A stretch of 63,126 nucleotides of DNA, the filler included, from Atractiella rhizophila (Eukaryota), in assembly GCA_021432655.1 (NCBI GenBank). It is 5 parts of 4 records of this genome, joined end to end, with 100 filler letters (N's around TTAATTAATTAA, not from the genome) between each part and the next. Parts side by side here need not be neighbours in the genome. Positions count along the whole stretch, not along the records: positions 23,429 to 45,427 come from MU271672.1; 4 more parts are not named here. The stretch is one strand, 5' to 3'. Below the pieces are notes generated by a model. It was not told the origin of the DNA. It saw only the letters and a list, made by a program, of their open reading frames with translations, and searched no databases. Each line of letters opens with the position of its first letter. Position 1 is the stretch's first letter. A program made the position numbers and the translations under genes. Of this stretch, positions 1-63,126 are shown piece after piece.

Positions 1-493
1 CACGATAACCTAACTTTACAAGGAAGGAAAGGCTTGGGAAACCAATCAACCAAAACTGGCTTATAACGAGGTGAGAGTGACAAAACGCCTGAGTATTCTC
101 CCCGCAATGACCTCGCTTGCAGCCTTATGTACCGCCAAAACCCGGATTCCGAGATGTATATGGATCCTCTCGACGCCCTCATCTCCTCAGGAGCAAGTAG
201 ATGGCCCAAAGGGCACTGCGGAGATGCCGTCCTTCACTTCCAATTTGCGCAGAGGTGCGCCCACTAACGGCAAGAGGCAAGTGCGGGGACGTATCCTTAG
301 GGAGTACCTCTTTGCCCTTCACCTCTCCAGTCTCCACAACGTAGAAGAACAAAGAAATGTTGCGCTATGTTTAGAACCATACTGGGATCTAGTGAAAGAT
401 TTTCCAGGTCTGGAACTGGTCATGAAAGAAAGGTTGAGGCTGGTGAAGTTCCCTCTTTGTACTGAAGAACCAGGCTGGCCATTTGTAAAATGA
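1..493 (+). CDS. 3' exons of an uncharacterised gene (partial, starts upstream of window)
   Basis: GT-AG intron-like segments (gtgaga at 71 to cag; gtgcgc...ctaac...tag ending 300) and a final open exon EYLFALHLSS...PGWPFVK* ending 493. No family recognised. Confidence 0.35.
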
Positions 494-1971
494 AAGATGG
501 TAAATACGTTGATTGTTTGAGGAGGACCCACAATTGCATTCGTCATGCAAAAGGTAGCCTATGTAATGAAAAAGGCTATCATATCCTGGCGCATTAGTTC
601 AAACTGGCGCACGGATTTGTAGTGAAAGCGCGCAAAGAAACAGATACATAAAAGTTCTCACTCGTGTTCGCCTTGATATACACTAATTTATTACCAAAGA
701 CTTGCACTACACTCATCCAATTTAAACTTCTGAAACATGTGTCCAAATTCCTAGCCCAGCTCAGTCTGGATTTCCTTGACTACCCCACACTATGCCCGTA
801 GTCTGATCTAGATCTTGCAGGCCATTTCATGTCACGAGACGAGTTTTGTTCATCTGGCAAGAATGGAGGGTAGTAGAGGGTGGATATATCAAGTGTGGCG
901 AAATCAACGAGTTCGCGACCCAGAGGTGTTTGTGATTAAGGTAGTCAAAGGGAGATGCGGTGAGTTTTCACGGTGCCGATTCAAAGTGCTTCATTGTCAT
1001 TGTGGCAAGCTGACGGTCGCAACTCGCCTGCCACTGCTCTTCAAATCTTCGACGTTGAATGTGCAACATTTAATGGCCGCATAACTCCTTCATAGGCAAA
1101 AAACCTGCATGATGGCTTGCAGTAAATGTGGGGCAGCGTTCGCATTGGAAGATTGGTTCGCTAGTTGAAATAGTAAGGCGATTAAGAGATAACTTAAGTG
1201 AAGGAGAAATCTACATCGTCCAATTTCGTTGCCCTGTGGGCTGATGGTTTCGTGGTACTGTTTCAACACCTGTGACGCGCGTGCAAAGGCTGAAAGACTG
1301 GGATAATGTTAGCATCTATTCGAACGGGATATTGCTCCTTTCTATGGTCATCCCCTTCAGTTTCTGCAATGTGTTTACGTATTACCCATCGTTGTCATCT
1401 CCACCAGTCTCAGCTAAAGGTACCTGTTTACCTACTTCAATCCACCTCAATAGGACTGTCTGGGGAACAGCCTCCGAAGTTATTGGACAGGGTCAGGGAT
1501 GAGATCGATGAATGGGTGAGAGTAAACTACAAGGGAACTACGGAATTTGTTCCTGACCACATTGTCAATCCATTGTTCCAATTTCTTCGAAGCTTGATTG
1601 TCGCCATCTTGAGTTGATCTAGAATGCCATTCGTAATCTAGGCATGCTGCGAAGCAAATCGGGTTGTTCTCATCGCTTCGTAAAGACGTTGTGGTCATTG
1701 GTCATTGCAATTGGATATTGAATCATGAAATGTTCCCGTGGACAGCCGTGGATCCACCTGGACCACAACGGACCACAAACTGCTCGAAAACCGACGCCCA
1801 ACGGACAAGATTGGCATCCTAACACCTCTTATTGTTGACCTACGCCGCGTGGCTCTTATAAGTCTTTTCCATGGATAGACCACTTCTTCGGATCTGTTTG
1901 TTCCCTCCTTCATACCCTTTAGTGCCTTTCGCCACTCTCGAAATTTGGGAGTCTGAGAAGGAAATGTGAAC

Positions 1972-3941
1972 ATGTCGACTGTAAATGATATCCCAACGGT
2001 GATCCAACCCATTCCCTACACGCCTGAACTCGAGGTTCGTTATCTCGTCATATCTCTGTCTTCGGGTGCTATTGATGTTGATGGCATTGTCTAGAGGGAT
2101 CAAGTAGGTTGGCTTCTTCTTCTCACTGGACTAGCTCACCCTCGTGTGTGAAGGTGTTCCCTCTTCTCATCGGGATCTACTTCTCCTTCACGTACGCCTC
2201 TCTTATCCATCCGCACAAGATCATTTATGTTCGCTGTCTGCCCAAAGACTCTTTGGTACGCTTCTGAATCTGCTGTATCACAACCTTGCAAGTTGTAACT
2301 TTACCAAACCGAACCAGGAATCAGCCTCCTTCAAGCGTACTCCTGCTATAGGCTAGTTTCTTTCGTCCGTCACTGAACTTTCGGGAGAATAACATGAGAT
2401 TTCACAGGCTGCTGGGTCGCCTCTCTTTGTCCGCGTCCAAATTGGACTACTTCATCCTGTTCAGCTTCCTCACGCTCGACTTCGCAGACCAAATAGCAAA
2501 AGGTCAATACTTCTCTGACCTCATCATGAATGTAGCCACCATTGGCCTTGCAGCAGCTTATGTCCCAGTCCGTCCCCCTCCCTCGTCTTGTCCTTCCGTT
2601 TTGTTGTTCTGTTGCTGATGGGAGGAGCGTAGGGCCCAAGAGCTTTGATGGCAGTGGCAGTATTCGGTCTGTTCCTCCTTAACAGTTGCTGTAGTTAGAA
2701 TGAAAGAGCTCATGGTTGATGAAAGGTGGACTTGTCCCGCTGGCGGTTCATATCTATTATATGAAGCGAATCTATGGCCTCTCTCGAAATTGGTCTTTAC
2801 GAGCTCGCGTTTGCCTTTACAGTCTTCTCGGAGTCTGCCTTCTCATCAGTTTACAAGCGGTGATTATCCCTATGCCTTCTGCTAAATGGTATCATCCTCA
2901 AGGTTGATAAATAGGTGGTTTTTGCCATCATATCGGGAAGGGTAGGGCTGAGGAAGCCGATCGAGTACCCACGCGACTTGAAACGGTAGCTTATGATCGT
3001 TCCTAGTGCCCCCATGAGCTCATGATCCTGGCTTTAGGGGAATTCCCATCCCTTGGCTCGCCGGTTCGTCTCCTCAATCCTTTGTGCAAATGTTGATAGA
3101 TCGCGAATCATTCTTAGGAGATGCTCTCGTCGATGTTGTCCTTTGCGCGTCCGTCGACTTCTTCATCTCTTGACATGAAACTAACAAACACGCGGTCCAC
3201 AAAGAATCATGTCCATCTACCTCTTGTCTCAGAGAGCTGAAATCAAAGATAGTGTGCGTCTCATCCATCTAGCCTACCTCGACCTCTGCAACTGACATCT
3301 GATAGAATGATGTCATCTACCGCGTTCGTTTTCCATCCTTTTTGCACCTCCATCGATTCGTGGCTGAGTGAGCGAAATGAAAGCTGCTTGCGCTTACGGT
3401 AGAAACTGGATTGTTCCCAGCTGCTATCGCCCTCCTAGATCTGGGTCTTGCCATCGCTCACCCCGTATTCCTCCTCCTATGTCGCACCGAAACTGAACTG
3501 ACACGGAACGCAGCTGAAACCGTGGCATTTTTCTCCAAACTTCATCTTAGGCAAGGCTTACATCAATTCCGTTCGTCCTTGACCATTCGTCACTTTTATT
3601 TCTGGTTTAACTCTTGTGTCAATCACAGGCACTCTTCCTCTTCCGCACAACGCTTGAGAATCGAGCCAAATCTTCTGGCAAGTCTTCTTCCACTCCAATG
3701 AGCACACGTCGTGGTGGAAGGAGCTTCAACATCTTCTCTCGGAGGAACCATTCGGAGAGCGGAGGGAGTACTGTATGTCGCCCATCCCTCCTGAAACTTC
3801 AACGAGTAGGTTGAATCATCTGGATGATAGTCTGCACCGACACATGCCCCAGTTGACGAGATTGTGATTGACGTCGACCCGCCGGCGAGGGAGAAGTTGA
3901 GGAGGACGCAGAGCGATTTGGCGCTTGGACATGTTTTCTAA
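1972..3941 (+). CDS. Multi-exon fungal integral membrane protein, DUF6534-like
   Basis: Manual splicing of many small exons: MSTVNDIPTVIQPIPYTPELE..., VFPLLIGIYFSF, ISLLQAY, DALVDVVLCA, LLALTVETGLFPAAIALLDLGLAIAHP, GKAYINS, ending ...LALGHVF* (TAA 3939-3941). The TVETG and K-x-Y-x-NS motifs are typical of DUF6534 proteins. Missed as a unit by the ORF track. Confidence 0.6.
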
Positions 3942-4142
3942 GGTGGTTCTAAAGGTCTAGGTCATGCCCTGTTTGTATCACTTTTCTTGGTCGTGTTTTC
4001 ATTGTTTACGCTGGTGGTCGTCGTGAATCCGTCAATTGTACCTATGTACTATGTAACTCAACATATTTAGCCGCCAGAAGACCGGTTTAGACTTTCTCGT
4101 GTCGTGATGTGAGTGAAGTCAGACATCCTAACCTGTCTTTCA

Positions 4143-5972
4143 TCACTCCGGCCTACTCCCCTCCCACACTCCCGACACTCTGTCCCACCTGCTCACCCCA
4201 GACTCTCTCATTGTCCTCCTGGAAATCCTGATCTCCTCCTCCTCCCACTCTCCAAAGAATAAAATGATGCTTAAATTGCTCCCTCTTGTCCATTTCTCCT
4301 CTCCAGGTCTAAGTACCTCAGCCACATCCCCTTCCTTTACTTTGCTCGCCCTCGCCCACCTGTCCCCAAAGAACCACCGGATGAAGTCTGGGAAATCGAA
4401 CCAGTCGACCAAACAGTACCGAAGGTCTACTCGCTCTATCGATTTTGCATTCTTGAGAGGGCCAAAGAAGCGGTGAGAAACGAGGTTGGAAGTTTCCTCG
4501 CCGCCATCAAGGAAGAGAGAGGTCAGCTGTTTGAGATGCGATAAGTCAAGCGGAGCGAGGAGGATGGAAGCCTGTCCATCTGTAGAGAACGGCGCCAGCT
4601 TGAGCAGGAGATGCTCGAGAAGAGATGGCAGAGGGGAAAGAAAGAGGGTGGGTGGGAGTGGACATAGATTAGTGAGAGTCAGATCCAAGAGAGTGTCTGG
4701 AAGTGAGAGAGTCGAGAGGGGTGGGTATGTTTGAAGCGCGAGGGATATGAATCCAAGGGGTACTTGAAGACCTGCTGATGCCAACGGGATAGAGGGTGAC
4801 AAGGACACGCCATTCACTTCGCGAGCAGAGAAACGTTTGAGCCTCCCACTCATCCTCCGCATAAAGTCCTCCACCTCCGCTTTCTCCCATCTTCTTAAAC
4901 CCATATCTCCAAAGGTCACCTCCTCCAAACCCGTCAAGCCCTCAATTGCTTTCAACACCATCTTCCCCTCCTCTTCATTCCAAAATGCATCGAGGTACAC
5001 CTCAGTAACATTGGGCGAGCCCATAATAATCTCTTTCACCATCTCAATGTCAATAGCTTCTTTAAATTGCAGTATGCTCCACAGACGTCCAGCATCGGGG
5101 TACAGTCTCAAGCGGGTATACATCTCTTTCGCGGAGCTCGGTTCGTTCCAATAAGCAGCAGAGACAATTCTCCAAAGCCGACAAACTTTAGAGAGATTGG
5201 AAGCAGTACGGTATGCAAGACCAACTTCGCTGGCTGCCAGGAGATCGAAGGTGAGAGAAAGGAGCTCGATAGGTAGGCGAGAGATAGGACATGCAACAAT
5301 CGGCGAAGTTGGAGAGAGCGAAAGTTGGATGGTGGTCGCCTTGCTTTGATAGAGGGCTGGGACGTATGACCCTATGTCATTGCTGACAGGGACGAATTGT
5401 TGTTTGGTTCCGGAGCAAAGGGCAACGAGGGTGAAGATGGCTTGAGAGCGATCTTCTCGAAGGACAGGAAATGAGCAAGTGAAGTGCTCCGTGCCTGGAC
5501 GCTTCTCGTCCAAATCAACATTTGCGGCGTCTTCGATTTCCACGACACTTTTCGAGTCGAAGGAAGGAAATGCAAAAATTCGCCACACCATCGTTGTCGA
5601 CTGGAGCTTGGAGACATTTAAGAGAGAAACAGGACAATTTTGAAGTCATTGCTGCCGGAGCCTCATCGTTGAATCCAAGAGGTAAGATAAACGTGATTTG
5701 GAGAGTATGGATTGCCGGAGGTAGGCAAGATAGGAATGAAGGAAGAATAGAGAGCTGGAGGGAAGTGCTCCATTTTGCTGGGGTGATGAGATTAACAAGC
5801 AAAATTGAATCTGGTTCTTGGCATTGCCATAACATAGAGGTGGGCTGGTGAATCGTTTTATGAGAAACGGCGGTAGACTACAAGGACCATATCTCCATGT
5901 TAGACCATCCAAAGAAGGCCACGACGGATCAGAACATGCCTGATCTGCGCTGACACACGAAACTTGAGCCAT
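4143..5972 (-). CDS. F-box / LRR(RNI)-like protein, copy 1, with one frameshift near 5560 (pseudogene or sequence error)
   Basis: 482-aa ORF with F-box ISRLPIELLSLTFDLL...VCRLWR and Leu-rich repeats. Upstream ORF 5515-5835 (LQLSILPSFLSCLP...NDGV) matches the N-terminus of the paralogue at 38864 but in another frame; removing one GAAG copy at 5559-5566 joins them. Confidence 0.7.
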
Positions 5973-6574
5973 CGCACCGTTTCAAGACCAAGGACAGAGA
6001 TCAAACTGTGACGTTGGAGAAGGAAACGTGGATCGAAATGAATCGTTTACGACGGATTAGGCGGCCCTAGACCGTTTATCGTGGCGACTCCGGGTGTTGA
6101 AGGGCCTGTTAAGGACGTCCGTTAGGCTTCCACAAGGAAGACTACGGTAGCATTGGCCCTTGAAGAGCAGTAACCTCACTTCGATGAGAAGTGTTAAACG
6201 GCCCGGATGGTGAGCTGAGGATCGTGCACGATGTTCAACTTTCGCCGATATCACTTTAACATGACATCAAAAGGGTAGAGGAACGATTAATTAGTGTGAA
6301 AGGGGCAGGAGGTAGTACCCACAGCTTTAACACCAAATGACCCTGCCCAACTCAACTTGTTGATCTCCTTCGTCCGCTCAAATTTTCACTTGGTCTTGAC
6401 GGCGAGGAGAAGTCGAACGAAGCACATGCTAGAATGCTCTGATTGCCAGACCACCGTCGCACGCTGAGTATCGCTGTAAGGGGGATAAACTGCAAATCAC
6501 TAATTCTGTAGTTATGCTTTAATCCGCTCCGCTCTGACACGAACACGACGACGAGGACACGCAGAGAAAACAGG

Positions 6575-7130
6575 ATGTCTAGCGCAGTGGAGGATCCTCA
6601 ATCGATATCAATAGAGGTTCGTTCTCCCTCCATCCTGCAAACTTCACCAACCTACTCTGTCGCAGAACTACGGCCACAACTCGCGCGTGCTCTACTCTCT
6701 CAAAAGCGGTCTCACCCTTCTCTGTGGGAGCGTCTCCGGTATCCTAGGCCTCTCAAACTTCCAAGGATTCGCCTTCTATCTCTTCTGCTCCTTCTTCACT
6801 TCATCCTTCATCCTCCTCGTCAACTGTGGGACGAAGCCTGCGAAGTTTTTCAAGAATGGGGCGAGGGAGGTGTTGACCAATGGTGTCGTGGATGGAATCG
6901 GCAGTTTCGTACTTTGTCCGTCTCTTTTCTCGCCTCATGCTAGCTACGAAGCGTACTAATTGAGCTTGCGCTGATAGGGTGGACACGTAAGTTTCTCTCG
7001 CTTTTCAGTTTTCGCATACAGCCACTGACGGAAGGATGGAACACAAGTATTTTATGCTCTTGTTCACGGTTCGTCATTCTTGACAGGTTGGAAACAAGGG
7101 TACTGATTAATCACAATAGTATACGACTAG
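6575..7130 (+). CDS. EMC6: ER membrane protein complex subunit 6 (Rab5ip family), copy 1
   Basis: Spliced: MSSAVEDPQSISIE/NYGHNSRVLYSLKSGLTLLCGSVSGILGLSNFQGFAFYLF...GIGSFVL/WWT/LFYALVH/VYD*. The GILGL...GF..Y and FVLxWTLFYxLVHVYD motifs are characteristic of EMC6. Confidence 0.88.
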
Positions 7131-7157
7131 GATCCCAGTACTCTAATAATAAGATCT

Positions 7158-7968
7158 CTACCTCCTTCTCCTCCCTGATGCACTCTGCAAAGCTTGAGCC
7201 TGAAACCTGCTCGTATCCCTCCTCATCCGGCTACAATAACACATCACAATCAACATGTTTTCACACACAAAAGAAAGTGATGGAGAAAAGAAGCGTACCG
7301 TATAGCCCTCTCCTTATCAGCCGCGATCCTATCCAACTCCTCCGTCGTCCTAATCTCCAACCTCGGACCCCACATTCCCCCAATAACCTCCTTCCAATCC
7401 CTCCACACTCCCTTCAATCCCTTCCCACCAGCTTGCAGGCCGAGCTCTAAACACTCCCGTCTGTGCTTTAAGAGTTCGGCGTGTATGGCGTGAGAGATGA
7501 GTGGCGCGCTTTCGGATGTAAGGGCGAGGTCGGAGCAGAGTTGAAGCGAGAAGGATTCCGGTGTTAGTGGAGAGGCAAGGTCCCATTCTAGCCGATCTAC
7601 GAGGTGGAGGGTCTGGATTTGTACGTCCAGCTGCCGACAAGCGCATTTAAGCCAAGTCCAGTCCATGGAAAAGAAAGAGTGAGACGAACGTTAATGATGA
7701 CCCGTAAATCCTGTTGCATACCCGTCCCATCCGATTTCCCCTCCCCCGCTGCTGCTGCTGCTGCTTCGGGTTCCGGCTCTGGTTGTGAGGTTTCGACCTG
7801 TAAGAACTCGAAGAGAGACATGTGTTCTTCGATTTGACTCTTTATTGAATTCGAGACCAGATCAGCGTGCGGCTGTAATGGTATGTCGAGGTCTTTACAG
7901 AAGATTTGGGCGAAGGTTTCGGGGGTAATTAGCTTCTCTAAGTCCGGACAGATGTCAGGAAGAGGACA
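7158..7968 (-). pseudogene. 5'-truncated duplicate of the SFH1 3' exons
   Basis: Identical to 9141-9951 but lacks the upstream exons; lies inside the tandem duplication. Confidence 0.8.
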
Positions 7969-8556
7969 ACCAAGGACAGAGATCAAACTGTGACGTTGGA
8001 GAAGGAAACGTGGATCGAAATGAATCGTTTACGACGGATTAGGCGGCCCTAGACCGTTTATCGTGGCGACTCCGGGTGTTGAAGGGCCTGTTAAGGACGT
8101 CCGTTAGGCTTCCACAAGGAAGACTACGGTAGCATTGGCCCTTGAAGAGCAGTAACCTCACTTCGATGAGAAGTGTTAAACGGCCCGGATGGTGAGCTGA
8201 GGATCGTGCACGATGTTCAACTTTCGCCGATATCACTTTAACATGACATCAAAAGGGTAGAGGAACGATTAATTAGTGTGAAAGGGGCAGGAGGTAGTAC
8301 CCACAGCTTTAACACCAAATGACCCTGCCCAACTCAACTTGTTGATCTCCTTCGTCCGCTCAAATTTTCACTTGGTCTTGACGGCGAGGAGAAGTCGAAC
8401 GAAGCACATGCTAGAATGCTCTGATTGCCAGACCACCGTCGCACGCTGAGTATCGCTGTAAGGGGGATAAACTGCAAATCACTAATTCTGTAGTTATGCT
8501 TTAATCCGCTCCGCTCTGACACGAACACGACGACGAGGACACGCAGAGAAAACAGG

Positions 8557-9113
8557 ATGTCTAGCGCAGTGGAGGATCCTCAATCGATATCAATAGAGGT
8601 TCGTTCTCCCTCCATCCTGCAAACTTCACCAACCTACTCTGTCGCAGAACTACGGCCACAACTCGCGCGTGCTCTACTCTCTCAAAAGCGGTCTCACCCT
8701 TCTCTGTGGGAGCGTCTCCGGTATCCTAGGCCTCTCAAACTTCCAAGGATTCGCCTTCTATCTCTTCTGCTCCTTCTTCACTTCATCCTTCATCCTCCTC
8801 GTCAACTGTGGGACGAAGCCTGCGAAGTTTTTCAAGAATGGGGCGAGGGAGGTGTTGACCAATGGTGTCGTGGATGGAATCGGCAGTTTCGTACTTTGTC
8901 CGTCTCTTTTCTCGCCTCATGCTAGCTACGAAGCGTACTAATTGAGCTTGCGCTGATAGGGTGGACACGTAAGTTTCTCTCGCTTTTCAGTTTTCGCATA
9001 CAGCCACTGACGGAAGGATGGAACACAAGTATTTTATGCTCTTGTTCACGGTTCGTCATTCTTTGACAGGTTGGAAACAAGGGTACTGATTAATCACAAT
9101 AGTATACGACTAG
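8557..9113 (+). CDS. EMC6: ER membrane protein complex subunit 6, copy 2
   Basis: Coding sequence identical to 6575-7130. Confidence 0.85.
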
Positions 9114-9140
9114 GATCCCAGTACTCTAATAATAAGATCT

Positions 9141-10869
9141 CTACCTCCTTCTCCTCCCTGATGCACTCTGCAAAGCTTGAGCCTGAAACCTGCTCGTATC
9201 CCTCCTCATCCGGCTACAATAACACATCACAATCAACATGTTTTCACACACAAAAGAAAGTGATGGAGAAAAGAAGCGTACCGTATAGCCCTCTCCTTAT
9301 CAGCCGCGATCCTATCCAACTCCTCCGTCGTCCTAATCTCCAACCTCGGACCCCACATTCCCCCAATAACCTCCTTCCAATCCCTCCACACTCCCTTCAA
9401 TCCCTTCCCACCAGCTTGCAGGCCGAGCTCTAAACACTCCCGTCTGTGCTTTAAGAGTTCGGCGTGTATGGCGTGAGAGATGAGTGGCGCGCTTTCGGAT
9501 GTAAGGGCGAGGTCGGAGCAGAGTTGAAGCGAGAAGGATTCCGGTGTTAGTGGAGAGGCAAGGTCCCATTCTAGCCGATCTACGAGGTGGAGGGTCTGGA
9601 TTTGTACGTCCAGCTGCCGACAAGCGCATTTAAGCCAAGTCCAGTCCATGGAAAAGAAAGAGTGAGACGAACGTTAATGATGACCCGTAAATCCTGTTGC
9701 ATACCCGTCCCATCCGATTTCCCCTCCCCCGCTGCTGCTGCTGCTGCTTCGGGTTCCGGCTCTGGTTGTGAGGTTTCGACCTGTAAGAACTCGAAGAGAG
9801 ACATGTGTTCTTCGATTTGACTCTTTATTGAATTCGAGACCAGATCAGCGTGCGGCTGTAATGGTATGTCGAGGTCTTTACAGAAGATTTGGGCGAAGGT
9901 TTCGGGGGTAATTAGCTTCTCTAAGTCCGGACAGATGTCAGGAAGAGGACAGAGGGAGGCGGGGTGAGGAAGAGAGGAGCGTACCGTTCAGGTTCCACAT
10001 GAACGCGTCTGAAATCCGGTGATGCTCTGTCGTCAGTTCCAGAGTGATGGGAATGAGTAGCGTCGATTCATCCGCTTGCTCTTCAAGCGACTCTTCATTC
10101 CTTCCAACAGAAAGAGCCATCAACACCCATCCATACCCGTGACATAAACGAAAAGGGAGGCTTACAACCAAGGATGTTGCGTCCTCGGTGCAACTTTCGA
10201 ATAGATCAAATTCCCTGGTGGTTTCGCGCCTAGAAAATTCCTCCCTTCGCCCCACGGCATATCCTCACTTGTCTTCTGCTCCTGCACCTTCGCTGCTGTC
10301 CGTCTCCTCCTCCCTCCTCTCCCTTCTCCAGTATAGTCCGAATCATCACTCTCGTCATCATCCGGCCCTTCAATCTCTGCATAATTGACAACAGTTCGCT
10401 GCCGCTTGCCAAGGACGCTCGAAGACGCTGTTGGAGTTCCTGTTCCTCCACCACCACCTCCTCCACCAGCGGCAGGTGCAAAACCCAAAGGCACTTCCTT
10501 AGCAGCGACGGGTTGCACGAGACCCGTTGTTCCAAGCTTAAGACGATTAGGATACGTGGTAAACCTCGCCTGTCCAGTTCCAACGGGATGATAAGGGGGC
10601 AAAGGATCCGTGGACGTAGTGATCTGTCTCCACTTCATCTGTAGCGGCTGTTGTGCAGCATATCCCTGTGAGGGCGCGTACGCGTACGCTGGTGTGCGGG
10701 AGGCGGGCGCCCTGTCTCTGGATGCGACTGGAGGAGGCCCATTCGTATACGGCGTACGTGTCGGGTCCGCGGCGTAGCGTGGAGGTGGTCGCTGGACGCG
10801 TGTGGGCGAGGATTGGTAGGCTGTTGGAGGGGCGGGTGTGCTGTTGGCGGGGGAAAACGAAAAAGACAT
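9141..10869 (-). CDS. SFH1: SNF5/INI1-family RSC chromatin-remodelling subunit Sfh1
   Basis: QARFTTYPNRLKLGTTGLVQP N-terminal motif; SNF5 repeats LIPITLEL...ISDAFMWNLN/EKLITPETFAQIFCKDLDIP and LDVQI...LVDRLEWDL...PESF; C-terminal WGPRLE...ERAIRRMRRDTSRF...RRRR*. Start may lie further upstream (ATG 11089). Confidence 0.88.
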
Positions 10870-11296
10870 TTTGGCTCGCGATGAAGTTTGGGATGGCGGC
10901 TGATCCCCTTGGGGGAACTAACCAAACCTATTATCTGTCACGTGAGTACACACTGAAAGCCAGCTTGATTAGCACCTCGCGGTTCATTGCAGAGTACATA
11001 GAGAGTGCTGCAGTCGGTGCTGAGGCTGAGATGGCTGCTGTCAGGTATTGTGGGGCAATAGGACGCGTTTGGTGCCAGCTCTGCGGCATGTCGGTCGCTG
11101 AGATAGAGAGATGCAGAGATGCAGAGAGATCTTGAAAACGACCAGCATCCAATTTCAGCGACCCGAACTCCACACATGAAAGCTTGAGCAGTGACTAGGC
11201 AGTGTAATCCCTCTAGCGCTCTCGAAAACGAGAAGGAGTGTAGCTCAAACCAGCGAGCAGCAGTCTCTCCGGTTGGATTTTGTGGATACGGTTAAG

Positions 11297-13035
11297 ATGG
11301 GCCGAAACTCAGAGGAGCACTCTATTGCTGCTCTGGCAGCCTCAACCGGAGGTCTGTAAACGCTTCCTGAAACCCATGCATGAGAGGAAATACTGATTTG
11401 ATGGATTTGTGGCAGCCGTCGCGGTTGTCCCAATAACCGCTGGTGGGGAAGACCTGCATCAACATCGGGATGAGGTAGTTCGAGCGTATAAAGGTGTGTC
11501 ATCTCTCTCTGACTTTGTTCCGTACTGATCAAGATGGAGCAGATAGGATTCGCGCGTTCAGGACAAACACTTCAGACTATGCCACGTTCAAGTTCTCTCG
11601 ACAAAGCGAGCCCAGTGGTGCTTTTCAGCCTAAAGAAGAGTGTACGGCCCAAGAGCACGATAGGGGATTGATGGATCGAATGCACCAAAATCCTGTCTTC
11701 CACTCTCTCTTCGACCTCGAACAATACCTCCTCCTTGCACCGAAACGTTTCAAATCCCTCTTCTCCCACAGCAGCCACTCTCCAGTCCACCCCTCCGCCT
11801 CTCCATCCACAGAACCCGATCCATTCTACCTCGACATTGATCTCTCCGAAGCTCTGGAACCGTCGTCGAAGTCCAATGAAGTGCTCTTCCTCAACCATTA
11901 TACCTACGACGACCTCGTTGCAGCGTTGAAAGAGCACGGCATTCTCTCCTCTCTCGCCTCCTTAGGCTATACCTCCACCTCCCTCATCATCGACACCTCC
12001 GATTCGTACCAGCACCGTGTCTCTCTCGTCGACGCTTCCCTCTTCGACCCCTCCCTCAATCTACCCTCCTCAGAAAGGTACCTCATCGACTGGTTCCTTC
12101 GACGACGGAAGAATTGGACGACGGCCAATATCCTGTCATATCAGCTCATGCACCGTCTCCTCACATCCGGTTCCTGGGAAGCTCTCACGAAAGCGGGCGA
12201 GTTTCGAACAGCCTATCTCTCACTTGACGCCGCGAAGGAGGTGAAGGAGTTCCTGGAGAGACAGGTTGAGAAGGATGGCAGGAATTCAAAGAGCGGAAAT
12301 GGGACGTGGGAGGTCGTGGAGAGCTTGTGGATGGTGATGCAGAACCCGAAGGCGAAACCAAAAGAAGGCCGTGGGTTGTTACCCAGTCAAAGGTTTCCGG
12401 GTTTAGGTCTTGGAGAAAAAGTGAACAAGATGATGACGGCTTTGGCGAATGATGGTGGTGCGTTAACTTTCTTTTATTCCTCCACTATGAAGCTACAGGC
12501 TCAAATAGGTATGCTGTAGAGAAGTCCGATGCCATTCTTAACTTCCCCCTGGGCTGGCATAATGCCTTCATGTACGCTCGAGCGGGTTACCTTTTCCTCA
12601 ATCCTGTCTTTGACGCCTATTTCGAATGGACTTGTGTACAACTAAAACCGCACATCCAAAAACACGGTTTCGTCTTTATAGCATGGGCCTGGGTACGTTG
12701 ATCTGCATTCTCTGTTACTACGAGCGCTAATCCAATTCCCCCCTATCTACCTTATGCAACAGACAAATGGCCACATCCGCCGAGTGCATTCTTCACCATC
12801 AGGAGAAACCTCGAGAGAACTGGAGCGGTGGAACCCCGAAGAACAGCTCCTGCCCTGCGGAGAGTCGATGCGACACTTTTTCAAAAGTGAGGGCTGGAAG
12901 TCGTTGAGGAAGAAGTACCTGCAAGTTTTTGAGAAGGATGAATCGACGTCTTTGACTGTAGAGGTTGAAAGCGCGACGGAGCTGTGGAAGCTTTCGTTGG
13001 ACGGAGAAACTCGATGCAGGGAGTTTGAGGAGTAG
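11297..13035 (+). CDS. Uncharacterised protein with WMVMQNP / LPSQRFPGLGLG / WHNAFMY motifs
   Basis: Long exon of about 11533-12457 in the 341-aa ORF, an exon DAILNFPLGWHNAFMYARAGYLFLNP...IAWAW (about 12520-12692) and a final exon to TAG 13035. The 5' exons from ATG 11297 are less certain. Confidence 0.7.
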
Positions 13036-13162
13036 TAGGCCATCTCAGGTTCGTTCAGGCGCAACGCGTGCAGGTTCACTTGTACGATCAGGCAATCATG
13101 CTGTTGTATAATCATAAGAGTGTCCGGTTGTACTTGTCTCGTCATTGCAATCGAGAACTAAA

Positions 13163-13262
13163 NNNNNNNNNNNNNNNNNNNNNNNNNNNNNNNNNNNNNN
13201 NNNNNNTTAATTAATTAANNNNNNNNNNNNNNNNNNNNNNNNNNNNNNNNNNNNNNNNNNNN
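13163..13262. other. Assembly gap with artificial linker (44 N + TTAATTAATTAA + 44 N); same at 23329-23428, 45428-45527 and 59145-59244
   Basis: Identical 100-nt construct four times; the 12-mer gives stops in all six frames. Confidence 0.97.
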
Positions 13263-16200
13263 TTCATCCGAGAGTTTTCCGAGTTCGTCAAGGGTCTCCT
13301 CTAGTATCTTGAACCACCCCTTTCGTCGTTGAGGCGTCAAACGAAGATGTCTCATAATAAAACGAAGCTATTGCTGCTGATTAGCAACATAAATAGAAGA
13401 GAAGGACATACCTCAGCAAGGGTTTCCTTAACCATTCCGACCTGAACTGCGATATCTGAATGGTCTTCAAATGGCAGTTCTCCACCTTCCCTCTTGATCT
13501 TCCGGATAACTTCCTCCTGCCAGACTGCCGATTCCTTTTCCTCATCCTCCTTCCCCTTCTCCAGGAAAGCACTGATAACTTTCAGAAGCTCCAAAGTTGC
13601 AAGATGAATGATGTGAGGAGAACAGAACATGCGGTGTTCTTTTGTGTTGAAGGGGATGCCACGCTCTAGCAATCTGGACTCAATCTGTTCCACAGCGGTC
13701 GTGTTATTTGACGCACCATCGCCAGTGATACATCCTAGCTGTAAGAGTTCGAAAAGCTAAACCCTTTGCCAGTAAATGGAGTGTAGAGAGACCCTTATCT
13801 GCCCGTCAATACCATAGTCATCTACCGTCTTCATAATTGCATCTGCAATGGCTTCTCCTGTATATGCACCTTCAATCTCTTGGAAGTCGATAAGAACCTC
13901 TTCGAGCACCCAGTTATCACTGATGAATGACGCAACAATCGCTAAGAATAAGGAACAGTTATCAGATGTCCGTAAATCTTGTGCAAGGTGGATCTTTGTT
14001 TCCAGTGCCTGCAACTTTAAAGTGAATTGAGTCCGCATACTTGATGAAACCACACACCTGAAACATTTCTCCATTTCTCCTAACTGACGCCTAACATCCT
14101 TTGCCATCGACATGACGTTTCTCTTAACAGTTTCACGGCTCGGTAGTTTGAGCCCTTTCTTTTCTTCATTCACTTCCAAGGTCTCGTCGCCACTCGTGAG
14201 CAAAGTGTCCTCGTCTTCAACAGTACCGTCGATTGGAGCTGGAAACCCTTGATCCTTGGATATGGGGACTGTCAACTGCGAGTAAAGGAGAAGTTCAAGG
14301 AACTCGGGAGAGGTAACAGTTATAAAGGGCTGGTCGGTGCTGATGATGTACTTGATGAGAAGATTATCGAACACATTTTGGTCGAATGTCTTTACACAGT
14401 GAAATAAGGAATCAACATGCAGGGATGGACATACCTGATTCTTGTACTCTTCCATCAGTCAGTTCATCATCTTCTTAATCGACATAGCCTGTAACTTTGC
14501 CTTCTTTTCATCTGAGTCTGTAATCTATGATAAAAGTTACAGTTAGTAAGCGAACATTAAGTGCAGAGCTAGGGTGAATATGGACAGGAATGTGTCACAT
14601 TGCCTTATCAATATCCTCTTGAGGGATGTCTACTTTCTTCTGCACCATGAGCTGTAACTTCTGGTAAAGAGCATAGGCCCCTCTGTGATTTTGAGCCGTC
14701 CTAAGATGACATTCCAGGCTAGAGAAATTATTGTGACTTGTTTTTGCTACTCAGCAGATAAAATCGCAGTGATTGCACTTGTAGTATTTGTCCCCTTCCT
14801 GATGACCTTTCTTGATTTGTTTTGGAGCCGCATCCTTGTGTCAGGTTTGCATCTTATGCAAATCGGCGTCCGTTCGCCGGATTGCGTCTCCCATCACCCA
14901 TTAGCGTTCCCTGCGAATCGGCGCCCGTCGCCACTCTGCATCTCCCGTTGCCTATGTCCACGCAGTGCAAATCAGCGCCCGTTCGCCCATTTGGCCATTT
15001 GCACCTACATCACCACTTAGCCCAATTGTGCCTATCCTCCTCTTATTAACTCCGCATAATCCCACTGTCACTTCCCCTTTTAGTTCTCTTACATGTTTCA
15101 TCTACTCCCCTCTACGCTTTGTGGCAGTGTTATTCCGCTTGTATATATAGATCAGAGAGTAGTGGAGGTGACCTTAGAGTATTCTCTTAGGTTTATCTCC
15201 ACTACAGGTTAGTCTTCATGTCATATCATGCTCTTAGGTTTATCTCCACTACAGACGCATCGCCCACCAGCGACCGCACATAGTGTTTGCCCTAACACCT
15301 TGGAAATCTGTTTGAAAAAGTAATGGACCATGGCTCGTTGTCGAGTGCCAGTTACCTGAATGAGCTGGTAAGTAAGAACGGAACCTGAGATGTAGTAGAG
15401 ACACCTTTGAGTATTGAACATGCCGCTTATTAGGACTAAGGGCTGTCATTGTACAGGTAGGTTGACCATTCTATCACCATGGCCCATTTTTCAAGGCTGT
15501 TTGAATGGAATAAAGGACGCACCTGGACTCGTTTCTTTGACTTCTCGAATGTCTTCCCTGGTAGCATCTCAGCTAGCTCACAGTTGGATACCTCCATTTC
15601 ATCTTGCTCCACCTGTTCGCCATCCTCTCCACTATCGCTTACTTACATCTCGTTTGTTCTCCTGAAGACAGCACAAAGAGCCCTCCATCACCCCCTGCTT
15701 CATCCACTAGATCCGCAACCAGCAGTTGGTAGAAATGGACTGCTACAGCGCACAATGAAGCTTTCCGAGCTTGCACAATGTAGGACGGTACACCGTATTT
15801 ATTCTCGCTTTCACATAAACCGTCCCAGAGCATTTTGAGGCTCCTAAGACCGTGTTGAAAACCAGAATCAGACGAAGATCGGGGGCGGTATCCAGAGAAT
15901 GCGCGATGAAATGGGCAATCGTTATCTTCTTCCTTAGAAGAGAGCTGTTTCCTAAGCTCCTCACACCTCTTGTAAAGCCAAGAAGAAGCCTAAGCAACGA
16001 GTCAAAATTAAATAGGAAGGGTGAGAGAAATACTGTACATAGTTTCTGTCCTGCCGCATGGTTGTGACCACACTTTTCAAGACTTCAAGCTCGTCGTAAC
16101 CCGGAATGGCAGAGTTTCTGTAATGTGAATATGGACCCAATGAGAGTAATCCCGGCAGAGTGTAGAATGAAAGGCTTTACATCTCACGGTCTGATTTTTT

Positions 16201-16717
16201 TCTTTCTCTCTCGCTAATTGACGTTCCTTCTTCATTATTCCTCTTTACCATATCCGCCAACTTGATTTGGCATGTTGGCTTTGATGGCACCATGCTGATG
16301 ATGGAGAAAGTAGTGCCTGCAACAGCCGTGATGCCTTTTATTGACACTTTGGGATCAACACTTTGAATGGAGCACAGGAGCGACTGAGGCGAGACTACTC
16401 AGAAGAAGATTCTGGTCTTACATTGGACAGGCACCAGGTGTACAAAGGAACCTCTGACTTCTTTGATGAGCCAGCCGACCTGGCCTGGTTGACTAAAAGA
16501 TCCTACATAGATTGCACAACTATAGAAATCTGGAGCCACATTAGGAGACGTGTTGGCGTGCGAAGACGGGAACACTCCTTCACCTCTGCCGCACGTCTTC
16601 CCGTCCCGTCAAAAATGCGTGCGGTTCGAGACGTGTTTAGTGAGTTCCACGCACGACAAAAAAAGACGGGAACGAAGTACGGGTTCCGGACCCGTCACGC
16701 CCCGTTGTGCATCCCTA
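13263..16717 (-). mobile_element. Degenerate hAT (Ac-like) DNA transposon; 3' end lost in the gap
   Basis: Transposase motifs IHLAQDLRTSDN, FLAIVASFI..W, YTGEAIA, CITGDGASNN, HRMFCSPHIIHL. BED finger YKCNHC...HLRTAQNH. Terminus TAGGGATGCACAACGGG (16717 to 16701, minus) matches the first 8 nt of the Ac TIR. Subterminal ACGGG/CCCGT motifs at 16566-16705. In-frame TGA stops at 14751-14753 and 14459-14461. Confidence 0.88.
14839..15297. mobile_element. Solo LTR (459 bp) inserted in the hAT transposase
   Basis: Begins TGTCAGG and ends CCTAACA (6/7 inverted match). Flanked by 5-bp TSD CCTTG (14834-14838 and 15298-15302). TATA-like TATATATA at 15142. Removing it restores the transposase frame VHYFFKQISK|DAAPKQ. 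Confidence 0.9.
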
Positions 16718-17085
16718 TTGGCCACAGTTCCAGAAAGTGCTCGAAGGAAACTAACGCTCAAGTGCGCAAGTGGCGAAAGGAGGAGGCGTGCAGTTCCGTC
16801 ACTTGTATTGTATTCTACCCTATTTCTGAAATGCTGGATATATTTCACGCCGAGTTGGCCTGTCGTCGCCAAAGAAAAAACAAACAGAGTGGTATTTGCG
16901 CTTGTATCCCTTTCCTAACTGTCTAATGGTTGTGCGCGAATTTGGATCAAAAGCACGTGCTACTGGACCTTCGATCCTAGAAGAAAGGAATAAGGAAACA
17001 ATCCTCGGAGTGACATAAGATTGCGGAGCGACAGCAAACAAAGTGAAGTACTGATACATTTTCCTCCCACCATCCAACCGCACAC

Positions 17086-18079
17086 CTAAAAGATAGCCCC
17101 CGCCATCCTCTTCACGAGGTCCCTCGCGAACGGAATGTAAGAGAGGGAGTACCATATGTACGCGAGGTATGTCGTTATTGCGAACACCTATCATCCATCC
17201 ACAGAGTAACACAATAAAGACGTCAGTAAGAAAGGGAAAGACTGGAGAGGAGAAGTAGGAGACGGACGAGGACGAGGGCGTCGGATCCTATCACGTAGGC
17301 GGAGATGAAGACGAGGACTATCGATGAGATCTAGCACAAACTAATCAACCAACCGCCGGCGCATGGTATAGTGAAGAAGGGATGACAAAGGAGTGGGACG
17401 TACGAAGACGATGGTGGCTATGAGTCGGACGGGTTTGAACATGAGCTCCAATTGGCGCTTAAACTTGATTCCACGATGTCACAGATACACATTAGAGCTG
17501 GAGAGGGACAAGGAAATGGACGCACGCCGATGAGGAAGCCTGTGCCCACGAGGGAGACGAGGACTCCGATGGTGTAGAGCACTGTTGGCTCGATTCATGA
17601 ATGAACGAACGGTGAGAAGGGGAAGAGAGACGAACGCGCAAAAGAGGTGACGTTCCCTGTTGTGAAGAGGATACCTCCTACGATGGAGATTGCGAAACCC
17701 GCTGCGACGCTGTGTTCCAACCACAGTGGACAGACGGGGTACACACAACGACAAAGGAGAAAGTTCCAATCAACACCGTTCCCATTATACTAAACGAACA
17801 AAATAAATAGGGAAGGAGAAGACGGACCAACCAACGAATCCATATATCCTCTGTGTCTTGGACAACTCCAAAAAATCAAAGGTGGACGAATTGTTATTCT
17901 CAAACAGCTCCGAGGTGTTCTTCAGCGAGTTCGTATCGATATTGCGCCTGCAATACACCATTCGCATCACATGACCCGAAGACAAAGCAGCAGAAGCGGA
18001 GGAGGTCGTGAGTTTTGCCTGTGGATGGAATGGAGGTCGGGAGGGAAGAGGCGTACCAAGGACCAGAGGGGAGCGGCAT
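17086..18079 (-). CDS. SFT2/Got1-family vesicle transport protein (SFT2D-like)
   Basis: Spliced exons: FLELSKTQRIYGFVG, GFAISIVGGILF, VLYTIGVLVSLVGTGFLIG, FKRQLELMFKPVRLIATIVF, YLAYIWYSLSYIPFARDLVK...*. WYSLSYIPFAR is the SFT2 signature. Confidence 0.85.
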
Positions 18080-18459
18080 GTTGGGAATTAGAGAAGAGCT
18101 GGAACTAGCCGGAGTTCGTAGCGGGCGTTATTATTGCGTTTATGCTAACAATGAGCGGGAGGAGTTCGTCGTCGTGTCAGCTGTCGGGAAGTTGGCAATG
18201 TCCGAGCTCCGAGAATTGGAGGAAAGCGGAATGTGCCGCTCCACTCCTTCTAGATAGCCGAATCGGGATGTTCCGAGAAATGCGGTGTGTGAGTTGGGAA
18301 TGGTTGACGTCAGAGAGACCACGTCAAGACGCGTCTGATGGATTTCTATTCGAGGCATCACATTCACATAAAAGGGCAGCTCCTTCATCTTCCCCCACTT
18401 GAACAACCCATCACTTCATCCACCCACTCATCCATTAATTCACAGCAAATTGAACGACA

Positions 18460-20131
18460 ATGGGTAACGACAAATCGAGCGAACAACAAAGATTCCAGAC
18501 GTCTGTCTCTTCATCTATCTTATCTGCCAAAAACTCACCTTTTGGTGTTGGGAAACAGCGACGGCGGTTGGCTACCCCGCGACCATAAGCATCATCGATC
18601 CTGGCTCCAGTCCACACTGAAACATGTCGAATCCAATCCTACTCCACCAGAGAAGTTCGATGAGTCCATCAAGGGCCTTAAGGATTTGATTGAGAACAAT
18701 ACGAGGATCTTCATGCTTTTCGAGACTATGTTTTCTGAGAGTATGTCCTTCCCCTCTTTTGTCTTTCGCTTTCGGCAACACATCCCTGTGCCAGTTAGCT
18801 GGGATCGTTTACTTCTGATGACTTCGTTACTGCTTGGAAAGAGGCTGATACTGGACTATTTGGGGATAGTACCAAACAAGGCGCCTTACAACAGGGACCC
18901 AAAAGGAAATCCCGAGATAAGAGACTACCACCACCTCCTCGAAGTCCTGAACCACGTCATAACGACAGCTCCCGCCTGGTCCGACAAAGGGGAGAGCGTC
19001 GGTCTAGTCGGTGCGTCTATCCTCTCGTATAATTCAAGCTGTGAGAACTGAGGAGGATGCAGGAATCCCAATAAATGCGATCCTCGACTGGGGAATGGGA
19101 ACCAAAGCCGGTTTCTCCCTCTTCCTCGACCCCCAACTGAATCAAGCATTCAAAAAGATCCTCAACGCCTGGGGATCCTACCTCCGCTCCCCACCCTCCG
19201 CCGACGTCCTCGACGGCTGGCTGTCCCCGCACGGTCTCCAACACCTCGAAGAAGCCGCGAACGTCGAGGGACCGAAGAGGAAGTTTGAGGAGATATACAA
19301 GTGCGAGAAAGAGAAGAAACACTATGGATTTAAGAGCTGGGACGACTTTTTCACTCGCCATTTCCGCGAACACGTCCGTCCAGTGGCTAGTCCAGACGAC
19401 GACGACGTGATTGCGAACGCATGCGAGAGCGTGCCGTATGCGGTCGCACACAATGTGAAGGCGCGAGATAGGTTCTGGACGAAGGGCCAGCCGTACTCTG
19501 TCAAGGATATGCTAGACAACGATGAGTGGGCGGACCAATTCGTAGGCGGGACGATCTACCAAGCTTTCCTCTCATCCCTTTCCTACCATCGATGGCATTC
19601 CCCCGTCTCTGGAACCATCGTCAAAGTTCGGAATATCGATGGGACGTATTATTCTGAACCGTTGTTCTCAGATTTCGACGAGATGAAGGACGGCGCGGAT
19701 GCGCAGGGCGAGGTCACTAGTCAGGCGTATCAGGCGGCGGTGGCGACCCGCGCGCTGATATTTATCGAAGCCGATAATAAGAAGATTGGACTGACGTGTT
19801 TTGTGGGCGTGGGAATGGTGGAAGTCAGCACTTGCGACATCGGAGTCAAGGTTTGCCTCTTCCTGCATTCTCTCTCTTATAAAACTCACCATGGTTAACA
19901 GGTCGGGCAGAAGGTCAAGAAAGGAGATGAGATCGGAATGTACGTCCTCTACAGCCTATCTCTTGCTAAAGGAAGGCATGGAGTTCATTCACGTTGTCGG
20001 GAGATAGGTTCCACTTTGGAGGTTCGACCCATTGTCTGCTCTTCAGGAAGGGAGTGAAGCTGGAAGGCTTCCCGAAGACCGGAGGGAGCAAGAATGTACC
20101 GCTCAGATCACATCTCGCCAAAGTCGTATGA
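18460..20131 (+). CDS. Phosphatidylserine-decarboxylase-family protein with PsiD-like N-terminal domain (pyruvoyl-dependent)
   Basis: GGWLP N-terminal motif, PINAILDW, YGFKSWDDFFTRHFR, NACES, YQAFLSSLSYHRWHSPVSG, GMVEVSTC, and the autocleavage motif FHFGGSTH; TGA at 20129-20131. Confidence 0.9.
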
Positions 20132-20350
20132 TCTAGTGATAGTGGGAATTGCTATCCGATCCGATGTTCGAGTCTCTCCATTCTATCCTCTCCCGAGAGA
20201 GAATATCAGTCTTGCATCAACCAAGGATTTTCTGAGTGCGAAGGGTTACGATCACTACATACTTAATCTGTTGTCTATACACAAATGCACCGCAAATATT
20301 CTCACCTAGCACACATATAGTAAGAGAGTGCTCTCTTCTCGCGTCCCTCC

Positions 20351-21936
20351 TTAAGGGAAAAGCATCCGCCTCAAAGATTTCATTTCTGGGCAATTGTCTG
20401 GCCCTTCACATTTGTGTCCAATCTTCGCCATGTGGAAATCAATGAGAGCGAGCGACCCGTCAGGTCTTCGAAAGATGTTGTACGAATCAATATCCCCGTG
20501 CGTCACTCCAATGGAGTGCAACTGGAGCACATGTCGCCAAAGTTGGTCCCTAGCGATTTCGCATCAGAACAAATACAATCGCGCCACAAGTTTCAAGGAA
20601 GGAAGACTCACTTGTCGCTCTCGGGGAGCCCGGACAAATTCCCTATGGGTTTCCCTAACAGATCCCACGTTGACTGCCCGACATCTTCAAGTAGGAAGCA
20701 GTACATTGGGTACTCGCTCCCCAATTGCCAGACACCGTAAAGTTTAGGAACGAAGGGTAGCCGATGAGGAGCTAGATAACGATAGACCGATACTTCACGC
20801 AGCATCCTTTCTTTGGTGTCGTCGTCATATGTCTTTGATATGACGGTCATGGAGGTTCCGGGAAGATGTCCTCTGAAGGCTTGCCCGCCCTCCCACCTGG
20901 GACCACATTCATAATTGAAACAAATCTGAGGCTCGTCACTTGGTGTAGATACGGCTGACGGTGGCCATTCCTTACTGGCCAAGATCGTGCCAGCAAGAGC
21001 GAGGGTCAGATCGTAGGTTTTGAGGTCGTACCTGCTCAAGTTGTACAAAATTTTCAGACGATGAATCTAAACTTGGTCAACCACCGCGATAAACAAGAAA
21101 TTGAAAGAAATAGACTCAGTACCATGGAGAGATCAAATGCAAGTTGCTGCGGATGTTGGCATCGTCCAGCCCAGAACGGTTGCTCATGTAAACCGCGGCA
21201 AGGGTTATCTTCTGGTCCGTCGCCTTCTCTAGAATACCCCCCATCAGACAAAGTGCTACCGCGACCAACTTTCGGTGTAAAGTTGGCGTTGGCGTCCGTG
21301 TTAGCGACATTGGAGAACTAAACCAGAATGGGGATCAGGCAAGTAGAAAATGTGATCGGGAAACCACACAACTTTGTCAACACTCATTTTGCCTCTATTA
21401 GACTCCTTGTTGAAACCGAAGATAGTCGTGTTAACGGCAGTTTTGATACGGCTGAGAAGTAGGGACCTAAAGTCATTCAAAAGAGACGTTTGTCGAGTCC
21501 TCTCATCCCCAGTGCCCGAAAAAGGTTGCTCTCGATATAGCCAACTAGGGATACTGTGCTCGCGATAACGCATAGGCGAGTTGAAACGAGCTTTCAAAGT
21601 CTTGTAATGGTGCCTCAAAATCAGTGACACTCGAGCCACACGTTGAGTAAAAACGTGAAGTTGACGGCGCGTTCGTTCCTTCCCCATGTCATTGGAGTAT
21701 ATTTGGATAGGCTGGTTTTCGAAGACTTCGGGAACGAAGATATCATTCTTCGTATCTGAGCTGCCGAGAATCTGTTGACTATGGCATTGAACCACGCCTC
21801 GCTCATGAGCAGCCGCATATCTGGAGGACGGGTTGAGAAATTTCTGTTTGTAACTAGTCGCTTGGCGAGCCGTTAGGAGGGAGAAGTGAGTCTGAAGAAG
21901 ATACTGCTTGAGCTGTTTGAGTGGGGTCTGGGACAT
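20351..21936 (-). CDS. Fungal protein-kinase-like protein, copy 1
   Basis: C-terminal kinase fold: VISKTY, REVSVY, VPKLYG, LLEDVG, HSIGVTHGDIDSYN, LIDFH. Clear paralogue of 31234-33103. Confidence 0.75.
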
Positions 21937-22418
21937 GATAAACCTCGAAGGGATCCGAGATGCCACTTGGGACTACTTCCTAGAATCCTTGAGCATATGT
22001 CCACAGCTGCAGCATCGTAACACAATAATCACTGGATACTCACTTTGTGCGAAAAATGAAGCCTATTACATAGAGTGTGTTCTCACAATATTGAATGCAG
22101 AGTGAGGGTTGGAATGTGGTCGCAAAATGAGTCCAAGTAGCTGACTATGTGTTCTTCGTGCTTAGGACCTTCCCTTCATTCACTTCAAGGCTTACAACGA
22201 AGCTCTCAAGCTTCACATAAACAACTGCCGAAGAAATGACTGTCACAAAGTTCGGACAGTTTATTACAAGACAAGGCTGCAATCAACGAGTATGGGTACT
22301 TTTGCACTTTCGTGCGCAGCCTCGTCATAAGTTGACCATAGATTTGGACGCAGCATCTCAGTTACCAGTACAGTAAAGGTCTCATGGATTGCTTCTCAAC
22401 CAAGCCATGGTTATTGAA

Positions 22419-23187
22419 TTACGGACAGAAAGTAACGGTAAGCCCAGTCCCAAGAGCGGAGTTCCTGAAAACAGTGTTAATTTTCCGTGAACGAGTGAAA
22501 TAATTGGGGATGGACGGACCTGTCAGCAACCCCTCCATCGTCATTAGTCTGCCATGCCTGATCTTTGGGGCAGTTTCCTGGCACGCAAGTTACGCTCTGC
22601 CCATCAGCTGCACTGAGCCTGATGGGGATATTGATCGATCCTCCAACGTAGCTAGATTCAGGTAAAAAGGTTAAATTGAATTCGAGGATCGAATTGACAA
22701 CCTACCTCAAGTCCCAGCTCGTCCTCAATCCTCCCCACTGCCCAAAGTCAGCGTAACCCTCCTCAGCAAAAAGGGCGGCAGCAGTGATTCCGGCATCGTT
22801 GCATACCAAACCTGAAAAGATGTTGAGTTAGTAATGCAAGCAAGCTCGCGAGAGACACAAACCTCCGTTGCACCTGCCAGTCGCACAGTTAGCACCCGAA
22901 CCGTCACAGCCTGTCCTTCCCCAAGCGCGGATTCCCTGGGGTAACGTCAAAAATTACTCAGAGCTGATGAACAGCAGGAGACGCACAGTGAGATTGCTAT
23001 CAACTGAAACGCTCTTGGTCTGACCAGACGGCAAGACGTCTCCCCAGGCAACGCTGGGGTCAACAGCTCCCCACGGCGCCCTTCCCAAAGCGGGCCATAT
23101 CGTGTAAGAGCATCGGTTCGTGAAAGTAATGGTGATAGCTGAAGCTTGAGCAGCAAGCAGCGCAGGAATGAGGAGGAGGGACTTCAT
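22419..23187 (-). CDS. Small secreted thaumatin/osmotin-like protein
   Basis: Signal peptide MKSLLLIPALLAAQASA, then ITFTNRCSYTIWP, RAWGRTGC...CATGRC, WDLSYVGG.NIP, VTFCP*. Five exons, about 185 aa, 8 Cys. Confidence 0.88.
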
Positions 23188-24629
23188 TTTGCAGGAACGT
23201 GAGGTGAATTGCGAAGAGCGCAGAGGAGCCTCTCACCTCTTCATGCATTGACCGTCCTCACCGTGTCCAAACGGGTGAGGAATCTGGTGAAACGGAGTGC
23301 GCCGTGCTCATATTATATTCTCCTAAAGNNNNNNNNNNNNNNNNNNNNNNNNNNNNNNNNNNNNNNNNNNNNTTAATTAATTAANNNNNNNNNNNNNNNN
23401 NNNNNNNNNNNNNNNNNNNNNNNNNNNNGGCTTGTACGTAACCTTATGCAATTTAGAGTGCGCCGTCGCTACTGCCTGGGCTTCGTCCAGCTACTAAGCC
23501 GCTTGCTGAACTAGAGGTTCGAACCTCCTTCCGAATGGCTAGAGCTGGAGGAGTAAGTTTTTAACTTTTGGCCCGAGAGCCAAGTTCTTCGCCAACTTCT
23601 ATAACAGGTCTCCTTGTGTTGTCTCGAAGTCTTCTTCTAAAAGCCGTCATGTGAACCACCTAGAAAACCTCTCTAGGGCTTCCTTAGTGGCACCTGAGTT
23701 TTCGTCCGAACCAAAGAGCAATTTCGAAATCGACTGTTGCTTCTTCACCCAACGATGGGGTTAACTTAGAAGCGATTGTGAACTTATCTATTTGAAACGC
23801 CTTTGGAAGCGGTTGAGCGGGAAGCTTCCGCTGTCTCGACGATACTGACGTGAGCTTGTCTAACTTTACTAAAGGTATGTCTTTTTTTAGTCCAAGCAGG
23901 CTTTGAGGAAAACGGGCAATGCACAGCAAATATAAAGCTTATCCACCAAGACAGTAGGCCGGACCATTTGGTCAAATAGCGAGACAAAAGGTCGCGGAAC
24001 AGCGCCTAGGTTTGAAGCGTTGTCAAGTTGTTGACGAGCAATGGAGGTTCAGGTAAAGAAGGTGACTTTTTCGCTAATTCCTGCGTGTTCTCCTCGAAGA
24101 CCTTGACCCGTTCCACACCCTCGATGAGCAGATCACCGTGAGGAATAGGGTAGTGGCGAGCTTACTTCTTCCAAAACCTACCTTACCTTCGCTTAGTTTT
24201 CTGCAACCTCCCAGATCTTTTCTTCGTCCCGCTCGACTACTCTTTCTAATTTCGAGATCCTTTCCTTGCTGCACGACTGCTCCTGCTCCTCCTCTTCTTC
24301 TTAAGTAAGCCACAGCCGACCAAGAGATTTATCACCGATGGCTGGTAACACCTATCAAATGATACATAAAATAAGACAACGTTTGCATATGTGGTATAAC
24401 GTGGTCGAAAGTTGAGGGAAGTCTCGTACTTTCGAGAAGTCTGTTTACACTAACTAACTTATGTACTAGGGTACACGATCTTAATTGGGACACGCCAGGT
24501 CATTCGCTGGATCTCTCTTTACCAAAGGCAGACAATGTGAAGAAAGTACATCCTCAGGGGAAAGATTTGTTAGCGCGTGAATGTCGAGGCTTTCTACATA
24601 GTTGGGTTATTTCTCACTTAATCTTCTTG

Positions 24630-26030
24630 ATTAGCGTGGTGCGGCATCCGTCAGAAGAATACTATCGAGAGGCTTGTCGGGAAGAGCCTTAGAAAGTTGG
24701 CGAGAGATGGAATTGTTGTCCGAAGTGAAGATGACGTGGGCAATCTAGGTAATTTTTAGTGTCTACGTTATTTCGCCTCTGAGCGGCGCACTTTGTTCTC
24801 CACCAGACTCGCGCTCCAATTGGCCAGTACTTCCCACAAGCTATCAAGGTGAGGATCTGCCCCACGGGCAACGAATCTGTCTGACCATTGAGCAAAGCGC
24901 AAAACTTAATCCTGCACACACCCATGTAAGACGACAAGAGGAATACGACTGAGTTCTTCATGCACCGCAGAATCCCTGCCGTTGTCGTTATCTTTCCTCG
25001 CTGCTTGATTGTGTCGCATGTTGAAGGCCACCTGGTTAGCACTGGAAGGTCCCAAAATATAGCTGTTGAAGATTCATCAGCTTAACCATCGGAGTGTGCA
25101 CATCAGCGTACACATTTTCCTCTCCATCAAGCTCCTCGATCCCAATCCCCAACTCACTCATGACTCCATTACCGGCGAGGCAATCAATTCTCCCGTCATG
25201 AACCGAACCTCTCAAGGATTGATTATTAGCAGATCTAGCTGCGATCCGTTTCATGTTCTCAACCTTCTCTTGGTATTCGTGTGCTTCAGACGCGACAGAG
25301 GTAAGAGCGGAAGCTGTGACGCTCAAAATCTATACTGCATTGAACGGGGAGAAAACGGATCTTTTAATTTGAACACGTACTTGCTTGAGCTGGTCTTCAA
25401 GATTAGTCGTAAAGCCAGGCTTTGACCCTATCAATCCAGCCGCGGCGAGGTCGAGAAGATTTCCCATCGAGTTGAGGAACGCGAACTGGGGCCGATAGCC
25501 TATTTGCTTTGCTAATTCCTTGATGTTCCCGATTGTCACAGCTAGTCGAAAGAAAGGAGAGAGGAGCGTACTGCTACTAGCTGGTTGTCGCTCGATGTTT
25601 TTGCTAAACTTTCACAGTCGAGGACGAGAATGTGCCTGTCAGAGAGTGGGGAATCAGAATATTTTCACCCCATCCACAAAACAGATGGCAGCATACTTTT
25701 GAGTTTGTAGAATATTATCTACCAAGGCTTTCTTTCCACTTCCCTTTGGTCCGGTCTAGAAAAGAACCTTGAATTATTCTCGGACAATGCAAATCGAAAT
25801 TGACATACAATTGCGATGAAATTATCTGGAAATTTCGTCAGAGGACACGATGCACATCCAAGCAGATACTCACCCGGCCAATCCGTCAACCATCCTTCCA
25901 ATCGATGCGTCGCATCTTCTCTCGCCTTCCCAATACCACTAGTCGCCGCCTGTTCCTGTTATGTTCTCTTTCAGAAGGACAACTCATAACATAGATAGGG
26001 GAACAACTAACTTCACAACGTGGAACTTCG
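24630..26030 (-). pseudogene. YME2: YME2/RNA12 (mitochondrial escape protein 2) central AAA-like fragment, truncated at both ends
   Basis: Walker A TGPKGSGK (about 25735-25755), ILVLDC, LAKQIGYRPQFAFLNSMGNLLDLAAAGLIGSKPGF, LANWSASLVENK/IAHVIFTSDN...LSKALP. Stop directly after TDAAPR; no N-terminal RRM exons seen upstream. Confidence 0.75.
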
Positions 26031-26833
26031 CTTACCACCCGACGAGCCAAACGCGGCAAAGGCCTAACGAGAACCTAGTTCCTCATCGAACAGTAGCAAA
26101 TAAAAAAATCACCAAGCACAGGTAATGTTCAACATAGGGAGCTATGTACTGTACCTCTCCTTGTTGACAAGATATCTATCCTTTACACGTAGTTTGTCTT
26201 GCTCAGGACGAATCAGGAACGCATAGAATAAGAATACAATAAAAGCGGAATATAAAGATAGTAACGGACAATGAGGAAGCCCCGGGTCTCCCTCTCTTAC
26301 GTCTTTTACACCAACGAACCAATACTTGAGAGAGAGAAGCAAAATGACAGTCTTTTTCTATATTGGTATAGTGAAGACAATATTTCAAGGCAATTTCTTC
26401 GCTGACCTGGCTCGACCTTTGGTAACTAGAACGGAAGTACGGTTGCTCGTGTAGATAAATTTGGAAAGACAGGTGTTTTCTTTAATTCCGTGATATTTGA
26501 TTTGGTCGATTGAGTTAGCCAATTGTCATGCCATTTTAGTCGAGAGAGAGTGCGACAGCGGTCGATTCCTGCAGGGTGCTTGCCGTTGGTAGTGTATGAC
26601 CAGCTACGCCAGGCGGTGCCGGCGAGCGAGCACAGACGTGCCGATGTGCGAGGGGTTGTGGAGGGAGTTCAACGCGTAGTTGATGCAGGGGGCATAGTCC
26701 CCTGTACACTAAGCGCTGACCTAGTGGAGTGTAGGCTCCTAGCATAAGGGCTAGGAGCAGCAGTAGGAACCCATGTGATGCCACGAGTAAAAACTGGGCT
26801 AATCTTTCGACAAACACCTTCGCTTCCAATTCT

Positions 26834-27870
26834 TCACCACCTTCCTATTCGAACCTCTAACCCGCAAACACTCCACCTAACTCTCCCTCTGAAACCCCTC
26901 CACGCGAAACCTCGGGAAAATCTCATCTCCTGGCGATTACCACCGACGTCCAACCCTAACTTCCACCTCTTCCNNNNNNNNNNNNNNNNNNNNNNNNNNN
27001 NNNNNNNNNNNNNNNNNNNNNNNNNNNNNNNNNNNNNNNNNNNNNNNNNNNNNNNNNNNNNNNNNNNNNNNNNNNNNNNNNNNNNNNNNNNNNNNNNNNN
27101 NNNNNNNNNNNNNNNNNNNNNNNNNNNNNNNNNNNNNNNNNNNNNNNNNNNNNNNNNNNNNNNNNNNNNNNNNNNNNNNNNNNNNNNNNNNNNNNNNNNN
27201 NNNNNNNNNNNNNNNNNNNNNNNNNNNNNNNNNNNNNNNNNNNNNNNNNNNNNNNNNNNNNNNNNNNNNNNNNNNNNNNNNNNNNNNNNNNNNNNNNNNN
27301 NNNNNNNNNNNNNNNNNNNNNNNNNNNNNNNNNNNNNNNNNNNNNNNNNNNNNNNNNNNNNNNNNNNNNNNNNNNNNNNNNNNNNNNNNNNNNNNNNNNN
27401 NNNNNNNNNNNNNNNNNNNNNNNNNNNNNNNNNNNNNNNNNNNNNNNNNNNNNNNNNNNNNNNNNNNNNNNNNNNNNNNNNNNNNNNNNNNNNNNNNNNN
27501 NNNNNNNNNNNNNNNNNNNNNNNNNNNNNNNNNNNNNNNNNNNNNNNNNNNNNNNNNNNNNNNNNNNNNNNNNNNNNNNNNNNNNNNNNNNNNNNNNNNN
27601 NNNNNNNNNNNNNNNNNNNNNNNNNNNNNNNNNNNNNNNNNNNNNNNNNNNNNNNNNNNNNNNNNNNNNNNNNNNNNNNNNNNNNNNNNNNNNNNNNNNN
27701 NNNNNNNNNNNNNNNNNNNNNNNNNNNNNNNNNNNNNNNNNNNNNNNNNNNNNNNNNNNNNNNNNNNNNNNNNNNNNNNNNNNNNNNNNNNNNNNNNNNN
27801 NNNNNNNNNNNNNNNNNNNNNNNNNNGAGGAGAGTGGGACGGAGAAGGCGGAGGCCGCGGGAGGGCATCA
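26834..27870 (-). CDS. Possible gene spanning the large N-gap; Arg/Leu-rich mitochondrial-presequence-like start
   Basis: MMPSRGLRLLRPTLL enters the gap and an open frame (KRWKLGLDVGG...IGRW*) leaves it. Most of the sequence is N. Confidence 0.25.
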
Positions 27871-28536
27871 TTGTTCCGGGCTGTGAGTGGCGTGGGTGTT
27901 GAGTGGCTCGCTGTGGTGGTTGGATTGAGGAAAGCAAAAGGAGTGACGTCACGCGTGAAATCAGACGGTCGGAAAAGCAAAAGCAACAGCAAGGAGAAGA
28001 AGCTTCTGCTTTTAGAGATTGATTGACCGCGCCGAGACGAAGAACAAAATGGAGATACATATACCTATCGTAATTGTACCGCAATTGGATGCCGTCCAGG
28101 TCCAGAAAGTAAGATGATTTGCGAATGGCCGGTAGCCTGTGGCAGTTCGGCGCACTGGCAGTTAATTGCAAAATCCAAAGACCAAAGACACGACATTGAT
28201 GTGAGTAGCAAATTATAAATGCATTATTGTACTGATTGCCTATTGGTGCGAAGAGAAAGTCTTCGCTAATAATGCTGTAAGACAAGGAAGCGCTGCCATT
28301 TCATCATGCAGTCAGAAGATCGGATGACAAGGAAACGTAATGACCAAAAACCTTTGCCATTGCGCCGTCGTCGCACCCTTTCAATGATCCGCAATTTCAA
28401 AATTAGGAATCCCCAGCAGTGGAAGAGGACAGCCGCTTAAAAAGGGGATAAATGCGGATGTAGTCCAGAAGCCACAGGCGACTCTTCAAAATGGATTCCT
28501 TCTGCTGTTACACCTCTCAGCTACCTGGAAAACATC

Positions 28537-29539
28537 ATGTCTTCAGCAGCCAACGGACCGATAGAGATGGAGGTGATCGGTGCAGGTTTAGGACGTGTAG
28601 GTCTAATCGTTCCATCCTCCTTCAATTGTTGACACCTCCTTTGGCGGTAGACGGGAACATTATCTCTCTTTCACGCCCTAACGATCCTAGGATACAACTG
28701 CCACCACATGGAGACAGTAGCTCGCGACTCCAAACGCGGGAAAATGCTGCTCTCCATAGCAGAGCGCCAAAACGCCGGTTTGGGGACCAAAGACGTGGAC
28801 TGGAAGCATGTGTGGAAGGGCTACTCAGCGGCGGTGGACAGTCCAATGGCCGACTGGTACCACGAGACCGCACAAGCGTTTCCGAATGCAAAAGTCATCC
28901 TCACGACACGAGAGCCAGACGCTTGGTGGAACTCTTACTACACCACGCGTGCGTTCATTCTATTCTCTTTCCTTCCTTCATACAGAAGATGATGAGCGAA
29001 CGAACTTGAAATGGTAGTGCTGGAACCGTGGTTGTGGAATTGGGCTGCGAGACTTGCAATGCGTTGGATCCCGGGGATTTTTTGGCAGTCGAAACTGACG
29101 GATCAGCTTTTAATTCGCTGGGGAAAGCTATACGGATCTCCTATTGGTCCACAAACGATAGTTCGACATTCGGAAGAGGTCAGAAAAAGGTTCGCAATCA
29201 TCTACATTTCCTACTGTCTCGAATATAATTGAGATGAGTCCAGAATACCCAAAGAGCGGTTGCTGGAATTTAACGTAAAGCAAGGCTGGGAGCCTTTATG
29301 CAAAGTGAGGCGTACCTCTTGTTGTCCGTTCAGAATGCTGAACGATGTAGTTTCTCGGAAAACCAATCCCTTCTGTACCCTTCCCAAGGGCGAACGATGG
29401 AGCGGGGACGAGGAGGATCCTGTTGATTGTCAAAACTTTCGGTCTTGGAATGTGGGCACTTTCGTTTACGGGTATAGGAATGGCTGTTTGGTGGACTCTG
29501 AAGAAGATAAATTGGATAGAAGGAATATCTTTCTTATGA
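28537..29539 (+). CDS. Sulfotransfer_4-family P-loop protein with C-terminal hydrophobic segment
   Basis: EVIGAGLGR/TGTLSL...LGYNCHHM, GYSAAVDSP, FPNAKVILTTREPDAWWNS, IPKERLLEFNVKQGWEPLCK/FLGKP.P..PFPRAND. Confidence 0.88.
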
Positions 29540-29954
29540 TTTTGAGGCAGCTTGCTCGTGAGAGGAATTGAATTTTCGCACATTTGGAACCGCGCAATGT
29601 GCAGTAGCGAAAGAGAGAAGAAACTGAGCATCCGACGTAGCGCAGCAGAATCGAGACTGGAAACCAACTCGGGAAAGCAGTCTTCAAGTTCTGACCATTC
29701 ATCTCACTGCACATCCGGGTTGTACCGCAGCTTGCCCACACCAGTGCGGCTAAAATTTTCTAGTCGCCTCGTCCTTGGATCTGAAGCAAGCTTCCAGTTT
29801 TTGGTGGTGATGAACAGCTACAAAAAGGTTCACTCTGGAACATGCGGAAGAAGCAACATTCCCACTTCAGTAACACTGCGGCGGGCGGTTGGCGGAACCA
29901 AACCCGAAGTTTGTGTGAAGACAAGGGACATGTTGAAGATGAAGGTCAGCATGA

Positions 29955-30602
29955 AAAAGTCATCCTCACGACTCGAGAGCCAGACGCTTGGTGGAACTCT
30001 TACTACACCACGCGTGCGTTCATTCTATTCTCTTTCCTTCCTTCATACAGAAGATGATGGTCGAACGACTTGAAATGGTAGTGCTGGAACCGTGGTTGTG
30101 GAATAAGGCTGCGAGACTTGCGATGCGTTGGATCCCGGGGATTTTTTGGCAGTCGAAACTGACGGATCAGCTTTTAATTCGCTGGGGAAAGCTATACGGG
30201 TCTCCTATTGGTCCACAAACGATAGTCCGACATTCGGAAGAGGTCAGAAAAAGGTTCGCAATCATCTACATTTCCTACTGTCTCGAACATAATTGAGATG
30301 AGTCCAGAATACCCAAAGAGCGGTTGCTGGAATTTAACGTAAAGCAAGGCTGGGAGCCTTTGTGCAAAGTAAGCAACCGCTCTATAATTCGTCCAAGGCG
30401 CTGAACAGTGTAGTTTCTCGGAAAACCAATCCCTCCTGAACCTTTCCCAAGGGCGAACGACGGAGCGGGGACGAGGAGGATCCTGATGATTGTCAAAACT
30501 TTCGGTCTTGGAATGTGGGCACTTTCGTTTACAGGTGTGGGAATGGCTGTTTGGTGGACTCTGAAGAAGATAAATTGGATAGAAGGAATATCTTCGCAGT
30601 AG
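29955..30602 (+). pseudogene. 5'-truncated diverged duplicate of the Sulfotransfer_4 gene
   Basis: Matches 28890-29530 from KVILTTREPDAWW onward, with scattered substitutions and a diverged last intron; lacks the P-loop exons. Confidence 0.8.
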
Positions 30603-31233
30603 TTCTCAGCAACCTCTTCTTTTGGGCTGTTTGATATTTCTGCCGTATTTAGGACATTTCAACTACTTTCAACCCTCTGTGAATTAATGTGCTTTGACAG
30701 CTAAACTGAATTTCGGTATCAAAGACAGAAGACATGCGGGTTTGCATCATTGCGGCATCAAACTTGATGCCTTGAGGATTGAGCTTGACGCGTCAAGTAG
30801 CAAAACCACATTACTGGCTCACGTTGCGTTTGCTAACAACAATGCCGCTGTTGTCATGCACACACAACATTGGCTCCAAGGAGGCCGCTTCCTCCTTGTT
30901 CATGGAGAGTGACTTCTGAGACTTGGTTTAGTTCCGCCATGAGGAAAGTAATACACATCACGAATACATCACGGCATGTACTCTTGTTACTGACGGTTCC
31001 CACCTAGCCCTTTTCAAATTCGAGACAATGAGAAAACAGCGGAACCGAACTTGTTCAAAAGGACAAGGTCGGAACAAAGGCAAAAGCAAAACATGCGTTT
31101 TTCTACAGAAACGACGGAGCTCTAAGGAGCTGATGGATTGGGATCTGAGCTGATGCGAGTCCAGTTGTGCGTACTCTGTTTGTTAGAAGTGGTGCTAGTC
31201 TCATGAGCCTGCCTCAAAGTTTCCAATTTGAAC

Positions 31234-33103
31234 ATGTCGCGTACACAAGTGCTGCAGCTCAAGCAATTTCTTCTTCAAACCCGCTTCCCTCTCCCAACCG
31301 TCATTCCAGTAACCAACTGCGGCACATCAGGCTACATACCCAAGCGGGTCATTGCATCCCTTCCATATGCAGCTATGCGGGAGCCAGACATGGCTCTGCG
31401 CCTCAGCCAACAACTGTTTGCTTTTTTGGACAGCCCGGACATGACAGATGACTTCCTTGTCCCTGGAGCTGTTGAAAAACTCGCCATGAAGTTTATGGTG
31501 CACACTGAGGACATGACTGAGGATGAACTCCGGCTAGAAGACGATGTTTTGACCAAATACGAACGTCGAGTGATACCAGTCATGAACGACCTTTACAAGA
31601 TTTTCAAAGTGCATGCTAACTCGCCTCTGCTGTATAAAAAGCAGAGTAGTCTCAACGGGTTTTATCCTGATCATGCCATTGTGGCACAACAGAAGATGCT
31701 GACGATGACGGAGGAGAAAGGGCCTTCGGTGTACAAGAAATTCAGAGAGGACATGGACGGGTATGTCGAAGCGAATACCCCTACTGTCTTTGATTTCAGC
31801 AAGACATCGGAAGGCGGACAGTCCATTATTGATAAGGTGCGCGGTTCGAAGATTGCGGTCTCAGTGCGCCGGCTTCTTACCTGTTGATTTTAGTTCTCCT
31901 GTGCATTTTCTGCCACGGAGGCCAAATATGGATGTATACACGACCTGTTCGAGACTGACCTCTCCGAAAAGGTTTCCGTTGAGGGGCGGACGTGTTTGAC
32001 GTTTTCGACTCCTATCGCACTAAATTCCGAATATTACCTTCCATCCATGTTCTGGACATTGTTAGTTCAGTCGCCCCATCTTGGGGATGCCATTTCCCGT
32101 TTTGATCGACAATCCCACCTGGTGGATCGATTTCGAAGTGCGCTCCCTTCGACGAATCCACCTCAACCAGAGAAAGAACTTGGCAGCGGTAGTTCTGTTT
32201 ATGGTCGAATGGCAGATCTTTCTCTTTCTACATCCGGCAAAGGCGATGCTAGCGGCAAAAAGAGGCAAAATGCTTGCGAGAGTCTTCATGGATTCACATT
32301 CTGGGGTAGGCGATCCAAAAATCCAAAAAGCCTTTCTTTTGACCTTGCAAGGGTAATGTTTTAGCCATCATGTCCTCGCTAAAGCTGACCAATGCATAGA
32401 TTCATCATCTACGAATTTTGATCAACTTAAGAAACTTTGTCCTTCAGACCTACGATCTCACTCCCGTCTATGCGGGGACGGTCTTAGGTGGTAACGAGTT
32501 GCCCCCATCACCTCCATCCACGCCGAGCGAGGAACCTCATATTTGTTTGAATTACGAATGCGATATTAGCGACGGAGGCGCATGGGTCTTCAAAGGACAT
32601 CTTCCTGGGACGTCTTTCACCGTCGTTGCAAAGACATTTGATGATAACGTCAAAGCAACGATGCTCCATGAACTATCAATCTATCAGTATCTCGCTCCAC
32701 ACAGCCTCCCATTCGTTCCGGAGGTTTATGGGGTCTGGCAACTTGGGGAAGAGTACCCAATGTATTTTCTCCTGCTTGAGGATGTCGGGCAGCCGGTGGG
32801 GAATTTGTCAAAGCTAACCCAAAGCGACAAGTGCGTTCTTCTTCCATGTGATGGCTGGCCTGGTTCTGAAACCAAACTATCAGGGAAAAGCTCATGCAGA
32901 ACGTGGTGGACCTGCATTCTGTCGGCGTCAAGCATGAGGACATTCATCCTCTCAACGTACTTCGCAGACCTGACGGCCGTCTCGCTCTCATCGATTTCCA
33001 TATGGCGGAAATCGGGCATAAATGCGCAGGGCCGGACGCTTGCTCAGAATTGAGAATATTGAAGACGCAACTTTACCCCTCGGAGAAGAAATACTTGTGT
33101 TAG
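31234..33103 (+). CDS. Fungal protein-kinase-like protein, copy 2, with possible N-terminal PD-(D/E)xK-like domain
   Basis: MSRTQVLQLKQFLLQT start shared with copy 1; YPDHAIV...TEEKGP; kinase motifs VVAKTF, HELSIY, VPEVYG, HSVGVKHEDIHPLN, LIDFH. Confidence 0.78.
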
Positions 33104-33655
33104 AGCCTCAAATGATTGCATATGTGTGTTATATAAGGCTTCCTTTGTTGGATCAGTCTTCAGGTCACATTTGTACATACCACGAGTGACGACGTTCTTA
33201 TCCTTCACTTGTCTGTCTGATGTACAACTGGCAAAGTCGAGTCTTTTTCCTACTAGAGAAGGAGTGAGGATCGTGCATACGAAGCTTGATAGATTCTCTC
33301 CTCGGTTCTTTACACGTGAGGCCGCCCGTTATTTCCGTGATGCGATGGAGTTGGAGATTGAACGAAACGAAGCTTTGCAGATTGAGTATTCGTCTCTATT
33401 ATAAAGGGTATATTACATTGACCAGCTCGAACATGAGTAGGCTGTCACTCGTAGCTTAAGAAACTCGGACAGACCGTGCCAGTTTAAGATTGCTTACACA
33501 CATCGTTGAAGGTGACATATGTCATGAAACCATTTCATAATGTCATTTCAAATTGCGAATTTGCTGACGAAGTGGAGGATCATTGTGTGATCCAACCGAC
33601 ATCAAAATAATTGTCTAAATCGATCCTACGCTACAGTTATTACGAGATAGATATT

Positions 33656-35124
33656 ATGTCAGTTCCAAAAGTTGGAGTAGCGCTGTTAGGAGCAGGCATT
33701 TTCGCGAAGGAGGCGTGAGTGGTCCGATATTTGATCAGCATTTATCTCCTCCAGTTCACAATGGGGAGAGCTGAGTTGGTGTCATAAACTTCGCGGAACT
33801 CTCTACAAGCAAACAGTATTCAAAGATCTCAAAGCATTGAAGCAGAAGCTCTTTCAGTGTTCAACAAGGTTGTTCATTCTGTGAAGTGGTTCTTCAACTC
33901 GTCTACAGATTGCAATCGCGGTCGTTGATGACATCATATTTTGTTGCTGGGAGTGGAACAGAAGGCATGAGAGGAAGAATCTTGGCGATACGGAGACCAA
34001 GCTGTAGCTAACGTATGCGCAAACAGACACGTCCCTGTGCTTCTATCACATGAATCCATCGATTTTCTGGCCGTCTACTCCCGCTCTCACAAGACTGCCT
34101 CAACCATCGTCTCCTCCGTGCCCTTCTCTGAGGTCGAGAAGATCAAGATCTATTCGGACGACTCGACGACAGGCGATACGCTCCCTACCCTCCTCTCACG
34201 CTCCGACATCCATGCCGTCGTCATCGCTCTCCCGATAGTAGTGCAACCAGATTACATTGAAAAGTGCCTCGAAGCTGGGAAGCATGTGTTGTGTGAGAAG
34301 CCTGTGGCGAAGGACATGGCAAGTGCTAGAGAGATCATCAAGATTTACAAGGAGAAATATGAACCCAAAGGACTGCTCTGGGTGACCGCAGAGAACTTTG
34401 GATTCGAGACTGCCATACTGAAAGCGGGAGAAATCGTGAAGAGTGGCAAGCTGGGAACAATCAGGCACTTCTCTTTGGAGCAATATAGCTTTACCCCGAA
34501 GTGTGCGTCCGACTTTCCCAATTCCCATCGCCCATCGCCAATGACGGAATGATAGCATCGAAGTATTACAACACCCCTTGGCGCACGATCCCAGACTACC
34601 AAGGAGGATTTTTGCTTGATGGAGGGGTTCATTCCACCGCCCTCCTTTCTCGCGTTGTGCTTCACTCACCTGTGGTCGAAGTGAGCGCCTACACAGACCT
34701 TTTGCACAAGCACCTCGCGCCGGAGGACTCAATCCGAAGCATCATCAAGTTGGAAGATGGAACTAAGGGGACTTTCAATCTCAGCTTCGGGATGGAGGAG
34801 AAGCCGATCACGAGGCGCTGGCTCACTGTTCTCGGGAGTGAAGGAGCACTCGAGCTTCTGTCACCGTTTGGAACACAAGGTTATAAACTGTCGTTGAGAA
34901 CGAAAGGAAGCGAAGAGGTGGAGGAGAAGGAGTGGAAGAGCGATGGAATCGTGAATGAGATTGGAGAGTGGATCGAAGCCATCAAGAAAGGAAGTAAGAG
35001 CGCTGAGTGGGCTTCAGTCGTCAAGAAGGGCGGACCTGAGTTTGCGTTACTCGATTTATCTATCATCGAGGCATGCTTGAACAGCGGAAAAGATGGAAAG
35101 GTCGTCAAATTGGCTGATCTCTAA
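33656..35124 (+). CDS. Gfo/Idh/MocA-family NAD(P)-dependent oxidoreductase
   Basis: Exon 1 MSVPKVGVALLGAGIFAKEA; AGKHVLCEKPVA; AENF; YYNTPWRTIPDYQGGFLLDGGVH. Introns 33715-34026 and about 34501-34554. Confidence 0.92.
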
Positions 35125-35196
35125 CTTGACCAAATATCAAATATTGTAAACAAATAGTTCTTGAATAGATTTGAAAGAAGAAATGTTGTGTTCACA

Positions 35197-35643
35197 TCAA
35201 TCTTCCCCAACCCCAGCCCCCGAAACAGTTGCCAGATCATCATCATCTGCCTCTTCTCCTTCTTGAATGGTCTCCTCCTTTCTCTTTATCTGATCCACCA
35301 GCTTCTGAACACCTACGTGTACTTCTTCCCCATGATCAAGAGCGAACGTCTGCAGCGCACGCACCCAGCGACCATCGTCTTCTCCTGCTGCGATTTCTAT
35401 GGTGAGTGTCTTTTCGATAGCATGGGGGCTCATCGGCCTGACGGTGGAGGTGGATGAAGGACGAGAAGTTGAAGGTGTTGGTGAGGAAGGGTCATCATGC
35501 TGGAGCGAGGTAGACGTGGAGGGTTTGGGGGTTGTGAGCCTAAAGTTAACGTCATTTCTGCGCTAAAGGGAGGAATAGTAAGAATCTGACAGTTCTGCAT
35601 CCGATGTGTTAAGACTTGTGGAAGACTCCTCGTTATTCATCAT
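35197..35643 (-). CDS. Small hypothetical Ser/Thr- and acid-rich protein
   Basis: ATG at 35643, one putative intron, and an open exon ending ...EEADDDDLATVSGAGVGED*. Confidence 0.4.
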
Positions 35644-36603
35644 TATGGCGAGAACGCAGTGTTAATCTCTAGTAACTGTTGGTGGACTTGCTCACGATAG
35701 ATCGTATTCGAACCGAATTACCACTTGATTCTTAAGGCTATCCTCCCAAGGGCATCGGTTTGCGTTTTCGCACTTCCAAAGGAGGAGGCGCAGACGGGCT
35801 TCGGTTTTTGTTGATGACTACCACGCTCAGCAAAAAGTATTGAGGGGATGAAACGATATGAAATTTGCACCAAGTTGACTCAGGGAATATCTTGGAACAA
35901 AAACACCATCCTAGGTATCGACATTACCAGGTTAACTTTAAGCCCACGAAACGTCCCTGAAGGCAAGGCTGGTCACGTTATCAGCCAATCACCTAATCTG
36001 GATGGCACTCGAACAAAGGACGGCGACGTAACGACTTTCGCAAAGGTTATTTCTTCTTACTCCAATGAAGGAAGCTGCGAAATATCAGGACTCTCGGGAA
36101 GGCTTTGGGGTTCGTGTTATCATGTGATTAGCAAGTTAGGGTCAGGGCTTTCCGCCACAGAATCCTTACCTCTAAAAGCCATCCGTTCTTGGCATGAGTC
36201 ATAAAACGCACTTTTGAGCGTTCATACCACCTTCAGCAGGCACATTGAAACAAAATGAATTACACCATCTTACTGAACATGCTTGCGCCTTTCTGAATGC
36301 GCGAGGAAATTTTATTCTGAAAGGGGTAGAAAAATGTGTTGCATACTGGACTCGAACCCTCACAAGAGTCACAGTAGGGTTCAAGGGGCCATGCCCCTTG
36401 CGAGTGGGTTGGGGGGCCTGAGGGACGAAGGCCTCTGACACACTTGTCGCCCTTAAAAATTCGACCGTACCAGCGATCAGTCAATCTCCTCCATCATTTT
36501 TCCTTCAGTTTTACGTGTTCGACTCCTGCGTCTCAGCACACCACAACAAATTGCTCGACCAGTCCCCCGAATTAACCAAAGACTTTTTAACGACAGATCA
36601 AGA

Positions 36604-38243
36604 ATGGATACTCGAACTTGCTACAACTGCAATCAACGTAGGTTTCGTTGGACTCCAGCTCCAGGTTATGATTACCAAGACCCGAATCCACTGGACAAAT
36701 GATTGTCATCGGCTTCGGTGGAAGCAATCGATTCCTGGGTTGAAAGAACGAAAATGGGAGAAGTGGCAACAACCATCGGGAGGTGGGAGTGTCAGCTTTT
36801 TCCAGTTTCTTTCTCGCGAAGACGAAGACGATCGTCCCGTCTTTACTCCTCATGGGAGATTTAATGGGTTTTAATTTTTTTTTCGTTCGTCCGGTCGCTT
36901 TACGTCACTGCCCACATGGACGGACGTGAACGACTTGTGGAAGTTTTTCTGAACGAAGGCTTTGAAGGAGTCGAGTTTTCTTTGTTTCTAGATCGAAGAC
37001 GTTTAATAGTTTTTTAAGTGTTGGGATGGGGAGCGAGTGGGTGACGATCGCTGTCAATACTCTAGCTTAACCAATGACCAACCTTTTTCTCAGCCACAAT
37101 TGCGGGTAATGCGTATCTTTGAACCTCAACCTTGTAAACTTGTGAACTTGAACTTAGCCTTAGCCTTAAGTGTTGTGTGATGGGGACGGAACTGACGAGG
37201 GGTGTTGGGTGTGCGATGCGATGTGTGGACGATTGACGGTGACGAATGACGGTATGAATGACGGGGACGATCGATTGTGACTTGCGGATGGGGTGTCGTG
37301 TGTGATGTTGTGGATTGATGGCTGCCGATGTGGTGAACTGTGGATGAACTGACCTGCAGCTGGCCACACCGCCGCTTNNNNNNNNNNNNNNNNNNNNNNN
37401 NNNNNNNNNNNNNNNNNNNNNNNNNNNNNNNNNNNNNNNNNNNNNNNNNNNNNNNNNNNNNNNNNNNNNNNNNNNNNNNNNNNNNNNNNNNNNNNNNNNN
37501 NNNNNNNNNNNNNNNNNNNNNNNNNNNNNNNNNNNNNNNNNNNNNNNNNNNNNNNNNNNNNNNNNNNNNNNNNNNNNNNNNNNNNNNNNNNNNNNNNNNN
37601 NNNNNNNNGCCTGTCAGAAGAAGGCAAAGAGCTAATAGCATGCTGATGTAGAGGGACTGCCCTGCTGGCGGTAACGCTGGAGGATACGGAGGCGGATATG
37701 GCGGCGGCAGTGCTGGAGCTTGCTACAAGGTGTGTTTTCAGTTATCCTGCTCGAGCTGTGGGACTCACGACAAATGGGGCACAGTGTGGAAAGCCAGGAC
37801 ATATCAGCAGAAACTGCACATCTGGAGGTGGTGGAGGATACGGTGGTGGAGGATATGGAGGCCAGAAGACGTGCTACGTTCGTGTTCTGCCTACTTCTTT
37901 TTGTGCCGCTAAAAATGAATTAGACTTGCGGTGGTGTTGGTCATCTCAGCAGGGACTGCGTCCAGTCGGCCAAGTGCTTTAACTGTGGACAAGACGGCCA
38001 TATTAGCGTGAGTACCCTTGCGGTCCATTGCTTCATTGCTACTACAGTCACGGTTTTGGTTATGGGTTCTGACATGTGGTTATTGGTGATAGAGGGATTG
38101 CACCTCTGGACCTCAGCAAAAGGCCTGCTACACCTGCGGTCAATCTGGTTAGTTTATCCGCATGATCTTGGATCAATAACTGAGTGATATGCCATATAGG
38201 TCATCTCTCCCGTGACTGCCCTCAAGCCGGTGGAAGCATGTAA
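36604..38243 (+). CDS. GIS2: CNBP/Gis2/Byr3-type CCHC zinc-knuckle RNA-binding protein
   Basis: Exon 1 MDTRTCYNCNQ splices across 36638-37359 to PGHTAA. Later knuckles: CYK/CGKPGHISRNC, CY/TCGGVGHLSRDC, CFNCGQDGHIS/RDC, CYTCGQS/GHLSRDC, with GGYGG linkers. Part lies in an N-gap. Confidence 0.88.
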
Positions 38244-38677
38244 TCCCTCGAACATCGCGAGAGAATCATCTTCCTTTTTTCTCTACTCTGATTCATGGGA
38301 GCTTATGTGTCCACAAACAAGCGTTTCCTTTTCCTCATTCTCCTCCCATGCCAAAATTTGTTCACAACATTTTACTCCATAAAATGATGCCTTGACCATG
38401 GCCATGTATCAACTGTTACCTTACCACTTCTTGTGCTTGTAATGAGATGGAGGATGGGTTGGATAAGGCGATTATGGTTCCTCCTTTGAGCTCCTTTGAG
38501 TTATGAGATTATCCACTGGTTGCAGTTGTGAGGTGTAAACCCTTCACTGACAGGTTCGGAGAGCAAACAAGGTCTTGATTGACCTGCTTGTTGGCTTAAC
38601 CCTGTCTTCCAGCAACTTCATTCTCCTCCACGTCTCCTTTATCCTCACAAGTGATCTCTCCCATCCTGACAACTTGA

Positions 38678-40436
38678 ATGGTCGCAACGATTCAAGCGGC
38701 TCGTCGTGACGCGGGTCAGCTTATTACTAGGCAAGATCCGAGCACTGTCTCTGGATGCCTTCTTCTTATCCTGCCTCATCCTCATGTAGATTTATGGGCT
38801 CTGTAGATACCAACCTCGACCGCACTCATCAATCTCATCACCCCAGTAGATCACCCCACTACAGTGCAGCTCTCCATTCTTCCCTCTTTCTTGTCTTGCC
38901 TACCTTCGTCATTCCACACTCTCCGGATCTCTTTTGGGTTACCTCGACATGTCAACCAACTTCAGTTTCGACGGTCGAGATTGTCCTTTTTCTCCGTTAG
39001 ACTTAGCGACGACGGAGTTGAAAACGATGGTGTAGTGAATCTTTGGATCATTTTCGAGGAGAAAAGTTTCACAGTATCATTTGAGGAGGCCGAATGGCAA
39101 GCACCGATCGATTTGAAGTATGCCTCAAAGCTCTTCACCTGCACCTTCCCTCTCCTCCCAGAAAATCCCACACAGCCCATCTTCACTTCCATTGCTCAAT
39201 ATTCAGACGCCTCAAACAACCCTGTCCCTATCAGCCATGACGCATCATCACCCCTCGCCCCTCGCGGCGCTGTGATCGTCCAACTGTCGTCCTTCCCAAC
39301 TCCAGCACCGTGCCATATCTCAAGCCTGCCTGTGGAGCTTCTCTGCCTTATGTTCGATTTTCTCGATGACCCTGGTGAATGCTTCAGGATCTCCAACGTC
39401 TGCCAGCTCTGGAAGTTTGCATCTGTTCCTTTTTGGAAGGAGCCTGATTCTTTGAAAGAGAAGTATGCTCGTTTGCGACTCTATCCTTATGCCGGACGCC
39501 TATGGACTCGCTTGCGGCTTGAAGGGGATACAAATGTTGCGATGGTGAAGGAGATCATCGCTGGCTCACCGAATGTCACAGAAGTCTATGTGGATGCACT
39601 GTGGAATGCAGAGGAGAAAATGGTGGTGTTGAATGCAATCGAAGCCTTGGAAACGGTGGAAATCATAAGCTTTCAGACCTTACCGTTGGAAGAAGTGGAG
39701 CAACAAGGACGTGGTGAACTTTATGCGGAGGACGAGAGGAAGGATCAAGAAGCTTGTCGCTTTCTTTGTGGAAGACTTTTTTTCCTCCTCGGCCCCTTCA
39801 GCATCAGCAGACCTTCAATTACCTCCTGGTCTAACATTTCTTGACCTTCGACTTTACCCGCCTATCCCATCACTCTCGCTCCCAACCAGCCTCCTGCATC
39901 TGGCTCTCGTCAAAATGTGTCCCCTCCCTCCGTCTATCTCAACCTCTCCTCTTCCCCCATATCTAGAATATGTCGACATCAAACTTGCACCTTTCTATGC
40001 TGGTGGAGAGTTCTCCATTCTCCTTACTCCGCTCGACTTTTCGCAGCTCACAAACCTCACCGAACTCAAACTCGACGGCGGCGGGGAAACGTCAAATCTC
40101 GTTCACCCCAAGTTCTTCGGCACTCTCCAAAGTGCAAAGGCAATAAAAACAATCGGCCTGACGTATTGTGTGGTGGAATGGACGGGCTTCCCAGACTTCA
40201 TTTGCTGGTTCTTTGGCGATCGCCGGGAGACAGTCGAGGTGAGAGATGCGGCTGAAGAGTATGGATATGAAGATTCAGAAGAGAGGTCTTTACAGATAGT
40301 TTTATTGTTTGGAGAGTGGGATGAGGCGCAGATAGAGAACTCCAGGAGGACAATGAAAGACGTTGCCGCAAGACGGTTTGAGATGGGATCTGCAGGGGTT
40401 TGGGAGTCTGGCCAACTGCAACACGATTTTCTTTGA
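38678..40436 (+). CDS. F-box / LRR(RNI)-like protein, copy 2, with one frameshift near 39680
   Basis: ORFs 38864-39844 and 39711-40436 together align with 4143-5835 (ISSLPVELLCLMFDFL, YARLRLYP.AGRLW, LDGGGETSNLV, LLFGEWDE). Confidence 0.72.
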
Positions 40437-41976
40437 CAGTCAGTCGGAAAAAAACGACCGGAAGATTTCATACCCTCATATCGCAACGGTTAACCACAAT
40501 TGGAGAACTGCCGGAAACGATGGAACTCATGAGGTGATCTAGGTATATGTTACTAACAGCTCACCCTTACCCATAATGGTCAGAGCACACCTATCATGAC
40601 GGTAATTGTAGAATTGTCTTAATCTCCTAATCTTCTACATTAGATTAATAGGTCTGGTTATGGCACAAGCTGATGTCTAGGCAATCGTAATATTGATTGA
40701 ATAAAGATTCACTGGCACCGATATTTCTCCCACACCTCACAGGCTTATAGTTGTGATCCACGAGAAAAGCTCCGTATTCAACCTCAATTGAACAGGTCGA
40801 ATGATCTTCCAGAGCAGCGAGAAACTTCAAGTCTGACCCGAACATTGGCACATCGTCCAATTCCATCGACATGAATACCTTCGCTTCTAAAGTCATTGCG
40901 CAGATCTGAGCTGGTTCAGAGTGGATGGCAAATGTTCGCACACTTTAAGATGCATTTGAACGAGTCGAAGAGCTCTTGATGTGTCGAATCGAGCTATGTC
41001 AAGACGGCGGCCAATCGTGGAAGGAAGATGATGGAGTGAAATCAAGCTTTCTTTATGACCTTCAAAGCATTACTGTCCTTCCGCACGGCATGCTTGACAA
41101 ATATTCGGTTGGTTGAACGCTCAGTTGAGAGAGAAAGGCAAAAGAGTGGTGTTTCACAGGGAGGGACAGTCTTTGGTGTGTCTTCTGTACTTTCTTGAGT
41201 GTTTGAATTTGAGCATGATTCGACCAGAGTTTGGGGGTGGCTCCTGAGCGTGATTGAAGGGACATAAAACGCATGCCGCATGCTTGTTTCCTGTATAAAA
41301 TAATATTAGAATCAGCATATAGTTTTGGTATGGAGTACTTGCTCCCATGTCCCTCTTCACACACGATCAAACTGTCGATCGTGTCAACAACAGTCCTGTA
41401 GTTTCGTTTGAGGTGAGATGGCCGCTCGAATCTGAATACAATTGAATCATCAGCAAGCTACAGCCAGCGAAGACAAGATCCAGAGGTGATGTGGAGTGCT
41501 ATGATCATCAGCATTGGACATGCATGAGGCCACACATTCAGTTCTTGATACAGTCTAGAACGGACGGTGCTGTCTATCATACTATTCAACTTGCATGCAC
41601 AACACCGCGAAAAGAAAAAAAAACAACAGATCAAAAGATCACGTGATATTCTGATCGCTAATCTCCTGACATCCGACAGACCGAAGTCCTTCCCACCGTC
41701 TCTTCAAAAATCGTCTTCCATCAGTTGCAGAGCAGCCCCCTCTATCACCAGCCTCTCATCTAGTCAGTATCAGTAAGTGCTATCACCTTTGCAGATCCTC
41801 AACTGATTTTTATTTTTCCTTTTAGCCCGTGACGCGGATTCTCAGCGAAAGACGTCACAATCCAGCTTTTTTAGGAGCTGCATCTCATCACCTCCCACTT
41901 CATCCGATAATCCAAATACACATCAGCTGAAGTTACGCAATACCCAGCCAGACAGCTACATAGGCAGCGACGCAAC

Positions 41977-44900
41977 ATGCCCACCAACTACTCTTCTCAG
42001 TCCCTCGAAGACCTCATCGCAGCCTATGGGGAGTCTCAAAACACAGTCTGGATCGAAGACAAGTTCCAAGTCTGGAGACACCCTGAACTGGGCATTCCGA
42101 TCGGCTACGCGATCTCCAAAGACTACTGCATAACATGGTGCAATCCGCTCTGCAAGCCCGAAGACTACCCGGCCGCCACCAGCGCCTTCGTGGACTGGTG
42201 CACGAAGGAGAAGGGATTGAAACCGATCTGGGGATGTCTTAACGAACCGATGTCACAAGTCCTCGGAGGCTCTCCTCACAATTGGAGCGTCCTCAGTTGT
42301 ATCCAGGACGATCGACTTGATCCGACAAAGGTCGATCCCCTCAATGATAATAAAGCCGGAGTGAGGAGGCCGGCGAAGCATGCGGAGAGTGAGGGAGTGA
42401 GCGTTGTGAGGGAACCGGAGGCGCCGACTGGGAAGATTAGGGAAGGAATCGATGAGTGTTGTTTGGAGTGGAAGAGGGGGAGGAAGGGAGTTCAAGTCCA
42501 CACATCGAACCTCGAGCCGTGGAACGATACCGCCCACAGAGTCTATTATACTGCGAGGAGGAGCGTAGGCGACGACCCGAACAAGATCGTGGGATTCATG
42601 TTCATGACCAAACTCAGGGAGGGATATGTCATCAAGGACTGTCTCGAGTATCCTAAGCTTGCACCCAAGGGAACTAGCGAGCTCCTCATTCTCACAGCCA
42701 TCAAGGATCTCGGGAACAGGGGCGTCGACCAGCTCACGTTTGGTCCCTCTGCCGCCAAACAGATGACGGTCGTAGCCAACCTCAAGGGAATCAGAGTCAA
42801 AGGTCTCCAGGCGACGTACAACACGTTCGTCCTCCCTCCTTCCCGCTCTTTCCTGATTTGATAGTCGATTGGGTACACAGGATCGCTGATAAGATGGGTT
42901 TGATCAATCGCGGTTCTTTCCGTGCAAAATTTTCAACAACAGTTCGTCATTTCTCTATCGAGGGTTAAGGAAACTGACGCACAACTCATAGCCCAAACCC
43001 CTCTACGTCGCTTTCCCCAAAGGTGGAATGGGCTCTAAAGGCGTCTTCGCCCTCATGGCGGTTCTGAAATCCGTGCGTGCTCCCTCCCACCTTCCTATCT
43101 TGCCTCCTCGTGTTTAAATCCAACCAACTGAGAGCGGTGCTACGGGATGGCTTAGGATCCGAAAGAAGATGCGGAAAGGGCTGCGAAGAAGAATCAACAG
43201 TACGGAATTGGAGGCGAGGGAGGAGATGAGTCGCCTCCTGTCTTTGGGAAAGTCTCTAGCGATTTGCCCAATCATGGAATGATCAGTCCTTTCTCGTTCG
43301 TCTCCTTCACTCTTCCCCATCCCGTGCATCTTAGTAGCTGAACCTTGGCGCTCTGGTCACAGTGTGCCCGCTCTACATGTCGTCAGGGATAGGATGAGCA
43401 GGATCAGCAATTCGATCAGGAGGAAACCTAACGGGACAGTTAAGTCTAAGCCTTCGTCTAAAGTAGCGTGGGTCCCACCTCCTTCCTTCAAGAGTTTGGA
43501 GTGGATTGATGATGGCCGAAATTTTTTTGGTTTAGGAGCGGGACGGCGACCCCGAAAGAGGGGAAGGTGGCTAAGAACCAGTTGAAGAAGAAGAGAAGGG
43601 CAGAGCGGAAAGCAGAGAAGAAAAAGAAGAGGCAGGACGCTTTGAAGGAGAAGCTTGGAGATAAGTACGTGCCTCCTGGACAGGAACCTGGTATGCCCGA
43701 AGACGTCAAGAACGAGGAGGTTCGTCCTCCCACCTGTATGAGGACTGAAGTTGAGTCTTGGGTAAAGGACTTCTCCAAAGGCAAATACGGGTTCTTGCCC
43801 TCTAATCTCAGCTTTGCTGAGACACCTTCTGTCGGGAACAAGAGGTATAAGATCGAAGAGATGACGGAGGAGAACGACGGGAGGAGAGTCGTGTTCCGTG
43901 CACGGTTGGAGCACTTCCGCATCCTTGGTTCGCATTTCCTCCGTCGCGGTTCTCATTCATGAACTCTGATGATGATGCTCGATTCTGCGATCAGGATCGA
44001 AGATGGCCTTCATCATCCTCCGCCAGAGGACGTCCACCATCCAAGCCGTTCTTAAATACGAACCTCCGATGGTGAGCAAGAAGATGGTCCGGTGGATAAG
44101 CCACATTCCTCTCGAATCTATCGTTCTCGTAGACGGCATCCTAGGAAAGACGGATAAAGAAATCAAAACGACAACCATCAAACACATGGAGATTCGTGTG
44201 GGCTATGGTTCGTTCCTTCCCCTTTCTCTGAGCGCACGCTGAGAAAGTTTGCTAGTTGCACGTCATCGCAAAGGCATCTATGAGACCCGTCTTCGATGTG
44301 GAAGACGCAGCTAGGCCAACGGCGGAGACGAATAGGGTGGGTCTGTTGTCTCTCCTCCCGGTTGAAAGGTGGGAGGGTATGTTTGCAGCTACTAACAATG
44401 GCCTCCGTAGATTGATGCTCGCTTCCACTAAGATCAAGCTCGAGACGCGCCTGGATAATCGAGTGTTGGATTTGANNNNNNNNNNNNNNNNNNNNNNNNN
44501 NNNNNNNNNNNNNNNNNNNNNNNNNNNNNNNNNNNNNNNNNNNNNNNNNNNNNNNNNNNNNNNNNNNNNNNNNNNNNNNNNNNNNNNNNNNNNNNNNNNN
44601 NNNNNNNNNNNNNNNNNNNNNNNNNNNNTGATGTAGACCATTGAGAACCAAGCCATCTTCCGCATCAATTCCGGAGTCGTGAAGCTCTTCAGAACTTTCC
44701 TCGATGGAAAGGACTTCACGGAGATTCATACTCCAAAATTGCAGTTCGCAGCTACGGAGAGCGGAGCGAGTGTGTTCAAAGTCCAATATTTTAAGAGTGC
44801 GTTTTCCCTTCGTTCTTGATTCTGGTTGAGATCATACCTAACGTCCATCTCCGTATAAAGCGACGGCGTTCTTGGCTCAGTCCCCCCAACTTCACAAGCA

Positions 44901-45427
44901 GATGTGTATTGCAGCGGATATGGAGCGAGTGTACGAGATCGGCCCAGGTATGCCTCCTCATTCTTCCTTCTAACTTCATTTAAAGGATATGCATTTAGTC
45001 TTCCGAGCGGAGGATTCAAATACCCATCGCCACCTTACCGAGTTCACTGGCCTCGACCTTGAGATGGCATTCGAAGAGCATTATCACGAAGTCATGAATC
45101 TGGTTGACACCATGCTCAAGTTCATCTTTTCCGGCTTGCGGGAGCAATATAAGCGCGATATCGAAATCGTTCGGGAGCAATTCCCATCCGACGACTTCGT
45201 CTGGCTAGATGAGACCCTTCGCCTCACTTACCCCGAAGCCGTAGCTTTGTTGAGGGAGCATGGACATGAGATTGGGGATTACGAGGATATGAGGTTCTTT
45301 TCTCCTTCACAGAGCTCGAGCAGTTGTTGATGACTTCTCGTTGCGATAGCACGGAGAAGGAGAGAGCACTTGGTGGGATTGTCAGGGAGAAGTATAAGAC
45401 CGACTACTACATCATCGACAAGTTCCC
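41977..45427 (+). CDS. DUF2156 aminoacyl-tRNA transferase fused N-terminally to aspartyl-tRNA synthetase (ErdS-like, reversed domain order); 3' end in gap
   Basis: DUF2156/ErdS-type motifs [33 protein letters not shown]...[35 protein letters not shown]. Frame continues through introns 43073-43155, 43296-43362 and 43468-43535 into AspRS: FIILRQ (OB fold), [55 protein letters not shown]. Confidence 0.85.
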
Positions 45428-47130
45428 NNNNNNNNNNNNNNNNNNNNNNNNNNNNNNNNNNNNNNNNNNNNTTAATTAATTAANNNNNNNNNNNNNNNNN
45501 NNNNNNNNNNNNNNNNNNNNNNNNNNNAAGCTGGGCAGATCCAGAGTAGATTGGCAGTAACTCCCAACCTTTCAATCCCATGTAGCTCCCGAATTCGCAT
45601 GCAGATGAGTTCTCTTTTGCAACGTCTTCGTAACTGAAGACAGAGACTTCCATTTGTGATGGTGATGAGGGAACAAGGAGCACTTTACAAGTTCAGTAGA
45701 TGGCATGCTTCGAACTTCTGGTCATACAGCAACAATCCTCACTCCAGAGGATATATTTTCTTAATGTGCTGGATTCGGATCTCTAGAATACTCTAAAGCT
45801 GAATGGACGCCGTGATGCACATTATAAATGGTACGAGTGCTGTCAAGTGTCATTCCCAGTCGTTCTCCTCTTTATATTGTTCGGCTTCGTGATCTCACCA
45901 TAGACGTGTCGATGATACGCTTCTTTACAGTCTAAGAACATCTGAAGCAGCAAATACCCGAAGACAACAGTAGCAGATTAGATGATGAACGCTTTACGGG
46001 GCCAATATTCTATCTTATCAACGCTCATTCTACTGGCGATGAGACAACGTTGCAGATTCATAAGGAGTGAATAAGCCACCTGAGAACGGTCTAACTCACT
46101 TGACAACTCGTTCGATCAAAAGAGTAAGTGAGGAAATGACGTGTGTTCTCAGCCTTGTTCCTTTGTTTCTAGAATTTGCCTAGAATGTAGCCCTGTCATT
46201 CTTCCTTCTCACTGAATATTCAGACTAATACAATTTCTCATTCGATGTTGTTCACGTTGTCGGTTGCCCTACTACTATCATCCAAAAACAGAGTGGAGGG
46301 AGGGTTAAAGGTTAAACACTAAACAGTAGATTATTTCCACAATGTAATACCCCAAGAAGGTTCGCCTTATAGATATTCACCCAGAGTTTACCATCACGCA
46401 CTCGTCCCAGGTGAGAATGAATGCCGTGGGAGTGGCTGCACATAATGAGTACATTTGTGGCATTCACTGATGTGGCATTCATGCTGAGTAATGTCTATGC
46501 AAAGAAACGAAGTTTTTCGAATGCACTCGTTTCCAGCGAATACTCTCCTCGTGAAGATATTTCAGTATCTGCGTCGACTTCTTTCTACTGGACCCGGGAT
46601 TGCGAGCAATAGCAATTTATGTAGTGGTTGTCGTTCAAACCTTTCCTATACATACCGTCCTGTATTTCTGAGATATGACCCTCAAACTTGGGTGAAATTC
46701 ACTGCAACAGGAACAGTTATGCGCCAATGTTCCCATGCAACGCGTTCGAGCAGAGCTTACTCATAATAAAAACCAGTGGCATTGTATTAATGCTTCGATA
46801 CACAGCTACGAACCCAAGGAATGGGGAGTGATGCTACAACGATTCTTGAATCGGACTTGACCTCTTGAGAAAAACAGGAAACATTGTAAGCAGAGAACAA
46901 AAACAAGGGGTGAAAGCGAGAAGTATTAATATTTTAGACATGAATAAAATCATGCAATGGATGATTTAATGGCTGATGACAATCCGGAAGCGTGATGTGA
47001 GTGAACCAAAAGCATCGCTACCACTGGAATGGAAACTAAAAAACAAAAGTCTGAAAACTGTCAGGACAACAATTTGAACAAAGAAAGATATGAGATTGAC
47101 AAATGAATTCAGCTGAAATCCAAGCAACCT

Positions 47131-47514
47131 TTAATCGAGTTCCATATCCGCATCCATGTCAGTCGGCGGTACTTCATTCGATTCGTTTTCAAGATTCTCC
47201 ATCCACTTTTGCAAATGTAAACCCGTCCTCTCCATCGGGAGAAGCTCCAACAATTCCTCCATCAATCCATCTGGTTCGCGACAAATCGCTCCTCGAACCT
47301 CACTGGCATCTCGAAGTTCGCTGAGCGTGGATATGATGGGGTGCTGTAATAGCTCGTCGGCAGAAGTCCTGTCTTCGGGAAGGAAAGCAAGGAGCTGGGT
47401 AAGAAAGGCATAGAGTTGCGGTGAGAGGAAATGAAATTCGACTTCCTCGAGATTGGCTCGACGAAGTTTCTGCCATGAAGTCCCATTTTGAGGTAGAACA
47501 AGATTTGTAGCTGT
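47131..47514 (-). pseudogene. C-terminal fragment of a Wee1/Swe1-like kinase, fused in frame to Copia pol
   Basis: TATNLVLPQNGTSWQKLR matches the Wee1-family LP-x-NG-x-x-WQ-x-LR motif; PEDRTSADELLQHP is kinase subdomain XI. Confidence 0.7.
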
Positions 47515-50500
47515 TGTGGTCTGCTTCTTTGAGGACCAAGATATCGCACCCCCCGACACAAGGTACACGTAGCCAGAGATGGCTTTGCGTCCGTTTGCCT
47601 CGCTGGAGTTCCCGTCAGCGTCGCAGTACCCGACAACTTTGGTGAGCCTCCCTCCGTCACCCCCGTAAACAAGCGCCCGTTCCTTCGTCGCTTTGAGGTA
47701 GCGGAAGATGCGTTGGACCGCTGTCCAATGCGATTGATTTGGCTTTGAAGAAAATTGACTGACAGTTTGGACCGCAAACGCGATGTCGGGACGCGTCCCC
47801 ATCACGGCGTACATGAGCGATCCAACTGCTCCTTGGTAGAGTTTTTCGTCGACGAGAGAATCGCTGTCGCTGCTCGGCATCAGCTTTGTGTTCGGATCGA
47901 TTGGAATAAATGAAGGTTTTGCGTTCTCCATGTGATAGCGCTTGAGCATGGTGTCGACGTAATTTGCATGCGAAAGTGCAATCGTGCCCTTCTCCTTGTC
48001 TCGTAGGATTTGGATTCCGAGCAGGAGGTTGCCCTGCCCTTGGTCTGTGACCTCGAAGGCACGATGCAACTCCTCCTTGACTGTTGCAAGCTCGGTTCTG
48101 TCGTTCGAGACAAGCACGATGTCGTCAACCCAGACTAAGAGGATCGTGACGGTGCCTCCCGTCCTGCGAATGTAGACGCAGTAGTCTGCTGTTGATCTTT
48201 TGAACCCGAGGCCCTCGAGGACCTTGTTGAGCCTGATGTTCCAGATCCTTCCGGCTTGCTTCAAGCCGTACAGCCCTTTGACGAGCCTGTAGACGCGTCC
48301 CGTCCCATCGTCGAATCCGGGAGGCTGCCTCAGGTAAATCTCCAGATCTTCTTCCAGATCTCCATTGAGATACGCCCCGACGACGTCCATCAAATGAATT
48401 TCCCATCCCTGAGCCGCCGCAAGTGCCACGATAGTGCGCAAGGATTCCAGTCTTGCGACAGGTGAGAACGTCTGGTTGAAGTCTTGTCCTGCGATTTGCA
48501 GGAATCCCTGCGCCACCAATCGAGCCTTGTGCCTCGCCACCTCTCCGCGCTCGTTCCTCTTCCGAACAAACACCCATTTGGAGCCTACGGCCTTCCTGCC
48601 GGGTGGTAACTCGACCAAGTCTTTCTTCCACGTCCCGAACTTCTGCAACTGACTGATTTCTCCTTCCATGGCCTTCTCCCAGTCTCTCCAGTCGTTTGCT
48701 TCTTTCGCATCGTCGTAGGTCTGAGGATTGTCGTCGGAGAGGGAGATTTGTGAGAGGAACGCGAGCGCAAAGTTGCTGGCGTTCGCAAAGGGTACGGGGT
48801 CGTTCATCAGCGGCACAGTGGACGAAGATGGTGCTCGACTCTTTGGTCGATGCTTGCCGGTGTGCAAGGTATAGTAGTCGACCGTCGCTCTTGGACGTTT
48901 TCCTAATACGGTCGCAGAGGCTGGCGCAGGCGGGTCTGGATCTGGCACGGTTTCGGTAGATGGAGTAATCGGTTCGGTGGGATGTGGTAATGGGGTTTCT
49001 GGGTCTTTGGGAGCAGGTGACTCGCTCCCACTCTTCTCCTCTGTTCTTTTCTTGGTCGGAGCGGGCTGGACAGAAGGAATGGTGACCGATTCTTCATCCT
49101 GTCCGAATTTGAAGTTTCGCGAGATGAGAACTCGCTGTGTCTTTGGATTATAGTATCGAATTGCCTTTGGTCCATCTTCATACCCCACAAAGATGACCTT
49201 TACTGATTTGGGGTCCAGTTTTGGCTTCTGCCTCTCGTCTATCACCCATACGTCCCGTCCGAATTCCTGGAGCTCGCCCACAACCGGCTTCTCCTTAGAC
49301 CATGCCTCGTGAGGCGTCTTGCCGTCCAGTGCTCGCGTGAGCGCTCTGTTTCGTAGGTAAGCGGCATGCTTCACTGCCTCCGCCCAGAGCCGTCCTGATA
49401 GTTTCCTAGCAAAAAGCATCGCCCTTGCCAGTTCCACCAGTGTCCTGTTCATGCGCTCCGCCACGCCCAATTGCTGATGCGAGTACGGCGCAGTTACCTC
49501 GAGCTCGATTCCTTTTTCGACCTCTAACCAATCGCGCACCTTCTGCCCAATAAACTCGCTGCCTTGATCAACGCGAACCTTCTTGGGAACATGTCCGTAT
49601 TTTCTTTCGACGAGATTGACATGCGACTGAATTTTCGACAGCACCTGGTCCTTTGTCTTCATGAACGAAACCGTGGTCCGACGCGTGCAGTCGTCGGTGA
49701 ATGAGATGTAGTACCGCGAGTTGCCAATCGAAGGGACTTGTGAGGGTCCCCAGACGTCGGAGTAGGTGAGTTCCCCAGGCTGCTCGGCTCGTGTTGACGC
49801 TTCGTGTGGATAGGGGTTATGCGCGTGTTTTGCTTGGATGCAGGCTTCACAAACCGAAGGTGAGCTTGTCGTATCTACATCCATACCGTCGACTAATCCC
49901 TTCTTGTGCAGCTCTTCCAGCGTCGACATGCCGATGTGACCGAATGCGCGGTGCCACTTGTCCCAAGTCTTTGCTGGTTTCTCTGCCACCGCCAAAGCCG
50001 TCGCCTTGCTTGTATCCAAGTCCAACTGGTAAAGCCTCCCCCTCTTCGTGCCTTGAGCAAGTAACTGACGGTTCTTGCTCCAGAGTTTAATCTTGCCATG
50101 CCCAAATGTTGCTTCCCCACCCGCATCATCGAGTCGTCCAACGGAAAGGAGTGAATTCGGTGCATCAGGTGCATAGAGCGTATCCTTGAGCGTCAGGGTC
50201 TTTGACTGACCGTTGACAAGGACGTGGAGCGTGTACGGTCCTCGGAGCGTCGCTGGAATTGGCTCCTTCGAGAGTCCGTGTATTGAGAAGTTTGAGAGAG
50301 GTACGCACGCTTCCTTCGTAAAGCCATCCATACTGTTGCTGATATGCGAGGTGGTGCCTGAATCGCCGAGCCATACCCTGCGCGAGAGTCTTGCGTCGAA
50401 ATGCTCGGTTCCCTGGAAGGCGGAGTCGCCGGCTTTATCTTTCGCTTGGTGAGCCTTCTCCCCTCTTCCCCTGCCTTTCTGATTCTTGCCAGGTCTTTGG

Positions 50501-51368
50501 CCTTCCTTCCCACCTCCTGCAGACCAGCAGTCCGCCTTGAAGTGGCCCTTCTTACCGCAGTTGAAACACTCAATGCCGGATTTATCAGGCTTGCTCCCAC
50601 CGCTGTGCTGGCCGGTGAGCCTCTTCCCCTTCCCATACATTGCGGTTTCTAACTCGCCAGATTTCTCTTTCCTCCTCCTCTCTTCTTCGGTTAGAAGCGA
50701 CGAAAGTTCATGCGAAGTGATGGTGAGTTTGTTCGAGTTCGCACCGAAGTAGGCTGATGTGAAGTTGTCCCAGGAATCCGGGAGCGATGCGATAAGGAGA
50801 AAACTGAAGTCTTGATCACTGAGCGTGTCGCCCATTAAGGTAAGTTCTTCCTGTATCTGCCTGAAGTTTGAGATGTGCTCAACCATTGAGAAGCCTTCTT
50901 CGGCCTTTGTCTTGTACAGCCGTCTTCGTGTTGCCAGGATCCCTTGGATGCCTCTCGCCTCTTTCACCGCACACAACTGCGTCCACATCTGCGCCGCCGT
51001 CTTTGCCCCCGTCAGGTGTACAAGCTCGCCATCCGAAATCGTTAGCTCGAAACGGGTCTGCGCCTTCCTATCCTTGACATCCCATGCCTCAAGGTCATCG
51101 AGGTTCGTGACCGTTTCCACCCCATCGGCATCTCTGACTTTGATAGGAACCGGTCTATCTTTCTTCGATCCTGTTACGTAGTCGAGCAGGTCGAGTTCTC
51201 GCAAGACTGCGGTGATGCGTCGTTTGTACGCGACCCAGTTCTTTGCCTTGAGTGGCTCGATCTTGAATGCACCGAGGTGGTCTTCCGACATGGTGGCTGT
51301 TAGCGGTGGATTGGTGAGGTGTTTTCTTTGTGTGTGTGAATGGTATTGATCTTGCTGGTCAGGCGTTT

Positions 51369-51380
51369 GGGCTCATAACC
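51369..51380 (-). promoter_or_regulatory. Primer-binding site complementary to the initiator tRNA-Met anticodon stem-loop (half-tRNA priming)
   Basis: GGTTATGAGCCC directly after the LTR; complementary to GGGCUCAUAACC of tRNA-iMet, as in Ty5 and Drosophila copia. Confidence 0.88.
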
Positions 51381-51636
51381 TGTTGTAAGACTGCGAATAA
51401 TGATGCGAGTTTTTTAGTTGAGAGGAAACAAAGATATCATTACTACATATTTCTGCCTGACTTTAACACGGTTTATATATCTGAGAAAGATGTGGCAAAC
51501 AAATTCTAGAAGTACACCAACGCGTAAGAAATAAGTAAGCAAGAAGAAGCGAGAAGAAAATAGAATCCCCTCGAATATGTGGCATCGCGTCGTTCTTAGT
51601 AAGCCGTGAGTGGTGGTGGCGGGCTGAACTTCAACA
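51381..51636 (-). repeat. 5' LTR of the Copia element (256 bp)
   Basis: TGTTG...CAACA termini, internal TATATAAA on the minus strand (about 51472-51479), PBS immediately adjacent. Confidence 0.88.
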
Positions 51637-52581
51637 AAAGCTGGTGGTGATTTTCTCCAGAAGAAGCTGCATGAGAACGATGGAGACGACAGGGATCAAC
51701 AATTCAGTGCACCTGGAGGAGAACACTTGAATCGACCTGGAGGACAAGGAGAGCACAGTGATGGTATGTTGTCCATTCCTCAATATAACGTGTTTGAGGG
51801 ACCGTGTTCTATTTCCGTGCTAATGTTGCTGCTTCAACCGTCTCTTTCATGACACATAACTGATACTAATGTTTGGTGTCGTTGCTGATTATCTGGCCCA
51901 TGCAGGTCCAGACCTCGATGCTGCTGCTAGGCATGCCGCTGCGGATCGTGGAGATGAGGAGGGAGGTTTGTTTGGGATGGCTCTACATCACATCAAGAAT
52001 ACAAACGCTTCTGGTGAGTATTGGCTTAACCATCTGGCCCTAGCTGACGGATGACTCAGAGCCCATTAACGAGCACGAAGCCACAAGAGCTCACGAGGAA
52101 GCGTATGCGTGCGTCGTGACCTATACTTTTGCTTTTCTGCGTCCAAGCAGGATCCTGATATGGATCACCCGACAGCAAAGGCAATGCATCCTCCATGGAT
52201 GCGAAGTCTATCGGGACCGCTGCGGCTTTACAGGCGATGAAGATGTTCACGTCTGGCTCTGGATCTGCCGGTGCTTCTTCGCACTCCTCCAGTGGAGGCG
52301 ACATGCAATCGAAGATGATCGGCATGGCCATGTCTGAGGCTGCCAAGCTGTTCGAGAGCACTGGAGGCCAGGCCGCAGGAGGGAAGACAGATGCAGTCTC
52401 CTCTGCAGGAGCGACGATGCTCAAACTGATTGTGCAGAGCAAGCTGAAGGGGGCGGGAGCGATGGGTGGATCAGACAGCGGGGGACTTAGCGGATTGATG
52501 GGAATGGCGTCGAAGTGAGCCTTTTTTCGATCCGTGTTTTTGGAAGTAGTATTGACGTGGAACTGAACCAGGTTCTTGTAA
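51637..52581 (+). pseudogene. Beta-flanking-like Gly/Ala/Met-rich protein whose 5' end is removed by the Copia insertion
   Basis: Exons KAGGDFLQKKLHE..., GPDLDAAARHAA...LFGMAL, EPINEHEATRAHEEAY, SMDAKSIGTAAALQAMKMF...MIGMAMSEAAKLFE...GLMGMASK/FL*. The frame runs up to the LTR with no start codon. Confidence 0.7.
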
Positions 52582-53169
52582 TTGAAATTCACTTTCGAAG
52601 GACAATTGAAAAAGCCATGTATGAATTGAAGCAAAGAGTGTCAATGGCGTAGAACATTTAATGTAGGAGAATTAACGAATGAAATCGATTGACTGGTACA
52701 GAGCCAAGTTTTCTCCATTTGTCAGGAGCGATCAGCTAACTTGTCGTTAGTCATTCTTAACGCGCTTCCCCAACTGAGCCCTTTCCATATCATAGTCTTC
52801 AACTCGCACCCTTTGCTTTTGAGACGGGGACAGGTTGAAAGCGAAAGAAACGCGGATCACAACACGGTCCCGAAAGAACTGAAAGTGTCGTCATTCAAGA
52901 GTAAACCACGAGAAACAGGCCACTCCTGACCGGCTTACTTGCCTCTGTTTCCTCTAGTAGCTCGTACGTCTGCGCTGCGTATGGGATGATGCCTTCAGAC
53001 GACACGCGGAACGCGTCCACCTGCCTCTGGAAACGTGACTCAGTTCCTGCTCCTCCGTGATGAAATTTCGGCGCTTCCTCCATAAATATAATCATCGCGC
53101 TGTTCTCTGAGCTGCTCGCGTTTTGAAATTTTGCTGTGAGTTGCACGGCGTGCTCGCTTAGGTAGAGAT

Positions 53170-59144
<5,975 letters not shown>

Positions 59145-59244
59145 NNNNNNNNNNNNNNNNNNNNNNNNNNNNNNNNNNNNNNNNNNNNTTAATTAATTAA
59201 NNNNNNNNNNNNNNNNNNNNNNNNNNNNNNNNNNNNNNNNNNNN

Positions 59245-60591
59245 GGATCCAGATTCAAGGATTGGACGTACAATCATACCCTCGACCTCTACCTCCCCTA
59301 CAATGACCTCATCTACGGAGCCAACGATCCGCGTCTTCCCCACCCCTCTCCTATCGTCGACTCGACTTCCAAGGATAAAGGCTTCCAACCCCCCGACCCT
59401 GCGAGCTACAGTAAGGATATGGACAGGGACAGGAATTCCGGGTCCACCAACGCTGGTACCGGAGGGATCGGGACCGCTGGTCGATTCCTGGGGACGACCA
59501 AGATCGGAAAGGAGTTTGCGAGGGATCCGGTGGAGTTTACGGAGAAGTTTTGGGAGTCGGAACAGGGGAAGAAGCTCGCGGCTAAGCAGAGAGAGGAGCT
59601 GGTGGCCAATTCAAACATCCCTCTGAAAGCGTCGAACTCTGAGCAGGAGGAGAGCAGGATACAAAAGAGAGCTGTGCCACTCACTGTTGAGGAGAAGGCC
59701 ATGGCCCTCGTCCCTCCTCCGACTACCAATTTTGACAGAGAGTATGCCGCCATTAGGAGACAACGTTTCTTGGGGAGAGAACATGGAGGGACTGTCGTCG
59801 TTCATTATTTGAAGAGAAACGAATGGTTCCTCGAAACCGCTCTAGCTCTTCTCGGACGGAGTACGACGTGGGATCATGGGAGCGTCTCGCACGGAGTTGG
59901 GAGGGGAGTCGGAGATCTCGCTGTTGGAGAGGAAGTGATTTCATTCGGAGGGGTAAAGGAAGGAGTGGAGTTGGTAGAAGGCGCACCGTGGGGCAGCGGT
60001 AGGAGGTATGGATCGCCAATCGTGAGGGAGGATGGATATGTGAGCGAAGGGAGGGAGGAAGCTATCGTCCTCCCTGATTTGAGCGGTGGAGCGAATAAGG
60101 ATGGGACGAGACCTCCAAGTAGTAGGTTGAAAGGAACGCCGAGGATCTCGTTTACGGATTGGAATGGGAATCAAAAACCTTTCTCGTTAGGAGATGTGGA
60201 GGTTGGAGAGGAGGAGGAGGATGCAAGTGTAGAAGAGGAGCTGGCCGCCGAAGAAACAAATATGGAATCTTCGACCTTCGTTGTTGAAGGAATCAGCCCT
60301 TCGTCATCCTCAACAGAGGCTCAGGCTGCAGTTGTCGATGCAACTTCAACTGGATCGTCATCCGATCTGTCTTCCTCTTCGACCTCATCGAGTTCCTCGT
60401 CCACTTTCTCCTCGTCTACTCAGTCGGAATCATCACTCTCTTCGAGTTCCACGTCACCTTCTCTTACTTCATCCTCTACCAGTTCGTCAGCGAATACCTC
60501 ATCCCACACAGAGACGTCCTCTCTATCTTCCGATTCTTCCGATTCATCGCATTCGTCCACCACGACTACAACTTCGAGCACCACTCGGTGA
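59245..60591 (+). CDS. C-terminal part of a probable GT31-family glycosyltransferase with a Ser/Thr-rich tail (5' part in gap)
   Basis: Frame open from the gap (GSRFKDWTYN...). RFLGREHGGTVVVHYLKRNEWFLETALALLG resembles basidiomycete GT31 C-termini (recalled, not searched). About 110-aa S/T tail. Confidence 0.55.
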   Translation, partial: GSRFKDWTYNHTLDLYLPYNDLIYGANDPRLPHPSPIVDSTSKDKGFQPPDPASYSKDMDRDRNSGSTNAGTGGIGTAGRFLGTTKIGKEFARDPVEFTEKFWESEQGKKLAAKQREELVANSNIPLKASNSEQEESRIQKRAVPLTVEEKAMALVPPPTTNFDREYAAIRRQRFLGREHGGTVVVHYLKRNEWFLETALALLGRSTTWDHGSVSHGVGRGVGDLAVGEEVISFGGVKEGVELVEGAPWGSGRRYGSPIVREDGYVSEGREEAIVLPDLSGGANKDGTRPPSSRLKGTPRISFTDWNGNQKPFSLGDVEVGEEEEDASVEEELAAEETNMESSTFVVEGISPSSSSTEAQAAVVDATSTGSSSDLSSSSTSSSSSSTFSSSTQSESSLSSSSTSPSLTSSSTSSSANTSSHTETSSLSSDSSDSSHSSTTTTTSSTTR

Positions 60592-61252
60592 CGGACATGA
60601 TTTTATCTCATAGTTTCTTTATCTCGACTCGGGACGTTTCTTGACAGTCAAAATTCGTGTTTTTCTTCCACATATATATGTTTGCACCAGCTCTTTATAC
60701 TACCTAAACCATCCCGTACTGCCTGCTCTCGTCTGTGAGATACTTGCCTTAATCTTTCCATCATTCGTTCAGTCTTCGGGTTCCTCGATCGGTTTGAGGA
60801 GGGGAGGTCAGGATTCCTTCAAGTTGGCACCCACTGTTTAGATTTTCCGAAGTCGTGCGTTCGTTGTGCTCCTGTTTCCGTCTCTCCCCTTTCTTCGACT
60901 GTATCGGCACAGGTGAGAACCCCAGTATGCTCTTCAAAGCTTCAAGTGTACGTCTATATGGCTCTTGCAGAATCATCAATTCTTCCACATCCGAATTGCA
61001 ACCCCTGCCTTTGTCGACGGTTGCAGCACAGGCTCACCCAGGCTGCAAGTGACGAAAAAGCTAAGTGAGAGGAGAGACAAGGAGAGGATTATTCCCAGGA
61101 AAATGGGAGCAGCTTAGGGGCGAAGATCATGATAGATACGTTAAGGGATTCATTATCAATGCAAGGAAGTTAATAAATATGGGAACGACAAATATCACAA
61201 ATTCACAGTACCCACAGGAGATAGCTCAAAAAAACTGGACAGCTGAAGGATA

Positions 61253-62372
61253 CTATTCAGCCAAGATGCAACTCTTTCCGTCGACAAGCGCATAACCAGG
61301 AAGACAGGTCGCTGTTCAATCAATTCTATCAACATATTCATCAACTAATGAGAGAGAGACGGACAGACAACACATTTGCCTTGTACGCAAGCAACCGAAT
61401 CGGCTCCATCGATCGATGCGCAATCCTGACCTCCTCCACGTTCTTTCTTCCTTGGCACAAGCGCCACAGCTCTCCAGGGAAGTATGCGCGTCAATGCATC
61501 TGAAACCTACCGTTAACGAAGCACAAATCTTCTTCGTCGCCGCTGCAGGCCTCCCTCGCTTCTTTTAGCGCCTTCATTTCTCGTTTGGCTTCGCGGGTGC
61601 GTCGGGAGCCAGGGGAGGCAGCAGAGATGCAGAGACCGACGCTTATGTCGCAGGTGGATGCTGAAATAGACCTCATCAGTCCCAAGGGAATAAATTGGGA
61701 ACAGACGAGCCTGGGGTATTGCAAGCAATGGTTTCCTAGCCACCACAGTTCGAGGTCAACTCTCGTGTCGTTTCAATACTATCAGGAGTAGACAGACCTG
61801 GTCATGTTCGAATGGGTCGGCTATGACAACACAATAGTAAGAAAGCGCAGAGGAGGAGGACGAAGGACGAACTGGTGTCACACAAGGCGCCAACACCACC
61901 GCAGATGCCATCATCACCACAGTAGTTGTAGCAATTAGCCTTTGCCCAAAATCAGCAAACTCATTCGCCTTCCAATTTTGCGGTAGAAGTCTTACTGCGG
62001 TATCACAAACTGGAAGGGAACTATGAGTCTGTCCATAGAACATGGGAACAGATTGTAACACATACCAGCACCATTGTCGCCGCACCTTTAGGTGATGGTT
62101 AGTGTACCTATGTGTCCCAAGAGATAATGAAAATTACCGCAGATTTGGAGCACAATAACCGGTAACAGTAACCTCAATATTATTCGCGTCAAGGTAAGCG
62201 ACTACACCATGTGCACATTAGTCCACAGAGGAAAGGGGTAATCAGAGTCCTTACAGATACAGAGTGATCCAATCCCAGTGCAAATAGTTCCTCCAACGTC
62301 GAAGACAGCAAGAGCAGGAGCGAAAAGAGTGACCAAAAGAGCGGAGAAGAGAAAACAATAATGGGTAGGCAT
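61253..62372 (-). CDS. Secreted Cys-rich protein with C-terminal CPL1/PriA-like domain; two 1-nt frameshifts
   Basis: Signal peptide MPTHYCFLFSALLVTLFAPALA; Cys/Gly-rich small exons; C-terminus CIDAHTSLESCGAC...GQDCASIDGADSVACVQGKCV/ATCLPGYALVDGKSC...*. Frameshifts near 61504 and 61445. Confidence 0.72.
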
Positions 62373-63027
62373 TTTTACGCTTGTTGAAAGAGCGAAGGAA
62401 TGGTCGGCGTCAAATATGGATCAAGGCTAGAGAGAATACTTCGATGATGCTATGAAAAGAGACGCAGGTTTTTTATATGTCCTCATACTGAAGACATGTC
62501 AATCCGATTGGACAATATTCTGGAATCGACATATCCCAAAACAAGGACAATGTCAGGTTTCCAGCCTGTAAACTGGAAGCGCGTTGTCTCTAATCATGAT
62601 AAGAATCGGTTCAACAGTATATAAACCTTCTCTTACCAACGGTACAAGAGGCCTTGGGAGTGACAACGAAGAGTTAGTACTACTTAGTAGTACTAGATGA
62701 AAGTCAAAGATGTGTTTCTGTAGGCGTCGCATTTGCGACAGCAAGCAGATTCGAACGGAAAATACAAAATCTAAGATAGAAGTATAAAGCTTGTCATAGC
62801 TACACAGTTTTCAGCTAGCGCCAGAGCCAAATGTAGCTGAACTCTGCCCATATGTGGTGTTTGTTGTCCCTCACTCGCAAGCTTCAAGTTCGGCATGCGA
62901 TGACAGGAATTACCAATTCACCTCCACAAGCACCACCACTTCTGGTCATTTCGGCCTGTCTTCCTCCATAAAAGCGACTGAGATTGCGAGCTGTTAATAC
63001 CATAATACGCGAAGCTGTGAAGTCAAG

Positions 63028-63126
63028 ATGGAGTTGGCGAAACCCAACGTTAAAGTGCCTTATGTTCGCCTCGGAAATTCAGGCTTGAAAGTCTCAAAAC
63101 TGATCTTAGGTCAATTATACCCTGCT
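63028..63126 (+). CDS. Aldo-keto reductase, first exon (partial)
   Basis: MELAKPNVKVPYVRLGNSGLKVSKLILG, the typical AKR N-terminus. Confidence 0.85.
   Translation, partial: MELAKPNVKVPYVRLGNSGLKVSKLILGQLYPA

Follow-up and report, generated by a model that had tools for sequence, protein, structure and literature searches.

A spliced gene of Atractiella rhizophila joining a DUF2156 transferase domain to an aspartyl-tRNA synthetase in the order opposite to that of ErdS

The ergosteryl-3β-O-L-aspartate synthase of Aspergillus fumigatus, named ErdS (AFUA_1g02570), was first described in 2020 as an aspartyl-tRNA synthetase (AspRS) with a DUF2156 domain joined to its C-terminus (Yakobov 2020, PMC7334510), and its mechanism was described in 2026 by means of cryo-EM (Murayama 2026, PMC13219428; PDB 9w9e/9w9f/9w9g). 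According to the latter paper, the tRNA works as a swinging arm, and the transferase of the partner subunit, which extends from the AspRS C-terminus, acts in trans. The same source proposes H795 as the general base and R914 as the residue stabilising the developing negative charge, reports a loss of activity on mutation of eight of the nine CCA-pocket or catalytic residues (all except R914), and finds the activity strongly reduced or abolished in the S644A and Q836R mutants; its section 14 describes an xSKxxLKKxx motif, and the heading of its section 12 terms the sterol aspartylation highly promiscuous.

Here we describe a gene carrying the same two domains in the opposite order, found in a window (the whole stretch of DNA analysed) of 63,126 nucleotides. 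It belongs to Atractiella rhizophila, a root-associated basidiomycete fungus (Pucciniomycotina), and the DUF2156→AspRS order that a sequence-only reading had observed there is confirmed. From the N- to the C-terminus, the protein would comprise a DUF2156/aminoacyl-tRNA-transferase domain (residues 1–330), an 82-aa Ser/Pro/Gly/Lys-rich linker, and a complete cytosolic class IIb AspRS, the latter with its Lys-rich tRNA-binding helix, OB anticodon-binding domain, and catalytic core; we consider it fairly likely that a single gene running from position 41977 to beyond 45427 encodes this bifunctional protein of ~959–972 aa. The same fused model is already public as GenBank KAH8928548.1 (P0001, 972 aa, A. 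rhizophila), named only “aspartyl-tRNA synthetase”, and in the published literature searched we found neither a description of this entry as a reversed ErdS nor the reversed order itself. In P0001, Pfam places LPG_synthase_C at residues 22–310, tRNA_anti-codon at 525–594, and tRNA-synt_2 at 647–966. This is indeed the reverse of the characterised ErdS, given that 38 of the 39 surveyed proteins having both domains are AspRS→DUF2156 and only the Atractiella fusion is reversed; the reversed order has thus far been seen in one species. The gene leaves the scaffold at 45427, and its final 106 residues are known only from P0001, which terminates at the normal AspRS C-terminus; therefore, the conventional C-terminal DUF2156 that could have been hidden past the scaffold end does not exist.

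The gene structure and its splicing are directly established (Table 1). The sequence-only reading had linked both domains through three phase-compatible GT-AG introns, and these three are present at exactly those borders and are spliced out in the contigs of two public RNA runs (X15 and X16), as are two more introns within the DUF2156 part, so that all five introns between 42825 and 43535 are absent from the contigs of both runs. That intron list was correct but incomplete, since it lacked the 48-nt intron of the AspRS part and the 5′UTR intron, and the fusion transcript begins upstream of 41772. The spliced frame from the initial ATG is open for 543 codons, reaching into the AspRS; the frame check, Pfam on P0001, and the spliced contigs agree on a single frame where DUF2156 precedes a cytosolic-type AspRS, as had been claimed, and P0001 shows the same junctions. 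A spliced X15 contig (record 2, 1210 nt) goes from 42458 to 44106, beginning within the DUF2156 domain and reaching the anticodon-binding domain of the AspRS, and X16 record 4 extends from 41826 to 43440. By computed read-through, the retention of any one linking intron leads to a stop after 14, 15, or 39 codons. The contigs and the window differ at nine coding positions, each of them a third codon position where the change is synonymous when read in the fused frame; one lies within the linker. The window also has two extra 1-nt homopolymer letters compared with the RNA. In the GenBank model, part of the intron 44337..44410 is translated as 13 added residues (VGLLSPSRLKGGR), which face a gap in the alignment to the second A. 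rhizophila AspRS, P0199. This RNA evidence consists of assembled contigs, where transcript ends are invisible, overlapping transcripts can merge, and rare variants are dropped, and the raw runs X20 and X22 contributed 0 reads; taken as it stands, it makes the expression of the gene as one mRNA likely.

Table 1. Features of the A. rhizophila DUF2156–AspRS gene in window positions. Pfam was run on 8 exon pieces and found families on 4/8; those lacking a family are the last DUF exon (27 aa), both linker exons, and the exon rich in Lys
Feature	Position	Strand	Remarks
5′UTR intron	41773..41825	+	53 nt, GT..AG; joint 41772->41826 in X15 contig
CDS exon 1	41977..42824	+	ATG; most of DUF2156/ATT (GNAT I, alpha(+) helix, GNAT II); Pfam LPG_synthase_C 5.9e-11; 100% identical to P0001; aligned to A. 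fumigatus ErdS chains 9w9e/f/g; CCA-pocket W165, R169, K170, G171, Q173, H175 = ErdS W785, R789, K790, G791, Q793, H795
Intron	42825..42880	+	56 nt, GTTCGT..AG; joint 42824->42881, X15 and X16; frame check
CDS exon 2	42881..42941	+	F296, R297, K299 = ErdS F913, R914, K916
Intron	42942..42991	+	50 nt, GTTCGT..AG; joint 42941->42992, both runs
CDS exon 3	42992..43072	+	DUF2156 end (...MAVLKS, residue 330)
Linking intron 1	43073..43155	+	83 nt, GTGCGT..AG; joint 43072->43156, X15 and X16; if kept, TAA 43115-43117 after 14 extra codons gives a free-standing DUF2156
CDS exon 4, first linker exon	43156..43295	+	In spliced contigs; SNP at 43251, synonymous in fused frame
Linking intron 2	43296..43362	+	67 nt, GTTCGT..AG; joint 43295->43363, both runs
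CDS exon 5, second linker exon	43363..43467	+	Contains in-frame ATG 43394 (residue 388)
Linking intron 3	43468..43535	+	68 nt, GTGGGT..AG; joint 43467->43536, X15 (1 contig), X16 (2)
CDS exon 6	43536..43717	+	Lys-rich N-terminal AspRS extension; aligned to A. fumigatus ErdS N-terminal domain
In-frame intron	43718..43765	+	48 nt; joint 43717->43766, both runs; absent from P0001
CDS exon 7	43766..43926	+	AspRS, ahead of and into OB domain start; RNA contigs, P0001
CDS exon 8	43994..44207	+	OB-fold anticodon-binding; Pfam tRNA_anti-codon 2.6e-08; window GGG 44200-44202, RNA GG
CDS exon 9	44256..44336	+	Pieces of X16 record 5
Intron	44337..44410	+	74 nt, GT..AG; RNA joint 44336->44426, 14 letters between
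CDS exon 10	44411..44475	+	Up to 153-N gap; window CC at 44425-44426, RNA C
AspRS catalytic core exons	44637-44796, 44861-44947, 44999-45293, 45350-45427	+	QSPQ motif, motif 2; borders from GT..AG sites and P0001; Pfam tRNA-synt_2 2.4e-10 and 8.6e-13; tblastn of P0001 puts residues 590-866 here; motif 3 beyond scaffold end (45427)

The domain identities and the conservation of residues are likewise direct observations. In the transferase half, LPG_synthase_C/DUF2156 (PF09924) scores 42.4 bits on exon 1 and 39.9 on P0001, with a gathering cut-off of 27.5, and residues were mapped onto A. fumigatus ErdS in PDB 9w9f/g. The earlier description of its motifs as ErdS-type holds for the CCA pocket and catalytic site, where all nine residues are identical, but not for the whole sterol pocket, since from the 16 sterol-pocket residues listed in PMC13219428, only 7 are identical (Y637, T643, W645, N677, C728, W802, and K838), 3 are conservative, and 6 are changed (S644V, Q836V, E798N, E712P, T641Q, and S642N). 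Among 14 conventional ErdS proteins, position 644 is Ser in 13 and position 836 is Gln in all 14, while the fusion has Val at both. The alpha(+) helix equivalents of ErdS R749, K750, R752, and R753 are R131, P132, K134, and H135, with an extra R130, in a region of low pLDDT; of these four charges, just R131 and K134 are retained. The general-base His is present in the fusion and missing from a second clade of free-standing basidiomycete DUF2156 proteins.

In the synthetase half, the features of a class IIb AspRS of the DPS1 type are present (PF01336, PF00152, QSPQ, motifs 2 and 3, and the Lys-rich N-terminal helix), and the motifs, including GAGLGLER, are intact in P0001 and in its alignments to P0199 and ErdS. 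The second, housekeeping-type AspRS whose existence had been anticipated is P0199, with 543 aa; over 500 residues it shares 58% identity with the AspRS half, which ends in ...FPRDPKRLEP at the same position. The identity of this half is 53–60% to the canonical AspRS of basidiomycetes and mucoromycotes vs. 41–48% to the AspRS of ErdS, and its terminal branch is 0.72–0.79 compared with 0.41–0.44 for P0199. As for the linker, it does join both domains in frame, although it has 82 aa rather than the ~90 proposed, and, instead of being simply charged, it is enriched in S, P, K, and G. Its GC3 is 0.51, below that of the coding parts on either side (0.66 and 0.69), and the introns have a GC of 0.51. 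In an AF2 model that is weak overall (mean pLDDT of 64.5, 32-row alignment), the linker has a pLDDT of 23–37 with almost no secondary structure, and the Lys-rich extension is predicted as a helix at 425–452. The in-frame ATG of the second linker exon lies near the canonical AspRS start (residue 60 of P0199 aligns to fusion residue 474) and may be an ancestral or an alternative start of the AspRS; in its composition, the linker resembles non-coding DNA that was recruited.

The best match of the DUF2156 half is a free-standing protein of Phellopilus nigrolimitatus (KAH8119712.1, P0005, 355 aa), with 42–46% identity and 244.8 bits, which aligns up to fusion residue 328 and terminates 2 residues later; the free-standing P0011 and P0017 likewise terminate at the DUF2156 boundary of the fusion. 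In the DUF2156 tree, with the ~22–29% identical bacterial matches as outgroup, this half is sister to the Phellopilus protein (97/91), it is excluded from the clade of 15 conventional ErdS transferase domains (96/88), and it shares a wider group with ErdS (84/69), with the free-standing Jaminaea protein, P0017, and P0011 branching between both. In the AspRS trees, built without ascomycete canonical AspRS, the AspRS half sits among the housekeeping AspRS of Pucciniomycotina and is outside the ErdS AspRS clade (100/99). In the full trees, the ErdS clade joins the fusion, Atractiella's canonical AspRS, and the AspRS of Microbotryomycetes in one set whose internal order is not settled (97/98); once the ErdS rows are removed, the AspRS half pairs with Atractiella's own AspRS (85/83). 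Only 3 columns are diagnostic between ErdS and canonical AspRS, and the fusion carries the canonical state in 2 of them and that of ErdS in 1. The fusion thus probably arose separately from ErdS: both halves are outside the ErdS clades, the transferase is closest to a free-standing protein and its boundary coincides with the end of its free-standing relatives, the AspRS half is closer to canonical AspRS, and between them lies an unstructured linker of low GC3 containing a possible AspRS start. In such a history, an ancestral free-standing DUF2156 gene would have come to adjoin, upstream, a duplicated housekeeping AspRS gene, and new splice sites would then have excised the DUF2156 stop codon together with the intergenic stretch.

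The sequence-only reading had left the origin as either an independent fusion or a rearrangement, and even though the trees favour the former, a tree with the AspRS half as sister to the 14 ErdS AspRS domains, in a single clade, survives the AU test (delta lnL 1.07, p 0.395). That result, the unsettled set in the AspRS trees, and the placement of the DUF2156 half, with its general-base His, in the wider ErdS group speak for the gene being a true ErdS orthologue whose halves were swapped by rearrangement. We consider this unlikely, given the positions of both halves outside the crown ErdS clades, the free-standing closest relative, the canonical C-terminus retained by the AspRS half, and a linker resembling recruited non-coding DNA; furthermore, with free-standing proteins branching between the fusion and ErdS, a rearrangement requires several independent losses of AspRS. 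Less probable still, and in our opinion quite improbable, is that there are two adjacent genes with separate main products, the DUF2156 gene ending at the TAA inside linking intron 1 and the AspRS gene starting at the linker ATG, with the fused form being a minor read-through (conjoined) transcript or coming from an assembler that merged overlapping transcripts. Retention of that intron would give the C-terminal boundary of the free-standing relatives plus 14 residues, the ATG is well placed for a canonical start, the linker shows no codon bias, and a contig spanning two genes is no proof of a single transcript, and contigs lose rare variants. In X16, moreover, the assembly is interrupted between 43440 and 43564, and the depth is 9.1 in the DUF2156 part vs. 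20.6 in the AspRS part, which could mean an extra AspRS-only transcript or a 3′ bias. Against two genes, every listed joint of the DUF2156–linker–AspRS stretch is spliced in both runs, with no intron-retaining piece among those listed; one single X15 contig spans both parts at one depth (1059.8); the only SNP in the linker is synonymous; an independent public annotation gives the same fused model; and an 82-codon open linker landing by chance in the AspRS frame is improbable ((61/64)^82 × 1/3 ~ 0.007, by our own arithmetic).

Granting one fused protein, it could still make something other than ergosteryl-aspartate, with another lipid, a sterol derivative, or some other acceptor as its substrate, which we regard as rather unlikely, though the least so of these alternatives. 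This possibility comes from the differences between its acceptor pocket and that of ErdS, namely the two valines at the nearly invariant positions 644 and 836 and the other four changes; the closest free-standing relatives are similar there (T and A in Phellopilus, V and V in Jaminaea), and a JBC 2022 paper states that DUF2156 substrate specificity is unpredictable from consensus sequences. On the other hand, the general-base His, the R914-equivalent Arg, and the CCA pocket are intact, seven sterol-pocket residues are identical, and the reported promiscuity of ErdS towards sterols implies that pocket changes need not alter the class of substrate.

In summary, from sequence evidence we think it likely that the A. 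rhizophila fusion resulted from an independent fusion and acts, like ErdS, as an Asp-tRNA-dependent aspartyl-transferase on a lipid, probably a sterol; we infer both enzyme activities, and with them the donor and the acceptor, from the fusion and its conserved residues. The AspRS half would charge tRNA-Asp while its N-terminal helix holds the tRNA, and the tethered transferase would take the aspartyl group off the CCA end to form an ester with a hydroxyl group of a membrane lipid, for which the 3-beta-OH of ergosterol or of a similar sterol is the likeliest candidate. ErdS carries out such a reaction too, but its transferase extends from the AspRS C-terminus, whereas here a flexible tether would attach it on the N-terminal side. 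The tRNA hand-off geometry different from that of ErdS, which the sequence-only reading drew from the domain order, is, like sterol aspartylation itself, putative. A broader idea, plausible but held tentatively, is that fungi fused an aminoacyl-tRNA transferase to AspRS twice, independently and in opposite orientations, the Atractiella protein being a convergent “inverse ErdS”. If so, the channelling of Asp-tRNA to lipid would be independent of the ErdS architecture, working with a transferase that a long, flexible tether links to the N-terminal helix clamping the tRNA; the valines at positions 644 and 836 would allow for a different aspartylated lipid as product; and the uncharacterised free-standing basidiomycete DUF2156 proteins would receive a Rosetta-stone hint of an Asp-tRNA donor. 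The fusion is a natural test of which features of the ErdS architecture channelling needs, it connects these unstudied free-standing proteins with AspRS, and it may exemplify a recent gene fusion through the splicing-out of a stop codon and an intergenic stretch.

Compared with known systems, the fusion resembles ErdS in having a class IIb AspRS and a DUF2156/dGNAT-alpha(+) transferase on one polypeptide, the nine CCA-pocket and catalytic residues, a Lys-rich helix at the AspRS N-terminus, where AKNQLKKK is a form of the xSKxxLKKxx motif, and a separate canonical AspRS in the genome. In contrast to ErdS, its order is reversed, with a linker lacking predicted structure between the domains; both halves are outside the ErdS clades; Val replaces S644 and Q836; the AspRS half is nearer to yeast AspRS 1asy (543 bits) than to the ErdS AspRS (497 bits); and no counterpart of the divergent erdH gene that neighbours ErdS (alpha/beta-hydrolase, PF07859) was found in the 75 scanned out of 78 ORFs of at least 75 aa in the 18.5 kb upstream (23429–41976), the side that the search covered, with the downstream side being off the scaffold. 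With the free-standing basidiomycete DUF2156 proteins, P0005 being the nearest, it shares the domain boundaries, an N-terminal DUF2156, and non-ErdS residues at 644 and 836, but these lack an AspRS and end 2 residues past the MAVLKS position. With the DPS1-type AspRS (P0199; yeast 1asy/1eov), it shares all Pfam domains and, with P0199, the C-terminus, but has a 412-residue N-terminal addition (DUF2156 plus linker) and a longer terminal branch. The ascomycete ergosteryl-glycine synthase ErgS (PMC8913301) is also a fungal DUF2156 sterol aminoacyl-transferase dependent on aminoacyl-tRNA and ~20% identical to the ErdS transferase domain, but it is unfused and takes Gly-tRNA from a separate GlyRS, in contrast to the AspRS-fused Atractiella DUF2156. 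Finally, the bacterial MprF/aminoacyl-phosphatidylglycerol synthases share PF09924 and the same tRNA-dependent transfer chemistry, but place the transferase after a membrane flippase domain and act on glycerolipid substrates, the bacterial matches being the ~22–29% identical outgroup given above.

The gene that opens with the ATG at 41977 (+) is real and expressed, an ErdS-like fusion in reversed order, with a DUF2156 transferase half placed on the N-terminal side of an aspartyl-tRNA synthetase (AspRS), and it probably arose independently of ErdS, the conventional ergosteryl-aspartate synthase. This ATG opens the DUF2156 part, where LPG_synthase_C was matched on exon 1 at 5.9e-11, over the curated Pfam cut-off, and 3′ of it follow an OB domain for anticodon binding (2.6e-08) and the class II D/K/N synthetase core, matched in two pieces (2.4e-10 and 8.6e-13); all the families named in the sequence-only reading were found. 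Four of the eight exon pieces scanned carried a Pfam family, and the scan of both linker exons returned none. The three linking introns of that reading (43073-43155, 43296-43362 and 43468-43535) are bounded by GT and AG at precisely these coordinates, and two further introns lie within the DUF2156 part. Once these five introns are removed, the ATG starts a frame that stays open for 543 codons and reaches into the AspRS, and keeping in any of the three linking introns leads to a stop after 14, 15 or 39 codons. By our arithmetic, the chance that an open linker of 82 codons also hits the AspRS frame is about 0.007.

Public runs contain the junction stretch, and four of them were aligned to 41700-44470: the contig runs X15 (2013) and X16 (2020), of unrecorded run type and taken as RNA because their contigs are spliced, and the raw poly(A)/cDNA runs X20 and X22, which had 0 reads there. 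All five introns in 42825-43535 are absent from the spliced X15 and X16 contigs in the pieces listed, and the introns 43718-43765 and 43927-43993 and the 5′UTR intron 41773-41825 are likewise spliced out. A 1210-nt contig of X15 covers, in spliced form, 42458 (DUF2156 domain) through 44106 (OB domain), and an X16 contig spans 41826 to 43440. In the fused frame, all nine coding differences between contigs and window, one of them in the linker, fall on third codon positions and are synonymous. The single spliced frame proposed from sequence is thus borne out by its open length, by spliced contigs in two runs, and by the Pfam domains of the public protein described below. An assembly chimera is ruled out, given that the junctions recur in both RNA runs and in another public assembly. 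Contigs do not reveal transcript ends, and overlapping transcripts can be merged in one contig. The depth of X16 is 9.1 over the DUF part vs. 20.6 over the AspRS part, with the change within 43374-43652, and the X16 assembly is broken between 43440 and 43564; this rise could reflect an extra AspRS-only transcript (e.g., from the ATG at 43394) or no more than 3′ bias.

The fused model is in the public record already, and the gap holds no C-terminal DUF2156, as follows from the domains, the ending and the tblastn placement of GenBank KAH8928548.1 (P0001), a 972-aa "aspartyl-tRNA synthetase [Atractiella rhizophila]" to which the first 282 residues of the window's gene are 100% identical; the species belongs to the Atractiellomycetes, Pucciniomycotina. 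The Pfam domains of P0001 span residues 22-310 (DUF2156), 525-594 (OB domain) and 647-966 (synthetase core). In tblastn, its residues 1-866 map onto the window, and its last 106 residues fall past the scaffold end at 45427 and have no match elsewhere in the window. P0001 ends in ...FPRDPKRLEP, at the same position as canonical AspRS, and record 5 of X16 measures 1758 nt counted from 43564, by our arithmetic some 140 nt more than the rest of the CDS takes up. A conventional C-terminal DUF2156 hidden in the gap, the possibility that the sequence-only reading had left standing, is ruled out by that ending together with the length of record 5. The 74-nt intron 44337-44410 is spliced out in the RNA contigs, and P0001 reads from it 13 residues, VGLLSPSRLKGGR, which form a gap in the alignment to canonical AspRS; therefore, the RNA-supported protein has 959 aa. 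In contigs of two runs, the window's GGG at 44200-44202 is GG and its CC at 44425-44426 is C; one extra base at either site would disrupt the AspRS frame, P0001 follows the RNA frame, and both are probably homopolymer errors of the assembly.

Searched with HMMER against 1.84 billion representatives, the DUF2156 part had 303 matches at E ≤ 0.001, and P0001 itself was not among the best 150 of these 303, which were the ones examined. Both domains occur in 39 of the 294 proteins collected, 38 in the order AspRS to DUF2156 and only P0001 in the order DUF2156 to AspRS, which upholds the claim of an order opposite to ErdS, although the 39 are not independent cases because some share clusters. A word-index search with residues 200-620, which reaches close relatives only, found no second reversed fusion; its four returns were P0001 and three canonical AspRS of Puccinia graminis covering 35% of the query. 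Metagenome relatives numbered 0 confirmed among 37 pattern matches from the single protein or 52 from a 5-row alignment. In the accessible parts of PMC7334510, PMC13219428 and PMC8913301, ErdS is described solely with DUF2156 at the AspRS C-terminus and Atractiella is nowhere mentioned; the same parts of the first two lack the term "domain order", and Pucciniomycotina go unmentioned in the two of the three papers where they were looked for. What is already known is the gene model, public in GenBank, and what is new is the reversed order, not found in the accessible literature on DUF2156/ErdS, of which the SI architecture figures and distribution tables of PMC7334510 may list unusual architectures.

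The top match of the transferase half among the best 150 of the 303 is a free-standing Phellopilus nigrolimitatus protein of 355 aa (244.8 bits, 42-46% identity), which ends two residues past the position of MAVLKS, the end of the DUF2156 domain in the fusion. Both trees unite the two (quick tree, 95*; careful tree, 97/91*), and the pair falls outside the clade that holds every one of the 15 conventional ErdS domains (96/88*). The four named Pucciniomycotina DUF2156 proteins in the set are three free-standing ones (Pseudohyphozyma, Rhodotorula sphaerocarpa and Microbotryomycetes sp. JL201) and this fusion, with 0 conventional ErdS. Residues were mapped on the A. fumigatus ErdS chains 9w9f/g and compared over 25 proteins. 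The earlier claim of ErdS-type transferase motifs stands for the CCA pocket and catalysis, where 9/9 residues are identical to A. fumigatus ErdS, including R914 and H795, the proposed general base (PMC13219428, in part), but not for the whole sterol pocket, where, of the 16 residues taken from the accessible part of that paper, 7 are identical, 3 conservative and 6 changed, including S644V and Q836V. Conventional ErdS have Ser at 644 in 13/14 and Gln at 836 in 14/14, and both positions are functionally sensitive in A. fumigatus ErdS according to the same part of PMC13219428. Outside the window, six free-standing basidiomycete DUF2156 proteins (P0014, P0023, P0034, P0019, P0031 and P0054) form a clade (100/96*) with Ala in place of His795; free-standing ErgS is described in part of PMC8913301 as absent from Basidiomycota except one species.

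In the AspRS half, QSPQ, motif 2 and motif 3 are all intact, and the Lys-rich helix, with AKNQLKKK, aligns to the ErdS N-terminal helix, which clamps the tRNA elbow (PMC13219428, in part). Of the 7877 relatives scored, the top 120, P0001 aside, are AspRS throughout and lack PF09924; most are canonical fungal ones, the exceptions being two Entrophospora and three plant proteins. Among these 120 is a second Atractiella AspRS of 543 aa (P0199; 58% identity over 500 residues, same C-terminus), the housekeeping-type enzyme that the sequence-only reading had expected, and its existence rules out the fused AspRS as the only one of the species.

The AspRS half shares 53-60% identity with canonical AspRS vs. 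41-48% with ErdS AspRS domains, and scores 543 bits to yeast AspRS vs. 497 to A. fumigatus ErdS over its AspRS part; only 3 diagnostic columns qualified, too few to separate ErdS from canonical AspRS. In trees made without ascomycete canonical AspRS, the 14 ErdS AspRS domains form a clade without the fusion (quick tree, SH-aLRT 99; careful tree, 100/99*), and in both trees one group, unresolved inside, takes in the fusion, Atractiella's own AspRS, Microbotryomycetes AspRS and the ErdS clade. With ErdS omitted, it pairs with Atractiella's own AspRS (85/83) within a Pucciniomycotina clade (95/95*). The separate phylogenies thus place both halves outside the ErdS clades, as an independent fusion would have it, but do not reject a sister position of the AspRS half to ErdS (AU p 0.395), and a rearranged stem-ErdS may, less probably, be the origin of the fusion. 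The whole ErdS AspRS clade, for its part, joins Pucciniomycotina canonical AspRS (97/98*) and does not fall outside basidiomycete AspRS, a grouping which may be long-branch attraction because the tree is without ascomycete canonical AspRS, and which could bear on the source of the ErdS AspRS paralogue.

The linker (residues 331-412) is rich in S, P, K and G and has a GC3 of 0.51, below the 0.66 and 0.69 of the coding parts on either side, the introns having 0.51 GC. In a weak AlphaFold2 model (mean pLDDT 64.5), it has pLDDT 23-37 and almost no secondary structure, with a helix following at 425-452, and an in-frame ATG at residue 388 is close to where canonical AspRS starts. Taken with the trees, these features make a three-step history the simplest, in which a free-standing DUF2156 gene would have lain directly upstream of a duplicated DPS1-type AspRS, new splice sites removing the stop codon would have joined the two, and former untranslated DNA would have become the linker.

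As for the surroundings, PF07859 (the ErdH family) had no match in 75 of the 78 ORFs of at least 75 aa in the 18.5 kb upstream on the same scaffold piece, the three left out being those that overlap the gene's own start; the downstream flank is beyond the scaffold end. The stretches 13163-13262, 23329-23428, 45428-45527 and 59145-59244 each consist of 44 N, TTAATTAATTAA and 44 N, apparently stop-codon linkers between scaffolds; since the window looks like several small scaffolds strung together, the sequence after 45527 need not adjoin the fusion gene. Gaps made of N only occupy 26974-27826, 37378-37608 and 44476-44628. On another scaffold piece, a 1413-aa open frame at 47134-51372 (-) with copia-type gag, zinc knuckle, integrase and RVT_2 is apparently an intact Ty1/copia LTR retrotransposon polyprotein.

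Other features on the scaffold piece of the fusion gene, from Pfam on ORF fragments
Feature	Coordinates	Strand	Remark
RNA12	25333-25611	-	
Sulfotransfer_4	28651-30054	+	two or three exons
Kinase-like fragment	32400-33100	+	
GFO/IDH/MocA oxidoreductase	33971-35121	+	
CCHC zinc-knuckle protein	37647-38184	+	
F-box-like	38807-39841	+	nearest upstream gene of the fusion

By analogy with ErdS, tRNA-Asp gripped by the N-terminal helix would be charged by the AspRS dimer, and its Asp-CCA end would be caught by the tethered transferase, which would pass Asp on to a sterol 3-beta-OH. The transferase of ErdS is an extension of the AspRS C-terminus and works in trans on the tRNA of the partner (PMC13219428, in part), whereas that of the fusion would hang from the N-terminal helix by ~90 flexible residues, a different tether with which the transferase could act in cis or in trans.
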